Source of the DNA: Octopus vulgaris
Taxonomy: Eukaryota
Length of the DNA: 64,000 bases
Assembly: GCA_951406725.2 (NCBI GenBank)
Contig: OX597827.1
Location: forward strand, 7,006,001 to 7,070,000
Reading direction: 5' to 3'
How positions within the stretch are numbered: position 1 is the first letter of the stretch; each line of letters opens with the position of its first letter. This document shows positions 1 through 64,000 of this stretch, in pieces. A model generated the notes under the pieces. The model was not told the DNA's origin and made no database searches. It worked only from the letters and a program-made list of their open reading frames with translations. Both the position numbers and the translations under genes were made by a program.

Positions 1-278
1 TGACACAGAATTTCTGCATCCAATATGGCAGCAGTGTACAAGTGTCCTCCCTGTGTAACATTAAACATCAGAGCTGTTACTTCACTACTTCTCTGAAGTA
101 CATTAAACATCAGTTTGCTGTTATCGTCAAGAGATGGTACAGTATCCAATAAGTGTGTATCAGTGACAATATCTCCAATAAAGCTGTGTATATCATTGTT
201 CTCTTTCACATGGTAGGTATGATCCACACACCAACAATTGTTAACCATTAACAACACCAACGAAAGTATGTATAACAT
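1..278 (-). CDS. Protocadherin A, 5' part of ectodomain exon (signal peptide and EC1); runs off the window start
   Basis: Manual translation from ATG at 278: MLYILSLVLLMVNNCWCVDHTYHVKENNDIHSFIGDIVTDTHLLD...LYTAAILDAEILC, paralogous to the five long ORFs. Candidate acceptor AG at 296-297. Confidence 0.92.
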   Translation of the reverse strand, partial: MLYILSLVLLMVNNCWCVDHTYHVKENNDIHSFIGDIVTDTHLLDTVPSLDDNSKLMFNVLQRSSEVTALMFNVTQGGHLYTAAILDAEILC

Positions 279-1089
279 GGTTACAGTCTACAATTCTGTT
301 ACAAGGAAATATATGTATAATGTTTTTGAAACCTATGAAATAATGATTTCTTGAATATTTTCTTGTTATCACCTGTAAACATATGAAAATATAAAAACTT
401 ATTTATGCATTAATAACGATGAAGTAATCTAGGAAATTCTCATCAGTGAAAACTGGTAGCAATACAAAATTTTACCAACATATTACAAGGTACGCAAAAA
501 AAATCTACATTATCGTTCCATTCTTTATCTTTATATGCATTTGATATGATATTAAGTTATTTTCCTCCTACACATTTAATTTATGTTTTAGTGTGAAAAA
601 ATATTACATCAATTGTATGACCTCTTATTCTTTGTAACAGACATTTCTTAAATTTTCATAATTTCAAGAACCTAATTTATACTTCAAATAAAAGAAGGAA
701 GCATTAACATATGTTTGACTGGTCTCCAACTTAATTTATCTTAAATTCTCATTTTTGTACTAAGAAAGGAAGCCTACACTGACAATTAATGAACCTTTTC
801 CACATATCAGTCAAATCTCCCTCAAATCACGAAACTATCGTAATATTTAAAAAGGGGACACATTGGATAATATACATCAAAGTCCAGCATGACACAAGAA
901 ATAAAGATATGATTATTAAGGTTAGAACTGACTTTGATCATTGATCTATCCAATTAGAAACAACTTGAGATTTAAATTTTGATTGGCAGTCAAGTAATAT
1001 ATAATTAGCTTTTCCACTGAAATCATATTTCTATACATTATCCACAATCAAGTCTGATTAATTAATGATAAATGTATTTTTCAGCAATA

Positions 1090-2360
1090 TTAGGTTGTCA
1101 AGAAAGTTCTTGCAGTTTTTAACCTTTAAATTCAGTTGCATATATCTCGGCTTAAACAGAACTTTATAAATTGAAATAAAGACCATCAGAATCAACACAC
1201 TTTTGCCAACGCGAAACAAGTTTATTTATGCCAGTAGCCTAAATATCATGCATTCTGGCGGCAATGAAGTCGTTGAGGGTGTGTTTGGCATCATCTTGGT
1301 TTTTAAAGAATTTCTGACACAGGATGTTATCGAAATGCTTGAATAAGTGGTAGTCGGTAGGCAAGAGGTCTGGTGAGTATGGTGGTTGAGGCAGAATTTC
1401 GTAGCCCAATTTGTTCAATTTCTGCAGGGTCAGTTGTATGACATGCAGCCGAGTTTTGTCACAGATAAGAAGTGGTCTTTTTCTATTGACCAATGCTGGC
1501 TGTTATTTTCGGTGTTTCTTATGCATTTCATCCATTTACTGACAGTGCTTCTCTGCCATAATGGTTTTGCCTGGATCCCAAAAGCTGTAATTGATGAGAC
1601 TTGCTGCAAACAACCAAACAGTCGCCATGACCTTCTTTTGGTGCAACTTTGGTTTCGGGATGTGCTGTGGAGCTTTGTCGGGGCCCAACCCCTTAGCTGA
1701 GCACCACCGGTGGTTGTAAAGTATTCATTTTTCATTGCAAGTCACAATCCAGTCAAGAAACGGGTCGTTCTTGTTGTATAAAAGAAGGGAAGAAGACACT
1801 TCAAAATGGCATTTTTTTTTGGTTGTCGTTCAATTCATGCGGCACCCATTTCTCAAGTAATTTTTTTCCAATCTCTTTCAAGTGGTTCGAAATTATCATT
1901 TGCGTTACGTCTAATTCAGAAGCGAACTCTCGAACAGTTGTGCGGGAATTGGCTTCCACTAAGGCTCTTAGTTGATCATTGTTAACATCCGATGGCCAAC
2001 TACTATGCTTATCTTCAAGACTCTCGTTACTGCTACGAAATTTTTTGAACCACCATTGTGCTGTTTCGTTCATTAGTGGTTCCTGGGCCAAATGCATCGA
2101 ACTGGCTCAGCAGTTTTTCGGCCTAGCTTGAACTTGAATAAGAAAATTGTGCGAATTTGCTTTTTGTTTATGTTGTATGCAACGTTCTGGACAAAATGGT
2201 CTAATTATTCAACAAGAAAAAGAGTAACACGATTAGATAGAGCGAAAAATGGGCTTTAAAATGACATATAAAGTCTTAGTAATTTAATGATATTTAATTT
2301 GAAAATATATCATTTAAAACCAAAATGTAAAATTCAGCAAGAACTTTCTTGACAACTTAA
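1090..2360 (-). mobile_element. Full-length but inactivated mariner (Tc1/mariner) transposon in intron 1 of gene A
   Basis: Terminal inverted repeats TTAGGTTGTCAAGAAAGTTCTTGC / GCAAGAACTTTCTTGACAACTTAA flanked by TA on both sides, ~1.27 kb. ORF fragments carry mariner motifs WVPHEL (1801-2097) and PPYSPDLLPTDYHLF (1239-1493), split by frameshifts. Confidence 0.93.
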
Positions 2361-3208
2361 TACATTCATAAATACATTATGGTAAGCAGTAAGTTTTGTA
2401 GTCTGAAGAATATCCGGTTAAGCTTTTCAGCAATTTGCTATAGATAGGGAACCTAAATTTTTGCTGTAACATGCTAAGATCTTAATATTCTATGGGGTTT
2501 CGTTTTTATCCTTTATTTTGCGGGGATACTCCCTTGATACTTATAACACATTCACTCTTTTACAACATTAGTACTCCCCAACCGTTCTATTCCTAAAGTT
2601 ATTAAGTTGCAGACTTTGAAAATGGTTCTCTTGCTTCATTGATAGGGTTCGTTTCTTAGATTTACAGTTACTGAGTCACAATCTGTAATTCACGATTTGA
2701 TGAAAAGGAAGTAAAAGATAAATAATAACAGAACACTAATTAAATGAGTTGTTGCCCTTTGATTCTGACCTAAAAATAACAAAAAACAAATAATGTCTGC
2801 CTAACAGTCTAAGCTTAAAAAATAATTTCCTTCATCACATCTCCCTTCTAATTACTAATATTTAGCATCATTCTCACATTAAACATTTGCCAATCTAATC
2901 ACAATTAAACATTCAGTAATTTAGTAATTCGCTGGAACAGTAAAATTACAAATTTTAAAATTTAGTAAAATTACATCTTTCCTAAAATTTACCATTCTAG
3001 ACGGTCTTTGAGAAATAATATTTATATTCCAGATTTGATGAATGGAAATCATGACAAGGTACAAATATCTGTGAAAAATTCTAACAATAAGTAAACTTAT
3101 TCTATTTTTACATCCTGTCTGTAACAATAGAATGAACTTGTGATTAAATAAACCATTTGAAAAACATACAAAGTTTACACAACAGAATAAGTTCTAATAA
3201 GTACTTAC

Positions 3209-3460
3209 CAACAGTTGTCAGTTATTTATATAGTTGTTGCTGTGCTGTTTCAGGGTTTTGGTAACAAAGTTATATCAGTAGCAGAAGTTCTGAGTAGTTT
3301 GGTATGTGACAGTGTTATGTAGTTCTATGGAGTTGGTTGTGTAGTGTGTAATGTGTGTTGTAGCCAATGACAAGCTGTCTTTTATTCCAGTGCAAGGAAA
3401 CGGAAATACAGCCTCCAACTTTTGCAGTTAATGATGGGCTGACTCACAGACTGGTTTACT
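3209..3460 (-). promoter_or_regulatory. Gene A non-coding 5' exon and conserved promoter-like cassette
   Basis: Minus-strand donor CTGTTG|GTAAGT with exon end at 3209. Block TAGCCAATGACAAGCTGTCTTTTATTCCAGTGCAAGGAAACGGAAATACAGC...TGACTCA recurs upstream of B, D, E and F. Confidence 0.75.
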
Positions 3461-4515
3461 TAACCCACACCCACTTACATATATATATGTGTATGTGTGT
3501 TAGTACATAAATGAATAAGGAAGAAATGTCTAATGACTAGAAGGAAGTGGACAGGCAATAAATTCAGTATGGAAAATATTGATTCAAAATAATGTTAATA
3601 TAAATGTGTAAAAGTATAAGGAACCTAACTTTAGTAACTTTATGTTACAAACTGCACATAACTCTCAGAAAAGTTATCATGGAACCAGGATAAAATTAAT
3701 TCATATAAAAGATAAATATTTGGAAATATTATTATATTAATACAATAAAACAGCAGTGGAGTCATAGAGAAAAATATTTTAGAAAATACGAAACTATGGC
3801 TATCAATAAACTTATTCATGTTCAGTAGAAATGTGTGAAGTAGAATACTGAAGAACAGCAGAATAAGAGAATGAGCAGAAAGAATGATATTTACCAAACC
3901 TTTTGCATTTGTTAGGTTAAAGGGGTTTACTTCATTTTGGATTTCATAGATTTCCTCAGAATTAATAATAATAATATTGAAGAATTTCATGAAGAACAGA
4001 AGTGGAAGGCAACTACTAATAGATTTAACTTCTACAAACTACCATAGTAAAATATTCTGTAAATCTCAGATTTTCTAACAAAACATTAACATCTTGGAGC
4101 CTTCGAAGTGAACACTGATAGCATTACACAATATAAATATAAGATTCTTAAGATTTTGCTATTTCAGAAATGGATTTGCAGAGAAGTTAGGATGTTGAAT
4201 AAAATGTTTGCTGTATTTAGTTACAAATTATTATGCACTGTGCTAAAATTGCTATGAGATTAGATTTATTTTATCAATACAATAAATGAGATTAAATTCA
4301 AACCAAATAATTGGGTTGATTTACTGTAAATTAAAATCTAAAAACAGAATCTGAAAACTAACAGAAACTAATGAATGAAACATTATTGATGCGTGTTCTA
4401 CTATGAAATGAAATATTGTTTTGTTATTAATATTTTCTTTTAATGTATTCCTTACTGGAAATGTATTGCCTGTCTTGAGAAAATAATGCTTTGTTATGTT
4501 CTTGAAATTATGCTA

Positions 4516-4847
4516 TTAGACGTCTGTTGCAGATAGAGGAGGAAGTGGAGGTACCTGGGGTGATGAAGGTACCTTTGGTAGTGTTGTTATTTTGGGTACA
4601 GCTGGCAGAGATGGTTTACAGTCTGAAGTAAACTGACTTTTCACTGGTACTGTAGAATGTTGTCCAGTTATGTTAGATGTGGTCCCAGTAATAGTCAAAG
4701 GTGTTTGGTCAATCGAACAGGAAGTGTTATTATCGACATTAGGTTGATGGTGATATCCATATTTGTTATCTCCCCTTGATCTGTTGAGTGTGTTTTGAAG
4801 TTGATTTCTTCTATTCCATGTCTGGTCACTTTGGTAACGACACAGAT
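4516..4847 (-). CDS. Protocadherin B, last exon (proline-rich cytoplasmic tail)
   Basis: Acceptor AG at 4848-4849, phase 1. (D)LCRYQSDQTWNRRNQL...LPAVPKITTLPKVPSSPQVPPLPPLSATDV*; paralogous exon in all units. Confidence 0.88.
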
Positions 4848-5456
4848 CTAAAAATATTGAGATTTTATACAAATTTACTTTGCAATGAAAAATTAAACTC
4901 TTTAAAATTTCTTTCATGCATAAAACTATTCACCATCTGTGCAGGTTTGCTTGCAAATTTTTAATTTCTAAGAAACAACTTGATAATTTATTGATAATTA
5001 AGAAGATAATTAAATTCAGATGGTTCTCATATTAACATTCTCATTTTTAATTAGGGATCAGTCTTGAAAAGGAATTTTCCAAGAAAAATATATGTAAAGA
5101 AATTTTAATAGAACATTTAATACAATCAATATCTTAACCCCTATTTCTGAAAGTGTTACAAATGGACAATAATCATTAATTTGAAATTAAATCATAGTCC
5201 TTTTCATTTGGAGACTGGTGGAATGAAAGCTCCCTTGTTTGAAAAGCATTCAATGGATTAGTTACAGAAAGAGCCTCCATGTGTAAAGCACTGTCTTAAT
5301 ATTCTACTCATCTGACTCATGCTAGCATAAGAAAAATGAACGTAAAAGGAATGAACAAACTAAATTAAATATATTTATTACACTCTCATTAGGAAATATA
5401 ATAGTTAATTTAAAAGTTTCTTACATCTGAAGAAATGCTTAGTATTTTTAACTTAC

Positions 5457-5607
5457 CTGGTAGTTCCTCATAATGTCCAGCACTACCGACACTCCAGCCA
5501 TGACCACTATCAGTTTGAGATGACAATGTTGACATCTCGTGAAATTGGTCAACACTGTTTAGTTCTCTGTAACCAGGAGACATACTTTCTTCTCTTGGAA
5601 CAAATAT
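5457..5607 (-). CDS. Protocadherin B, 151-nt cytoplasmic exon
   Basis: AG at 5608-5609, GTAAGT donor. IFVPREESMSPGYRELNSVDQFHEMSTLSSQTDSGHGWSVGSAGHYEELP; length identical in six copies. Confidence 0.92.
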
Positions 5608-7133
5608 CTGAAAATATAAATCCAATAGACCATCATAATGTTATTAAAATAGAATCCATAAATTTAAAAACAATTTTAAGAAACCTTCAGTTAGGACATT
5701 ATTTTATATCTTAACTTTTCAACAGATTACTTGTACCAAATCTAGAAATTAGACACAAATCAGCAATCAGAATATTGAAGCAATTCATAGGGTATTTTAC
5801 ATTCTTTGTCTACAAGATATCTTCAACATCTCTTAACAAAGATAACTATGACTCAAGTTTGTAATATCTGAACAAGCTTACAATAGTTTGTTAGAATCAT
5901 ACATTAAATAATTTAGTTAGCATAGTAAACTGAGGATATCAATAATATTGAACAGAGTTAGTAATTGAATATCAAAACAGCATTCAAATGTTTAAGTATC
6001 TTTTAAAATCGTATATGAGTGGTCACTAATATTATCCAAGCAACAGAGAAAAGTTATTATCCAAGCAATATAGGAATGCCTTTCTGCAGATGTTTAGTGA
6101 CAGAAGTCGCTAGTGAAGATACCAACACTTTAATGACTGGAACAAGTCATTAATCCATTGGCTGTGAAATTCCTCTGGTGCAGTAACTAACAACAACACT
6201 TGTGTGTCTGTGTGTGAACAACTTCATATCCATGGTTTTATTCAAATGCATAACAAGCGAATTCATACTGTGAGTACACAATGCTCAATAAAGTTATTTG
6301 GGACTGAAGTAAAAGGTTCTGAACATCTTGCCATGTTCCATGATGAGAGTGAGAAAATAGGAGGAACTCAATCTACAAAAATTACTTTCAGACAGGCACT
6401 AGGCATAGAATACCATAGCAAGTTGCTGGTAGAAAAGACTATTGAATCCATGTGCCTGGCTCTCTCTCCAATGTTTGATCTAGTAATGTCTTAGAGAAAA
6501 AAAAGAGAAATTCAATTGGAATTTGCTCTTAAGTTGGCGATATTGCTTCTAGCACTCTCCTGCATGTGGTTTAGCAGTTACGCCTCGTATGTTAGCAAAG
6601 AGGGAATTAACCAATGTTTGCTTGGAATGTTCTAGAACATTCGACAGGGGAGACAGCTGTAGTTGATTCCCAACGAATATTTTGCTGGCTACGAACCTGT
6701 TTCAAATAGCGTTGCCTACAGATGAAAATAGCAAACATGTTTTATTCACATCTATAGTTTACTGCATATATATGAGAACTCTAGTACAGCTAAGAAAATT
6801 ATCAATTATTTAATATACTGTGAATATAATATTCCTCTGACATTAAAGATAATTTGTGGGAGTCGAAAAATTTGTATCTTCTCAATTTCCTTTGCAGTAT
6901 TCATATGGTGCTTCTCTTCAAAGAACTAACTGTAAAATGTATGAAAATATATAGCAGACACAGCTACGTTAGAGAGAACAAATTAAATGCTTAATAGAGT
7001 GAGTTGTATACAAGGAGAACAATTTCAAAATATTTACTTAAGATGGTTGCTCTGAAACATACATAAAACAGGTTTATTTCATGCAGGAACAAATGGTCAG
7101 AATAAACATTTCCAAATAATCTAAGTAACTCAC

Positions 7134-9524
7134 CTGTTGAGGTCTTTTTAAAGTCAGATCATTCCATCTATCAGCTGACATATTTCTGCAGTAAATACCT
7201 TCCCTGTCTTCAATTGGTTGTTGAGATGACTTCAGATTCCTCTCCATTGTGCACTGAACCCCAGGAGGAACACAAGTAGGATCAAATATATATTTTGATT
7301 GCGTGTTTAATGCAGGTGTAACCTTGTGGTACATATCAACACTGTTGTTATAGTTGTTGTCTGTCTGCTTCAGTCTATGAACTATACAGATCGATATAGA
7401 GATCACTATGACAACTGATACGATCACAGCTGCTATAACAATAACAATCATCACATTCAATTGGAGACCATTACTTGATTCTGTTGTTGTCTTTGAAGAG
7501 GTCTTAAATATCTTTGATGTGCTGTTACTAACTGTTAGAGTCAAAGACAAAGTTGTTGTCGATGACAGAACTGGACTGCCACTGTCTTTCACACCTAATT
7601 CCAGTTCATAGAATCCAGCATCATTTTGGTAAAGTGAGCGAGAGAAAGATAAGACACCAGAGTGATGGTTCATTTGAAATAAGTGTTTCTCATTACCTCT
7701 GAGTATTTCATATGTGAGGAAGGCATTGTGTTGACTGTCTCTGTCAGAGGCCCTAACAACTGTGATATCATGGTCAGAGTGGGGATGGTAGTGGACATTA
7801 AGACTGAAAGGGTCAACATTAGGGAAACTGAAATAGGGAGCATTATCATTTAAATCCATCACCTCAACAACAACATTTGCTCTCTTCTCCAGTGATGGTG
7901 TTCCTTTATCTTTTACTAAAACCTTAAACTCATACAGGTTCTTTTCTTCTCTGTCTAGGGACTCAGTTGTGGAAATGAATCCCACATCAGATATCTGAAA
8001 TGGTAGAATATCTTTTCCATTAGATAATAGAGAATAGGTTAATTGTCCTCCATCTCCAATATCTGGGTCTGTGGCATTGACATATCCAACAGGGAAGTCT
8101 TTGTGTTCATTTTCATAGGTGAGAAACTTAAATATGTCCTGACTAAACTGAGGTTGTACATCATTTATGTCAGTAACCAGCACAGAAAACCGTTTCTCTA
8201 CTTTCAATGGAGGTGAACCATTATCTTGACATTTAATGGTGAAATTAAAGGTCTTCTCACTCTCTCTATCTAGTTCACTCTTGACAATAACTTTGTATTT
8301 CTTTTCAGATATTGAGATTAGCTGAATGTATTTATTTTGTAAATGACATTTCACTTGGCCATTTACTCCATTGTCATTGTCGGTAACTTTGACAAAAGCA
8401 ACAAAGCTGTGAATTTGAGTTGCTTCTGAAATGACAGCTGTGTTTCCAGTTGACTTTAAAACAAATTTAACATCAATGTTTGGTGGATTGTTAAGATGAC
8501 TGACACCATTTACAAGAACAGTAGCTCTAGAAATTCTGCGAGGAATACCATTATCTTTGGCTTCAATAAACAATTCATATAATTTTCCAAACTTATATTC
8601 TTTTGTCATAAATAATTCTCCAGTTACTTTATCTAATCTGAACAGAGTTTTAATCTTTTCTGGTGTTTTAGAACTAATTATGTATGAAATTCTTCCATTT
8701 TCTCCCTCATCCATGTCTGTAGCAGAAAAATTCAATATAGGTTTGTTTATTTGGTGCTTATCATTTACAGTTATATTGTAGGTACTCTGAGAGAATACAG
8801 GTGAGTTATCATTTTTGTCTTCCACTAAGATATTTATATCCATTACACCTTCCTTTGGTGGTGTTCCCCCATCTGTAGCAATTAGTTGGATATGATAATT
8901 AGATTTTGTTTCTCGGTCTAAATTCTTTTCCAGAACTAGCTCAAGTAAATTAGTTTCACTTAAATCATGTGATAAGACCAATTTAAAAGGAATATCTTCA
9001 TCCTCTTTCAATTTATAATTGATCTTTGTGTTCTGAATACTGACATCTTTGTCAATGGCATTTGGAAGTGTTTCTTTTCTTCCTATCAATGCATTTTCAT
9101 CATATTGCAGGTGAACTTCCTTATTTGGAAATATCGGAGAATTATCATTAGCATCTTCTATCATAACTTTGATTTCCAATATCTTGAGAAAAGAATGGCC
9201 ATGCTGAACTGCTATTTCCAATATTCTGAAGCATTCCACATTATATTGACACAGAATTTCTGCATCCAATATGGCAGCCGTGTATATTCGTCCTCCAGGT
9301 GTAACATTAAACAACTGAACATCTCCATCTGTATTACTCTGAAGTACTTTAAATTTCAGTTTGTTGCTATTATCCTGAGACTGTATATTATCCAGTAAGT
9401 GTGTATCAGTGACAATATCTCCAATATAACTGTTTAAATCATTGTTCTCTTTCACATGATAAATATGATCCACACACCAGGAGCTCTCAGCCATCAACAG
9501 CACCAACAATACCATTGACAACAT
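7134..9524 (-). CDS. Protocadherin B, ectodomain/TM exon (signal peptide, 6 cadherin repeats, TM); spliced product ~957 aa
   Basis: ORF 7074-9539 with cadherin motifs (DANDNSPIF, LDRE, ATDPD, DLNDNAPYF) and hydrophobic TM. Acceptor at 9559-9560, first ATG at 9524, phase-0 donor CAG|GTGAGT at 7134. Exon sum stays in frame. Confidence 0.95.
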
Positions 9525-9749
9525 GACTACAATCTTCAATTGTCTTTGATATATTAATCTGAAATGGAAATAGATATATAGAGGATAACATCCAATATAC
9601 AGAATATATCTCTAGATATTGCTTCCATACCAATACATCATAATTTATGTCAAAATATCAATTACCATCATTAAGTAGCATAAATTCTTGCAAAATTTTT
9701 TCTTATTGATCAGTGACAATGAGAATTGTGAAAATTTGATTACCAACTG

Positions 9750-9798
<49 letters not shown>

Positions 9799-9804
9799 AC
9801 ATAT

Positions 9805-10360
9805 ATATATAAATGAAGTTCAATCTTGCTTGCTTGCTTGCTTACAATGTTACACAGCCAAACTGGTGCATAAAGGGAAAATACTCTGAAAATAGTTTAA
9901 CCCAGACAGGGAAGAAACTCTAACCTTTCCTTTAAACACATTATGATGGGCAAAATATTTTAACGTGAAAATGACTTTTAAAATACGGTAAGTATTTTGT
10001 AAAAGATTCATTCGTAACCTTGGTGTGAAATAGTTTTTTTTCCATAGGTTTCTTTGAGTGCATTCAACATATCTCACCTCCAAAGATTTGGCTGCTATTC
10101 CTAGCACGCTTTACAACATAACAGCTATTTGCAATAAAGGACATAAAAAACCTGTTACATGGTAGCAGGGCATGCAAGAAATAGCAGCCAAATCTTTCCT
10201 TTTTCTGGGAAAAGGAGCTGTTTACGCCTGATTTCGATATCACATTCATTGAAAGCATGTGAAATAACATGGAAAAGAAAAAAATAACTCACAAAACAAA
10301 ACTCCATTGCTGGGAAACTTGGGACTTCCCAGGTGACAGAACGGGTCACGGGTAGTCTAG
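9805..10360 (+). mobile_element. Possible non-autonomous Helitron-like element
   Basis: Begins in TATATATAAATGAAG followed by (GCTT)n; ends ACGGGTCACGGGTAGTCTAG|T, similar in architecture to the 23542-23945 element. Confidence 0.4.
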
Positions 10361-10611
10361 TGTATATATAATGCTTATGTGTGCATTATGATGCAGGCAT
10401 GGTGTTGTGGTTGAGAAGTTGATTTCCCAAACACACAGATCCCAATAAATGGTATCTTGGCCCATTGTCTTTTACAATATTCCTGAGCTCACCAAAGTCT
10501 TTTGATGGATTTAGGGAATGGAAACTGAACGAAACCCATCATACGTGTGAGATAGGGGGAGTGTGTGAGTGTGATTGCATTTAAGTGGTGACATTTGTTA
10601 TTTAAATATAC

Positions 10612-10915
10612 ATCCTCATTTAACGTCCGCTTTCCATGCTAGCATGGGTTGGACGGTTCAACTGGGGTCTGGGAAGCCAGGAGGCTGCACCAGGCCCAGT
10701 CTGATCTGGCAGTGTTTTTACAGCTGGATGCACTTCCTAAGACCAACCACTCTGTGAGTGTAGTGGGTGTTTTTACGTGCCAGACGAGGCTGGCAACGGC
10801 CATGATCGGATGGTGCTTTTTATGTGCCACCGGCACAGAGGCCAGTCGGGGCGGCGCTGGCAATGGTCACGTTCGGATGGTTCTCTTACAAGCCACCAGC
10901 ACTGGTATCACAACT
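10612..10915 (-). mobile_element. SINE/RTE-type retroposon 3' fragment
   Basis: TTTAACGTCCGCTTTCCATGCTAGCATGGG...CAGCTGGATG..CTTCCTAA recurs at ~43078-43250 and reversed at ~29690-29820, with (CAT)n/(GAT)n tails. Confidence 0.65.
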
Positions 10916-12640
10916 AAACAAATTTTTTTTTTTTACTCTGCAAAGAGATAGACTTTTCATAACTTAGCACTAGACATGTAAACTTCAAGAGAAGAGTGGA
11001 AAATCATGTCTAAAAAGTTATTTTCTTTAAGTTGAATTAGCCCTTGAAAGAAGAAAATCAGGTATTTCAGTTGTGGGTTTGTACCATAGAAGCTGAAAGT
11101 GTTTGACTGTCAGTGTCTCCAAGTTTGAAAGAAGGAAGGAAGAATATTACATCCAAGCCAGAGACCTGAATTAAAAGCCCCTAACAGAGAATATATCACT
11201 GAAGACACACAAGCATCCGATGGCGATGTTATATAGACAGAAAAAGTTTTTGTAACTTTACTCTGTTACAGCTCATCTCTGGCAATAAAACAATGATTAT
11301 GTATTGCCAGTGATCTTCTCTTGACAGGGCAACCAACAACATTGCTTTTACAAAAGGGACACTCCAACATTTGCCATGGGATTATGGATTTGCCAGAACT
11401 CTCCATGAGATACATTACTATTACAATTACAGAAATATTGAAAGTTGATATTTATGAGAATCCTCAATATTTTATATGGTTCTGTGATCCTATAGAGGAT
11501 CTGCTAGCAACAGAACACAGCAATGAGTTCTACAAGTTTTAATCAGTACATGTCTTGCAAACAACTTGCACATGCAAGTGCTACCAGTCATAAAACTCCA
11601 CATACAGGAAGCCAGCTAGTGTATGGGGTCATCAGGAGAGAATGCGCGCCGTTTCGGGGCCTACCGCTTGACATTATCATGAAAACAGTCTTGTATTAAA
11701 ATCAACCCATACATACTCTACATCCAAAGTAGCTGTTCAAACTGCTAGAAATAAGGGATAAATCATCCTCAAATCACATTCTACCCTTTTGGAAATGGAT
11801 TCATTGAGTAAGGTAGAACCGACCTTTCATAGCATTGGAATCAGGCAAAATGATCATAGTCGGAAGGCTTACTTGATGAGCGGTGACCTGGGTCTAAACA
11901 ACAGCAACAAGACTAACACCTGAATTTCTTCCACAAATGAGTGAGTCCTAGGAGTCAATTTATCTGTTATGAGTAGTTGACAAATTTTCTTGCCATTAAA
12001 AAAAAGGAACACATTATACAAAGTAGCCTTTGATATTACTAAAAAGATAAGATGACTATGGCTGCAATGACTTTGATCATTGGATCTTTTCAGACAAGTT
12101 GACCAAGGGTTAAACTACAAGTTCAATAACTGCAACAGATAAATAACCTCACAACTGGTGATGAGAAATCAGAATAGCCTCCCTTGATTATTAAAAGTCT
12201 ACTTTTCTACTCTGACCTCAGTTCCTGTATAGATGGAGTATTTTGAAGATAATATCCTACTTAACTTATACACAAAGGAAAAAAATTAATCAAGATATTC
12301 TATTGTAAACCATTTTCTTTGATTACAATAATATCCGATTATTAACCAGTTTGTTGGCTCAGGTAACAATATATATAAAAAAGAATGATAGTAAAAAATA
12401 TTGATGGTTTAAAGATGTTAAATATTTGAAAAAATAACAGAACTTATTTAAAAAGTATTTTGTAGTGCTGGTATTTATATATACTATAGTATGTGACAAT
12501 TTAATTGTCTATTAAAGTGAGAGAATAGTATTCAAGTTAACACATTGTCTGTTATTCAGAAAGTTATTTTTATCAACATAAATAACAGAGAGATTACCAA
12601 ATGACTAAAATACAGATAAAAAGTTTTAATAAGTACTTAC

Positions 12641-12895
12641 CAACAGTTGTTATATATTTTTAAAGTTGTTACTGTACTGTTTAAAAGTTCTGGCATCAAA
12701 AAGTTGTAGTAGTAGCAGGAATTCTGAGCAGTTTGACATGTAATAGTGCTATGTAGTTCTATGAAGTGGGCTGTGTAGTATGTAATGTGTGCTGTAGCCA
12801 ATGACAAGCTGTCTTTTATTCCAGTGCAAGGAAACGGAAGTACAGCTTCCAGTTCTTGCAGTTAATAATGGGCTGACTCACAGACTAGTTTACTT
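12641..12895 (-). promoter_or_regulatory. Gene B non-coding 5' exon and conserved promoter-like cassette
   Basis: Donor CTGTTG|GTAAGT at 12641; CCAAT at 12798, ACGGAAGT and TGACTCA. Splicing to 9558 creates an in-frame TGA upstream of the ATG, so the exon is UTR. Confidence 0.75.
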
Positions 12896-13767
12896 AAGCC
12901 CACACACATACATATACATATCTATGTGTTACAGAATGAATAAGGTAGAATATATAATGTCTAGAATACTGAGGCAAAGCAATAAACTTATGAAAATATG
13001 ATTAAATATTTAGTTTTCCAAGATTTTTTAAAAAAATCTTTATATTATAAATTTGGTAAAAGTTGGAAAAGTTTCCAACATCAAAAGTTTAAAATTTTCA
13101 ATAACTTTTGCAAACCCACCATTATTTAGTAAAATTTTGGCAAAATTTATTAAAAAATACCCTTAAATGCTTTTCAATATATTTAACTCTTAATACTAAT
13201 TTCAAAATACGAAATTATGGCTTTGAATTATAGGCTCAACAATAATCAACATATGAAATGACTTTCTACACCTAAATGAATTTAGATTTAGAAGCTTAAA
13301 ATACTTATTTCAAAACAATAAGACTATATATATTTGTATTATTTGTATGCTGTCTGTTACTATATATATAGTCCAGCTAACTGGACTAATAAAGAATATT
13401 TTCTGATTATTGGAGGGTTTTTTTTTTTAACAATTATCAACTAATCAACAACTGATTTAATTATTTGTTACATTTCGATAATTACTTTTTTCCTTACACT
13501 ACATTAAAATATAGCAGCAAAGGTTTGTAGAAGTTTGAGGATCTTAGTGGACTTCAAAAACATTTTCTTATTTAGAATGACAGACTTTGATATTTTCCTT
13601 CTTACAAAGAATTAAATTTATCATAGCTATTGCATATGACTGAAGAAAATGTAGCCATACAAAAACAATATATAAATATATATATATAACATTAATTACT
13701 ATTTTACTAGTAAGATTTAATGAAATTTTATATCAATAGTTTTATGTGCATATTTGTGCATTGTTAG

Positions 13768-14069
13768 TTAATGTTCGATATTTGTTGGAGGCGCCTGATG
13801 TATCGAAGGTACTTTTGGTAGTGTTGTCACCTTAGGTACAGATGGTAGAGGTGGTATACAGATTGCCATTGCTACTGAAGGTGGTTGTTCAATTATGTTA
13901 GATGTGGTACCTGTTATAGTCAAAGGTATTTGGTCAGGGCAACAGGAAGTGTTCACGTCAACATTAGGTTCAGAGTTACATCCATTGTTATCTCCCCTTG
14001 ATCTGTTCAGTGTGTGTGGTAATTGGTTTCTTGTATTCCATGTGCGATCACTTTGGTAGCGACACAGAT
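13768..14069 (-). CDS. Orphan module C, last cytoplasmic exon (open, splice site intact)
   Basis: AG at 14070-14071. (D)LCRYQSDRTWNTRNQLPHTLNRSRGDNN...PPLPSVPKVTTLPKVPSIHQAPPTNIEH*. Confidence 0.7.
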
Positions 14070-15110
14070 CTGTAGAAATAGGGATTGAAGATTGACATCT
14101 CACTCAGAATTATAATAAAAATGTCAGTAAGTTCTGTAGTCTCTTGGTTACAACAAATATATATGGAAACATTTATTTTGAGTGATTTTAAGATATCTTT
14201 GGTACAAAATTTATTGAAAGAAATTCCTAAATTAAATTCATTTTTTTACAGTATTCTTTTATTTGATGATATATATATGTTTAAGTTCCTTGATTAAAAA
14301 ATATCAATATAATATCTAACCAGTGTAAAATAGAAACATGTTTGAGAAGTTTGCTTCGTATCCATTTATTTCCTACTCATAGAAATTGTTCAGCTAAATT
14401 TGATGATCTTTTATGTCATCTTTTTTTCAAGGAGCAGTTTGATGCATTGGGGAACAGTCGATGGCATTAGAGAGCATTGAAGGCGGCGAGCAGGCAGAAA
14501 CATTACCGCGCCATGCGAAATGCTTAACGGTATTTCGTCTGTCGTTACGTTGTGAAGCTGCTGGAGACTTTGGTCAAGCTTTGGGTGGTGTTGCTGCTTG
14601 GAGGCCACATATGTGTGAAAGCAGGACTCAGTACCTTGCCATATCTCCAGGAAGAATCAGAAGTGGTTGTAGAAGAAATTCTGTGATTTCATCAGCTCCG
14701 ATTTCTGTCTCCCACCCAATTACACATATTGTAATCTTATTGGCACTATGAGTGGGGCAAGGCCAAAAATGGTATCAACTACTTTTCTTGCAACACCAAG
14801 GCCAATCTGGTGACCAAGATCAAGGAGGTGTTTCAAGATCTACTCGGTGACACAGTGAGGAACACATTTGCCAGGTTCTGGAGTTGTCTTGAAGCCATGG
14901 TGGAAGCCAAGGAAATAGTTGGCATTGCAACGAGTATCCAACCATAGAAACCAAGCCAAAAAGGAAACTAATGAGCGAACACACCAAACTGACTGAGGTA
15001 ACCTCTCCAACCCATGCCAGCATGGAAAGTGGATGTAAAAAACCATGATGGTGAGGATTTACATAAATTATGATCTGCCACTGCAGAGATATTAGGCATA
15101 TTTAACTGAC

Positions 15111-15261
15111 CTGATAGTTCTTCATAGTGTCCAGCATTGCTGACACTCCATCCATGACCACAGTCCGTGGTAGATGACAATGTTGACATCCCACTGAAGG
15201 GGTTAGTGCTGTTTAGTTCTTTATAATTTGGTGACATACTTTCTTCTCTTGGAACAAATAT
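15111..15261 (-). CDS. Orphan module C, 151-nt cytoplasmic exon (open, splice sites intact)
   Basis: AG at 15262-15263, GTCAGT donor. IFVPREESMSPNYKELNSTNPFSGMSTLSSTTDCGHGWSVSNAGHYEELS. Confidence 0.7.
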
Positions 15262-15729
15262 CTATAAAAAAACAAAAAAACAAATGAGAAATAGAAAAAT
15301 ATTCTGAAGAATTGCAATAGATAAATGGTAATAGGTGATTCAATGAATAAACCAAAACCTATAACTTCCACATTAAGTTCCCTTAAAGAATAATTAAATT
15401 TCGTCACAACAGCAAAGGTTGAAATATTAATTAACGTATGTTATAGGATTCAAAGAATAAAAATGAAGTTATTCAATATTAAAAGAATTTTGAAAGAATA
15501 TAGCTATTTATGCTTTTATTGATTCTAAATGTCTGATGCAATATTTGAAATAAAATATATCAAAGAATTTTACTTTTTACAAGCTCTGATAAATTTTTAG
15601 TCTTTATGAAATAATTTCAATGTAGAATAAACATTTTGTTCACCCCATCTCAAATTTTGAAAAAAACCCCAGGCAAATAGGACAGTTTAATTAGAAAAAC
15701 AACTCTGAATAGATTATTAAAAATCCCAC

Positions 15730-16165
15730 CTGTTGATGATCTCTTAGGCTCAGATCTACCCATTGGTCAGATACACTTCTGCAGTGAATATCTTCTCTGT
15801 CTACCATTAGTTGCTGAGATTTCTTAAGATTTTTTTTTCCACTGTGTACTGAACCCCAGGAGGAACACAGGTAGGGTCAAATATATATTTTGATTGGCTG
15901 TTTAATGCAGGTGTAACCTTGTGGTACATATCAACAATGTTGTTATAGTTGTTGTCTGTCTGCTTCAGTCTATGAACTATACAGATCGATATAGAGATCA
16001 CTATAACAACTGATACAATCACAGCTGCTATAACAATAACAATCATCACATTCAATTGGAGACCATTACTTGATTCTGTTGTTGTCTTTGAAGGGGTCTT
16101 AAATATATTTGATGTGTTCTTACTAACTGTTAGAATCAAAGACTAAATTATTGTTGATGACAGAA
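15730..16165 (-). pseudogene. Orphan module C, truncated remnant of the ectodomain exon (end of EC6, TM, juxtamembrane)
   Basis: Homology to paralogs stops at ~16165. TTG>TAG near 16143-16145, +2 frameshift in the T run at ~15830-15838, donor GTGGGA at 15730. No EC1-EC5 or promoter block found before D's last exon. Confidence 0.85.
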
Positions 16166-16629
16166 AATTAAATCATATATTTTAATTCTTTATTTGCTTC
16201 ACATTCTAAAGATTAGGAAGTATTTAATTTATAACAAAGTAAGAAGAATTCTTTATGCTTCAATGCTTTAATGGAAACTAATCTAATATAAATCCTTAAA
16301 TATTACTATCAAGATAATGTCTATCATCACATTTCTACAAATAGACTAAAATTTTCTTCTTCAGGCTATTTGATGAGCCAGCATATTTTCTGTCTGAAAA
16401 TCTCTGTAAATCTTTAATGACTAATTAAAAAATAGTCAGTGTATTCATTAAAGTCCATTTCTTATATTTTTGTGTGAATTTCTGCCCAGAGTAATGTCAA
16501 TATATTTGATGTTATAGTGATTGCAATTTGCTCATTGCAGCCCCTGGCCTTCTTCAGGAACCTAGCATATTCAATGTCATCTCCAGAATTTCAAACTCAA
16601 GCCTTTAGTAAATCCATGCATTTTTTAAA

Positions 16630-16946
16630 AATTTATTTATGTGCCCTTTTCAAGCCTAGCCAGGCTCATGGGCCCGGTTTCCCGGTTTCTGTTGTGTATG
16701 TGTTCCCCCCCAGCTAGATGGGACACCAGTCCATCGCAGCGTTACTCAAGAAACAGGAAGAGAGAGTGAGAGAAAGTTGGGGCAAAAGAGTACAACAGGG
16801 GTCGCCACCACCCCCTGCCGGAGCCTTGGGGAGCTTTTAGGTGTTTTCGCTCAATAAACACACACAACGCCCGGTCTAGGAATCGAAATCGCAATCCTCC
16901 GACTGCGATTCTGCTGCCCTAACCACTGGGCCATTGCGCCTCCACA
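16630..16946 (-). mobile_element. tRNA-derived SINE (family 2)
   Basis: Minus-strand head TGTGGAGGCGCAATGGCCCAGTGGTTAGG...TTCGATTCC (Pol III A/B box-like). Head shared with 20300-20617; tail shared with 36542-36800. Confidence 0.75.
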
Positions 16947-17077
16947 AATCCATAGAATACATCAAATACAAAATATTCCTGGAGTGGACAACAAAATAAA
17001 AAAAAATGAATCTAAGCCTATATACCTTCCTGAATATGACAGACATGTGATGAATACTGGATGATATGATAGCTGAA

Positions 17078-17432
17078 ACATTCAACCATCTTACAAACAA
17101 TAACTCTGAGCACCTTTTCAAACTCCACCTGTCTAACACCAGTGGACATATTTACAAAGTTAGAAAACAGCACAGCTCCAATGACTTTAGGAAACATTTT
17201 TTCACGCTGAGAGTTGCTGAAGCATGGAACAAACTGCCGGCATCAGTTGTTAGTTGTCGGAGCACTGCATCCTTCAAAACTTCCATGCTTTCTGAGATTC
17301 GCCAACACTACACCTGACTCATACATTTTTCGCTTTCCAGACATTTTTACATTACTGCATGTACTTTATATGCACTTTCTGACAAGTTGCGGTGCACCTG
17401 AGCACTGTATACAATAATTTCATTATTATTAT
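17078..17432 (+). mobile_element. CR1/L2-type LINE 3' fragment
   Basis: ORF2 C-terminus-like TSGHIYKVRKQHS...RKHFFTLRVAEAWNKLP followed by 3' UTR and (ATT)n tail; four copies in the window. Confidence 0.8.
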
Positions 17433-17675
17433 TATATATATAACAACCAAAAGAATACTAGGTGAAATATATCAGTGTATTTCAAGAGTATGGGAAGGAG
17501 ATTACCAAAATAAGTGAATTATGTAGTTGTATGTGATATATATTGACCACTAACATGTCAATCCAAAAAAAAAAAAGAATCCTTGTATTATAAAATATGT
17601 TTAGAGGAATATTCTATTGATATTTGTATTATTTTCATTATGTAAGTTGTGAAGACAACTTATAAGATGCTTATA

Positions 17676-18010
17676 TTAATACAGTGTTTCCGTAGAGTTA
17701 CTGTGCATATTTTTTACTATGGAAACTGAAGGTACCTGAGGTATTGAAGGTACTTTTGGTTGTGCTGTTGCTTTAGGTACAGCTGGTAGTGCTGGTTTAC
17801 TGTTCGAAGTAAAGTGACTTGTCATTAGTACAGTAGATGGTTGTTCAGTTATCTTAGATGTATTATCAAATATAGTCAAAGGTATTTGGTTATCAGTGGT
17901 ATTGTCACCATTAGGTTGATATCCATTATTATCTCTCTTTGAACCACTGGGCGTGCATGGAAGTGGATTTCTCCTGTTCCACGTATGGTCACTTTGATAA
18001 CAGTACAGAC
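17676..18010 (-). CDS. Protocadherin D, last exon
   Basis: AG at 18011-18012. (G)LYCYQSDHTWNRRNPLP...QIPLTIFDNTSK... continues in frame into ORF 17676-17879. Confidence 0.85.
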
Positions 18011-19209
18011 CTGGAAGTAGATCGATTTTTAAAAAGTTATTAAAAACGAATTTGATAAAAATTACACTGAAGCTATTTTTTCTAAATTAGTTTTCCATTT
18101 ATTAAAAAATTTACTTAATTCCTGTTAAAACTATGGCTGCATATTCTATGATACTTAGAACACTGACAGTCTTTAGTATGCACAGAAATTAAATATCTAA
18201 AGACAAATGATGATTTCATAAATAAAATATCATATGGAAAATAAATTACTAGAATTAATACTATTTATATATTTAGTAGACTGATTGTGTAAACCTCTTG
18301 ACTTTTTAGTGTCTAACTATTTCAAAATTTATCAGTCGTGGTCAAAATGCTTCTCATAAGATACATGTAAAAATTAACACTTCCTTTCTCCAAGCTTAGA
18401 TTCGAAACCAAATCTGAGGAATCTCACTTGTCTGAACCACCACTGACCAAACAAGCATGAAAGAAATTTTCTTCATCTTGTCAAAAAAAAAATATTGATC
18501 ATCTCCCTTCGACCTCAGCCATGTCAGGTGAAGATCAAATGGACAGGAGCTGACCTATTTAAGCACAATGTATATCTGTCCTTCTAGCTGCCACGATATG
18601 TTATAAATACCTTGGTCAGTAAAAGGACAGATAGAAAAGATCTGGGACTCAGAGTGCATAAGATAGCTGACCAGTATTTTCTCTGATGAACAATGCACAC
18701 ACAGACAGTATTCACTTTTTACCCTAGCATATCCACAGATGTACATTGTCGAATTCCTCGCTGGCTCATTGCAGTTGGCAACAAACTGATGTAGTGAAAA
18801 CTTATGCATTACACCAGCAAATGCAAGTCCCACAAATAAATCATTTAAACTATAAAAAGATGTTGTTCCTTTGTTCACTTTGAAGGCATCCACATGCCTA
18901 TCACATCTGTTTACCTCAACACATTCTGATACACACCTTAACCACTACATACATGCTGCCCAAAAAGTAATTATGAGTGACTCAAGAATGTTTTAAACAT
19001 TCTACCTGCTGGGTTTTGAGAACTACAAAAATGATGACAAAATAAATGCATTTAATGAGATGAAATCAATCAGTATTCAGTGAGTTCACCTGTGGCTGTA
19101 TATATGTATTCTTACTTAATATATCTTTTAAAATGTATGTATATTGTGGGTCTTGAACTTAAGAAAATATCTTTTGGCTCTTATGAAGAGCAGCAAAAAG
19201 AACTTAGCC

Positions 19210-19860
19210 ATCACTAGTATTACGTAACATAGAATCGAACTGCGGCTTTATATAGCTATGGTACGACCTCACCTGGAATTTGCATCGCCGGTCTGGAACC
19301 CCTATCTTGCACAGGATATTAATCATCTGGAAGCCATTCAGTGACGTGCAGCCAAGAGAATACCCTCCATCAGGCATCTGCCATATTCTGAACGCCTTAC
19401 TATCCTGGGCATGGACACATTGAGACTCCAATGTCTGGCAGCTGACTTGGCAGACACCCATAAAATTATTAACCATCTTACAAACAATAACTCTGAGCAC
19501 CTTTTCAAACACCACCTGTCTAACACCCATGGACATGTTTACAAAGTCAGAAAATAGCTCAGCTACCATGACTTTAGGAAACATTTTTTCACGCTAAGAG
19601 TTGCTGAAGCATGGAACAAACTGCCAGCATCAGTTGTTAGTTGTCGGAGCACTGCATCCTTCAAAACTTCCATGCTTTCTGAGATTCGCCAACACTACAC
19701 CTGATTTTCTCCCCTCCATACATATGCAAGCATGTATCTGACTCATACACTGTTCACTTCCTAGGCATTTGTACATTACTGCATATACTTTATACACACT
19801 ATCTGACAAGTTGTGGTGCACCTGAGCACTGTATACAATAATTTCATTATTATTATTATT
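19210..19860 (+). mobile_element. CR1/L2-type LINE 3' fragment (longest copy)
   Basis: Degenerate LYIAMVRPHLEFASPVWNPYLAQDINHLEAIQ*RAAKRIP...RVAEAWNKLP and (ATT)n tail. Confidence 0.85.
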
Positions 19861-19888
19861 GAAGAGAGAGACAGTATTTTTAACTAAC

Positions 19889-20039
19889 CTGGCAGTTCCT
19901 CATAGTGATCAGCACTACCAACAACCCAGTCATGCCCACTATCAGTATGAGTGGACATTGCTGATATCTCATTGAATTCGTTAGGTCTGTTTAGCTCTTG
20001 GTAACCAGGAGATGAACTTTCTTCTCTTGGGAGAAATAC
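19889..20039 (-). CDS. Protocadherin D, 151-nt cytoplasmic exon
   Basis: AG at 20040-20041, GTTAGT donor. VFLPREESSSPGYQELNRPNEFNEISAMSTHTDSGHDWVVGSADHYEELP (manual translation). Confidence 0.9.
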
Positions 20040-20299
20040 CTAAAGTTTGAGACGTTATAATGAAGAGAAAATTTGAAGAAAGAAAAAAAAAAACAAATAC
20101 ACAGTTCAAGAGTAAAGCCAAAACCTGCAGCTGACATATATTACTAAGTTCCATAAAAGTATTTTCAGCCAACAAACATTAAATTAAACAAAATACATCA
20201 CTGTATGTGATGCTTATAAAGTACAGATAGAAATAAGAAAAAAACTACAGATGATGGTATTTGATAATTTAAGAATTTTGTAAGACTATATGGATTTAT

Positions 20300-20617
20300 A
20301 CGAGATATATCACGTGATCACGTGACCGACCAGACCATCAGATGTTGTTACACATCGCTGGTCACAATGCGTTCGCATTGTTTTAGCCTTCGAATGATGC
20401 CACTCCGCTGGCTAAGCGAGCAGGCCAACAGAAGAAAGAGTGGGAGAAAGAGTGGTGAAAGAGTACAGCAGGGATCACCACCCCCCTGCCGGAGCCTCGT
20501 GGAGCTTTTAGGTGTTTTCGCTCAATAAACACACACAATGCCCGGTCTGGGAATCGAAACCGCGATCCTGGGACCGCGAGTCCGCTGCCCTAACCACTAG
20601 GCCATTGCGCCTCCACA
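20300..20617 (-). mobile_element. tRNA-derived SINE (family 2 head, different body)
   Basis: Shares its head with 16750-16946. Confidence 0.75.
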
Positions 20618-20858
20618 AGATATATACATCAATGAAACAGTGAACAATAAAGTATAAAAAATTTAAAACCAATCATTTCAATCAATACACAAATCAATGA
20701 CTAATGCAACAGAATGATCAGGGCTTGTCAAATATCTCATCTTCAAGGAAGAGTTTATCTTCAAGTCATTTATACTGACTCACATTTTGGAAAAATTCTG
20801 ATATAGGACATCTTTTTTTTTTTAAAGTAATTCTAAAAATATAACTGAAAAATCTCAC

Positions 20859-23255
20859 CTGATGATGTTTTACTGAAGCTGGTTCAACCCGTCTGTCATT
20901 TGTCATAGTCCAGCAGTGAATATCTTCTCTGTCTACCATTGGTTGTTGAGATTTCTTCACATTTCTCTCCAATGTGTACTGAACTCCAGGAGGAACACAA
21001 GCAGGATAAAACATATATCTTGATTGCATATTTAATGCTGGTATAACACCATGGTACATATCAACACTACTATTATAGTTTCTATTTGTCTGCTTCAGTC
21101 TATGAACTATACAGATCGATATAGAGATCACTACGACAACTGATACGATCACAGCTGCTACAACAATAACAATCATCACATTCAATTGGAGACCATTACT
21201 TGATTCTGTTGTTGTCTTTGAAGGGGTCTTAAATATCTTTGATGTGTTCTTACTAACTGTGAGAGTCAAAGACAAAGTTGTTGTCGATGACAGAACTGGA
21301 CTGCCACTGTCTTTCACACCTAATTCCAGTTCATAGAATCCAGCATCATTTTGGTAAAGTGAGCGAGAGAAAGATAAGACACCAGAGTGATGGTTCATTT
21401 GAAATAAGTGTTTCTCATTACCTCTGAGTATTTCATATGTGAGGAAGGCATTGTGTTGACTGTCTCTGTCAGAGGCCCTAACAACTGTGATATCATGGTC
21501 AGAGTGGGGATGGTAGTGGACATTAAGACTGAAAGGGTCAACATTAGGGAAACTGAAATAGGGAGCATTATCATTTAAATCCATAACCTCAACAACAACA
21601 TTTGCTCTCTTCTCCAGTGATGGTGTTCCTTTATCTTTTACTAAAACCTTAAACTCATACAGGTTCTTTTCTTCTCTGTCTAGGGACTCAGTTGTGGAAA
21701 TGAATCCCACATCAGATATCTGAAATGGTAGAATATCTTTTCCATTAGATAATAGAGAATAGGTTAATTGTCCTCCATCTCCAATATCTGGGTCTGTGGC
21801 ATTGACATATCCAACAGGGAAGTCTTTGTGTTCATTTTCATAGGTGAGAAACTTAAATATGTCCTGACTAAACTGAGGTTGTACATCATTTATGTCAGTG
21901 ACCAGCACAGAAAACTGTTTCTCTACTTTCAATGGAGGTGAACCATTATCTTGACATTTAATGGTGAAATTAAAGCTTTTTTCTCTTTCTCTATCTATTT
22001 CACTCTTGACAACAACTTTGTATTTCTTTTCAGACATTGAGATAAGCTGAAGATATCTATTTTGTAAATGACATTTCACTTGTCCATTTACTCCACCGTC
22101 ATTGTCAGTAACTTTGACAAAAGCAACAAAACTGCCAATATTAGATGCTTCTGAGATGACAGCTGTGTTTCCAGTTGACTTTAAGACAAATGTGACATCA
22201 ATTTTGGGAGGATTGTTAAGATGACTGACACCATTTATAAAAACTGTGACTGTTGATGACATAGGTGGTTTACCATTATCTCTGGCATCAATAAATATCT
22301 CGTAAATCTCACCAAAATTAAATTCTTTCTTCAAAAATAGCTCCCCTGTTGCCTCCTCTAATTTAAAGCTTTCTTTTATCCTTTTAGGTGTTTTAGCATT
22401 ATTAAAGACATAAGAAATTCTTCCATTTTCCCCTTTATCTAAGTCTGATGCAGAGACCTTAACAAGAGGCTTGCTTCTCTGGTATGTATCATTTATAGTG
22501 ACATTGTAAATATTCTGGGAGAAAACAGGGAAATTATCATTTTTATCTCCCACTAATATTTTTATATCCAATACACCTTCCTTTGGTGGTGTTCCTTGAT
22601 CTTTGGCAATTAACTGAATATTGTACATATCTTTTGTCTCACGGTCTAAGGAACCTTCTAAAATTAGTTGCAATAAATCAGTTCCACGTAACTTAGAAAC
22701 AACCAATTGAAAAGGGACATTTTCATTTTCCTTCAGTTGATAATTGAGTTTAGAATTCCGAGAGCTAATATCGTTATCAATCGCATTTGGAATGATTTCT
22801 TTGATTCCTTTTGTCACACTTTCATCAAATGACACTTGAAATTCCTTATTTGGAAACATGGGAGAATTATCATTGACATCTTCTATTATAACTTTGATTT
22901 TTAATATCTTGATAACAGAATGGCCATGTTGAACTGCTACTTCCAAAATCCTGAAGCATTCCACATTAAATTGGCACAATGTTTCTGCATCCAATATGGC
23001 AGCTGTGTACAGCTGTCCTCCAGGTGTAACATTAAATAACTGAACACTTCCATCAGTACTACTCTGGAGTATTTTAAATGTCAGTTTGCTTCTATCATCT
23101 TGAGTCTGTATATCATCTAGTAAGTGCGTATCAGTGACAATATCTCCAATATAATTGTTTATATCATTGTTCTCTTTCACGCGGTAGCTATGATGCACAC
23201 ACCAGCAGCTTTCAGTCATTAACAACACCAACAGTATCACTGATAACATCTTCAT
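20859..23255 (-). CDS. Protocadherin D, ectodomain/TM exon; spliced product ~960 aa
   Basis: ORF 20766-23330; acceptor at 23275-23276, ATG at 23255 (MKMLSV...), donor CAG|GTGAGA at 20859. Confidence 0.95.
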
Positions 23256-23541
23256 TAGTATAGGATTTGCCAATCTGAAAGAAAAGCTAAATTGTATATA
23301 AATCATTCCCTGATAGAAAGTGAAATACAAATATATCTAGTGATTAACAATTCGAGTTGCTAACTCATAATCATCTCAAAACATAATGTACGTAATATCA
23401 AATAGCAATCAGAGATTTGGATATTAACTACTTTATTTGACCAATAATGTGCCTCAAATTCTAGCTTAAACAAATAAAGAACTTGACAGCTGTATTATAC
23501 ATTAGATGTTCATAAGTGTATTATTGCAACATTCACTCTCC

Positions 23542-23945
23542 TCTAGTATATTTTTATATATAAAAGAGAGGTTGTGTGCTGTCTGTCTCCTACGATTTAG
23601 ATTCCTAACTACTCCCACGTTTTGCGGTGCAGTTTAACCAAAACCGGGTATCTTATAGTCGTGATTCATATCGAGCCCTTCTGGGTATTAGCGCGCGTCT
23701 ACGATAAGTCTACGATTTAAAAAAAATTTACCATCATATTTTTCCCATTTTTAATGCATTTTTGGCATATATAAGGGAAGTAACTCTCTAAAAATTTATT
23801 ATTAAATCTCAGAACGTAAAAAGCTACAGTAACACCCACCTTTGTAGTTAGCCATATTGAGATGGCTATTATACTTTACATCTCTAAAAATGCTTATGTA
23901 GTTATTTCCCTTACAAACCCGAGCAACGCCGGGCGATACTGCTAG
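23542..23945 (+). mobile_element. Non-autonomous Helitron-like element
   Basis: 5' TC...TATATAAAAG; 3' hairpin CCCGAGCAACGCCGGG then CTAG|T. Same 3' end reversed at 57705-57750 and degenerate at ~42240-42269. Confidence 0.7.
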
Positions 23946-24470
23946 TCATTTATAATTCGGGAAAGAAACTATAAACACAGAATAACCAATTCTAATTTCA
24001 ATGTCAGTAATTTTGAGGGGAGAAGTCAAGTCAGTTATATCACTCACACTCCTTGACTGGTACTTATTTTATTGACCCTGAAAGGATTAAAGGCAAGGTC
24101 GATCTTGACAGAATTTGAACTCAGAACAAAATGAGTCGGAAGAAATACTGTGAAGCATTTTTTCTGTTGCTCTAACAATTCTCGCATTTTACTACTTTTG
24201 ATATGGCAAAAGAATAAGTTGCAAATTTAAGTGACTTAGGCATTCTTTTTTAATAGCTAAGATTATTAAAATGACTGATAGGAATAGCAGGGATTAGTGA
24301 AATAGTTTCACTGGCACTGCACCAAGAGAATCTCTCTCTTGGAAATGGTATTATCATGGAACAAAATCAGGGAGTGTTAGCAAGATCAGCCAAGTCTGAT
24401 TCCACTAGCTGAACTACTTCCTCTGAAGTATATACATATATATATACTTTATTTAAAAGCAGCAGAAATA

Positions 24471-24525
24471 TAACAAAAGCTGTTACTCAGAGTTTCGCGT
24501 TCCCGTTCGTCAGACAGTTTTGTTA
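24471..24525 (-). ncRNA. Minimal type I hammerhead ribozyme motif, sense to gene D intron 1
   Basis: Minus strand TAACAAAACTGT-CTGACGA-ACG GGAA CGC-GAAA-CTCTGAG-TA-ACAGCTTTTGTTA: stem I, CUGANGA core, stem II, GAAA, palindromic stem III, GUA cleavage triplet. Confidence 0.7.
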
Positions 24526-24714
24526 AAATTTTAACAAAGCTGCCTGATGAATGGGAACGTGAAACTGAGTAACAGTATTTGTTATATTTCTGCTGCTTTT
24601 AAATAAAGCATATTACTCTACCTCTGGTATTTAAGTACTCTTTTTTGCCACCTTCCACCTTGTTTCACATTTATGAGCTTACTCCGGTATATATTTATAT
24701 ATATATATAAAGGA

Positions 24715-25030
24715 GCACTGTCTGTTACGACAACGATGGTCCCAGCTGATGCGATCAATGGAACAGCTTGCTCGTGAAATTAACGTGCAAGTGACTGAGC
24801 AATCCACAGACACGTGTACCCCTAACGTAGTTCTCAGGGAGATTCAGCGTGACACAGAGTGTGACAAGGCTGGCCCTTTGAAATACAAGTCCAACTCATT
24901 TTTGCCAACTGAGCGGACTGGAGCAACATGAAATAAAGCATCTTGCTCAAGGACACGTGTCACCGGGAATCGAACTCACAACCTTATAGTCATGAGCTGA
25001 ATGCCTTAACCACTAAGCCATGTGCCTTCA
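24715..25030 (-). mobile_element. tRNA-derived SINE (family 3)
   Basis: Minus-strand head GGCACATGGCTTAGTGGTTAAGGC...GAGTTCGATTCCCGG with A/B box-like motifs. Confidence 0.6.
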
Positions 25031-26864
25031 CACAAACACACACACATATATAAGGAACAATTTCATTCCCGGGCAATGTCAAGTGCCTCTGCTAGTATCT
25101 ATCTATCTATCTATATATATATATATATATATAGCACTTAAGTATAGCTATATTAAAACTAGCTGTTTGGCCTCAATTTACATACACTTGAAAATAAAAT
25201 GTCAGTCGAATACTAGATTGGAATATGCATCAAGGAACTGGACTCTCCTCGTCATTTTCACTGGATTACAGCTGTTTTTGCAACAGGAAGCAATACACTC
25301 AGAGCTGAGTGTTAATGGGAAATCCTGTTGCTTCTTGGGAGCACTAAAAATTGAAAAGTATATAATTACCATCTCTGTATAGAGATGGTAATTATACACT
25401 TTTCAGAATCGTAGTTTTCGCTCGCATCTCAACTACAAACTGTTGGCCCGACATCAGGATATTTTCTCTTGTTCAAGTGAACCTCTAGGATTCGTCTTCA
25501 CTCTGAGCTCGTACCTAACAGAATATGCATTCTTCCTTCAACTAATCTCCTTTGAAGCAATTTCCTCTCACCAAGTCAACTGTCAACGTTTTGCCAATAA
25601 TTTCACATCGGAGCATTTCCGACATGGTGTCCGTCTTCATCTTCCTCACTGGTTCTTACCATGCAATCACCACTCTGAGCATGTGCAGTGGATGTGCACG
25701 CCAGATCTCAACAGTTTTCTATTGCATTCACCTGTCTCGAATTTTCCATGTGGCTGGACTTTGACAGCCATGCAGAACAGCATTCTCATCAACACCACCA
25801 ATACCACCGCCACCATCTCAGCCTTTGTACCTGACTACAACGCAAACACCACCACCACCACTTCACCACTAATCTCGACTCGTTCCTGCTCCATCTTGTG
25901 TACAGCAGCCGGATTTGTGGCCTTATACAGCAAATTCCAGTCACTCTGAGCACCTCACAGCTGGACAGCACTTCAAAAAGCTTTGTAATCAGAAATGTGA
26001 CATTTTGTTCACCAACCAGGCATTTAACAGCATTCATTGGAACAATTTCAACAAACTGAACATTCTGCATGTATCTCATCATGAGCTTTTCTCTTCCAAT
26101 TTCTTCTCTACTCAGCACCTCACCTTGTACACTCAGTCTTAGATGCTCAGTTCTTGCTGAAAGTTACTGTATCAGACTTTGCAATCGATGTTGCTTCACA
26201 ATGCTTTCAGAAGTTACACTTGCACATTATTTTACTGCTCATTGTTCGTGCATACATACACACATACATGCAGTCTGCTTCATGCTATCCAATCTCACAT
26301 TTCTAGGTTTATTCTAGCTGAATGCTTTTCTCAAGGCTTTCTCATCCGGCAACCAAGCTCCTTACGTGTTTTTGCCATGTGTCGCTTCTCTGGTTTGTGG
26401 GACGCACAAACCACCTCTTATAAACGCTTATATTTTTCTCTTTGCATCACATAGTATTCCATGCATTTTCTTCCTTGCATGTCAGAACTTCTCCCTTTTG
26501 CCACCATCCTTATGGCTTGACTCGCTTCGCTAGTCACTGTCACTTTTCTGGCACCTACAGCCTTCCCTCTGCAAACAACTCACTGTTTTGCAGGCAAAAT
26601 CATGGCACTGCTTATGTCACAGCAGCCAACATTGCACTCTTTTACACCTAGACTTTTGCATCCTGTGATTTCCAGTTCCCTGGACGTTAGCTATCACGGT
26701 TGCACATCAAGTTTCACTGGCTCTGTCTCACAGAAACCACCTTCCCAGGCAGCAAAATAAGAAGGACTTCCTTCAGCTTCCTTTTTGTAGTATATGCTGC
26801 ATCCACCTTACTCTGGACCTTCTTGTGTACTATCATACTCACACAAAAATTATCTAGAAATATG

Positions 26865-27136
26865 TACTCTCTTTACTCTTTTACTTGTTTCAGACATTTG
26901 ACTGTGGCCATGCTGGAGCACCGCCATTAGTCGAGCAAATCGACCCAAGGACTTATTCTTTGTAAGCCTAGTACTTATTCTATCGATCTCTTTTGCTGCA
27001 CCACTAAGTTACGGGGACATGAGCACACCAGCATCGGTTGTCAAGCGATGTTGGGGGGACAAACAAACACATGCACACATACATACATATATATATATAT
27101 ATACATATATATATACATACATATATATATATATAC

Positions 27137-27167
<31 letters not shown>

Positions 27168-27251
27168 CATACATATATATATATACATACATACATATAT
27201 ACATATATACAAATATATATACATACATATATATATATATACATACATATA

Positions 27252-27283
<32 letters not shown>

Positions 27284-27356
27284 CATACATATACATACAT
27301 ATATACATACATATATATATATACATACATATATATATACATACATACATACATAC

Positions 27357-27399
<43 letters not shown>

Positions 27400-27450
27400 C
27401 ATACATACATACATATATACATACATACATACATACATATACATACATAC

Positions 27451-27493
<43 letters not shown>

Positions 27494-27668
27494 TATACAT
27501 ATATACGACAGGCTTCTTTCAGTTTCCGTCTACCAAATCCATTCACAAGGCTTTGGTCGGCCCGAGGCTATAGTAGAAAACACTTGCCCAAGGTGCCATG
27601 CAGTGGCACTGAACCCAGAACCATGTGTTTGGTAAGCAAGCTACTTACCACACAGCCACTCCTGCGTC
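26865..27668 (-). mobile_element. tRNA-derived SINE (family 1) with an expanded internal (TA/CATA)n microsatellite
   Basis: Head GCAGGAGTGGCTGTGTGGTAAGTAGCTTGC..., tail CTGAAACAAGTAAAAGAGT; internal tract ~430 bp versus ~50-60 bp in other copies. Confidence 0.85.
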
Positions 27669-27969
27669 TACATTTAACTTTGTATTACAACACAAACTGT
27701 TTGTTATTTCTTTTTCAAAGAAAGTTATCCACAAACATGGTTCCTATGCATGTTTTTACATAGTATTTTCATTTTCCATGTTTTGCATTTAGTTTGATGT
27801 GCATAGCTGTGTAGCTGAAAGCTCACTGCACCAAACTCTGCAATTATGTTCAGTATCTATCATGATGCATGTCATGCTTTTTCTATTTTACTACCTGTTT
27901 TCAAGAACATGTTTCTGCTACCTCGTTTTGCTTCGTATCTGCCCTGGATCGCTTATCAACTGTTTGTCT

Positions 27970-28344
27970 AAGAGGGGAGTGATGTAGTGATCCCTGGTGG
28001 CTATGACGGCAAGCAAAACTAAAAAAGGGATGTTACGAGAGTAATCTCCCTCAAGCTTCTACAATGTTCAAGATATTTTCTAGAACTCCTGGTTTTATGT
28101 GAAAGTCGGGGACTTCCTGTCCATCCCTATATAAAGGAAAGAATTTCTAATTTGCACCGTTCAGTGCATGTTGATTCTTCAATGTGCACTGGATCAAGCC
28201 ACCACACTTAAGCCCACTGATTCACCATTCTTACTTGGAGACATGTGACTGCAGACAGAATACATTCATGTTATGTTATAAGATTCTTTCAACTAACCTT
28301 GTATGTGAACGTATTATCTGCAATAAAAATTATGACTTATTACA
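27970..28344 (+). mobile_element. Probable 3' LTR of an LTR retrotransposon with polypurine tract
   Basis: AAGAGGGGAG just before TGTAGTG (27983); internal TATATAAAG and AATAAA; ends TTACA at 28344. Confidence 0.55.
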
Positions 28345-28627
28345 AGCACCTTGTGTATTCTATCCTCTTGTTGTAATGAGTAGATACAGTCATTTCCTTC
28401 CTTCCCATACTGACTAAATTATAGTGTGTCATTAAGCGAATGCTACCACCAAATATGGATAACACCTGCATCACTATAGGATGATCCAATATATGGTAAA
28501 AAAATAGTTTTCCAAGGACTGATTTCATTTTCCCTTTTCACTGATTGGTTGCTTGCCAACTACAAAAGTGAAAATATCAGTGTTGCAGAATTGCTCATAT
28601 ATATATCTCTCTCTCTATATATATATA

Positions 28628-28664
<37 letters not shown>

Positions 28665-28670
<6 letters not shown>

Positions 28671-28925
28671 TATATTAAATTAGAGATAAAACCACTATTA
28701 GGCAAATCATACAATGAAAACTTAATCATACAATGAAAAACATAATTGCATAAGATTAATTAATTTATATTATTTTAAATATATATCAAAATTATTATCT
28801 TTTTTTTTAATAATTTTGATATATATTTAAAATAATATAAATTAATTAATCTTATGTATTGGCTTAAGTTTTTCATTGTATGATTTGCCTAATAGTGGTT
28901 TTATCTCTAATTTAATATAATATAA
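28665..28925. repeat. AT-rich long inverted repeat (~125 bp arms) between (TA)n tracts
   Basis: TATATTAAATTAGAGATAAAACCACTATTAGGCAAATCATACAATGAAAA... is reverse-complementary to ...TTTTCATTGTATGATTTGCCTAATAGTGGTTTTATCTCTAATTTAATATA; centre ~28800. Confidence 0.9.
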
Positions 28926-28997
28926 TATTTTACTATAAAATTGGATTCAATCCTAAATCTGATTTTTCCCTGTAAGTTTGGATTTATTACCTAATAT

Positions 28998-29045
<48 letters not shown>

Positions 29046-30289
29046 AAATATAACAATAATTAAGGGTTTAGCAACAAGTTGCTTCACCCCATACCGAAAA
29101 TTTAGAAATAGCAGCCAAAAGACCATTATTTCTTTTTGCTACAAAATATGATTCCACAGATAACAATATCTTAACAATTTATGCACCACATTGCAAAAAT
29201 CATAATGTAAGTATATGTCAAAGCAAACTGTTACACTGTTGTACCATTGAATTACAAATAATGCTCATCTTTTATGCTCAGGTAAGCCTACAGCTTCCAA
29301 GAGCACAACTGTATTCGTTTATGCTTAGATAAAATGACAAAATTGTGGGTGTTAAGTCCCCATGGAGGGGTCTTTGTAACTTGCAAGAAGATGAAATTTT
29401 AGAAATATTACTTCATTTGTTTCTAATATCTATGGTTAAATTTCATCAACAGCAAAAATATATGAATTGTCATGGGGGTTATGGCCCTTATGCATAGAAT
29501 ATAATTTCCAAATTTCATAAAGATCCATTTAGTACTTTTGACCTGTTTTTGGATCATAAAAGAAATGACTAAACTTTGGGAGTTACGGCCCACATTAGGG
29601 TGTTTTATATATATGTATACACGTGCACACACACAAAGATAAATTGATAAATACAACTGAGTGGGCAAACAAAAATATGAGACACGGAGTTGTTAGCATT
29701 AGGAAATGCATCCAGATCAGATTGGAGCCTGGTGCAGCCTCCTGGCTTGCCAATCCTTAGTCAAACTGTCCAACACATCCCAGCATGGAAAGCAGATGTT
29801 AATCAATGATGATGATGATTTATACACACACGCACACACACACACACCATCTCAAGCTTAGGTATCCAAGACCAAATACACAATGACATTCTCATACTGT
29901 ATTATTAATTAATATTAATTAATATGTAACTTGGGTTATTAATGATATGTATAAATTAGCAGAAGTAAAAACTGTTAAGTAATTGATAACAATGTCCCCC
30001 TAGCATTGCTTGACAACCGATGCTGGTGTGTTTATGTTCCCGTTACTTAGCAGTTCGGCAAAAGAGACCGATAGAATAAGTACTGGGCTTACAAAAAGAA
30101 TAAGTCCTGGAGTCGAGTTGCTCGATTAAAGGTGGTGCTCCAGCATGGCTGCAGTCAAATGACTGAAACAAGTAAAAGAGTAAAGAGTATATCACAGTAA
30201 TTAGTAAGGCACATGATACGAATGCATTTATATAATGAGAATATAACTAAGATAAATTTAATTAGTTTGAAATTATAATATTGAAATGT

Positions 30290-30461
30290 GGCGCAGGAGT
30301 GGCTGTGTGGTAAGTAGCTAGCTAACCAACCACATGGTTCTGGGTTCAGTCCCACTGTGTGGCATCTTGGGCAAGTGTCTTCTGCTATAGCCCCGGGCCG
30401 ACCAATGCCTTGTGAGTGGATTTGGTTGACGGAAACTGAAAGAAGCCTGTCGTATATATGT

Positions 30462-30499
<38 letters not shown>

Positions 30500-30713
30500 A
30501 TGTGTGTGTGTTTGTCCCCCTAGCATTGCTTGACAACCGATGCTGGTGTGTTTACGTCCCCGTCACTTAGCGGTTCGGCATAAGAGACCGATAGAATAAG
30601 CACTGGGCTTACATAAAGAATAAGTCCCTGGAGTCGATTTGCTCGACTAAAGGCGGTGCTCCAGCATGGCCGCAGTCAAATGACTGAAACAAGTAAAAGA
30701 GTAAAAAGAGAGT
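30290..30713 (+). mobile_element. tRNA-derived SINE (family 1), preceded by a partial copy at ~29996-30189
   Basis: Same head, body and tail as the 26865, 31152, 35423 and 62523 copies. Confidence 0.85.
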
Positions 30714-30818
30714 TACTTTTTTGCTAATATTCTTTTTCTCCAAATGATAAACTGTGAAATATTACTAAATGTTTGAATAACAAATATACACAAGAAATAA
30801 CTTGTAATGAATACTTAC

Positions 30819-31025
30819 CAACAGTTGCCTGTTGTTTAAACAGTTGTTACCGTTGCAGCTGGAGTTCCGAGCAGTTTGGTGTGTGAAAGTATTAAGTAGT
30901 TCTATGGAGTTGGTTGTGTAGTATGTAATGTGTGTTGTAGCCAATGACAAGCTGTCTTTTATTCCAGGGCAAGGAAACAGAAATACAACCTCCAGTTCTT
31001 GCAGTAAATGATAGGCTGTCCACAT
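30819..31025 (-). promoter_or_regulatory. Gene D non-coding 5' exon and diverged promoter-like cassette
   Basis: Donor CTGTTG|GTAAGT at 30819, CCAAT at 30941. TGACTCA and CGGAA motifs are altered and the UTR is shorter. Confidence 0.72.
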
Positions 31026-31151
31026 ACACTTACGTATCCGTGTTGTAGGTGTATATAAAATGTGCGTAAATGAACAGTGAAGAACGATGGTTAGCTAGAA
31101 TTTCAAGGATAGGCAATAAATTCTGTTTGGTTAATAGTATTGAATATATAT

Positions 31152-31540
31152 TACTCTCTACTCTTTTACTTGTTTCAGTCATTTGACTGCGGCCATGCTG
31201 GAGCACCGCCTCTAGTCGAGCAAATCGACCCCGTACTTATTCTACCGGTCACTTTTGCCGAACCGCTAAGTGACGGGGATGTAAACACACCAGCATCGGT
31301 TGTCAAGCAATGCTAGAGGGACAAACACAGACACACAAACACATGCATACACATACATACATATATATACATATATACGACAGGCTTCTTTCAGTTTCCG
31401 TCTACCAAATCCACTCACAAGGCATTGGTCGGCCTGAGGCTATAGCAGAAGACACTTGCCCAAGATGCCACGCAGTGGGACTGAACCCAGAACCATGTGG
31501 TTGGTAGGCAAGCTACTTGCCACACAGCCACTCTTGCACC
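31152..31540 (-). mobile_element. tRNA-derived SINE (family 1)
   Basis: Reverse complement of the 30290-30713 family, with an internal deletion. Confidence 0.85.
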
Positions 31541-31699
31541 TATATATATATATATACATATTTTAAGAATAAAATATTTTATGACTTAATTAAAAGTGTT
31601 TTCAGGATCAAATATTTTGAATTTCTCATTAACACTACTTAGTGTCTGTAATAAAATGGTGATAACATTTCTAGGAAGTATTATTGATGTATTTCGTTT

Positions 31700-33520
31700 T
31701 TGGATCTGGTTTGCAAGATTCTTTATATGAGTTCGTGTGTTGAAGCATATTCTGTTGTGTCTGGGGAGAGTCATTTTCTTTTTGTGCCTTATTATTTAAC
31801 ACACTCACCGGTAAAATTTCCACCTTTTTTCCTTATTTTTATTTTCCTAAAATTTTCGTTGCGTCTTGCAACCTTTTCAATAGTCTTGACTCTGTCCCTT
31901 ATTTACACTGCGTTCCTTTTTGTTTGTTTGTGTGCATGTGTGTGGGTCAGTGTCTGTGTGTGTGTGCCTATACATGCATACATGTACTTATGTATGTGTG
32001 TGTGTGTGTGCCTATACATGCATGCATGTATGTGTGTGTGTTTGCATGTGTATGTATGTATATATGTGTGTGTATGCATATGTACATATGTATGTATGTG
32101 TGTGTGTGCATCTGTATGTACGTATCTTGCATATTTATGTGCTTGCATGTCCGTGTTTGTGTATTTTCTATGTATGTGTGTGCGAGCATGTGTTTGTATA
32201 TATGTATGCACCTCTGTCCCCTTGTGTGTGCATGTCTGTGTGTGTGTGTGTGTTATGCAAATATGTACCATATTTGTATGTATGGATGTGCATCTTTATA
32301 TGTGTGGACCCGTGTCTCCATATGTGTCTGTTCTTATAGCCTATGTACCTATCCGTCTGTATGTTGATCTGTTTATTTTCATATCTATATGCTTACATAC
32401 AGAAAAAAAGAAAAGGGGGTGCATATACACACACATACATACATACATACATTTATCTACCTAACAGTCCACTAACTATTCTACTCTACCTGTGTAAACT
32501 ATGGGTATGGAGGTATGGTATTTACTATGTATATTTCTTATTTAGTATTGGGGAGGTTTCATTTATAAGGACGTACTCCCGTATTTGTCTGAGTGTTCGG
32601 TCTTTTGGGTGCTTGGATAAGATGCAGATGTCAAGTTGACCCAAGTTACCTCCATGGTGGTCTTTGGCATGTTGGTAGAGTATGGAGGACTGTTTTCTGT
32701 CGTCATATTGTCTTAGATGTTCATTTATTCATTCCACAATGCTCCTAGACGTCTCCCCTATGTATGTCATGTTCATGTCTTTACAAGCACCTTCTATGCA
32801 TCTTATACTGTAGACTACATTTCTAGTTCTAAAGTTGATGCCAGGGCTAATCCTACATACCATTCAGTTACCATTGGTGCATATGGTATTCTTAAAGGGG
32901 TACATCCTACATAGTTGTTATCTGACGGAGTTCCCTGGCTTTTCAACAATTTAAATGTTGAGTTTGGTCTCCTTCAGAGCTTTCCTAAATCTACGGGTTA
33001 GTTCTCCATGGGCTGTGGCCTCTACAAACCTCACTCCTTGATATTTGTCGGTTTTATACCATGTGTTCGCCCTGTTTGCTTTGTCACAAGTTCTTTGTAT
33101 TCTATTCCAGTCATTGTTTCAATATTTAGGGCAGGTACCACTGGTATCATTACGTATAATGTTATCTAACTTCTTTCTAGCCCCCCTGAATACTCGAACC
33201 CTATCTTTCTGATCATATCCAGAGAACTGCATGCAGTGCATGAAGTTCTGTATATGTTTTTTCATTTCATAGGGTTCGCATAGTGGGGCACATTGTTCAT
33301 TATTCTAACTAGGTCTGCTATCAGTATGTTAATTTTCATGTTGTGTGACAAAGCTGAGTTCTTGTGAACAACATATTTTGAAGTTATGGGTTTCATGTAA
33401 TAAGAGTGTAGGAGCTGCACTCTATGGTTCACAGTCCCTAACCAAAGTTCAGTATCAAGTATAGGGAGTCTATTGTTAGGGTGCTTAGTGGGGTAATCTA
33501 TAGTTACCTTGATACTTAAG
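31700..33520 (-). mobile_element. Degenerate Penelope-like retroelement (RT C-terminus, GIY-YIG endonuclease, repeat-rich 3' region)
   Basis: ORF 33262-33549 (NNRLPILDTEL...HSYYMKPITSKYVVHKNSALS...K) resembles the PLE RT thumb. Manual translation near 32650-32820 gives VVYSIRC...TYIGETSRSIVE*INEH...SSILYQHAKDHH, a GIY-YIG motif. Boundaries approximate. Confidence 0.8.
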
Positions 33521-33909
33521 TTGAAACGTGACACAGGGAAGTGCAGCATTGATGCAAAAATGTTTGAGGAGTAAATGAAGGGCTAATTCAACTAAGTGAC
33601 ATTTCATGCATCTCTTTGGAAGATTCCAGGCCCTAACCATTTCATGGAAAGTGGGGGGAGGTATGCGATTTTTGAATGCACCAAAAAGCTCTCAATGGAT
33701 ATACCCTCCTTTGTGGCTGTTGGCACTGCCTCTGCCACACTGAACAATCAGCAAACCAGGAATTACATCTATGTGATAAATTAAGCCTATGGGCATGCTC
33801 AACAGCACCACATGAGAGAAACCTACATGAAAGAAACAACATGGTAAGAGGGCGGAGATTGGCAAGGAAGCATTTGAAAACAACACTGTCATGTGATATT
33901 TTAATTTGG

Positions 33910-34255
33910 AATCAACAGTTGTGGCTCAGCCGTGTACTCCTCCATGCAAGCAGCATGTGACCATTGTGAGGACAACTCAGCTCCCAAATGGAAACAATTT
34001 TGCATGCAGCATCGGAGTACACAAAATCAAATAAAGGACACAGTCTCTAGCAAATGTGGTTGGGTCATGTGACATTGGGTTGCTGACGTGGTTGGGAATC
34101 AATAGTCATGACTCAACTGTGCACTCCTTCATGTAAACAGCATGTGACCATTGTGAGGAGAACTCAGTTCCCAAACAAAACAATTTGGCATGTAGCATCC
34201 AGGTATGCAAGGTCACATTAAGGACACGATCTCAAGCTAATTTGGTTGAGTCATA
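33910..34255. repeat. Two diverged ~187 bp tandem copies within an unclassified interspersed repeat (~33520-34790)
   Basis: CAGCATGTGACCATTGTGAGGA at 33951 and 34138 with flanking similarity. Confidence 0.7.
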
Positions 34256-34787
34256 GATACCATAAATTAGTAGGTTAATGTACATGCAATATTTCAGTTT
34301 GTGATCAACAGCTGAAGAATATTTGAATGGGTTTCAGCTATACTTAGAAGGAAGACTTTGATACTGAAGCCAAATAGTTGCTCAGGATTTAACATATTTT
34401 GGCATATTTTTCATAATAAACATAGTGCGTTCCAAATGGTTTTTATTCCAACAAATTGCTGCCTGTGGTTGTATGGGAACAGGCTATTATTGCTGCCACT
34501 TAGACAATGAAGTCTCAAGTCTACATCGTGTCATTGTGCTGGATGTAAGGGAGACAATCGATTTCTGAAAGTTACTTCACAAAGAATTACCTCCTTCACC
34601 ACAGTAGTCATACATACCATAAGAAAGGGGGTTTTCTGTTCCTGAGAGGTCCCATTACACCTTATGTGAAAAATGTTAAGAGTCTAAAACAATCTCTTGA
34701 ACATAAGTAATGTATGTTCCTTGTTTGGAGAAAATCAGTTGCGAACTTCATAAGTTATGGAGTTTTACACTCACACACACGTAGTAA

Positions 34788-34844
<57 letters not shown>

Positions 34845-35422
34845 GACAGATTTCTTCCAGTTTCTGTCTACCAAATCCACTCACAAGGCTTTGGTTGGCC
34901 CTAGATTATAGAAGACACTTGCTCAAGGTGTGAAACAGTGGGACTGAACCCGCAACCTCGTGGTTGGGAAGTAAGCTTCTTACCACACAGCCATGTCTGA
35001 AAAAGGTTTTGAAAAGGAAGTAGTGTTTTAACCTAACATTTACACACTATCATTTATAGCTTTTGTCATCTGCTTCAAGATCCACTGTTCCAAAAATAAA
35101 CAAAAAAAGAATTATTTCACTTTCTCTTATGACGTCAACAATTTACTATTGAATACTTTTGACAAACATTTTAAGAGGATTATCTTTTCTGAAGAAGTAT
35201 TTCTCTTTAAATCTCTAAATTAAAGTAGTTTTTGTAGTGAGGTTGAGTATTTAATACCAGTAATTAATATCGAATGAAACACTATTCATGCTATTTAATA
35301 TCATATGTCTTTTATACTTTAGTTTATTTTGACTACAGATAAATAGGAAAAAGTAATTAAAACTGATTGTATTCCTATATTATAATTACATGCAATAAAT
35401 ATTGATTATTCAATCTACAGAA

Positions 35423-35593
35423 GGCGCAGGAGTGGCTGTGTGGTAAGTAGCTTGCTAACCAACCACACGGTTCCGGGTTCAGTCCCACTGCGTGGCATCT
35501 TGGGCAAGTGTCTTCTGCTATAGCCCCGGGCTGACCAATGCTTTGTGAGTGGATTTGGTAGACGGAAACTGAAAGAAGCCTGTCGTATATATG

Positions 35594-35634
<41 letters not shown>

Positions 35635-35856
35635 TTGTGTGTCTGTGTTTGTTCCCCCTAGCATTGCTTGACAACCGATGCTGGTGTGTTTATGTCCCCG
35701 TCACTTAGCGGTTCGGCAAAAAGAGACCGATAGAATAAGTACTGGGCTTACAAAAGAATAAGTCCCGGGGTCGATTTGCTCGACTAAAGGCGGTGCTCCA
35801 GCATGGCCGCAGTCAAATGACTGAAACTAGTAAAAGAGTAAAAGAGAGTAAAGAGT
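35423..35856 (+). mobile_element. tRNA-derived SINE (family 1)
   Basis: Full head, microsatellite, body and (AAAGAGT)n tail. Confidence 0.85.
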
Positions 35857-36056
35857 AAGATAAAATATGCTTGAGGCTACGGGTATGGAAGGGGTACAGG
35901 AGCTGAGGACCATTATGGAAGATGGAGATGAATGGGGAAAACATGTGGAAACAGTTATGGAGCATCCCATGGGACAACCTAGACGAGATGATTGACGTGT
36001 ATATTATTATTATTTCATTGTTCTCTTAAAGCTGACAACTAAGTGTTTTGTAATAG

Positions 36057-36352
36057 CTATAAATTGGTGATACCTAAGGTATTGAAGATACTGTCTGGCA
36101 GTGTTGTTACTTTAGGTACATCTGGTGGAGGTGGATTACTGTATGAAGTAAACTGACTTGTCATTGGTACTGAAACTGGTTGTTCAGTTAAATTCCATGT
36201 GGTACCAGGTATTTGGTCAGGATAACAGGTCGTGTTTATGTCAGCGTTATGGTGATAATATCTGTTATTGTTATCTCCCTGTGATCTGTTCAGTGTAGGT
36301 GAAAGTTGATTTCTCCTGTTCCATGTAAGTTCACCTTGGTAACGGCACAGGT
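36057..36352 (-). CDS. Protocadherin E, last exon (C-terminal end frameshifted relative to paralogs)
   Basis: AG at 36353-36354. Manual translation (D)LCRYQGELTWNRRNQLSPTLNRSQGDNN...PPPPDVPKVTTLPDSIFNTLGITNL*. Confidence 0.82.
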
Positions 36353-36541
36353 CTGGAAATAAATAGATAATTTATCTATCAAAGAGTTCACTACCTAGAA
36401 TGCATTTCAGACAAACCAAAATGATGCTGTTTTACTAAATTGGTTCTTTGTAGCTAAAATTTTAATATTTTTATAATTTAACAGCAAAATGTCTGTGTAT
36501 TTATATACATTGCTCATAATATTGCTGAATATATTGAAATA

Positions 36542-36800
36542 TGTGGAGACGCGTGGCTTAGTGGTTAGGGTGTCAGCTCCATGATCTTAAGATTGTGGTT
36601 TCGATTCCTGGACCGGGAGACGCATTGTGTTCTTGAGCAAAACACTTCATTTCACGTTGCTCCAGTCCACTCAGCTGGCAAAAATGAGTAATGCTGTGAT
36701 GGACTGGCGTCCCATCCATTTGGGGGAACACATACGCCATAGAAACCAGGAAACCGGGCCCCTGAGCCTGGCTAGGCTTTAAAAGGGCACATTTATTTAT
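36542..36800 (+). mobile_element. tRNA-derived SINE
   Basis: Head TGTGGAGACGCGTGGCTTAGTGGTTAGG...TTCGATTCC; tail AGAAACCAGGAAACCGGGCCC...GGGCACATTTATTT shared with the 16630 copy. Confidence 0.7.
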
Positions 36801-37003
36801 TTATATTGAAATATAGAAAATGAACTCACTTTTAAACTAAAAAGATGGACAATCAGTTGATCGAATTAGTATTTACATCTTTGGTGTTATAATTATATCA
36901 ATCCCTTATTTAATATTCATTTCAACTTTTGACCTCCTAGTATTGTTGGAGATATATGGCATACATCTTAGCAAAATAGAAATATTCAACATTTCTAACT
37001 TAC

Positions 37004-37154
37004 CCGGCAGTTCCTCATAGTGCCCAGCATTACTGACACTCCAGTCATGACCACTATCAGTGTGAGATGACAATGTTGACATCTCACTGAATTGGTCAGC
37101 ACTGTTTAGGTCTCTGTAACCTGGAGACATGCTTTCTTCCCTTGGAACAAACAT
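37004..37154 (-). CDS. Protocadherin E, 151-nt cytoplasmic exon
   Basis: AG at 37155-37156, GTAAGT donor. MFVPREESMSPGYRDLNSADQFSEMSTLSSHTDSGHDWSVSNAGHYEELP. Confidence 0.92.
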
Positions 37155-37359
37155 CTAAAATTATAAATTCAGTGGATCTTCATAATGTTCTGGACATTCA
37201 AAAATGAAAATATAAAATATAAACCAGAAATTAAAATATCAACAAACCATCAAGTGGAATATTAATTTCTTAACTATGGTACAAGTCATAGGCTAAAAAG
37301 TTGAACTCTAACATAGACACAAGACAGTAATCAGAATATTTGAACCAATCATAGCATAT

Positions 37360-37588
37360 TTAACCCTTTAGCATTTAAACCGGCCATATCCAGTCAAAAG
37401 TATTCTGCCTATTTTATGTTCAAACTGGCCAGATCTGGTCTCTCACACCAAACCTACAATATCGTTTTAAAAATTAACAGCGACCTCATCAAAATCTCAT
37501 AGCTCCAAGATAATGCCTGATTAGCTCAAAACAATGTAGATGAAGAAGCATTAATTTTGGCAGAATAATGCGAACATTAAAGGGTTAA
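37360..37588. mobile_element. piggyBac-type MITE with TTAA target duplication
   Basis: TTAA-CCCTTTAG...TAAAGGG-TTAA. The paralogous intron of gene B (~5785-5810) shows the empty site. Confidence 0.8.
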
Positions 37589-37697
37589 TGTTCTTTGTCT
37601 CCAGAATATCTACAAAATTACTATCTCTTGACACAGACTACTATAACTGTTGAATTGGCAATGATTAAAAAAGTTTAAAGAAGAAAATAAGACTCGT

Positions 37698-38170
37698 ATT
37701 ATATCCTGAACGCCTTACTTCCCTGGGCATGGATACATTGAAACTCCGATGTCTGCCAGCTGATTTGATAGACATCCATAAAATTATTAACCATCATACA
37801 AACAATAACTCTGAGCACCTTTTCAAACTCCACCTCTCTAACACCTGTGGACATATTTACAAAGTCAGAAAACAGCACAGCTCCCATGACTTTCGGAAAC
37901 ATTTTTTCATGCTGAGAGTTGCTGAAGCATGGAACAAACTGCCGGCATCAGTTGTTAGTTGTCGGAGCACTGCATCCTTCAAAACTTCCATGCTTCCTGA
38001 GATTCGCCAACACTACACCTGATTTCCTCCCCTCCATACACACACAAGTATGTATCTGTCTCATACACTGTTCCAGACATTTGTACATTACTGCATATGC
38101 TTTATATGCACTTTCTGACAAGTTGCGGTGCACCTGAGCACTGTATACAATAATTTCATTATCATATTAT
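37698..38170 (+). mobile_element. CR1/L2-type LINE 3' fragment
   Basis: ORF 37729-38022 is similar to the other copies; ATT-rich tail. Confidence 0.82.
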
Positions 38171-38998
38171 AATTTAGCTAGCCAAGTTCAATGAGGGTAT
38201 GAATAACACTGTAACAAAATTTTTTATTTTTTCTGTCTTTGGTCAGTAATTATTATATCCTAATTGCTTCTATCTAGAAATCAAACGAAATGACTACTAT
38301 TCCCTTCAAATTTTGCTTTTGACATCAATGTTTTCAAACTCACCGATTTTCCATTACATTTCAGACACATTTCAGACACTTCACTGAGTGGCTGAAGCAG
38401 AACTATCTTTACAGCAAATGTTCTGCTCAATACCACAGGTTTGCTTCTCAGTTGTTTGGCCTTGACCGCTTGAGCATATCTCTTAGTGGCATATCTCGTA
38501 TTCAATATATATTTGTAGGTTCTGAATTTCTATTGCAGCTCTTACATGGTGTGGTTTAATAGTAATACAAGTGAATATCGGTAAAGATTGTAGTCAGAGA
38601 AATGGTGGATGATGTCTAAGAAGATATACTACTATAGGGGATCACTTGATTGAGTGGTGACTTACTGAAATCGAAGAGGTTGATCTATTTATAACATCAT
38701 TTACTACAGCTTCAAAATTTTTAGTAATCTTTAAACGCTACATAGAGATTACTGTCTTTGGTTGGAACAAAACTACGATCTGCAAAAGCAACTGTGTTTA
38801 AGGAAGATTATCTAGAAACCATTTCTGCAATTGAAATCTCAGATTTTGAGGTTCACACTTCACCAAGGTAAAAGTATATGTTACTTTGAATATATCTTTA
38901 CATTTTAAAGGCAAAATTCTGTTTTTAATCTGTACAGAAGAAGCTGCATTTGAAATGATTAAAAATTAATATGCAAAATGGCAAAAATTTCATCTTAC

Positions 38999-41389
38999 CT
39001 GATTGTTTTCTCTTGAAGCCTGATCATTCCATCTATAAGACATAGTTCTGCAGTGAATATTGTCTCTGTCTACCATTGGTTGTTGAAATTTTTTCACATT
39101 TCTCTCCATTGTGTACTGAACTCCAGGAGGAACACAGGTAGGGTCAAATGTATATTTCGGTTGGATGTTTAATGTAGGTGTAACCTTGTGGTACATATCA
39201 ACACTGTTGTTATAGTTGCTGTCTGTCTGCTTCAGTCTATGAACTATACAGATTGATATGGAGATCACTATGACAACTGATACGATCACAGCTGCTATAA
39301 CAATAACAATCATCACATTCAATTGGAGACCATTACTTGATTCTGTTGTTGTCTTTGAAGGGGCCTTAAATATCTTTGATGTGGTGTTACTAACTGTTAG
39401 AGTCAAAGACAAAGTTGTTGTCGATGACAGAACTGGACTGCCACTGTCTTTCACACCTAATTCCAGTTCATAGAATCCAGCATCATTTTGGTAAAGTGAG
39501 CGAGAGAAAGATAAGACACCAGAGTGATGGTTCATTTGAAATAAGTGTTTCTCATTACCTCTGAGTATTTCATATGTGAGGAAGGCATTGTGTTGACTGT
39601 CTCTGTCAGAGGCCCTAACAACTGTGATGTCATGGTCAGAGTGGGGATGGTAGTGGACATTCAGACTGAAAGGGTCAACATTAGGGAAACTGAAATAGGG
39701 AGCATTATCATTTAAATCCATAACCTCAACAACAACATTTGCTCTCTTCTCCAGTGATGGTGTTCCTTTATCTTTTACTAAAACCTTAAACTCATACAGG
39801 TTCTTTTCTTCTCTGTCTAGGGTCTCAGTTGTGGAAATGAATCCCACATCAGATATCTGAAATGGTAGAATATCTTTTCCATTAGATAATAGAGAATAGG
39901 TTAATTGTCCTCCATCTCCAATATCTGGGTCTGTGGCATTGACATATCCAACAGGGAAGTCTTTGTGTTCATTTTCATAGGTGAGAAACTTAAATATGTC
40001 CTGACTAAACTGAGGTTGTACATCATTTATGTCAGTAACCAGCATACAAAACTGTTTCTCTACTTTCAATGGAGGTAAACCATTATCTTGACATTTAATG
40101 GTGAAATTAAAGCTCTTCTCACTCTCTCTATCTATTTCACTCTTGACAACAACTTTGTATTTCTCTGCAGATACTAAGATTAGCTGAAGATATCTGTTTT
40201 GTAAATGACACTTCACTTGTCCATTTTCTCCACTGTCAGTGTCAGTAACTTTGACATAAGCAACAAAACTGTGAATTTTAGATGCTTCTGAGATGAAAGC
40301 TGTTTTGTTTCCTGCTGACTTTAAGATAAATTTTACATGGATTTTTGGTGGATTATTAAGGTAACTGATCCCTTTAATAAGGATGGTGGCTGTTGAAGAC
40401 ATAGGTATTTTTCCATTATCTGTGGCTTCAACTAACAATTTATAGATTTTTCCAAATTCAAATTCTTTCTTCACAAATAATTCTCCAGATGTCTGATTTA
40501 AAATAAAGAATTTCTTATCTTTATCTAAGGTGTCAGGACTGAATGTATACAGAATTTGTCCATTCATACCCTGATCTACATCTGTAGCAGTTAAATTCAA
40601 AATAGGTTTATGCAAATTCTGTGTATCTTTTACTGTGACATTATAAATACTTTGGGAGAATACAGGTGCATTGTCATTCTTATCTCTTACTAAAATATGG
40701 ATGGCCATATCTGCTTGTTTTGGAGGAGATCCCCCATCTGTAGCCATTAGAAGAAGATCGTAATTTTTCTTCATTTCTCTGTCTAGTTTTCCATTCAGAA
40801 TTAATTCTATTTTACTTTTCCGGTCAGAAATTTTTATTACCATTAATTGGAAAGTTTTATTAATATTATTCCTCAGTTCATAAGAAAGCTTTGAGTTCTG
40901 AATACTGACATCTTTGTCAATGGCATTTGGAAGTGTTTCTTTTCTTCCTTTTAATGCACTTTCATCAAATGCTAACTGAAATTCTTTGTTTGGGAAAATG
41001 GGAGAATTATCATTGACATCTTCTATCATAACTTTGATTTCTAATATCTTGAGAAAAGAATGACCATGGTGAACTGCTATTTCCAATATCCTGAAACATT
41101 CCACATTATATTGACACAGAATTTCTGCATCCAATATGGCAGCTGTGTGCAGTTGTCCTCCAGGTGTAACATTAAACAATTGAACACTTCCATCAGTATT
41201 ACCCTGGAGTATATTAAATGTCAGCTTGTTGCTGTTATCTTGAGACTGTATATTATCCAATAAGTGTGTATCAGTGACAATATCTCCAATAAAGCTGTGT
41301 ATATCATTGTTCTCTTTCACATGGTAGGTATGATCCACACACCAACAATTGTTAACCATTAACAACATCAATAATATTAAGGTAAACAT
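38999..41389 (-). CDS. Protocadherin E, ectodomain/TM exon; spliced product ~945 aa
   Basis: ORF 38990-41440; acceptor at 41422-41423, ATG at 41389 (MFTLIL...), donor CAG|GTAAGA at 38999. Confidence 0.95.
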
Positions 41390-41880
41390 CTCTTTAATTT
41401 TCTTCAATATATTCCACTGGTCTGAAATGGATATGTACATAGGAAACAGATATGGTTATACTCTTCTAATGTAATTATATAAAAATAAATTATGCATACT
41501 GTAGCAAGGTCAAAGTAATCTGAACATTAATAACAATTACAGAATACATTAACCCTTTGTCTTGATGAATATAATTTTGATAATATAGAAGCTACAGTAT
41601 AGAATACTGTTAATTACAGTTAATGTTATGCAGTGGGAAAGAAATTGAAATCACATGGTCAAGAAGTGACCTTGTTAACTAAACAGTTATGCCTGCACCT
41701 ACATTAAGCTTGCATGCTCATTGCACAATCTATAAATATTCTGTATTTTCCATTATTCATTAGTTAGTGTAGGGATGTCTAAAAACATGCATGCACACAC
41801 AGTTTAAAATATAAGCATATAATCTTGCTTTGAAATGGAACTTAAGGAATCTAACAGAATTTCTCAGCAGCATGGTATAA

Positions 41881-42269
41881 TCTCTATATATATAAACCTG
41901 AAGTTGTCTGTGAATGGCAGGTTTGATAGCCTTCAACTAACACTATCTCCTCCGAAACCCTGCGGTGCAAGTTGATCAAAATTGAGAGTAAGATAAAAGG
42001 CTTGCTCTTCCTTCCGTAGAAGAAAAATTTCAAATTGGACCATGTTAGCACCAAAAATTATTTACAACAAAAACGTGCTTTTTTTCTATGAAAATACCTA
42101 TTTTTTACGATTTTTTTACTGCTGTGTCACCATTTTTCGGTGTATTTCAACCTGAAAAATGTTCACTTAAAGAGAATAACAAGCTACATAATGCAAAATT
42201 TTTACTTTTTAAAAATTCCAATTCTAAAGGGTCGAAACAAACCTGAGAAACCCCGGGCGATACAGGTAG
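41881..42269 (+). mobile_element. Non-autonomous Helitron-like element
   Basis: 5' TCTCTATATATATAAA; 3' end ACCTGAGAAACCCCGGGCGATACAGGTAG|T similar to 23917-23945. Confidence 0.6.
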
Positions 42270-42525
42270 TTAACAACACTGAACACCTTTTTGATCTCCA
42301 TGTGTCTAACACACGTGGACATGTCTACAAAGTCAGAAAACAACACAGCTCCCATGACTTTCGGAAACATTTTTTCACGCTCAGAGTTGCTGAAGCATGG
42401 AATAAACTGCCTGTGTCAGTTGTTGACTGCCATGACACTGCATCCTTTAAGGCCCTCATGCTTTCCGAAATCCGCCGAAACTACACCTGATTATATATAC
42501 ACAATTATTATTATTATTATTATTA
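42270..42525 (+). mobile_element. CR1/L2-type LINE 3' fragment
   Basis: NTRGHVYKVRKQHSSHDFRKHFFTLRVAEAWNKLP and (ATT)n tail. Confidence 0.8.
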
Positions 42526-42898
42526 TATAACGATTAGCTGTCACATGCACAAAAGGGCAGGAAAGTATGACTGAGTAGGTTATACCATTTGTGTCACTCA
42601 CCAGCAAGAATGGCTTCAATGCTTTCACTGACTGTTTTAGGTGTCTATATAATCATAAGCAAAAACAAACTACTTTTGGCTCTCTCATCCTTCACCCAGT
42701 GAAACATCAAAGATGTGACGGTTAGCAGAAGAAAGAACTGCACCAGTACTGAGTTGGTAATCCTCCACAGCTGAGCAGACTGGGGCAATAAGAAGTGACA
42801 TGCTTTACTCAAGGACAAAACTCACTGCTCAGTCCAGGATTTGAAACCCCGAGATCATGTGATAGTTTGCCCAACAGCCTAACCACTGGACCATGCAT

Positions 42899-42942
<44 letters not shown>

Positions 42943-44255
42943 GTATGGGTGAGTAGTTAAGAAGTTTGCTTCCCACCCACACGGTTTCGGGGTTAGTCTT
43001 ACAATATGACACGTAGGGAAAGTATCTTTTAATAAAGTCTAAGGCCAACCAAAACCTTGTGAGTGAATTTAGTAGACATCACCATCATCATCATCGTTTA
43101 ACGTCCGCTTTCCATGCTAGCATGGGTGGGACGATTTTGACTGAGGGCTGGCGAACCAGATGGCTGCACCAGACTCGAATCTTGATCTGGCAGAGTTTCT
43201 ACAGCTGGATGCCCTTCCTAATGCCAACCACTCCGAGAGTGTAGTGGGTGCTAAGAAAGAAACCTGTCCTATGTTTGTGTGTGTGTTTGTGTATGTGTAT
43301 GTGTCTCCTGGTGTTGCCAACACTTAATTGTTGCAGATGAAGGTTATCTAATTACCATATTCTGCAAAAACATGTCTGGCCTTGGGAAAATATCGCGTTG
43401 CCTAAAAACGGATAATGGTTAGCAACAGGAAGGGTGCCCAGTCGGAGGAAAATCTGCTTAATTGCAATCTATCTGAGCCATGCAAGCATGATAAACAAAG
43501 AACTTAATGATGGTAATGACAATAAAGATGATGATTGTGGGTGGTGAAGGGGGGGGTGTTTAGAAAAAAATAAAAATTAAGAAATTCACAGTCTGGTCCT
43601 AAACTTTAATCTTGACCCTTGAATAAATTTTTTGGTGGTTCAAGATTGTAAGACTTGTCCCAAAAAAGTTTACGAAATAATTTACTTTGCATCGTGAAAT
43701 TTTTCTATTTATTTTTTTCGAAAGCACTAATTTGTACCGAATTTACTATTTCACTAAGAATAGCCTCCCTTGTTCCCAGCTTATTTACACTCTGTTCTAA
43801 TAATAGAATATGATGAAAATAAGACATATCAAATTTACAATGCAGCATGGAAATTCGATTATCAAGTATATATATATATATATATATATATATCTTATGA
43901 TATCCTATTATTTTACGTTAACGTCCTGACTAAATATGGTGCACAATATTACAAAGATATTTTGAAAATTATAATTATTAAATACATCTGTAAGTGATAA
44001 AGTTCTACATCAGAATATTTCTTAACACCAACGTTATATATTTGTTAAAGGTAACGCAGGTGATAATGAAAATTAAGTCCTTACTTAAATAACATGAGGA
44101 TGTGGAAGTCACTAAACTTATTTTTATTGTTGTTTCTTGGAGAGAGAGACAGAGAGAGAGAGACAGACAGACAGACAGAGAGAAAGAGAGAGAGAGTGTT
44201 ATAAATGTCTAAATAAATTATTTAAGCATAACAGAAACTTTTAAGAAATACTTAC

Positions 44256-44515
44256 CAAGTTGTTTCTGCTTCTACCAGTTGCTTCTACAGTTGTAACTGT
44301 ATTGTTCCAGTGTTCTGGTAACGAAGTTGTAATAATAGTAGGAGCTTGGTATGTGACACACACTGTTACATAGTTCTATCAAGTTGGTTTGTGTAGAATG
44401 TAATGTGTGTTGTGGCCAATGACAAGCTGTCTTTTATTCCAATGCAAGGAAACGGAAGTACAGCCTCCAGTTCTTGAAGTAAATGATGGGCTGACTCACA
44501 GACAAGTTTACTCCC
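44256..44515 (-). promoter_or_regulatory. Gene E non-coding 5' exon and conserved promoter-like cassette
   Basis: Donor CTTG|GTAAGT at 44256; CCAAT at 44416, ACGGAAGT and TGACTCA intact. Confidence 0.75.
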
Positions 44516-45665
44516 CCCCACCACACACATATATATACATAAGTGTGTGTGAACATATGGAGTATATAATTTATGAGTATGGTTTATGAAAACGTTAGTG
44601 TGCCGAACATTGTGGTCAAACACTAAATAAATGCTGAAAAATGTTATTATGAAATACTTGAAAGTATTTTAATTATCAATGAAAATAATTGCTATTTCAC
44701 GATTTAAGTAAAAGTTATAAAGCTTTTTATAAATCAAGTTTTTAAATTTCTATTGGCTTGACATAACTTTTTACTCACCAAATCTATAATATCAGTTTTT
44801 AAATATTTTTAGAGTAGTTTATCTCATTATTAAATTACTGAAATACTTATAAAATTGTAGATTATATTAAAAGTGGCATGCTTAAAGTGAGAATATGAAT
44901 AAATGGAATATCTCAAAAACAGATTTTGCAAAAGAATTATATCCTTAGAAGTTTGCATCTTTTTGTACAATTAAATTTTTTGGTTCAAATTCTATGTCTA
45001 TGACGATTTTAACATATTTTGCTGTTTTAAATTAGTTTAACAAATGCATGTAAAACTATATATATATGTATATATATATTTAGCTCTGTCTATTGATCTA
45101 TCATGTGTGATTTTGTTAGGACAAGATTAACGAAGAAAGATAAAAATTTGCTTTTTTCTAATGAAATATTGCATCCCTTCTTAAAATATTTGTAATGGAA
45201 ATTAACAAAGATGTGCTTTGTGTTATCCCATAATCAGAAACTATTTCATTATAAAACTTGAGTTCGGGGAACACATCAATCTTGTCTCTGAAATGTTTCA
45301 ATAAATTGTTGCTTAAATTGCTCTTATATCAATTATTTAAATTACAATTATAACAATTAAAAACTAGGCAGTTGGAGATTCATTCTCTTTAGTAAATATC
45401 CAACTCAAAATAGTAACTTAGAAAAAATTCTATTAGTATTAAAATTACGTCTTACAAGAAATTTCATTTCTAGACAAAAATTGTAATTGTAAGCCATTAA
45501 AGAATAAATAGTTCGCTATCATGACACGAAAGATAAATATGGATATATACCATGTGTTTGCTTCAGTTATGCAACTCTTGTGATAGATTTAGTGCCTTAA
45601 AGATGCATGCAGTTAATCTCAGACTTGCATCTACCACATCAGCTAAAACTATAAAAAAAAATTAT

Positions 45666-45925
45666 GAAACTGAAAGAAGCCTGTCGTATATATGTATATA
45701 TGTATGTGTGTGTGTATGTTTGTGTGTCTGTGTTTGTCCCCCTAGCATTGCTTGACAACCGATGCTGGTGTGTTTACGTCCCCGTCATCTAGTGGTTCGG
45801 CAAAAAGAGACCGATAGAATAAGTACTGGGCTTACAAAGAATAAGTCCCGGGGTCGATTTGCTCGACTAAAAGTCGGTGCTCCAGCATGTCCGCAGTCAA
45901 ATGACTGAAACAAGTAAAAAAGAAA
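45666..45925 (+). mobile_element. 5'-truncated SINE (family 1)
   Basis: Body and tail match 35565-35840. Confidence 0.8.
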
Positions 45926-46052
45926 AAAAGAAAAAGAAAGAAAAAAGATTCTTAGTAACATTGTTATATTTAAACAAATTGCCTATTAGTATTTTTCAGA
46001 CACTTTAGGTATTGTTTTGTTTGTATGCTTTTTGTTTTTTTCAAGTATGGAC

Positions 46053-46366
46053 TTAGTTGTTTAGTGTTGTTACAGGAGGTACTGGAGGTACCCTTGGCAG
46101 TGTTTTTACTTTTGGTACAGCTGAGAGAGGTACTTTACTACTTGAAGTAAAGTCGTTTGTCCTTGCTACTGTAGATGGATGTTTAGTTATACTCGATGTG
46201 GTCCCAATTATAGTCAAGGGTATTTGATGATCTTGATGATAGGAAGAGTCCATATCAACCTCTGGTTGAAAGGGATAGCCATTGTTATCTCCCTTTGATC
46301 TGTTCAGTGTGTGTGGAAGTCGATTTCTCCTAATCCATGTAAGATCACTTTGGTAACGGCACAGAT
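46053..46366 (-). CDS. Protocadherin F, last exon
   Basis: AG at 46367-46368. (D)LCRYQSDLTWIRRNRLPHTLNRSKGDNN... in frame with ORF 46053-46253. Confidence 0.88.
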
Positions 46367-46663
46367 CTGAAAACAGTTACATTTAAAGATTATAATGCAA
46401 TTTGAGTATTGTACCAAAAAAAATGAAGGATAAATTCTAAGAGTACATTCTTTATCTTGACATAAGAACTAAAGGGCGTTTGTGTGTGTATGCACGTATA
46501 CGTTGAGATGTACATAACTAAATATTTTGCTGCCTTACAACTGATATCACAGAAAGGAAAATGTGCTTTAGACAAAAAGCTTTGATTTAAAAAGAACTTC
46601 AAAAATGTTATCATTAAAATAAAGCAACAGTCACGGGAATGGAAACAAGAATTTATCTCTTAC

Positions 46664-46814
46664 CTGGTAGTTCTTCATAATGTCCAGCACTACCGACACT
46701 CCATCCATGACCACTATCATTATGAGATGATAATGTTGACATTTCACTAAATTGGTCAGCACTGTTTAGTTCTCTATAACCTGGAGACATGCTCTCTTCT
46801 CTTGGAACGAATAC
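46664..46814 (-). CDS. Protocadherin F, 151-nt cytoplasmic exon
   Basis: AG at 46815-46816, GTAAGA donor. VFVPREESMSPGYRELNSADQFSEMSTLSSHNDSGHGWSVGSAGHYEELP. Confidence 0.92.
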
Positions 46815-47363
46815 CTAAATTTTGAGATGCCATAATGAATAGGAAATTTGGAAGAAGACAACAAAAATTTATTAAATACACAACTCATGGAAAAAAAGAA
46901 ACCAGCTGATATAAAGTTCCATTAAACTTTAGTCAAATTGCACTTAATCAATCATTATTCAACCTGTCATTATATACTTTCTGTTAAGGCAGTGGGCTGG
47001 CAGAATCATTGGTACATAAGACAAAATGCTTAGTGTCATTCTATCTGTCTTTATATTCTGAGTTCAAATTCTGCCTTTCTTCCTTTCAGGGTCGATAAAT
47101 TAAGTACCAGTTTCGCACTGGAGTCAATGTAATCGACTTAATCCCTTTGTCTGTCCTTGTTTGTCCCCTCTATGTTTAGCCCCTTGTGGGCAATAAAGAA
47201 ATAAGAAACTTTGGAAGCCTGTCATATGTGTGCGTACCTTTGTCTCTTACAGCAACTTGTATCGGTTTATTTACATCCCCAGCAAAAAATTACCTGACTT
47301 AAAATTAGTACTAGGGTTGATTACATTCTACAAGGCTGTAGCTCAGTATGGAGTATCCGGAAC

Positions 47364-47550
47364 TATTATTATTATTATTATTTCATTTTTCCTGTACGAA
47401 TAACAGATTAGACTGTTGGAAAAAAATTCCTAACATTGGTCTACAACAAGTAACGTCAGATGCCACAAACCTTCCTAAGGATCCTAGCTATCCTCAGTAA
47501 TACTGTTTTCTGGAGTTGTACTAAAGTAGGTTTTATGTGTTCCATTCTTT
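47364..47550 (-). mobile_element. 3' end fragment of a non-LTR retrotransposon of the restriction-like-endonuclease type
   Basis: LQKTVLLRIARILRKVCGI* resembles the LQKxVLLGTARILRK C-terminus of R4-like elements; followed by an (AAT)n tail. Confidence 0.55.
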
Positions 47551-48041
47551 TGGAGTTGATAAAATAATTGTTGAACACTGAGATCGATGTAAACATCTTA
47601 TCCTCTAACCCAAAATTGCTAATTTTCAGCCAAAATTTGTAATCATTATTGAAGGATATATTTTTTAATTTGATTCTGCATAAAACAGATATCATCACAA
47701 TAACATGAAATGTTTCGTTTATAAAGAATGAGTTTAAATTACCAAAGAAATCATTCAACAATAAATATCCTATGGTACAAAAGTGACATTTTTGTTGTTA
47801 TATAATGGTAATTATTACACACATGTGAGTGAGAACACTTTGAGATATTTTTGGTATCTAACATATGTCAGATACTGCGAGCGCTGCTTCTGATTGGTCA
47901 ATCCATGGTGATGACCCGAAGTCACGGTGACGGCACTACTTTTGTCATTCATAAGTTACAAATAAACGTGAAGAATTTAGTTATTGGGTTAATAAAATAT
48001 GGTCGTTTATTCGTGTGTAATATAAAAAAATACCAAACGAG

Positions 48042-48159
48042 TTCCCTATGGATACCGTATTTATTACAACGAGTGGCTTGTAAACGTATCTAACGAGCTT
48101 TCGCTCGTTAGATACGTTTACGAGCCACTCGTTGTAATAAATACGGTATCCATAGGGAA
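48042..48159. repeat. Near-perfect 57 bp-arm hairpin in intron 2 of gene F
   Basis: 48042-48098 is the reverse complement of 48103-48159 with one mismatch (48079/48122); 4-nt loop. Confidence 0.95.
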
Positions 48160-48374
48160 TGAGTTGGTATTCTCTATTTATCTTCCATTCAGATTGTTGT
48201 TAATCGAAATATTGAGAACATTTAATAAACTATAGTACACACACACACACACACACGAGATTTCTTTCATGCAGTTTCTATTGGCCAAATTCACTCACAA
48301 TGCATTGGTCAAACTAGGCTTCAGTAATTAATACACATATTTCAACATTATTAAATAGCTGACAAATATTTTAC

Positions 48375-50750
48375 CTGTTGATGTGTTTCAGTGAAAGCTG
48401 GTTTACCCCATCCATCACTGCAGTGAACACCTTCCATATCCATCATGGGTTGTTGAGATTTGCTCATGTTTCTCTCCAATGTGTACTGAATACCAGGAGG
48501 AACAAATATATATTTCGATTGGGTGTTTAATGCAGGTGTAACCTTGTGGTACATATCAACACTGTTGTTATAGTTGCTGTCTGTCTGCTTCAGTCTATGA
48601 ACTATACAGATCGATATAGAGATCACTACGACAACTGATATGATCACAGCTGCTACAACAATAACAATCATCACATTCAATTGGAGACCATTACTTGATT
48701 CTGTTGTTGTCTTTGAAGGGGTCTTAAATATCTTGGATGTGCTGTTACTAACTGTTAGAGTCAAAGACAAAGTTGTTGTCGACGACAGAACTGGACTGCC
48801 ACTGTCTTTCACACCTAATTCCAGTTCATAGAATCCAGCATCATTTTGGTAAAGTGAGCGAGAGAAAGATAAGACACCAGAGTGATGGTTCATTTGAAAT
48901 AAGTGTTTCTCATTACCTCTGAGTATTTCATATGTGAGGAAGGCATTGTGTTGACTGTCTCTGTCAGAGGCCCTAACAACTGTGATATCATGGTCAGAGT
49001 GGGGATGGTAGTGGACATTAAGACTGAAAGGGTCAACATTAGGGAAACTGAAATAGGGAGCATTATCATTTAAATCCATAACCTCAACAACAACATTTGC
49101 TCTCTTCTCCAGTGATGGTGTTCCTTTATCTTTTACTAAAACCTTAAACTCATACAGGTTCTTTTCTTCTCTGTCTAGGGACTCAGTTGTGGAAATGAAT
49201 CCCACATCAGATATCTGAAATGGTAGAATATCTTTTCCATTAGATAATAGAGAATAGGTTAATTGTCCTCCATCTCCAATATCTGGGTCTGTGGCATTGA
49301 CATATCCAACAGGGAAGTCTTTGTGTTCATTTTCATAGGTGAGAAACTTAAATATGTCCTGACTAAACTGAGGTTGTACATCATTTATGTCAGTAACCAG
49401 CATTGAAAACTGTTTCTCTACTTTCAATGGAGGTAAACCATTATCTTGACATTTAATGGTGAAATTAAAGCTCTTTTCTCTTTCTCTATCTATTTCACTC
49501 TTGACAACAACTTTGTATTTCTTTTCAGACACTGAGATTAGCTGAAGATATCTGTTTTGTAAATGACACTTCACTTGTCCATTTTTTCCACCGTCATTGT
49601 TGGTAACTTTGACATAAGCAACAAAACTGCCAATTTTAGATGCTTCTGAGATGAAAGCTGTGTTTCCAGTTGACTTTATAACAAATTTGATATCAATGTT
49701 TGGTGGATTGTTAATGTGACTGATTCCATTTATTAGAATGGGAACTGTTGAAGACATTGAAGGAATACCATTATCTCTGGCTTCAACAAATAATTTATAA
49801 ATTCTTCCAAACTGAAATTTTTGCTTCAGAAACAACTCTCCTGTTGCTTCATCCAACTTAAAGCATTCTTTTATTTTATTTGGTGTTTTGGCATTACTAA
49901 AGATATAAGAAATTCTTCCACTTTCTCCTTCATCTAAATCTGTTGCAGACAACCTCAGAATAGGTTTGTTTATTCTGTGCGTACCATTTACAGTAACATT
50001 GTAGATATTTTGCGAGAAAACAGGGGAGTTATCATTTTTATCTTCTACCAATATTTGTATATGAAATATACTTTCCTTTGGTGGTGATCCTCCATCTCTG
50101 GCAATTAATAGTATATTATATACATCTTTTTTCTCACGATCCAAGTTACTTTCCAAAATTAGTTGTAATAAATCAATTCCATCTGATTTCTTAGAAACAA
50201 ACAATTTGAAAGGAATATCTTCATCTGCTTTCAGTTGATAAGAGAGTTTAGAATTCTGAACACTGAAATCTTTGTCAATAGCATTGGGAAGTGTTTCTGT
50301 CGTTCCTATCAAATCATTTTCATCAAATTGTATTTTAAGTTCCTTTTTTGGAAATATAGGATAATTATCATTGACATCTTCTATCATAACTTTGATTTCT
50401 AATATCTTCATAAAAGAATGGCCTTCTTGAACTGCTATTTCCAATATCCTGAAACATTCCACATTATACTGACAAAGAATTTCTGCATCCAATATGGAAG
50501 CTGTGTACAGTTGTCCTCCAGGTGTAACATTAAACAACTGAACACTTCCGTCGGTAACACCCTGGATAACATTAAATGTCAGTTTGTCGCTGTTATCCTG
50601 GGACTGTATATTATCCATTAAGTGTGTATCAGTGACAATATCTCCAATATAACTGTGTACATCATTGTTCTCTTTCACATGGTAGGTATGGTCCACACAA
50701 AGGCAGCTCTCAGCCAACAACAACAGCATCAACATTAATACTGGAAACAT
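48375..50750 (-). CDS. Protocadherin F, ectodomain/TM exon; spliced product ~946 aa
   Basis: ORF 48351-50750; acceptor at 50758-50759, donor CAG|GTAAAA at 48375. Confidence 0.95.
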
Positions 50751-51134
50751 TTTGAATCTGAAATATAATTACATGCTGATATTCACAAAGAAGAATTTAA
50801 TAAATGTAGATAAAATACATCTTAACATTTAGTCCCGTAAATCAATCACAAGTCAAATATAATTCTCAAACTATTAAAATCAACCATCAACATTAAACAT
50901 AAAAGTGAAGACAGAATTATGATTCTTTAATAAAATTTGATTAAATTCTTTGGAAATGAAAGTATATCTGAATAAAATTATATTTATGTTCTTGCCCTCT
51001 TCTTTTTAATAGCAGTTTGTCAATGATTGTTTACTTGGTTAACATACCAGATTTACATAATTGTAAGTAAAATCAGTTTGACCCTGGGAAATATTATTTG
51101 ACCACACTCGCCAACTTTCCAACTCATTCACCCT

Positions 51135-53457
51135 GTGTCACTGTCTAGCCCACTTCTTTTATGTTCAACTTCTAAGGGTACATCTTCACACCTCATCACC
51201 ATCTTTCCCTTTCTAATTGGAGTAATCATGTATCTCCTCTACAAGACACCTATTTTTATCTCTTTATCATATTTTAATTTCTTATCACCTGGCATGTAAC
51301 CACTTCCCTCAACACATCCCAGTCAGCTCCACGGTCCTGTATTGCCAGTTTACACTGACCTAACTAGTGTCACTGTCTAGCCCACTTCTTTTATGTTCAA
51401 CTTCTAAGGGTACATCTTCACACCTCATCACCATCTTTCCCTTTCTAATTGGAGTAATCATGTATCTCCTCTACAAGACACCTATTTTTATCTCTTTATC
51501 ATATTTTAATTTCTTATCACCTGGCATGTAACCACTTCCCTCAACACATCCCAGTCAGCTCCACGGTCCTGTATTGCCAGTTTACACTGACCTAACTAGT
51601 GTCACTGTCTAGCCCACTTCTTTTATGTTCAACTTCTAAGGGTACATCTTCACACCTCATCACCATCTTTCCCTTTCTAATTGGAGTAATCATGTATCTC
51701 CTCTACAAGACACCTATTTTTATCTCTTTATCATATTTTAATTTCTTATCACCTGGCATGTAACCACTTCCCTCAACACATCCCAGTCAGCTCCACGGTC
51801 CTGTATTGCCAGTTTACACTGACCTAACTAGTGTCACTGTCTAGCCCACTTCTTTTATGTTCAACTTCTAAGGGTACATCTTCACACCTCATCACCATCT
51901 TTCCCTTTCTAATTGGAGTAATCATGTATCTCCTCTACAAGACACCTATTTTTATCTCTTTATCATATTTTAATTTCTTATCACCTGGCATGTAACCACT
52001 TCCCTCAACACATCCCAGTCAGCTCCACGGTCCTGTATTGCCAGTTTACACTGACCTAACTAGTGTCACTGTCTAGCCCACTTCTTTTATGTTCAACTTC
52101 TAAGGGTACATCTTCACACCTCATCACCATCTTTCCCTTTCTAATTGGAGTAATCATGTATCTCCTCTACAAGACACCTATTTTTATCTCTTTATCATAT
52201 TTTAATTTCTTATCACCTGGCATGTAACCACTTCCCTCAACACATCCCAGTCAGCTCCACGGTCCTGTATTGCCAGTTTACACTGACCTAACTAGTGTCA
52301 CTGTCTAGCCCACTTCTTTTATGTTCAACTTCTAAGGGTACATCTTCACACCTCATCACCATCTTTCCCTTTCTAATTGGAGTAATCATGTATCTCCTCT
52401 ACAAGACACCTATTTTTATCTCTTTATCATATTTTAATTTCTTATCACCTGGCATGTAACCACTTCCCTCAACACATCCCAGTCAGCTCCACGGTCCTGT
52501 ATTGCCAGTTTACACTGACCTAACTAGTGTCACTGTCTAGCCCACTTCTTTTATGTTCAACTTCTAAGGGTACATCTTCACACCTCATCACCATCTTTCC
52601 CTTTCTAATTGGAGTAATCATGTATCTCCTCTACAAGACACCTATTTTTATCTCTTTATCATATTTTAATTTCTTATCACCTGGCATGTAACCACTTCCC
52701 TCAACACATCCCAGTCAGCTCCACGGTCCTGTATTGCCAGTTTACACTGACCTAACTAGTGTCACTGTCTAGCCCACTTCTTTTATGTTCAACTTCTAAG
52801 GGTACATCTTCACACCTCATCACCATCTTTCCCTTTCTAATTGGAGTAATCATGTATCTCCTCTACAAGACACCTATTTTTATCTCTTTATCATATTTTA
52901 ATTTCTTATCACCTGGCATGTAACCACTTCCCTCAACACATCCCAGTCAGCTCCACGGTCCTGTATTGCCAGTTTACACTGACCTAACTAGTGTCACTGT
53001 CTAGCCCACTTCTTTTATGTTCAACTTCTAAGGGTACATCTTCACACCTCATCACCATCTTTCCCTTTCTAATTGGAGTAATCATGTATCTCCTCTACAA
53101 GACACCTATTTTTATCTCTTTATCATATTTTAATTTCTTATCACCTGGCATGTAACCACTTCCCTCAACACATCCCAGTCAGCTCCACGGTCCTGTATTG
53201 CCAGTTTACACTGACCTAACTAGTGTCACTGTCTAGCCCACTTCTTTTATGTTCAACTTCTAAGGGTACATCTTCACACCTCATCACCATCTTTCCCTTT
53301 CTAATTGGAGTAATCATGTATCTCCTCTACAAGACACCTATTTTTATCTCTTTATCATATTTTAATTTCTTATCACCTGGCATGTAACCACTTCCCTCAA
53401 CACATCCCAGTCAGCTCCACGGTCCTGTATTGCCAGTTTACACTGACCTAACTAGTG
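51135..53457. repeat. Tandem array, 10 x 232 bp, apparently identical units, in intron 1 of gene F
   Basis: GTGTCACTGTCTAGCCC starts at 51135, 51367, 51599, 51831, 52063, 52295, 52527, 52759, 52991 and 53223. Confidence 0.97.
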
Positions 53458-53683
53458 ATAGTGCCACATAAATGCACCCACTACACACTGAAATGGCTAG
53501 AGTATCCAGCTGTAGAAACCATACTACAGCAGAGACTGGAGCTTGACGCAGTACAACTCACTGGCTCTTGTGAAACTGACCATTCAATTCTGGCATGGAA
53601 AATGAGATTATAATGTTAATAATAATATCTGTAACAGCGAAAAATACCTCAGGAATGAGAACCCAGGTTCGAAATTTCCCCAA

Positions 53684-53729
53684 GATACCTGAAGAAGGCT
53701 TGAAGGTATATCAGCCGAAAAGTTGTGTT
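53684..53729 (+). ncRNA. Degenerate minimal hammerhead ribozyme motif (antisense to gene F)
   Basis: GATAC-CTGAAGA-A GGCTTGA AGGTATA TCAGCC-GAAA-AG-TT-GTGTT: stem I, core, stem II, GAAA, minimal stem III. Confidence 0.5.
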
Positions 53730-54499
53730 AACAACAAACAAGATGAGGACAAATATCCATCAAATGTAAATAATGTACGTATAATGGAGTCATTAAGAGT
53801 TACTGTTGCTGTTTAGCCCCAGGTCAGCAAGAACGAACAGATCTATGATCCAAAACATTCAAGCTTTCAGAAAATTTGAAAAATACACTATGTTACGTGA
53901 CATTCTGTTTCTCAAGACTGGGGGATATGATTCGAGGGAGGTTTGACTGTCATCTCTAACAGGTCAATCAACAGCCTAAACAACTTCCTCATTAGTACGT
54001 TAAGAGTAACCTCCCTTGCTAATAAACCCTACGCAATCGCTCATTCATAAAACGAATCAGTCTAAAGAAAATAGAATATTGAGCATTTCACAATATTGAG
54101 CAAAAAGTTCGTTAAGAATTCAACTAATATAATCTACATCTTGCCATTATCATAATTATATCCTGTCGTTATTAACTTAAACTATTACTATATAGATGAC
54201 AAAACTGAGAATACTGAAGAAAGAAATATGTATTCAAAGAATGTAATTGTTATATAGCTGTTAAAATAACAATAAACAGTTTTTTTATTTTTTAGAAACG
54301 TCCAAGCTTCAATATTTGTAGAAAATGTATTGGAAATAATTAAGTAAAAGACGTTTGAAAATAACATTGTAATACAGGAAGTACTAATCTGACTTATACA
54401 TTGATGTAGTATTTCCTGGATTGTAGTTACTGGTAGAGAGATGAACAAATATCTGAAGAACCAATTTACACAACAAAATAACTTTTAATAAATACTTAC

Positions 54500-54745
54500 C
54501 AACAGTTGTCAGTTGTTTATATTGTTGTTAATGAACTTTTTCAATGTTCTGGCAACACAAAGTTTTAATAGTGGCAGAAGTTCTGAGTAGTTTGGTATGT
54601 AACAGTGTTATATAGTTCTATCAAGTTGGTTGTGTAGTGTGTAATGTGTGTTGTAGCCAATGACAAGCTGTCTTTTATTCCAGTGCAAGGAAACGGAAAT
54701 ACAGCCTCCAACTTTTGCAGTAAATGATGGGCAGACTCACAAAAT
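54500..54745 (-). promoter_or_regulatory. Gene F non-coding 5' exon and conserved promoter-like cassette
   Basis: Donor CTGTTG|GTAAGT at 54500; CCAAT at 54657; ACGGAAAT; AP-1-like site changed to AGACTCA. Confidence 0.75.
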
Positions 54746-56160
54746 ATTTCACTTAGACACACTCATGTATAGATACATACATATACATGTGTGTGGTGAG
54801 AAGAAACCCAACTAAATGGATGGAAATATTAATAAAGTTTAAAGCAATGAAATATAAAATTAGAGTCTATTAAAAATAAATTACATTTTAATTTTAATGC
54901 ATAAAAGTTATTTTCTAACTTCAGTCAAAGTTATAAAACTTTTCATCTCAGATTTCTCTTTGACTTTTCAAAATTATCTGCTTGAGATAAACTTAATAAA
55001 TGTTATTGAATAATATTTTTAGAAGTTAATTTCATTATAAAATTGTTGAGCTCATTTGAAAATACGAAATTATGGCTCCAAATAATTGTGTTGAATAATG
55101 ATTAGAAAATGGGCACTTATTTCTAATGTTCCCTGTAGAAAATAAAAAGTATGAAATGGAAATATGTCTATGGAGTTTTCACATTTGAGACTTAACATAA
55201 ATATCAATTAAAATTGATCTCAATTCATTTCTGTTACATTCCTATATCATATAGCTAATTATTAAAAAAAAAAGTTTTTGTTCTTTTCTTTTCTTCTTTG
55301 GAAACTCCTAGTTTCCTTAACAACTAATCAATAATGCATATTCTTTATATTGTTTAGAAATGGTAAACTATGGCTGAATATTAAGAAACACATATGTATT
55401 TTGTATATTTTGATAACAAGGGGAAATGCATTGCTTTTTCTGTACTTAAATGAAAGTGAATCTATTTATGATAGGGTAATTTCAATACTTGGCCTATCAG
55501 CAATGCGTTTTATAAAATTCCCAGAAAGTATAATGGATAGATGTGTTATGTATTTTTGTATGGCTTCACGATGTATATCCAGATAGTGTAAGTATATATA
55601 CTCTGATAGCTTCCAAAACACGAATGGTTATAAGTTCCTCCCAAGCACACCTTGGTAGATATCAACTGGTCGTTTGGGAGGATATTTCACTCTTAAATGT
55701 ACCAGTCACTCCAGATATTTTGATAATTCCATTATATTTCCTTTTTCTTATTTCTTGGAGTCAATTAAAGATCAAATTTGAAAATATATGGATCATATAT
55801 TTAAGGTTTATAACATTGGTATTATATAATTCTGGTCAGACATACTCTGAAGTATTTCTTGAGCAAGCATTATTGAAATACATTATGATTATTTTTTTTT
55901 ATATACTTTCATTCAAAATATTCATTGTAATATACAAACTGTTATATAAATAAAAATTATTTTTGATATAGTTAATAATAAGATAAGCTTAAATCATGCA
56001 AACAAGTAAAGAAGACCCTGGCAAATGATTGGCAAGGTCGTCTCCGGTGGGATATAATTTGAACTTAGTACACGAACAAGCATAGAATACGACCAAGTAT
56101 TTAGTCACTCGGTATACTAGTTCTACATCTGTGAGCCATCTGTTTCTAAGTACTTGAGCA

Positions 56161-56480
56161 TTAGTTTTGTGGTGTAGGTAATGGCGGTACCTGAGCTAAT
56201 GAAGATACCTTCGGTAGTGTTGCTACTTTTGGTACGGTTGTTAGGGGTGGCTTAGAGTATGGAATAAAGGCACTTGTCATTGGTTCTGAAAATGATTGTT
56301 CAGTTATGTCAGTTGTGTTACCAGTTACAGTCAAGGGTATTTGGTCAGGATTGCAAAAAGTATTATTGTCAACGTTTGGATAAGGATGTCGATCATTGTT
56401 ATTTCCCCTTGATCTGTTGATTGTGTATGGAAGTTGGTTTCTCCTGTTCCATGTGTGATCACTTTGATAAGGACACAAAT
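56161..56480 (-). CDS. Protocadherin G, last exon
   Basis: AG at 56481-56482. (D)LCPYQSDHTWNRRNQLP...VPKVATLPKVSSLAQVPPLPTPQN*. Confidence 0.88.
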
Positions 56481-57518
56481 CTGGAAATATATCGATTTAT
56501 AGGTTACCTTGTATAATTTTTTTTTCTTTTTTTGCCTGGTGAATAGAAGCAAGGTTTCTTACATACGTTTTTCAAAATAAAAGAAAGTCAAAGTATGTGT
56601 ACATTTTAATAACAACAACTACAAAAGTATGGTGCTACTTTGGCATGTGATCTACAGGGGGATTACTCTAGGTTACTTTTTAGTTTACTTTTCAATTTCT
56701 AAAACCCCATAAAATGTTGGCTACAGATTTTTACAATGTGATCAGCGACAAGAGAAAGGCTGTTGCATTTTTATAAGAAACCAGCCACTAAATTCACATT
56801 TCTTAAGAAAAAGAAACATGCAACTTTGTCATGTGACGTACAATTTAAAGGGAGACTACTTTAGGTTACTTTTTAGTATACTTTGTGTTATTGCTACTTT
56901 CTGAGTGATCAACGTGGACAAACTTACTTTGGTGGGTGATCTACATGCTTATTTTAATTATTATATGGTTCTCTTTTTATCAAAATACTAAGAATTTTTG
57001 AAAAAGGACATTTAAAATTTTAAGTGTGTACAAAATAATTAAAAAAATAAAGTAATCTCATTTGTGGATCACACACCAGAGTAGCACCAAAAATATAGTA
57101 ATAGTAATACTTCCACACTGCTATGCAGATATGAAGTAGGTACACAGACAAATATTTGGTTTCATACTTGAAATAAAAGAAAAAAGGTTCCAAGTGTCTT
57201 AAAGGAATGCTATTTATGGGTTTGATGATAATCTTGTGTTTCTGTGAGTGTCTGCACTGTACTGAATTATTTATTCTTTTTTTCCATTGTCCTCTCTTTT
57301 TGATGCCCACAAATATCTTTGCACAGAAAGAAGCCAAGTATATTCAGACTAAAAGAGGAATGAGCTCCCCTAGATTTCAAACATCCAAGACACACTGTAT
57401 ATCAAACTGGTTCACCTACAACAGACTCAGAATTTAAGGGGCTCATAACCACCACTTTACCTTTATGAAAACAGAATAATTTCCTTGCATACAAAAATTA
57501 CACCCGCACACCACCACA

Positions 57519-57552
<34 letters not shown>

Positions 57553-57704
57553 GAAAGAATGGAGTTGAACGCCGATTTAACAAAATTCCTTTATTCTTGA
57601 CATATTCTCGACATCACTACCCAGGTATCGGTTAACCGAATTATCCATACTAGGATAATTCATTCAACTACTTAAATATTCATATATATATATATATATA
57701 TATA

Positions 57705-58089
57705 CTAGCAGTATCGCCCGGCGTTGCTCAGGTTTGTAAGGGAAATAACTATAAAGCATTTTTAGAGAATTATAGCCAAAAAATAGCAAAAAAATGGGAA
57801 AAAAATGATGGTAAATTTTTTTTGAGAGTTAAAAAAGGTGGAGTTGCGTCCCCTAGACGGTCTGTGGTTTGGGTTTCTGATTCTCGACCCCATGTCGAAT
57901 TTATCGATTTTTTTCAGAACTGGGGGAACTTTTCAAAATTTTCGCTGCGTTAGTTTTGAATTATGACATTGGGCTATGTGTGTGTCAAGTTTCATCAGAA
58001 TCGGTTGAAAGCCGTGGTCAGGGTGAGGGTACAAGCAAACAGACACACAGAAACACACACAGACAAACTGCCGTTAATATAGAGAGAGA
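57705..58089 (-). mobile_element. Non-autonomous Helitron-like element
   Basis: Minus-strand 5' TCTCTCTCTATATT; 3' hairpin and CTAG nearly identical to 23900-23945. Confidence 0.7.
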
Positions 58090-58576
58090 TATATATATAT
58101 ACACATATATATACAGTACATGCACTGACTGTCTGCATGGTAAAGGAATTGGTTTTAGGTTCAGTCCCACTGCATAGCACCCTAGGCAAGGGATTTCCAC
58201 TGTAGTCTCATCCCAACTAAAGCCTTTTGAGTGGTAAATGGAAACTGAAAACAAAGGCTGTTCTATATAAATGTTTGTGTGTGTGTGTGTGTGTGTAAGG
58301 GTTATGTGTTTGTGTCTCCCTGTCTTGACAGCATGGTATAGTAGTCAATGACCTTCACACCTTGGGGGAAGACTGTCTTGCTTGGATACAAGTGAAGATT
58401 AGTGACACGAAATACATCTGGTCATGAAAAATTATTAGCCTTGTTGAATGCTGTTCAGCCAATCTAAGCATGGAAGCATGAACAGCAGAACCAATGGTGA
58501 TGGTAACTGACTGTATCAAAATAACTAAGCAAATTATTAGACTATAGTGTAGAAATATTCAGTATTTCTAACTTAC

Positions 58577-58727
58577 CTGGCAGTTCCTCATAGTGTCCAG
58601 CACTGCCGACACTCCAGCCATGACCACTATCAGTGAGAGATGACAATGTTGACATCTCAGTGAATTGGTCAGCACTGTTTAGTTCTCTGTAACCTGGAGA
58701 CATACTTTCTTCTCTTGGAACAAACAT
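58577..58727 (-). CDS. Protocadherin G, 151-nt cytoplasmic exon
   Basis: AG at 58728-58729, GTAAGT donor. MFVPREESMSPGYRELNSADQFTEMSTLSSLTDSGHGWSVGSAGHYEELP. Confidence 0.92.
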
Positions 58728-59042
58728 CTAGAAACAGTAAAATAGATCCACTCTATTTCATGACATTTCATAATTCTTGTTTTGTTTGCATATTATAAGG
58801 TGTAACATCAAGTATCACCATTTATATAGATCATAATAATTATCATGTGTGTTAGTATAAAATATTAAACAATAATTTGGAATCTTCATTGCAGAAATTA
58901 GAATTGATAAAATATGATTATCTTCATCTTTTGCCTTTTGTAGCACTGCTTCGAAAGTTCTTCGTAAATTACTTCAAATTTCATGTTAATACTGGAATTT
59001 TGAAAGGCGAAATACTTTGAAATTAATGGAAAATTATCTTAC

Positions 59043-61418
59043 CTGTTGATTTTCTCTTAATCTGATCATTGGCATAGTTCTGTACTGAATATCTTCTCTA
59101 TCTACCATTGGTTGTTGGGGTTTCTTCAGATTTCTCTCTACTGTGTACTGAACTCCAGGAGGAACACAGGTAGGATCAAATATATATTTTGATTGCACGT
59201 TTAATGCAGGTGTAACCTTGTGGTACATATCAACACTGTCGTTATAGTTGTTGTCTGTCTGCTTCAGTCTATGAACTATACAGATCGATATAGAGATCAC
59301 TATGACAACTGATACGATCACAGCTGCTATAACAATAACAATCATCACATTCAATTGGAGACCATTACTTGATTCTGTTGTTGTCTTTGAAGGGGTCTTA
59401 AATATCTTTGATGTGGTGTTACTAACTGTTAGAGTCAAAGACAAAGTTGTTGTCGATGACAGAACTGGACTGCCACTGTCTTTCACACCTAATTCCAGTT
59501 CATAGAATCCAGCATCATTTTGGTAAAGTGAGCGAGAGAAAGATAAGACACCAGAGTGATGGTTCATTTGAAATAAGTGTTTCTCATTACCTCTGAGTAT
59601 TTCATATGTGAGGAAGGCATTGTGTTGACTGTCTCTGTCAGAGGCCCTAACAACTGTGATATCATGGTCAGAGTGGGGATGGTAGTGGACATTAAGACTG
59701 AAAGGGTCAGCATTAGGGAAACTGAAATAGGGAGCATTATCATTTAAATCCATAACCTCAACAACAACATTTGCTCTCTTCTCCAGCGATGGTGTTCCTT
59801 TATCTTTTACTAAAACCTTAAACTCATACAGGTTCTTTTCTTCTCTGTCTAGGGACTCAGTTGTGGAAATGAATCCCACATCAGATATCTGAAATGGTAG
59901 AATATCTTTTCCATTAGATAATAGAGAATAGGTTAATTGTCCTCCATCTCCAATATCTGGGTCTGTGGCATTGACATATCCAACAGGGAAGTCTTTGTGT
60001 TCATTTTCATAGGTGAGAAACTTAAATATGTCCTGACTAAACTGAGGTTGTACATCATTTATGTCAGTGACCAGCACAGAAAACTGTTTCTCTACTTTCA
60101 ATGGAGGTAAACCATTATCTTGACATTTAATGGTGAAATTAAAGCTCTTCTCACTCTCTCTATCTAGTTCACTCTTGACAACAACTTTGTATTTCTTTCC
60201 AGAAATTGAGATAAGTTGAAGGTATCTGTTTTCTAAATGACACTTCACTTGTCCATTTGCTCCACCGTCATTGTCAGTAATTTTGACATAAGCAACAAAA
60301 CTGCCAATTTTAGATGCTTCTGAGATTACAGCTGTGTTTCCCGTTGACTTAATGACAAATCTGAAGTCAATGTTTGGTGAATTGTTAATGTGACTGATAC
60401 CATTTATGAAAACAGTGGCAGTTGAGGACAAAGGCAGTTTACCATTATCTGTGGCTTTGACAAATATTTTATAGGATTTTCCAAACTGAAATTCTGTTGT
60501 TACAAATAAGTCTCCAGTTACTCTGTTCAATCGAAAGCATTCTTTTATCTTATTAGGTGTTTTAGGACTGAGAGTATAAGAAATTTTTCCATTTTCCCCC
60601 ACATCTAAATCTGTGGCAGAAAGTCTTATGACAGGTTTGTTCATCTGGTGTGTATCATTGATAGTAATGTTATAGATATTCTGAGAGAACACTGGAGAGT
60701 TATCATTTTCGTCTTGTACTGATATTATTATATCCAGTACACCTTCCTTTTGCAGAGATCCTCCATCTCTTGCAATCAACTGAAAACTGTAAATGTCTTT
60801 TTTCTCACGATCTAAGTTGCCTTCCAAAGTTAGTTGTAATAAATCTGTTCCATCTAATTCTTTAGAAACGAACAGTTTGAAAGGAATATCTTCACCTTTT
60901 TTAAGCTGATATACAAGTTTAGAATTGTGAGTACTGACATCATTGTCCGTGGCTTTTGGAACTCTTTCTTTTGAGTCTTTTGAATCATTTTCATCAAATG
61001 TTAAATGAAATTCTTTGTTTGGGAAAATAGGATAATTATCATTAACATCTTCTATCATAACTTTGATTTCTAATATTTTCATAAAAGAATGGCCTTCTTG
61101 AACTGCTATTTCCAATAACCTGAAACATTCCACATTATATTGACATAGAGATTCTGCATCCAATATGGCAGCTGTGTACAGTTGTCCTCCAGGTGTAACA
61201 TTAAACAATTGAACACCTCCATCAGTACCACCCTGGAGTACATTAAATGTCAGTTTGTTGCTATCATCCCGAGTCTGTATATTATCCAGTAAATGTGTAT
61301 CACTGACAATATCTCCAATGAAGCTGTGTACATCATTATTCTCTTTTATATGGTAGATATGATCCACACACCGGCAGCTGTCAGTCAAAAACAACACCAA
61401 CAATATCACTGAAATCAT
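59043..61418 (-). CDS. Protocadherin G, ectodomain/TM exon; spliced product ~948 aa
   Basis: ORF 59034-61535; acceptor at 61426-61427, ATG at 61418 (MISVIL...), donor CAG|GTAAGA at 59043. Confidence 0.95.
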
Positions 61419-61584
61419 CTTTAATCTGAAACAGAATTTTTTAATTAAAGTTTGTATATACAAATGAGAATCTAATAAATGTAAAGAAAAAATTTCTTTA
61501 ACATTTAGTGCCTTTACATTCTTCTCTAAATTCAATTTAGTTTCAGCTATTTAATCCAAATTTTTAGTTTTGCATACAACTGAA

Positions 61585-61595
61585 CACACACACAC

Positions 61596-61652
<57 letters not shown>

Positions 61653-61985
61653 TATATTATGTGTGTGTATGTGTATATATATATATAATGTATTTCCATA
61701 TATATATATATATGCATGTGTGTGTATATATATATATAGATATATATATAATCATATGCATATGTGTGTGTGTATTTATATAAATGTATGTATATGTATG
61801 CACATATATATATATATATACATGTGTATATGTGTGAATGAATATATATGCATGTGCTTGTATCTATGTATATATATTTATATATGTATATATATGCATA
61901 TGTGTGTATATATATAAATACACATATGTATATATGCATGCGTTTATTTAGATAGATAGACAGATAGATAGATGTGTATGTGTCC
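61585..61985. repeat. Compound (CA)/(TA)/(TG)/(GATA) microsatellite
   Basis: Directly visible low-complexity tract. Confidence 0.9.
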
Positions 61986-62522
61986 CATACTTAGAAATAT
62001 ATTTGGGATTAGCATTATATAATGCAAGTTGTATCTGACTCAACTTATTCTTCACATGTATCTTTTATTTGGTATTTAAATTAAGGTATCTCAGAATTAC
62101 ATTCAGAAGAATTCTAATAAATTTTCTCCAAGATTCAGAGAGCAATTAACTTACATAATTATTACACCCCTTGGAATCTGAAAAGCTTTAAATTTGATCA
62201 AATTTCTCAGTATTCCATATATTTTGTTTAGTGGCATCCATTTGTTGGAGGTACAATTCCAACAGAAAGAAAGGGTAACCACAGATGATAAACTAAGGTG
62301 AGAGAGTGAGAGTATGGTGACACTATGGAGGAGAAAATGCAGATGGGAAGGCAGTGCTAGAAGGAATAATGAATGAGAAACAGTATAGGTGGAGTACAAT
62401 GAGAGAGGGTGGAATGACTGGGTAATATGAGACTGTTGTGGCAGTTATGTGTTTGTTCATAAGGGAGAGTTGATTAATTGGCTGTAATAAAAATTGTTGC
62501 TGGCAAAGGAGTACTATGGAAA

Positions 62523-62734
62523 CTCTCTTTTACTCTTTTACTTGTTTCAGTCATTTGACTGCGGCCATGATGGAGCACCGCCTTTAATCGAGCAACTCGA
62601 CCCCGGGACTTATTCTTTTGTAAGCCCAGTACTTATTCTATCGGTCTCTTCTGCCGAACCGCTAAGTGACGGGGATGTAAACACACCAGCATCGGTTGTC
62701 AAGCAATGCTAGGGGGACAAACACAGACACACAA

Positions 62735-62769
<35 letters not shown>

Positions 62770-62945
62770 CATACATATATACGACAGGCTTCTTTCAGTT
62801 TCCATCTACCAAATCCACTCACAAGGCTTTGGTCGGCCCGAGGCTATAGTAGAAGACACTTTCCCAAGGTGCCACGCAGTGGGACTGAACCGGGAACCAT
62901 GTGGTTGGTAAGCAAGCTACTTACCACACAGCCACTCCTGCGCCT
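62523..62945 (-). mobile_element. tRNA-derived SINE (family 1)
   Basis: Reverse complement of 35423-35856. Confidence 0.85.
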
Positions 62946-63233
62946 ATGTGAATAATGCGTCACTTTAAGAGAAGCTGTAGTGTCTATACATACATACATA
63001 GGGTCATCATTTATTAGTATGTATAATTGAGTAGCATGCAGCTGTACCATGCTTTGTTAATCATGGGCTGAATACACTTGGGAACATACATATATACATA
63101 CATACATACATATGTAGTATTCTTAATTACAACATGCAATAGATTCTGCGTGCTTAATACAATGAAATATTGAACTCTTTTATAGTTTTACATGCATAAT
63201 AAAGAGCACACATAAACACAAACATAGAGAAAC

Positions 63234-63289
<56 letters not shown>
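63234..63289. repeat. (GATA)n microsatellite
   Basis: Directly visible. Confidence 0.95.
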
Positions 63290-64000
63290 CGACCATGTAA
63301 ATTGAATTTAACTCGTATCTGACAACGAATACACAAATGTTAAACAAAGTAATCAATATAAACAAAAATTAATGATACGAATAAAAACTAAATATAAAGC
63401 CCCTGAAAACACTTTTCTCATCTGAATCTAACAGAACTCATTAGATTTTGAGATTACTTTGAATATTAGTACATGCACAATTAGTGTTGAATCTTATGTT
63501 AATTGACTCCAAGTCAACCATGATCGACAATTGTTGATCCCTATACGACACAACGAAATGTCTCCTGCCCATTCGAATGACGAATAGAGTGGGATTTGAG
63601 TGAGGTATGGGTGTTATTTTCAATAATCACGTTATGGCTCTATCGTTGGGTCACTAAGAATAAACTCTCTTGCAATGTGAGGAAAATTAGCTGCTATTTC
63701 TAATAGTCCCAATAACCACATAATGGCTCGATCGTGGGTTCATTAGAAGTAATCTCCCTTGATGATGAATCTGCCTAAGCTATCATTTAAAATTAATAAC
63801 AACCTACTGGAAATAGACTGTGCTATATTTTAAAATGAAACGAAAAAAAATATAAAAAAAAAGAAAAAAAGAAAAATAAATCAACGTAATCTACATCTTG
63901 TAATAATCACGCTTATTATTAACTTATATTATTATATTATTAACTTATATTCTAACTAAATATGACTTGATTGAGAAATATTGTATAAAACAAATACAGT

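Follow-up and report, generated by a model that had tools for sequence, protein, structure and literature searches.

A conserved 260-bp block upstream of tandem octopus protocadherin genes as a probable promoter and first-exon module

Nearly all members of the three vertebrate protocadherin (Pcdh) clusters are preceded by the CSE, which combines a CTCF site and a CGCT box (PMC7811963). Octopuses carry 149–168 Pcdh genes each (PMC9795677), and cephalopod Pcdh genes have been described as products of full gene duplication with conversion, with concerted evolution proposed for coleoids (PMC9068888). In octopus, about 21 Pcdh genes are expressed per neuron, some of them cell-type-specific (PMC9712504), and vertebrate-like regulatory processes are expected for the cephalopod arrays (PMC10658181). 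In the odorant-receptor arrays of ants, read-through and antisense RNA lead to one functional receptor per neuron (PMC12393541). Here we analysed a stretch of 64,000 nucleotides of Octopus vulgaris DNA, referred to as the window, in which a preliminary description had placed a conserved promoter cassette upstream of every gene as a possible analogue of the vertebrate CSE.

Seven protocadherin units, A to G, lie head to tail on the minus strand of the window (Table 1). Each unit follows the order block, intron, large exon (EC1-6 and TM), 151-nt exon and last exon, with 0.95–5.1 kb between the last exon and the next block. The cadherin repeats, the TM and the start of the tail all fall on one large exon, as expected of a protocadherin. 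For gene B, this exon matched Pfam Cadherin with E = 4.5e-72, its PDB matches (42 sequences) were mostly protocadherins with a CELSR1 chain as the top match, and it was 100% identical to a protein named Octopus vulgaris protocadherin, whose 957 residues fit three coding exons of the gene. Among 120 listed relatives, 17 were at least 69% identical and came from three Octopus species and Argonauta, the remaining listed ones being 45–55% identical; on these comparisons, the array is one small octopod protocadherin subfamily. All five units having an intact 5′ end in the window carry the block at the equivalent place. The claim that it precedes every gene therefore holds for five of the seven units: unit C has lost the block together with most of its large exon (EC1-6), exons 3 and 4 still being open, and the region upstream of gene G lies off the window.

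Table 1 Coordinates of the block copies, gene units and associated features in the window.
Feature	Position	Strand	Remarks
Gene A, start of large coding exon	1..372	-	acceptor before 372, ATG 278
Block copy 1, upstream of gene A	3199..3457	-	exon ends 3209
Splice donor of non-coding exon	3203..3209	-	last exon base 3209; joined to acceptor before 372
27-bp invariant core, copy 1	3363..3389	+	CCAAT 3364-3368 on +; AATAAA 3386-3381 on -
Gene B last exon and 3′ UTR/spacer	3470..4847	-	stop 4518
Distal 18-bp island	3783..3800, 13204-13221, 55059-55076		437 nt upstream of core in copy 1, 420-437 nt in 3/5 units
Gene B exon 3	5457..5607	-	151 nt, equal length in 6/6 units; joint 4847-5457 in X1, X5
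Gene B large exon (signal peptide, EC1-6, TM, tail start)	7134..9558	-	ATG 9524
Block copy 2, upstream of gene B	12632..12891	-	exon ends 12641
Unit C, 5′-truncated remnant	13770..16165	-	TM piece with 2 gaps, exon 3, exon 4
Gene D coding exons	17678..23274	-	
Block copy 3, upstream of gene D	30810..31033	-	exon ends 30819; shorter, without TGASTCA and CGGAAR
Gene E coding exons	36059..41421	-	
Block copy 4, upstream of gene E	44246..44509	-	exon ends 44256
Gene F coding exons	46055..50757	-	
Block copy 5, upstream of gene F	54491..54749	-	exon ends 54500
Gene G coding exons	56163..61425	-	block, if any, beyond window end (64000)

Public fused proteins of 1897–6653 aa were taken as prediction artefacts. 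The public gene D model reaches the unit C exons through a donor inside gene D's last exon, and the unit C remnant, a possible alternative C-terminus, is present in O. sinensis models too. The public gene E model includes a small coding exon at 30730–30764, about 55 nt past the gene D first-exon donor. A reading of genes D and E as one locus, hinted at by names of the type 'isoform X1/X2', was rejected because the models are separate; the O. sinensis isoforms all use gene D's exon. The protein encoded by the last exon of gene B (4518–4847) is 98–99% identical to those of gene A and of paralogues outside the window; last-exon DNA identity among in-window units is only 0.74, and the likeness to gene A and these paralogues reflects recent duplication or conversion. 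The first intron of gene F holds ten tandem 232-bp units, nine of them identical (51135–53522), and that of gene A holds decayed transposase-like frames (973–2592), presumably mariner-like, which are very deep in a DNA-like run, X18. A dispersed repeat of about 430 bp with a central microsatellite occurs in both orientations (26860–27670, 30290–30714, 31151–31543, 35422–35851, 45666–45931 and 62521–62947), one copy sitting just upstream of block copy 3, which is without the distal island.

The repeat itself, with its invariant core, was borne out. An exact 27-mer occurs at 3363, 12797, 30940, 44415 and 54656 (n = 5, 64-kb window), no further copy was found in the window at up to 3 mismatches, and shuffles yielded none (0/100). 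A profile built from the five copies matched only those five (E from 1e-69 to 3e-87), the next match having E = 2.1. The length first given, ~120 bp, did not stand: conservation extends over about 260 bp (approximately 3457–3199 in copy 1), comprising a motif half (3445–3390), the core (3389–3363), an A/C-rich, G-poor leader and a donor after 3209. In 30-base windows across the five copies, identity over 3463–3299 was 0.80–0.99, as against 0.35–0.6 in the flanks and 0.65–0.76 in EC2-3 coding DNA, with a peak at the core (0.96), lower values in the distal leader (0.66–0.75), 0.80 at the donor and a drop in the intron. The block is thus better conserved than its flanks and EC2-3, as had been claimed, but that comparison left out the coding DNA of EC5-6, which outranks the block with identities of 0.97–1.0 and invariant runs of 213 and 203 nt.

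A separate 18-bp island stands farther upstream of the core in unalignable DNA, with 0 occurrences expected by chance; it is a candidate distal promoter site or 3′ UTR element. The exact 27-mer had 0 matches in metagenome and viral contigs, collections without animal genomes. Upstream ATGs occur in three of the five block copies, and we accordingly make no claim of ATG depletion. The likeness of blocks was uninformative when compared with that of the downstream gene (rho = −0.65, 112/120 permutations) or the upstream gene (rho = 0.33, 30/120).

Contigs from three RNA-like runs (X1, X5 and X10, from three studies) and from the DNA-like run X18 were placed on positions 1–9700; the RNA status of X1, X5 and X10 is a guess, and such contigs show neither strand nor transcript start. 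The joint between exons 4 and 3 of gene B (4847–5457), with CT..AC ends, was present in X1 and X5 and absent from X18, by which X1 and X5 behave as RNA. An acceptor is present 7–34 nt before the ATG in all five genes checked (B, D, E, F and G), an arrangement that needs a non-coding exon upstream. Such an exon is provided by the block. One X1 contig joins 3207 to 364 through 8 intervening letters; 6 of these begin the gene A exon and 2 are an insertion, and the sequence fits splicing from donor 3209 to the acceptor that precedes 372. The joint was seen in one of the three RNA-like runs, among the matches listed. The X5 and X10 contigs end at 3208 and 3207, at the donor. Since the last exon of gene B is 98–99% like its counterparts in gene A and other paralogues, the contigs may derive from a near-identical paralogue outside the window.

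The block thus includes a spliced non-coding first exon. The five donors proposed earlier (Table 1) were confirmed on the minus strand, 121–159 nt from the core, and the first introns measure 2836, 3082, 7544, 2834 and 3742 nt, in agreement with the 2.8–7.5 kb first given for the distance to the coding exon. Use of donor 3209, or of the equivalent donor of a near-identical paralogue, in the X1 contig answers the objection that no transcript might use these donors. For gene A, several AG candidates precede the ATG (372, 333, 296 and 288), of which the contig uses the most upstream. Twelve bins are wholly intronic; five were empty in all three RNA-like runs, five were high-depth repeat and two held traces, and we do not count them as evidence. 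With donor use, acceptors before the ATG and a depth unlike that of a high-copy repeat, the description of the block as the 5′ module of each gene holds.

We then considered where transcription may begin. The X5 contig covers 3208–3380, and the X10 contig runs unbroken over 3207–3448 and then for 66 or 121 more letters towards a masked stretch. The CCAAT box falls inside both contigs, which makes for a poor fit to a simple upstream NF-Y box. Transcription would start either at the upstream edge of the block or farther upstream, with RNA arriving from there. One candidate start lies near 3452, at an initiator-like sequence that follows T/A-rich DNA by about 30 nt and is degenerate in copies 3–5. 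A second candidate is the GTCATT of the core (3371–3366, minus strand), which is initiator-like; a start there, at 3368, would coincide with the switch in composition to the A/C-rich, G-poor leader. An acceptor at the start of the X5 contig (3380, next to an AG) was dropped, the branching of paralogues explaining the contig end and X10 reading through it. Placing the start by X1 depth failed because paralogues pile up on the core.

RRCCAATSR is the NF-Y consensus, CGGAAG/A is ETS-like and TGACTCA is the AP-1 site, and all three had been named as components of the cassette. Searching with consensus strings in copies that are not independent of one another, we found the NF-Y consensus in all five (0.03 expected per 161 bp), CGGAAR in four and TGASTCA in three. 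IRF-like motifs (3/5 copies) and TALE-like motifs (5/5 in the core, 0.61 expected) were not trusted.

Taken together, we consider the block to be a duplicated promoter/first-exon module for shared regulation of the subfamily, with a probability of about 0.6. Complete genes would have been duplicated whole, each carrying along a proximal promoter and a non-coding first exon; transcription would start in the block or at its upstream edge, at candidates such as those near 3452 or 3368; and splicing at the conserved donor would connect the leader with the large coding exon, as in the one contig. Common transcription factors, for which NF-Y, ETS and AP-1 are candidates only, may read these near-identical promoters, so that the genes could be licensed together in the same cells, and the block would be kept alike by purifying selection on core and donor, aided by gene conversion. 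Three groups of observations support the module: the donor joint, the contigs ending at the donor and the acceptors before the ATG; the peak of conservation at the core amid unalignable introns and spacers, with a silent identity of 0.58 in EC2-3; and the 18-bp island, together with the joint loss of block and 5′ exon in unit C.

The core can also be read as the end of the preceding gene, a possibility that the preliminary description did not raise. On the sense strand it contains AATAAA, which would serve as the upstream gene's distal poly(A) signal, with cleavage 10–30 nt further on, atop the start of the next gene. Polymerase would then cross the next promoter and may enter its first exon, giving spliced read-through and promoter occlusion. 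In all five copies the AATAAA is preceded by a TGTA 24 nt upstream with a U-rich tract (0.40–0.52) between, the upstream context looked for in a poly(A) site. Poly(A) sites also carry a G/U-rich downstream element, and this was not found: the DNA 21–60 nt downstream is A/C-rich, with a T+G content of 0.18–0.28. For two of the five upstream genes (F and G) the core AATAAA is the only one between stop and block; the other three (B, C and E) have an earlier one, and with a rate of 0.875 AATAAA per kb, finding none in 1.5 kb is unremarkable. RNA-like contigs lie between the gene B stop and the block in all three runs (3513–3989 in X1, 3662–3907 in X5 and 4102–4369 in X10) and would, with the unbroken X10 contig across the block, suit transcription through the spacer, but unstranded contigs could equally be long 3′ UTR, antisense RNA or overlap, and a contig spanning two genes proves no single transcript. 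Annotation points the same way in that Pcdh genes joined by read-through transcripts had to be separated in an octopus single-cell study (PMC9712504), the public gene E model ends on an acceptor some 55 nt past the gene D donor and the gene D model enters the unit C exons; against this, the public models are possibly prediction artefacts, given that a 6653-aa fusion exists. On balance we regard termination at the core as unlikely, if the alternative to be taken most seriously. By analogy, such a fused terminator/promoter might take part in gene choice, the polymerase of an active gene silencing or out-competing its neighbour, a proposal we find more doubtful still. If it were true, transcriptional interference along the array, in place of CTCF loops, would shape the Pcdh sets of single octopus neurons, and read-through RNA would make up part of the count of ~21 Pcdh per neuron.

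Much of the likeness among copies may, on another account, be neutral: an ordinary promoter overwritten by conversion, in which nothing but the donor and a handful of bases is important and selection does not act on shared regulation. The coding exons give this account its force. Four-fold silent-site identity was 0.88 in EC1, 0.58 in EC2-3, 0.87 in EC4 and 0.97 in EC5-6, and invariant silent columns numbered 18/22, 5/22, 21/26 and 82/88 in the same segments, compared with invariant columns of 85/106 in the block and 46/50 in its core. Silent sites in EC1, EC4 and EC5-6 are therefore as alike as the block, so that identity alone proves no selection and selection is not needed to explain it; the use of conservation as the sign of a shared element, as first proposed, fails on this point. 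In a FastTree analysis of 21 sequences (up to 800 residues), EC5-6 proteins grouped by species, with identities of 0.99–1.0 among the window genes, 0.98–1.0 among Argonauta paralogues and 0.81–0.83 between the two, and this grouping together with the high silent identity leads us to conclude, from sequence comparison, that the coding exons are under gene conversion, or concerted evolution. EC2-3 keeps old paralogues, gene B having a counterpart in O. bimaculoides at 0.92; at 7500–8200 and in the paralogues, EC5-6 is homogenised within species and EC2-3 is old and diverse. Copies 1 and 5 of the block share an identical run of 98 nt, also in line with this account.

Against a mostly neutral origin, the other nine of the ten copy pairs have identical runs of only 27–47 nt, the block forms an island with a peaked profile in unalignable DNA (introns 1–3 and spacers have no 12-mer common to three or more units), and the separate 18-bp island, which we infer to be too short for conversion, persists in three of the five units. 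These three observations make selection on the block still likely, and we give the wholly neutral account a slim chance.

A functional analogue of the CSE would have promoters compete for a distal enhancer through an anchoring protein, with stochastic choice in each neuron. That the block stands at one position and in one orientation ahead of every clustered Pcdh gene invites the idea, and regulation of this kind has been proposed for cephalopods (PMC10658181). The block's composition speaks against it. No copy contains a CGCT box (0/5), and the best CTCF-like sites have 3–4 mismatches to a 14-mer consensus, which is window background (57 sites at up to 3 mismatches, 293 at up to 4); each copy holds 1–4 CpG. 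Nor do the units share constant exons, no enhancer was identified, and expression of ~21 Pcdh per neuron, some cell-type-specific (PMC9712504), lends stochastic choice no support. The CSE analogy is consequently not supported as a mechanism; judged by these motifs, the block is not a CSE and is like one in position only, and a functional equivalence by other means seems to us distinctly improbable.

That the block is a dispersed repeat or mobile element sitting near genes, as its near-identical short copies and the other dispersed repeats in the window might suggest, is very improbable, since its five copies all stand at one place per unit with none elsewhere in the 64 kb, it is without Pol III A/B boxes (by consensus) or a match in Rfam (0), and its summed X18 depth of 148, which gives an order of magnitude only and no copy number, is like that of coding bins (118–242) and far below that of the repeat at 973–2592 (1719–4410). 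A structured RNA was ruled out by the same lack of Rfam matches, by compensatory changes at none of 32 predicted pairs and by a fold no better than that of shuffles in any of the five copies (z from −0.51 to 0.95).

In full-text searches of the literature on cephalopod and octopus protocadherins and promoters, which turned up PMC6339937, PMC9699675, 10.1101/2021.11.29.466909 and 10.1101/360206 among others but did not reach the genome paper of 2015 or the cadherin review of 2017, we found no description of such an element. The block is an apparently undescribed promoter/first-exon module, for which duplication and conversion account in part. It is nothing unusual for duplicates under conversion to have conserved promoters, and the interest of this one rests on the putative regulatory step. 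It gives a defined module of about 260 bp, spliced to the coding exon, that is usable for regulation studies of the independently expanded cephalopod arrays, and it indicates that a CTCF/CGCT element is not what the genes of this subfamily have in common.

How the module compares with known systems depends on the feature chosen. Like the vertebrate CSE, it is non-coding, conserved and found at a constant position ahead of every gene in a tandem Pcdh array. The vertebrate element has a CGCT box and CTCF site, whereas the octopus block has neither; unlike the CSE, the block lies 2.8–7.5 kb from the coding exon, behind a non-coding exon, with ~260 bp of continuous similarity; and unlike the vertebrate clusters, the octopus units are full genes without constant exons, the block being known from one subfamily. 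Chelicerate sDscam units splice to common exons, and the octopus units are complete genes. Both systems are recognition genes of invertebrates in which every tandem unit has a promoter of its own (PMC5775551, PMC9258826). The ant odorant-receptor arrays are alike in having head-to-tail duplicates, RNA from intergenic spacers and possible spliced downstream transcripts, and differ in that the octopus case is known from unstranded contigs alone and concerns many Pcdh per neuron (PMC12393541). As in the concerted evolution proposed for coleoid Pcdh (PMC9068888), the membrane-proximal repeats are homogenised and EC2-3 is divergent; the octopus array departs from that picture in that the copies of its 5′ module match one another as closely as the converted exons do, unlike its introns and 3′ spacers.

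Follow-up and report, generated by a model that had tools for sequence, protein, structure and literature searches.

The cephalopod protocadherins are a textbook convergence in gene number, and an account of how they bind was not found in print. The locus considered here, a 64,000-nt stretch of Octopus vulgaris contig OX597827.1 (the window), raises the question of why neighbouring protocadherin genes should be almost indistinguishable over one part of a single exon and strongly divergent over another. The initial annotation proposed that ongoing gene conversion keeps a universal cis interface while the recognition domains diversify, converging on the vertebrate barcode logic.

Five genes in the window (B, D, E, F and G) each carry six cadherin repeats (EC1-EC6) and a TM on one large exon, and Pfam Cadherin, Cadherin_2 and EC6-type matches in all five exons identify them as six-EC protocadherins of the coleoid expansion. 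The large exon of gene B encodes a signal peptide, EC1-EC6, the TM and the first cytoplasmic part, with a GT donor at its end. The coding features are:

7134..9524, minus strand: large coding exon of gene B, 100% identical to annotated O. vulgaris protein P0002
20859..23255, minus strand: large coding exon of gene D, 100% identical to O. vulgaris protein P0003
38999..41389, minus strand: large coding exon of gene E, 100% identical to O. vulgaris protein P0007
48375..50750, minus strand: large coding exon of gene F
59043..61418, minus strand: large coding exon of gene G
B 7074-9611, D 20766-23336, E 38990-41455, F 48351-50768, G 59034-61550, all minus strand: long open reading frames
1..278, minus strand: gene A, represented by its 5' end (the signal peptide and the greater part of EC1, starting at 278), continuing beyond the window
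15719..16165, minus strand: copy C, a relic reduced to the last stretch of EC6, the linker, the TM and the first cytoplasmic part
5458..5612, minus strand: gene B's own cytoplasmic exon, ~152 nt
C 15112-15263, D 19889-20041, E 37005-37156, F 46665-46816, G 58578-58729, minus strand: own cytoplasmic exons of the other copies
4519..4848, minus strand: gene B's own last coding exon
C ~13771-14073, D ~17700-18017, E ~36030-36361, F ~46040-46369, G ~56150-56490, minus strand: own last coding exons of the other copies

Relic C has a 2-nt insertion within an A run and has lost EC1-EC5 together with its own 5' exon. Two downstream coding exons with AG/GT ends are private to each of six copies, the cytoplasmic exons being 70-93% identical among one another and the last coding exons within the window 73-79%. 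Splicing of variable exons to shared constant exons in the vertebrate manner was not found in the window, and the copies are whole-gene duplicates without shared constant exons. None of the RNA splice joints listed (15 of 46) links gene B exons. The gene order G, F, E, D, C (tail exons only), B recurs in one O. sinensis model. The tail exons of relic C are still open and are attached by the annotation to gene D (P0003), likewise in the O. sinensis model.

The near-identity first noticed between 7564-8182 in gene B and 48784-49402 in gene F amounts to one difference in 619 nt, at 7860, in a synonymous Val codon. The interval had been labelled EC5-EC6-TM; it does hold EC5 and most of EC6, along with the last ~10 codons of EC4, but the TM lies outside it. 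Genes D, E and G are, as was also claimed, near-identical from late EC4 past the TM, with few differences per pair in the core and the linker-TM. The parts of the exon that contrast are:

7527..8174, minus strand: gene B converted core tract (from the final 8 EC4 codons through EC5 and EC6), with near-identity on to ~7362
21252..21899, minus strand: gene D converted core tract, extending to ~21087
39389..40036, minus strand: gene E converted core tract, extending to ~39224
48747..49394, minus strand: gene F converted core tract, extending to ~48582
59421..60068, minus strand: gene G converted core tract, extending to ~59256
B 8481..9134, D 22206-22859, E 40346-40999, F 49701-50357, G 60375-61028, minus strand: EC2-EC3, the unconverted, gene-specific part

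Among the five genes the 648-nt core has only 8 variable sites, each private to one copy, and 2-5 differences per pair; the linker and TM (165 nt) have 2-8 and EC2-3 (657 alignment positions, gaps counted) 150-236. The many substitutions and indels read in EC2-EC3 at the outset are thus borne out as regards substitutions, while indels are real but few, one codon each in EC2, EC3 and EC4. Mean dS over the ten pairs, computed for the five window genes (copies elsewhere were compared as annotated proteins), is 0.29 in EC1, 0.98 in EC2, 0.95 in EC3, 0.17 in EC4, 0.011 in EC5 and 0.023 in EC6, followed by 0.026 in the linker, 0.039 in the TM and 0.26 in the cytoplasmic part. Silent divergence is therefore strongly uneven along the exon, near zero in EC5-6 against ~0.95-0.98 in EC2-3, and the intermediate values of EC1 and EC4 make this a gradient rather than two states. 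Identical-run lengths and a Fisher test served in place of GENECONV: the longest identical run reaches 611 nt (D-F), and silent variation in amino-acid-invariant codons affects 6 of 206 in EC5-6 as opposed to 53 of 75 in EC2-3 (p = 1.7e-32, codons being non-independent). The introns have a 52-nt match in one of ten pairs, a 28-nt match in one of ten and short 70-84% matches in three of six. Such essentially unalignable introns, together with tail exons at 70-93% and 73-79%, indicate that the genes are old and that the young part is confined to one exon.

The dN/dS ratio of EC2-3 is 0.26-0.28, and domain-wide positive selection was not seen there in the five window genes. The idea that the recognition domains diversify under such selection is accordingly not upheld; diversification here is better read as escape from homogenisation. 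GC3 is 0.34 in the converted tract as against 0.21-0.27, a weak signal with p<0.05 in three of five non-independent copies, and at fourfold sites the contrast is equivocal, GC occupying 25 of 86 in the tract versus 12-20 of 70-80.

Could the identity have been made by assembly or polishing, with one consensus copied over all EC5-6 regions? We regard this as extremely improbable and as largely refuted. The region 4400-9700 was compared with four runs from four studies, all short-read contigs. Relative to gene B EC5-6 these contigs show 1 difference in 301 nt (X1), 7 in 796 (X2), 1 in 499 (X7) and 1 in 374 (X8), at depths of 1418, 397, 996 and 101, respectively. Contigs specific to B (EC2-3, intron or 5' end) have depths of 48 and 37, 8-17, 48-50 and 5, a ratio of ~19-47, which is not an exact copy number since contig depth is not. 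The high depth implies many near-identical copies in the reads, in unspecified number. In X8, guessed to be RNA, exons are covered and ten intron bins have zero depth. One DNA run could underlie the assembly, not all four. The same EC5-6 thus recurs in independent short-read contigs, all eight variable sites of the core are private to single copies, and the O. sinensis and Argonauta annotations repeat the pattern with residues of their own. What speaks for an artefact is that all four read sets are contigs rather than raw long reads, and that an array of ten perfect 232-bp copies at 51135-53457 leaves room for local consensus effects.

Comparison with other octopods, at protein level, used 36 ectodomains of the subfamily: 14 from O. 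sinensis, 11 from O. vulgaris, 7 from Argonauta hians and 4 from O. bimaculoides. Left out of the trees were units that fail to cover EC1-EC6 in full, most of them from O. bimaculoides, along with 8 exact duplicates and 3 window-gene duplicates; a number of the O. sinensis rows closely resemble one another and could represent haplotypes. Within O. vulgaris, O. sinensis and Argonauta, EC5 and EC6 are 0.99 identical and EC2 and EC3 ~0.6. Between Octopus and Argonauta the EC5-6 identity is 0.80-0.85, with 32 fixed differences, one of them at the equivalent of V560, separating Argonauta from O. vulgaris/O. sinensis. Argonauta homogenises EC1 and EC4 as well (0.97). The four complete EC5-6 of O. 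bimaculoides are only 0.93 identical; EC5-6 is missing in part or entirely from 10 of its 14 units, EC1-4 being at least 96% covered in all 14. These losses, in proteins P0015, P0017, P0138, P0145 and P0146, are likely to be assembly gaps at the identical tract, and the missing EC5-6 may be the most similar ones.

In the EC2-3 tree B and D each join one O. sinensis and one O. bimaculoides gene (100/100); six of the seven Argonauta genes fall together (82/92), and one-to-one orthology in EC2-3 stops short of Argonauta. In the EC5-6-TM tree, whose bootstrap is not fully settled (0.987), the 25 O. vulgaris/O. sinensis rows all fall into a single clade (98/96) and the seven Argonauta rows into another (100/100). 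EC2-3 therefore groups by orthologue across three Octopus species and EC5-6 by lineage, as the conversion proposal had predicted. Three EC5 residues, L513, K530 and R531, occur in 23 of 25, 25 of 25 and 24 of 25 O. vulgaris/O. sinensis units, where O. bimaculoides has M, N and T in 10 of 11, 10 of 10 and 10 of 10 (one mis-aligned unit omitted) and Argonauta in 7 of 7 each. No swept sites of this kind were found in the other domains. Derived residues present in nearly all copies point to new changes that spread through genes older than the changes themselves.

Sliding dS, per-domain trees and independent short-read contigs all back domain-restricted conversion of EC5-EC6(-TM), and we are highly confident that non-allelic gene conversion confined to part of one exon acts in this subcluster. 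It is a strong, real case of regional gene conversion, with a domain map convergent with that of vertebrates. At the broken edge of relic C six private changes fall within 60 nt, against two in the next 162 nt of linker-TM (p = 0.006), the latter being as close to the intact copies as these are among themselves; this is suggestive of conversion without need of a working recipient. Crossovers, and not only conversion, may act too, since, of seven O. vulgaris genes whose EC2-3 clearly matches an O. bimaculoides gene, three have their cytoplasmic match in a different one, four being in phase, in a comparison that used gapped and possibly mis-joined models. Gene B itself matches O. bimaculoides P0005 in EC2-3 (92%) and P0015 in its cytoplasmic part (89% vs 61%), possibly a head-tail swap by crossover inside the shared tract.

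Other subfamilies were surveyed through 101 representatives at 90% identity, drawn from the best 120 of 929 matches, so that converted pairs are undercounted. Pairs with EC5-6 above 93% and EC2-3 below 80% identity number at least 2 of 153 in O. vulgaris and at least 37 of 903 in Argonauta among these representatives, and, with the same undercount, 0 of 153 in O. sinensis and 0 of 231 in O. bimaculoides. The reverse pattern, EC2-3 high and EC5-6 low, occurs in none of the 1,440 pairs in this set. The same polarity is seen in at least three further groups, of 3 O. vulgaris, 8 Argonauta and 5 Argonauta genes. EC5 and EC6 of gene B are, among the matches listed, at most 71% and 75% identical to those of other O. 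vulgaris/O. sinensis subfamilies, which makes the region constant per subcluster rather than universal. Between subfamilies, modal-residue conservation is 0.77 in EC5 and 0.82 in EC6 versus 0.65-0.70 elsewhere (EC1 0.65, EC2 0.68, EC3 0.65).

The account that we consider the better bet, with real reservations, is one of asymmetric selection. The genes are complete, long-established tandem copies of a protocadherin with six domains, and each has a probable promoter and cytoplasmic exons to itself. Neighbours repeatedly repair one another, in conversion tracts that measure a few hundred bases, have their centre in EC5-EC6 and weaken through EC4 and EC1 in one direction and through the TM in the other. 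EC5-6, already the most conserved part of the exon, would remain a recombination substrate, and copying it would cost nothing if the membrane-near stalk has the same job in all members of the subcluster. In vertebrate clustered protocadherins, strictly homophilic trans binding depends on EC1-4 and above all on EC2-3. Conversion of EC2-3, to judge from vertebrate structures, would overwrite binding specificity and be purged, and beyond ~25-30% divergence these domains would no longer recombine. The outcome would be a subcluster-specific constant region inside an exon, achieved without constant-exon splicing. That EC1, EC2 and EC3 are similarly conserved between subfamilies, with only EC1 partly converted, favours selection over mechanics alone. 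Against asymmetric selection are the low dN/dS of EC2-3 and the strong conservation of EC6 across octopod subfamilies, which would fit some shared binding surface.

Is the constant region then a cis interface? Octopus EC5-6 was aligned to mouse gamma-B7 (5V5X), with the register taken from the A-x-D-x-D motif and the numbering offset deduced from the 5V5X chain and the residue letters in the available text of PMC8901172. At the positions of Y532, L555, K558, V560, V562, A570 and R595 the octopus has F, D, V, R, S, A and S. The vertebrate EC6 cis signature (Y532, L555, K558, V560, R595) is thus absent from this subfamily. Position 560 holds R, K or S, and never V (0/95), in the 95 octopod proteins compared, R at 595 likewise occurs in 0/95, and the equivalents of 570 and 532 are A/S and F; aromatics near the vertebrate cis face are retained at F550 (93/95) and F585 (95/95). 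According to excerpts of PMC8901172 and PMC5106212, vertebrate cis dimers are disrupted by V560R and by L557D/V562D, an aspartate in place of L555 blocks surface delivery, and S595 is found in isoforms unable to occupy the dimer's EC6-only side. Two of the octopus replacements (L555D, V560R) equal substitutions used to break the vertebrate dimer. Non-clustered delta-protocadherins form no cis dimers, these being described in the portions available of PMC7082078 as a clustered-protocadherin adaptation. With D, R and S at the equivalents of L555, V560 and R595, a vertebrate-type cis dimer is unlikely, and the tract most likely does not form a surface of the EC5-6:EC6 type, judging from the residues.

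The universal cis interface of the initial annotation thus gives way on two counts, the tract being subcluster-specific and the vertebrate cis core residues being replaced; of the convergence on vertebrate barcode logic, the domain-wise conversion map stands and the cis residues do not. A complex prediction for two EC5-6 copies (residues 432-650), run without an alignment, scored 0.00 and speaks neither for nor against binding. No binding assay of octopus protocadherins, trans or cis, was found in published full text. A new lateral or co-receptor surface is conceivable, because EC6 is the most conserved domain (0.82) and aromatics are kept on that side. We entertain, as a rather doubtful extension, parallel combinatorial codes in which EC5-6-TM of each subcluster would be a new lateral-pairing or co-receptor surface working only within that subcluster, crossovers there reshuffling recognition heads relative to cytoplasmic tails. 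If so, the variable/constant design would have been rebuilt without constant exons, with several codes per neuron, one per subcluster.

That selection for a newly evolved shared cis surface keeps the conversion going, allowing promiscuous pairing and combinatorial recognition as in vertebrates, is a minority hypothesis, unlikely but with some points to its credit. The homogenised span coincides with the vertebrate cis domains; 32 residues changed in concert between genera with copies within a genome 99% identical, as would fit a self-compatible interface; EC6 is the most conserved domain family-wide, with Y532 and A570 kept as F and A/S; and ~21 PCDH genes are expressed per O. vulgaris neuron (PMC9712504, in part). 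The available portions of the same source describe PCDH expression as cell-type-biased or ubiquitous, and the word 'stochastic' is absent from the paper. Also against a selected cis surface are the D, R and S already mentioned, the dimer-breaking effect of such changes and the limits on S595 isoforms, delta-protocadherins without cis dimers, a tract at most 71-75% identical to other subfamilies, and the homogenisation of relic C, which does not encode EC5-6.

Neutral mechanics, in which EC5-6 is a hot zone for recombination or an identity trap that reinforces itself and selection has no say in the placement of tracts, would fit the homogenisation of relic C beside its broken edge, the last exon of B, where a further near-identical tract shared with two or more neighbours (98-99%; depth 5-14x) shows that tracts can arise elsewhere, and an extent that varies by lineage, Argonauta homogenising EC1 and EC4 too (97%). 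We think it improbable nonetheless: the same polarity is met in four octopod subclusters and in fugu, frog and mouse, it mirrors the EC1:EC4, EC2:EC3 geometry of the trans dimer (PMC8901172, in part), and across subfamilies EC1 is not better conserved than EC2 or EC3, yet of the three only EC1 converts. Far less probable still is recent whole-gene duplication with fast EC2-3 change, or a nucleotide-level constraint on EC5-6 (RNA structure, editing, enhancer). Octopod PCDH bursts have been dated to 8-14 Ma from pairwise distances (PMC9795677, in the text available), which counts in favour of this rival, but introns do not align and EC2-3 orthologues are older than the O. vulgaris/O. bimaculoides split. 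EC2-3 change is also synonymous (dS ~0.95), and EC5-6 is not frozen, 15-20% of its residues differing from Argonauta. The swept EC5 residues refute this rival, unless the tree orthology is wrong.

The work of Noonan (2004) is reportedly cited within the paper on domain-wise dS in the clustered protocadherins of Xenopus and mouse. In that paper, as far as its available text goes, dS is highest in EC2 or EC3 and lowest in EC5 or EC6, EC1 of mouse alpha is partly converted, and zebrafish domain values are described as much higher (PMC4978886). The ratio of highest to lowest domain dS is ~90 in the octopus (0.98/0.011) versus 2-8 in the rows for Xenopus and mouse. The large exon of fugu Pcdh2 alpha and gamma has >99% nucleotide identity in its 3' part and 60-80% in its 5' part, with a boundary in EC4 or EC5; the tract is subcluster-specific and breaks draft assemblies (excerpts of PMC1852091). 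The likeness lies in regional conversion of the 3' exon part, per subcluster. The octopus differs in that its expansion is independent, in a mollusc, with own tail exons and no shared constant exons, in its small GC3 rise (0.34 vs 0.21-0.27, against 54-69% vs 38-45% in fugu) and in the absent vertebrate cis residues. With the gamma-B7 EC5-6:EC6 cis dimer (PDB 5V5X) the octopus shares the domains that are constant within a subfamily, and F and A for Y532 and A570, but has D, V, R, S and S at L555, K558, V560, V562 and R595 (PMC8901172, PMC5106212, both in part). The vertebrate trans dimer is an antiparallel EC1-4 arrangement, in the same portions of PMC8901172.

For coleoids, the accessible portions of Albertin 2022 (PMC9068888) and Styfhals 2019 (PMC6339937) describe the same gene family and organisation as in the window: full-gene tandem duplicates in one direction, without shared constant exons (PMC9068888). 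Gene conversion is suggested there from whole-gene similarity; in those portions it is not localised to domains, nor are dS or discordant trees given. No domain-level conversion analysis for cephalopods was found in full text, though Albertin 2015, the supplementary notes of Albertin 2022, and Wang and Ragsdale 2017 may already describe one. Regional conversion is new for cephalopods as far as our searches reach, the domain pattern being already established in vertebrates.

That an independent expansion has a fish- and mammal-like domain conversion map is indirect evidence that EC2-3 carries specificity in the octopus. Its appearance without the vertebrate cis residues suggests that, in vertebrates too, the pattern may be explicable without cis dimers. 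Whole-gene trees and 'recent burst' dates (8-14 Ma in PMC9795677, as excerpted) mix near-zero and near-saturated signal. EC5-6 reads and probes are not assignable to a single gene, and the loss of EC5-6 from short-read assemblies may underlie reports of five-domain octopus protocadherins.

The last exon of gene B (4400-4848) is itself a second homogenised tract, in a cytoplasmic exon and in a subset of genes, B and at least two neighbours. Its protein is 98-99% identical to both genes of model P0136 and to three O. sinensis genes and only 76-79% to C-G, with a contig depth 5-14 times single copy. The first of the two P0136 genes begins like gene A.

Upstream of the coding exons lie further conserved elements:

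12618..13009, minus strand: conserved element upstream of B, putative promoter and non-coding first exon
A 3168-3590, D 30767-31027, E 44203-44551, F 54447-54794: matching upstream elements, one per gene

They sit 3-7.5 kb 5' of the coding exon and share an invariant ATTGG, which we take to be a CCAAT box in reverse reading, a near-invariant 45-nt core around it and a donor-like GGTAAGTA end. Copy C has no such element, nor has G, whose upstream falls beyond the window. From these sequence features, and without an RNA joint, the element is probably a promoter with a non-coding first exon, and thereby a candidate for regulation common to the whole subcluster. The 232-bp units at 51135-53457, ten in number, head-to-tail and perfectly identical, lie in the probable first intron of F and represent either a very recent array or a consensus artefact.

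Follow-up and report, generated by a model that had tools for sequence, protein, structure and literature searches.

Downstream of the protocadherin gene D, on the same strand, lies C, a protocadherin paralog stripped of everything 5' of the end of its sixth cadherin repeat (EC6), whose exons 2 and 3 appear spliced in transcript-like contigs. The reading we judge likeliest, at roughly even confidence, is that these tail exons have been captured by read-through transcripts of D, the likeliest product being a D protein with a tandem D and C tail. The fused protein is already encoded in a public model, CAI9732431.1; what is new here is contig support for the donor and for the splicing of C, though not for the junction as a whole.

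Results and discussion

Array setting and shared gene architecture

All coordinates refer to the window, the whole 64-kb stretch of DNA analysed, and the main features are collected in Table 1. An ORF survey revealed a minus-strand tandem protocadherin array with five complete genes, B, D, E, F and G, and the start of a further gene, A. The large first exon of the complete genes encodes the signal, EC1-6, the transmembrane segment (TM) and a variable cytoplasmic part (ORFs and Pfam), and each of the five has its own open exon 2 and exon 3. Exon 2 measures 151 nt, with phase 0/1, in all six genes when C is counted. A TTTCAG acceptor lies just 5' of the ATG in 5/5 complete genes, so their promoters and 5' exons sit elsewhere and homology cannot locate the promoters. 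As in a coleoid-type array, these are same-strand multi-exon paralogs with homogenised segments and with synteny in O. sinensis.

Table 1. Features of the D-C region, in window coordinates
Feature	Position	Strand	Evidence or remark
Gene D large coding exon (signal, EC1-6, TM, variable cytoplasmic part)	20859..23255	-	ORF, Pfam cadherin repeats
Gene D exon 2, 151 nt, DSGHD	19889..20039	-	X16 record 11 aligns over 19899-20037
Gene D last exon with own stop	17676..18010	-	O. sinensis D isoforms X1 and X2 end in the same tail
Cryptic phase-0 donor CAG/GTACCT in D last exon	17730..17738	-	Last exonic base 17736; used in models P0001 and P0136
Dispersed repeats between D and C	16626..17436	.	LINE-like fragment 17084-17436, SINE-like pieces 16626-16947 (class names inferred); self-BLAST
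C exon-1 remnant (last EC6 strand, TM, variable cytoplasmic part)	15730..16165	-	Alignment to paralogs
C exon 2, 151 nt, open, DCGHG	15111..15261	-	Acceptor tract the most pyrimidine-rich of 13 compared (0.86)
C last exon, open to TAA	13768..14069	-	ATTAAA 47 nt past the stop; contigs in X13, X16 and X20

EC4-EC6 are near-identical across the paralogs (3-30 private differences per 900 nt). EC1-3 are 63-72% identical, against near-identity from EC4 to TM, a pattern consistent with gene conversion that spares the recognition domains while homogenising EC4-TM of B, D, E, F and G. B and D share a 323-nt exact match in this membrane-proximal half (EC4-TM, e.g. 21050-22200). Among the public models, P0148 extends gene A and contains two copies of a last exon that are 98-99% identical to that of B (4570-4848), and tails are thus also homogenised further down the array.

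Several further features of the array were observed. The last exon of E is apparently frameshifted near its end (36057-36100), where it has a phase-1 cryptic donor and finishes with DSIFNTLGITNL; the O. sinensis model P0130 carries the same DSIFNTLGITNL ending. A candidate upstream exon of gene B at 11351-11500 is used by the O. sinensis chain model described below, and run X16 has a depth of 18.1 at 11466. Two palindromic stretches lie upstream of D, at 24442-24613 (88% over 174 nt) and 25352-25405 (93% over 54 nt). Rfam returned no matches across 12000-24400.

C is a headless paralog and its truncation is real

Similarity of C to each of B, D, E, F and G begins exactly at 16165, at 85-92% identity in alignment. 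An earlier note, made from this DNA alone, had held that C lost its promoter, EC1-EC5 and most of EC6; the alignment bears out the ectodomain loss, and loss of the promoter is inferred only. The note was right that the remnant carries a stop and a frameshift: a TTG>TAG change at 16145-16143 and, at 15830-15838, a run of nine T on the plus strand that aligns as two extra letters (+2). The exon-1 donor at 15730 is retained, as are the introns of 468 and 1041 nt. A 5' deletion, a TAG and a frameshift in a gene that keeps its introns are the lesions of an unprocessed pseudogene. The note's placement of C 1.5-4 kb downstream of D's last exon on the same strand agrees with the D stop at 17676, and self-BLAST of the 1.5-kb stretch between D and C turned up nothing but repeats.

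The stop codon change also creates TTTAG/TCT, which the note had proposed as a weak phase-0 acceptor candidate at 16142. That description fits: its pyrimidine tract scores 0.62, and an O. sinensis chain model enters there.

The same note had named misassembly of the truncation as a way for its idea to fail. A contig from a second DNA source (run X4, organism label B, record 29) spans 16087-16650 with 17 differences and no gaps, reaching 78 and 485 letters either side of 16165; with the breakpoint bridged in this way, misassembly is unlikely. X4 differs from the window at 83 of 4392 letters (1.9%) over seven listed pieces. In O. sinensis the chain model XP_029644520.2 has the order G-F-E-D-C-B and starts C at the same place near TM. 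The C tail is also listed, on two O. sinensis records, as stand-alone loci annotated from an internal Met. We thus regard an assembly artefact as very improbable. The near-identical EC4-EC6 would be a setting for assembly collapse, and a homopolymer error could account for the 9-T run; against an artefact stand the ungapped X4 contig, the same headless C on two O. sinensis records and a remnant with private changes of its own.

The C lineage itself is older, as indicated by a Logan protein that is 75% identical to C exon 3, compared with 63% to that of B, and that is without the in-frame deletion of C. X16 (label A) shares two variant letters with X4 (label B), at 17827 and 17850, and its alleles there are accordingly nearer label B than the window.

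The C tail exons

Exons 2 and 3 of C form an open 150-aa tail with intact splice sites, which upholds the note's statement that both exons are open, keep their AG/GT sites and have the correct phases. The tail was also said to be distinct in reading DCGHG; the motif is present, and its uniqueness did not survive comparison, DCGHG being found also in the O. bimaculoides model P0003. In a tree of 35 tails no O. bimaculoides tail groups with C, P0003 included. The last exon of C is 100% identical to the end of P0001 (CAI9732431.1). Among the acceptors, 15261 has a pyrimidine tract of 0.86 and the other 11 tail acceptors range from 0.52 to 0.76; an alternative acceptor between D and C, at 16978, scores 0.81.

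The first 29 nt of exon 2 are identical in B (5579-5607) and C (15233-15261); other pairs share at most 14. This shared start hints at local gene conversion, and it renders short-read junctions there ambiguous.

The motifs DSGHG and YQSDxTW presumably resemble motifs of vertebrate delta-protocadherins. Profile searches with the octopus tails gave no backing for this likeness, and vertebrate tails showed no sequence similarity to these octopus tails in such searches.

Transcript-like contigs over the C exons

Twenty-four runs were listed, none on record as RNA. Eight that were guessed to be RNA contain 0.09-0.14 of the query words, close to the 0.17 of the query that C exons 2 and 3 make up; three further runs guessed to be RNA contain at most 0.04. 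Contigs of three of these eight RNA-like runs (X13, X16 and X20, from three studies under two organism labels) and of the DNA run X4 were aligned to 9900-24400, a stretch that holds D and C, with E, F and G lying beyond it. The three were chosen because they contain C, and their RNA nature is a guess.

C-specific contigs cover exon 3 in 3/3 RNA-like runs, with 0, 1 and 4 differences where the paralogs are at most 76% identical. This cover follows from selecting the runs for C sequence, and the contig ends are more telling. X13 record 2 matches 15111-15246 with no differences and leaves exactly at the donor 15111 with 28 letters over. The X13 bin 13772-14255 has a depth of 2.72, matching the sum of record 1 and 28 letters at the depth of record 2 (2.724); record 1 by itself gives 2.585. 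The likely reading, from this one run, is that X13 record 2 crosses the splice from C exon 2 to exon 3. Absence of reads over the C exons, coupled with neutral evolution, had been named as a refutation; as to the reads, C-specific RNA-like contigs cover these exons, with a splice edge at the exon-2 donor.

Other coverage data were set aside. X20 record 18, on the TM remnant, was rejected as a sign of remnant expression, its three listed variants matching all five paralogs. Residual depth in the bin 15224-15707 was uninformative as a clue to the acceptor. X16 contigs along D and C have similar depths (4.7-6.4), which cannot rank or link the genes.

A cryptic donor in D and a probable D-C junction

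Gene D is the likely source of the transcripts reaching C. Contigs lie on D exon 1 at 22216-22516 and 22591-22860 in X13 and at 22293-22468 in X16, and X16 record 11 aligns over 19899-20037, leaving near the D exon-2 edge as an exon 1-exon 2 joint would. X16 record 10 aligns over 17736-17898 at a depth of 6.4 and stops exactly at 17736 with 27 letters over, while the X4 DNA record 30 is unbroken through that point. The evidence for the D donor is thus one contig in one of the three RNA-like runs. Paralogs B and G have the same cryptic donor site; phase-0 AG/GTA donors occur in the last exons of B, D and G at 4555, 4573, 17736, 56191 and 56209.

The 27-letter end was rejected as proof of the acceptor because it is non-specific. 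It fits C exon 2, B exon 2 (which has the same first 29 nt) and 81 of the 416 AG sites in 17735-9900, such as 16978 and 14069. An end of this kind is what a 31-mer assembly is expected to give if a join to C exon 2 merges with the B exon 1-exon 2 path. We take 15261 as the partner on account of its frame, its 2.5-kb distance from the donor, the strongest tract, the public model P0001 and the splicing of C exon 2. The 17736>15261 junction is in frame. D and C are adjacent, on the same strand and less than 10 kb apart, the spacing of read-through chimeras; gene E lies more than 20 kb from C.

Depth in bins was recorded as coverage and not weighed as evidence: over the last exon of D the bin depth is 0 for X13 and X20 and 2.16 for X16, where record 10 accounts for 2.155 and 17644-17735 is empty, and in the bin of D intron 2 (18612-19095) all three RNA-like runs stand at 0. 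The first poly(A) hexamer lies 1039 nt past the D stop, against 729-1380 nt for E, F and G; it was rejected as a D-specific read-through cue, D falling within the range of the others.

Public gene models

CAI9732431.1 (P0001, O. vulgaris, 1091 aa) joins D exons 1 to 3, the last of them as far as VPSIPQ, to C exons 2 and 3. Residues 1-360 of D are 100% identical to it, and its identity with the D + C product rests on aligned segments and on length (1090+1). P0001 is an automatic model without comment, and its annotation holds chimeric neighbours that are gene fusions (P0002, P0132 and P0148); several public O. vulgaris models exit last exons at Q/VP or K/VP positions. Given these fusions and repeated exits, such models are weak evidence. 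XP_029644520.2 is a 6653-aa chain of eight genes, in which D passes from the position of donor 17736 to SLTLTV, the position of 16142, and exits at MYHK to C exon 2. In the O. sinensis RefSeq set, D ends in its own last exon in isoforms X1 and X2 (in frame) and X3 (which skips exon 2), and also in P0127, so a D-C fusion would be no more than an alternative form.

A scan of 35 tail-bearing proteins gave two that link D to C, both through the last exon of D. The note had offered C as an alternative cytoplasmic tail for D by way of 20859>15261 or 19889>14069. D does feed C in two public models; the two proposed junctions are absent from the 35 tail-bearing proteins and from the 15 contig joints listed of 321 (a list mostly of DNA-run repeats, in which no splice junction stands with both its ends), and a cryptic donor inside the last exon of D would add the C tail to that of D rather than swap it. 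A junction-spanning short protein was sought among 33 candidates, of which seven gave hits, none spanning it.

One downstream exon, beginning with ICATPK, closes both the O. vulgaris model P0149 and the O. bimaculoides model P0140. It may be an alternative terminal exon that is conserved and lies outside the 64-kb window.

Selection and age of C

Private changes were counted over the same 249 nt in each gene. The C remnant has nine (six non-synonymous or stop, three synonymous), against one to three in B, E, F and G and 11 in D, 10 of these at the far end. Those of C cluster by the breakpoint, with four of the nine in the first 22 nt (p ~0.005) and five in the first 31 nt (p ~0.002), and five of the 30 invariant positions adjoining the breakpoint are changed (17%). 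The clustering could stem from gene conversion that keeps repairing the interior, the deletion then being older than it appears, or from an acceptor being favoured.

In simulations the C frame and its three splice dinucleotides survived with probability 0.16-0.45 when divergence was 2%, 0.04-0.26 when it was 3.5% and less than 0.03 when it was 10%. The intactness of the C tail is therefore uninformative unless the deletion is old. Pairwise dN/dS is 0.40 for the C tail and 0.39-0.48 for the complete genes, values that mostly reflect history before the deletion. Between O. vulgaris and O. sinensis the C tail differs at 4 of 130 residues and the other five tails at 17 of 663 (Fisher p=0.76, a low-power test). 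Neither dN/dS nor this species comparison revealed constraint on the C tail. C exon 2 has seven non-synonymous private changes, compared with none to two in B, E, F and G. In O. sinensis both records of C lack the last 12 residues and carry YQGDCTW, which would be mild signs of relaxation.

The tail of D (17676-20039) is the most divergent in the array: over 62 columns that are otherwise invariant it has 18 private changes, where the other tails have 2-10, and its tree stem is 0.44; it differs from O. sinensis at just three of 161 residues. A complete gene thus has more private tail changes than C, and divergence does not in itself mean decay.

A model for capture of the C tail and its competitors

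The capture of the C tail by D would proceed as follows. The observed starting point is that a deletion left the C tail exons 2.5 kb below the last exon of D. Transcripts that presumably read through past the D 3' end would exit the last exon at the cryptic phase-0 donor 17736, as seen in one run, and this donor would join the most pyrimidine-rich nearby in-frame acceptor, 15261, bypassing the dead TM remnant. C exon 2 would then be spliced at its own donor, again as seen in one run, and, by depth arithmetic, probably onto exon 3. The predicted product is a 1091-aa D whose cytoplasmic tail has two conserved motif blocks, that of D minus its last 19 residues and then that of C, and which would be made beside the normal 960-aa D according to competition between splicing and D 3'-end formation. 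The long form could be either selected or merely tolerated.

A less probable account, though one we take seriously, is that C is a young unprocessed pseudogene, reached by leaky read-through or transcribed from a local start (repeat-derived or surviving), with no D-linked protein and with 17736 leading to another terminal exon. The decay of the remnant and the private changes of exon 2 speak for it, as do the truncated C of O. sinensis, annotated on its own, and the acceptor at 16978; chance alone could plausibly leave the frame intact at 2-3.5% divergence, and fragmentary frames occur throughout squid clusters according to Albertin 2022 (PMC9068888). It has to contend with splicing at the C exon-2 donor and with two public annotations that chain the 17736 donor of D to C. 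If the 17% at the breakpoint dates the deletion, an open tail is unlikely without selection, and the even greater private divergence of the D tail removes divergence as a sufficient sign of decay. A direct swap, in which D 20859 or 19889 is spliced to C exon 2 or exon 3 to give a single alternative tail, appears rather improbable. Either junction would keep the frame (948 residues, counted from the second Met-Lys codon), the phases are identical in 6/6 genes, the C acceptor tract is strong and the skipping of D exon 2 in O. sinensis X3 implies flexible D splicing. Set against this, both proteins that link D to C go via the last exon of D, the X16 contigs run along exons 2 and 3 of D itself, and the 15 joints listed of 321, a list swamped by repeats, include no such joint.

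Use of the new AG at 16143-16144 seems quite improbable. By this route D 17736>16142 would add a second TM, or a premature stop would lead to decay. XP_029644520.2 does enter at SLTLTV and leave at MYHK for C exon 2, and the changes clustered just before the AG make the tract more T-rich. The tract is nonetheless weak, reading on to the normal donor meets the frameshift and stops inside the remnant, and the supporting model is a chain of eight genes; moreover, the clustering could arise equally if gene conversion fails close to where homology ends, and a second TM would presumably place the C tail extracellularly. That the C tail is a selected ectodomain-less module spliced from D and also from E, F and G is, in our estimate, highly doubtful. 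If true, it would be the first cephalopod protocadherin tail common to several first exons and an early stage of the vertebrate constant-exon design, arrived at by ectodomain loss and read-through. The earlier suggestion that C is an intermediate toward shared constant exons is speculation.

Comparison with known systems

A literature search that excluded subscription papers and supplements found no account of this locus or of cephalopod tail capture. According to PMC9068888, squid protocadherin clusters contain fragmentary frames that are possible pseudogenes, first exons in cephalopods are not spliced to shared final exons, and cephalopod protocadherin diversity is attributed to whole-gene duplication only, without inter-unit splicing. 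The coleoid sub-arrays, as described in PMC9068888 and PMC9795677, are likewise head-to-tail whole-gene duplicates, homogenised by gene conversion with fragments between, and C is such a fragment. The difference is that fragments elsewhere are possible pseudogenes, whereas the tail exons of C appear spliced and are likely reached from a neighbour. A headless paralog tail captured in frame by its neighbour would, if true, be a small exception to the view that there is no inter-unit splicing, and it suggests that not all of the fragmentary frames in such clusters lie silent. If instead C is decaying neutrally, it is an ordinary decaying paralog in an array prone to gene conversion.

Read-through chimeras, among them gene-pseudogene pairs such as KLK4-KRSP1 (PMC4422297), likewise involve adjacent genes on the same strand less than 10 kb apart, with an upstream donor joined to a downstream exon 2. 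The octopus partners differ in being paralogs, in the duplication of a motif block and in an arrangement found in two octopus species. Being paralogs with matching phases, D and C join in frame. Matching phases, a cryptic last-exon donor and a deletion that brings an acceptor close would together provide a route to sharing or stacking tails, and such a route bears on how constant exons could arise.

As described in PMC7811963 and PMC4835542 (the comparison literature also includes PMC6339937), vertebrate Pcdh-alpha/gamma and the 5' cassettes of chelicerate sDscam resemble the octopus genes in having a large first exon for six EC repeats, TM and a variable cytoplasmic part, followed by small tail exons of fixed phase. 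A tail module without its own ectodomain, lying downstream, is a further likeness. In Pcdh-alpha/gamma and sDscam, however, many tail-less variable exons share one set of tail exons; octopus C lost its ectodomain, not its tail. Vertebrate clusters also rely, according to PMC7811963, on stochastic promoter choice through CTCF sites and enhancers. In the octopus array all five complete genes keep their tails, D is the only one implicated and the likely product is additive. The array thus falls outside the vertebrate variable/constant system as PMC7811963 defines it.
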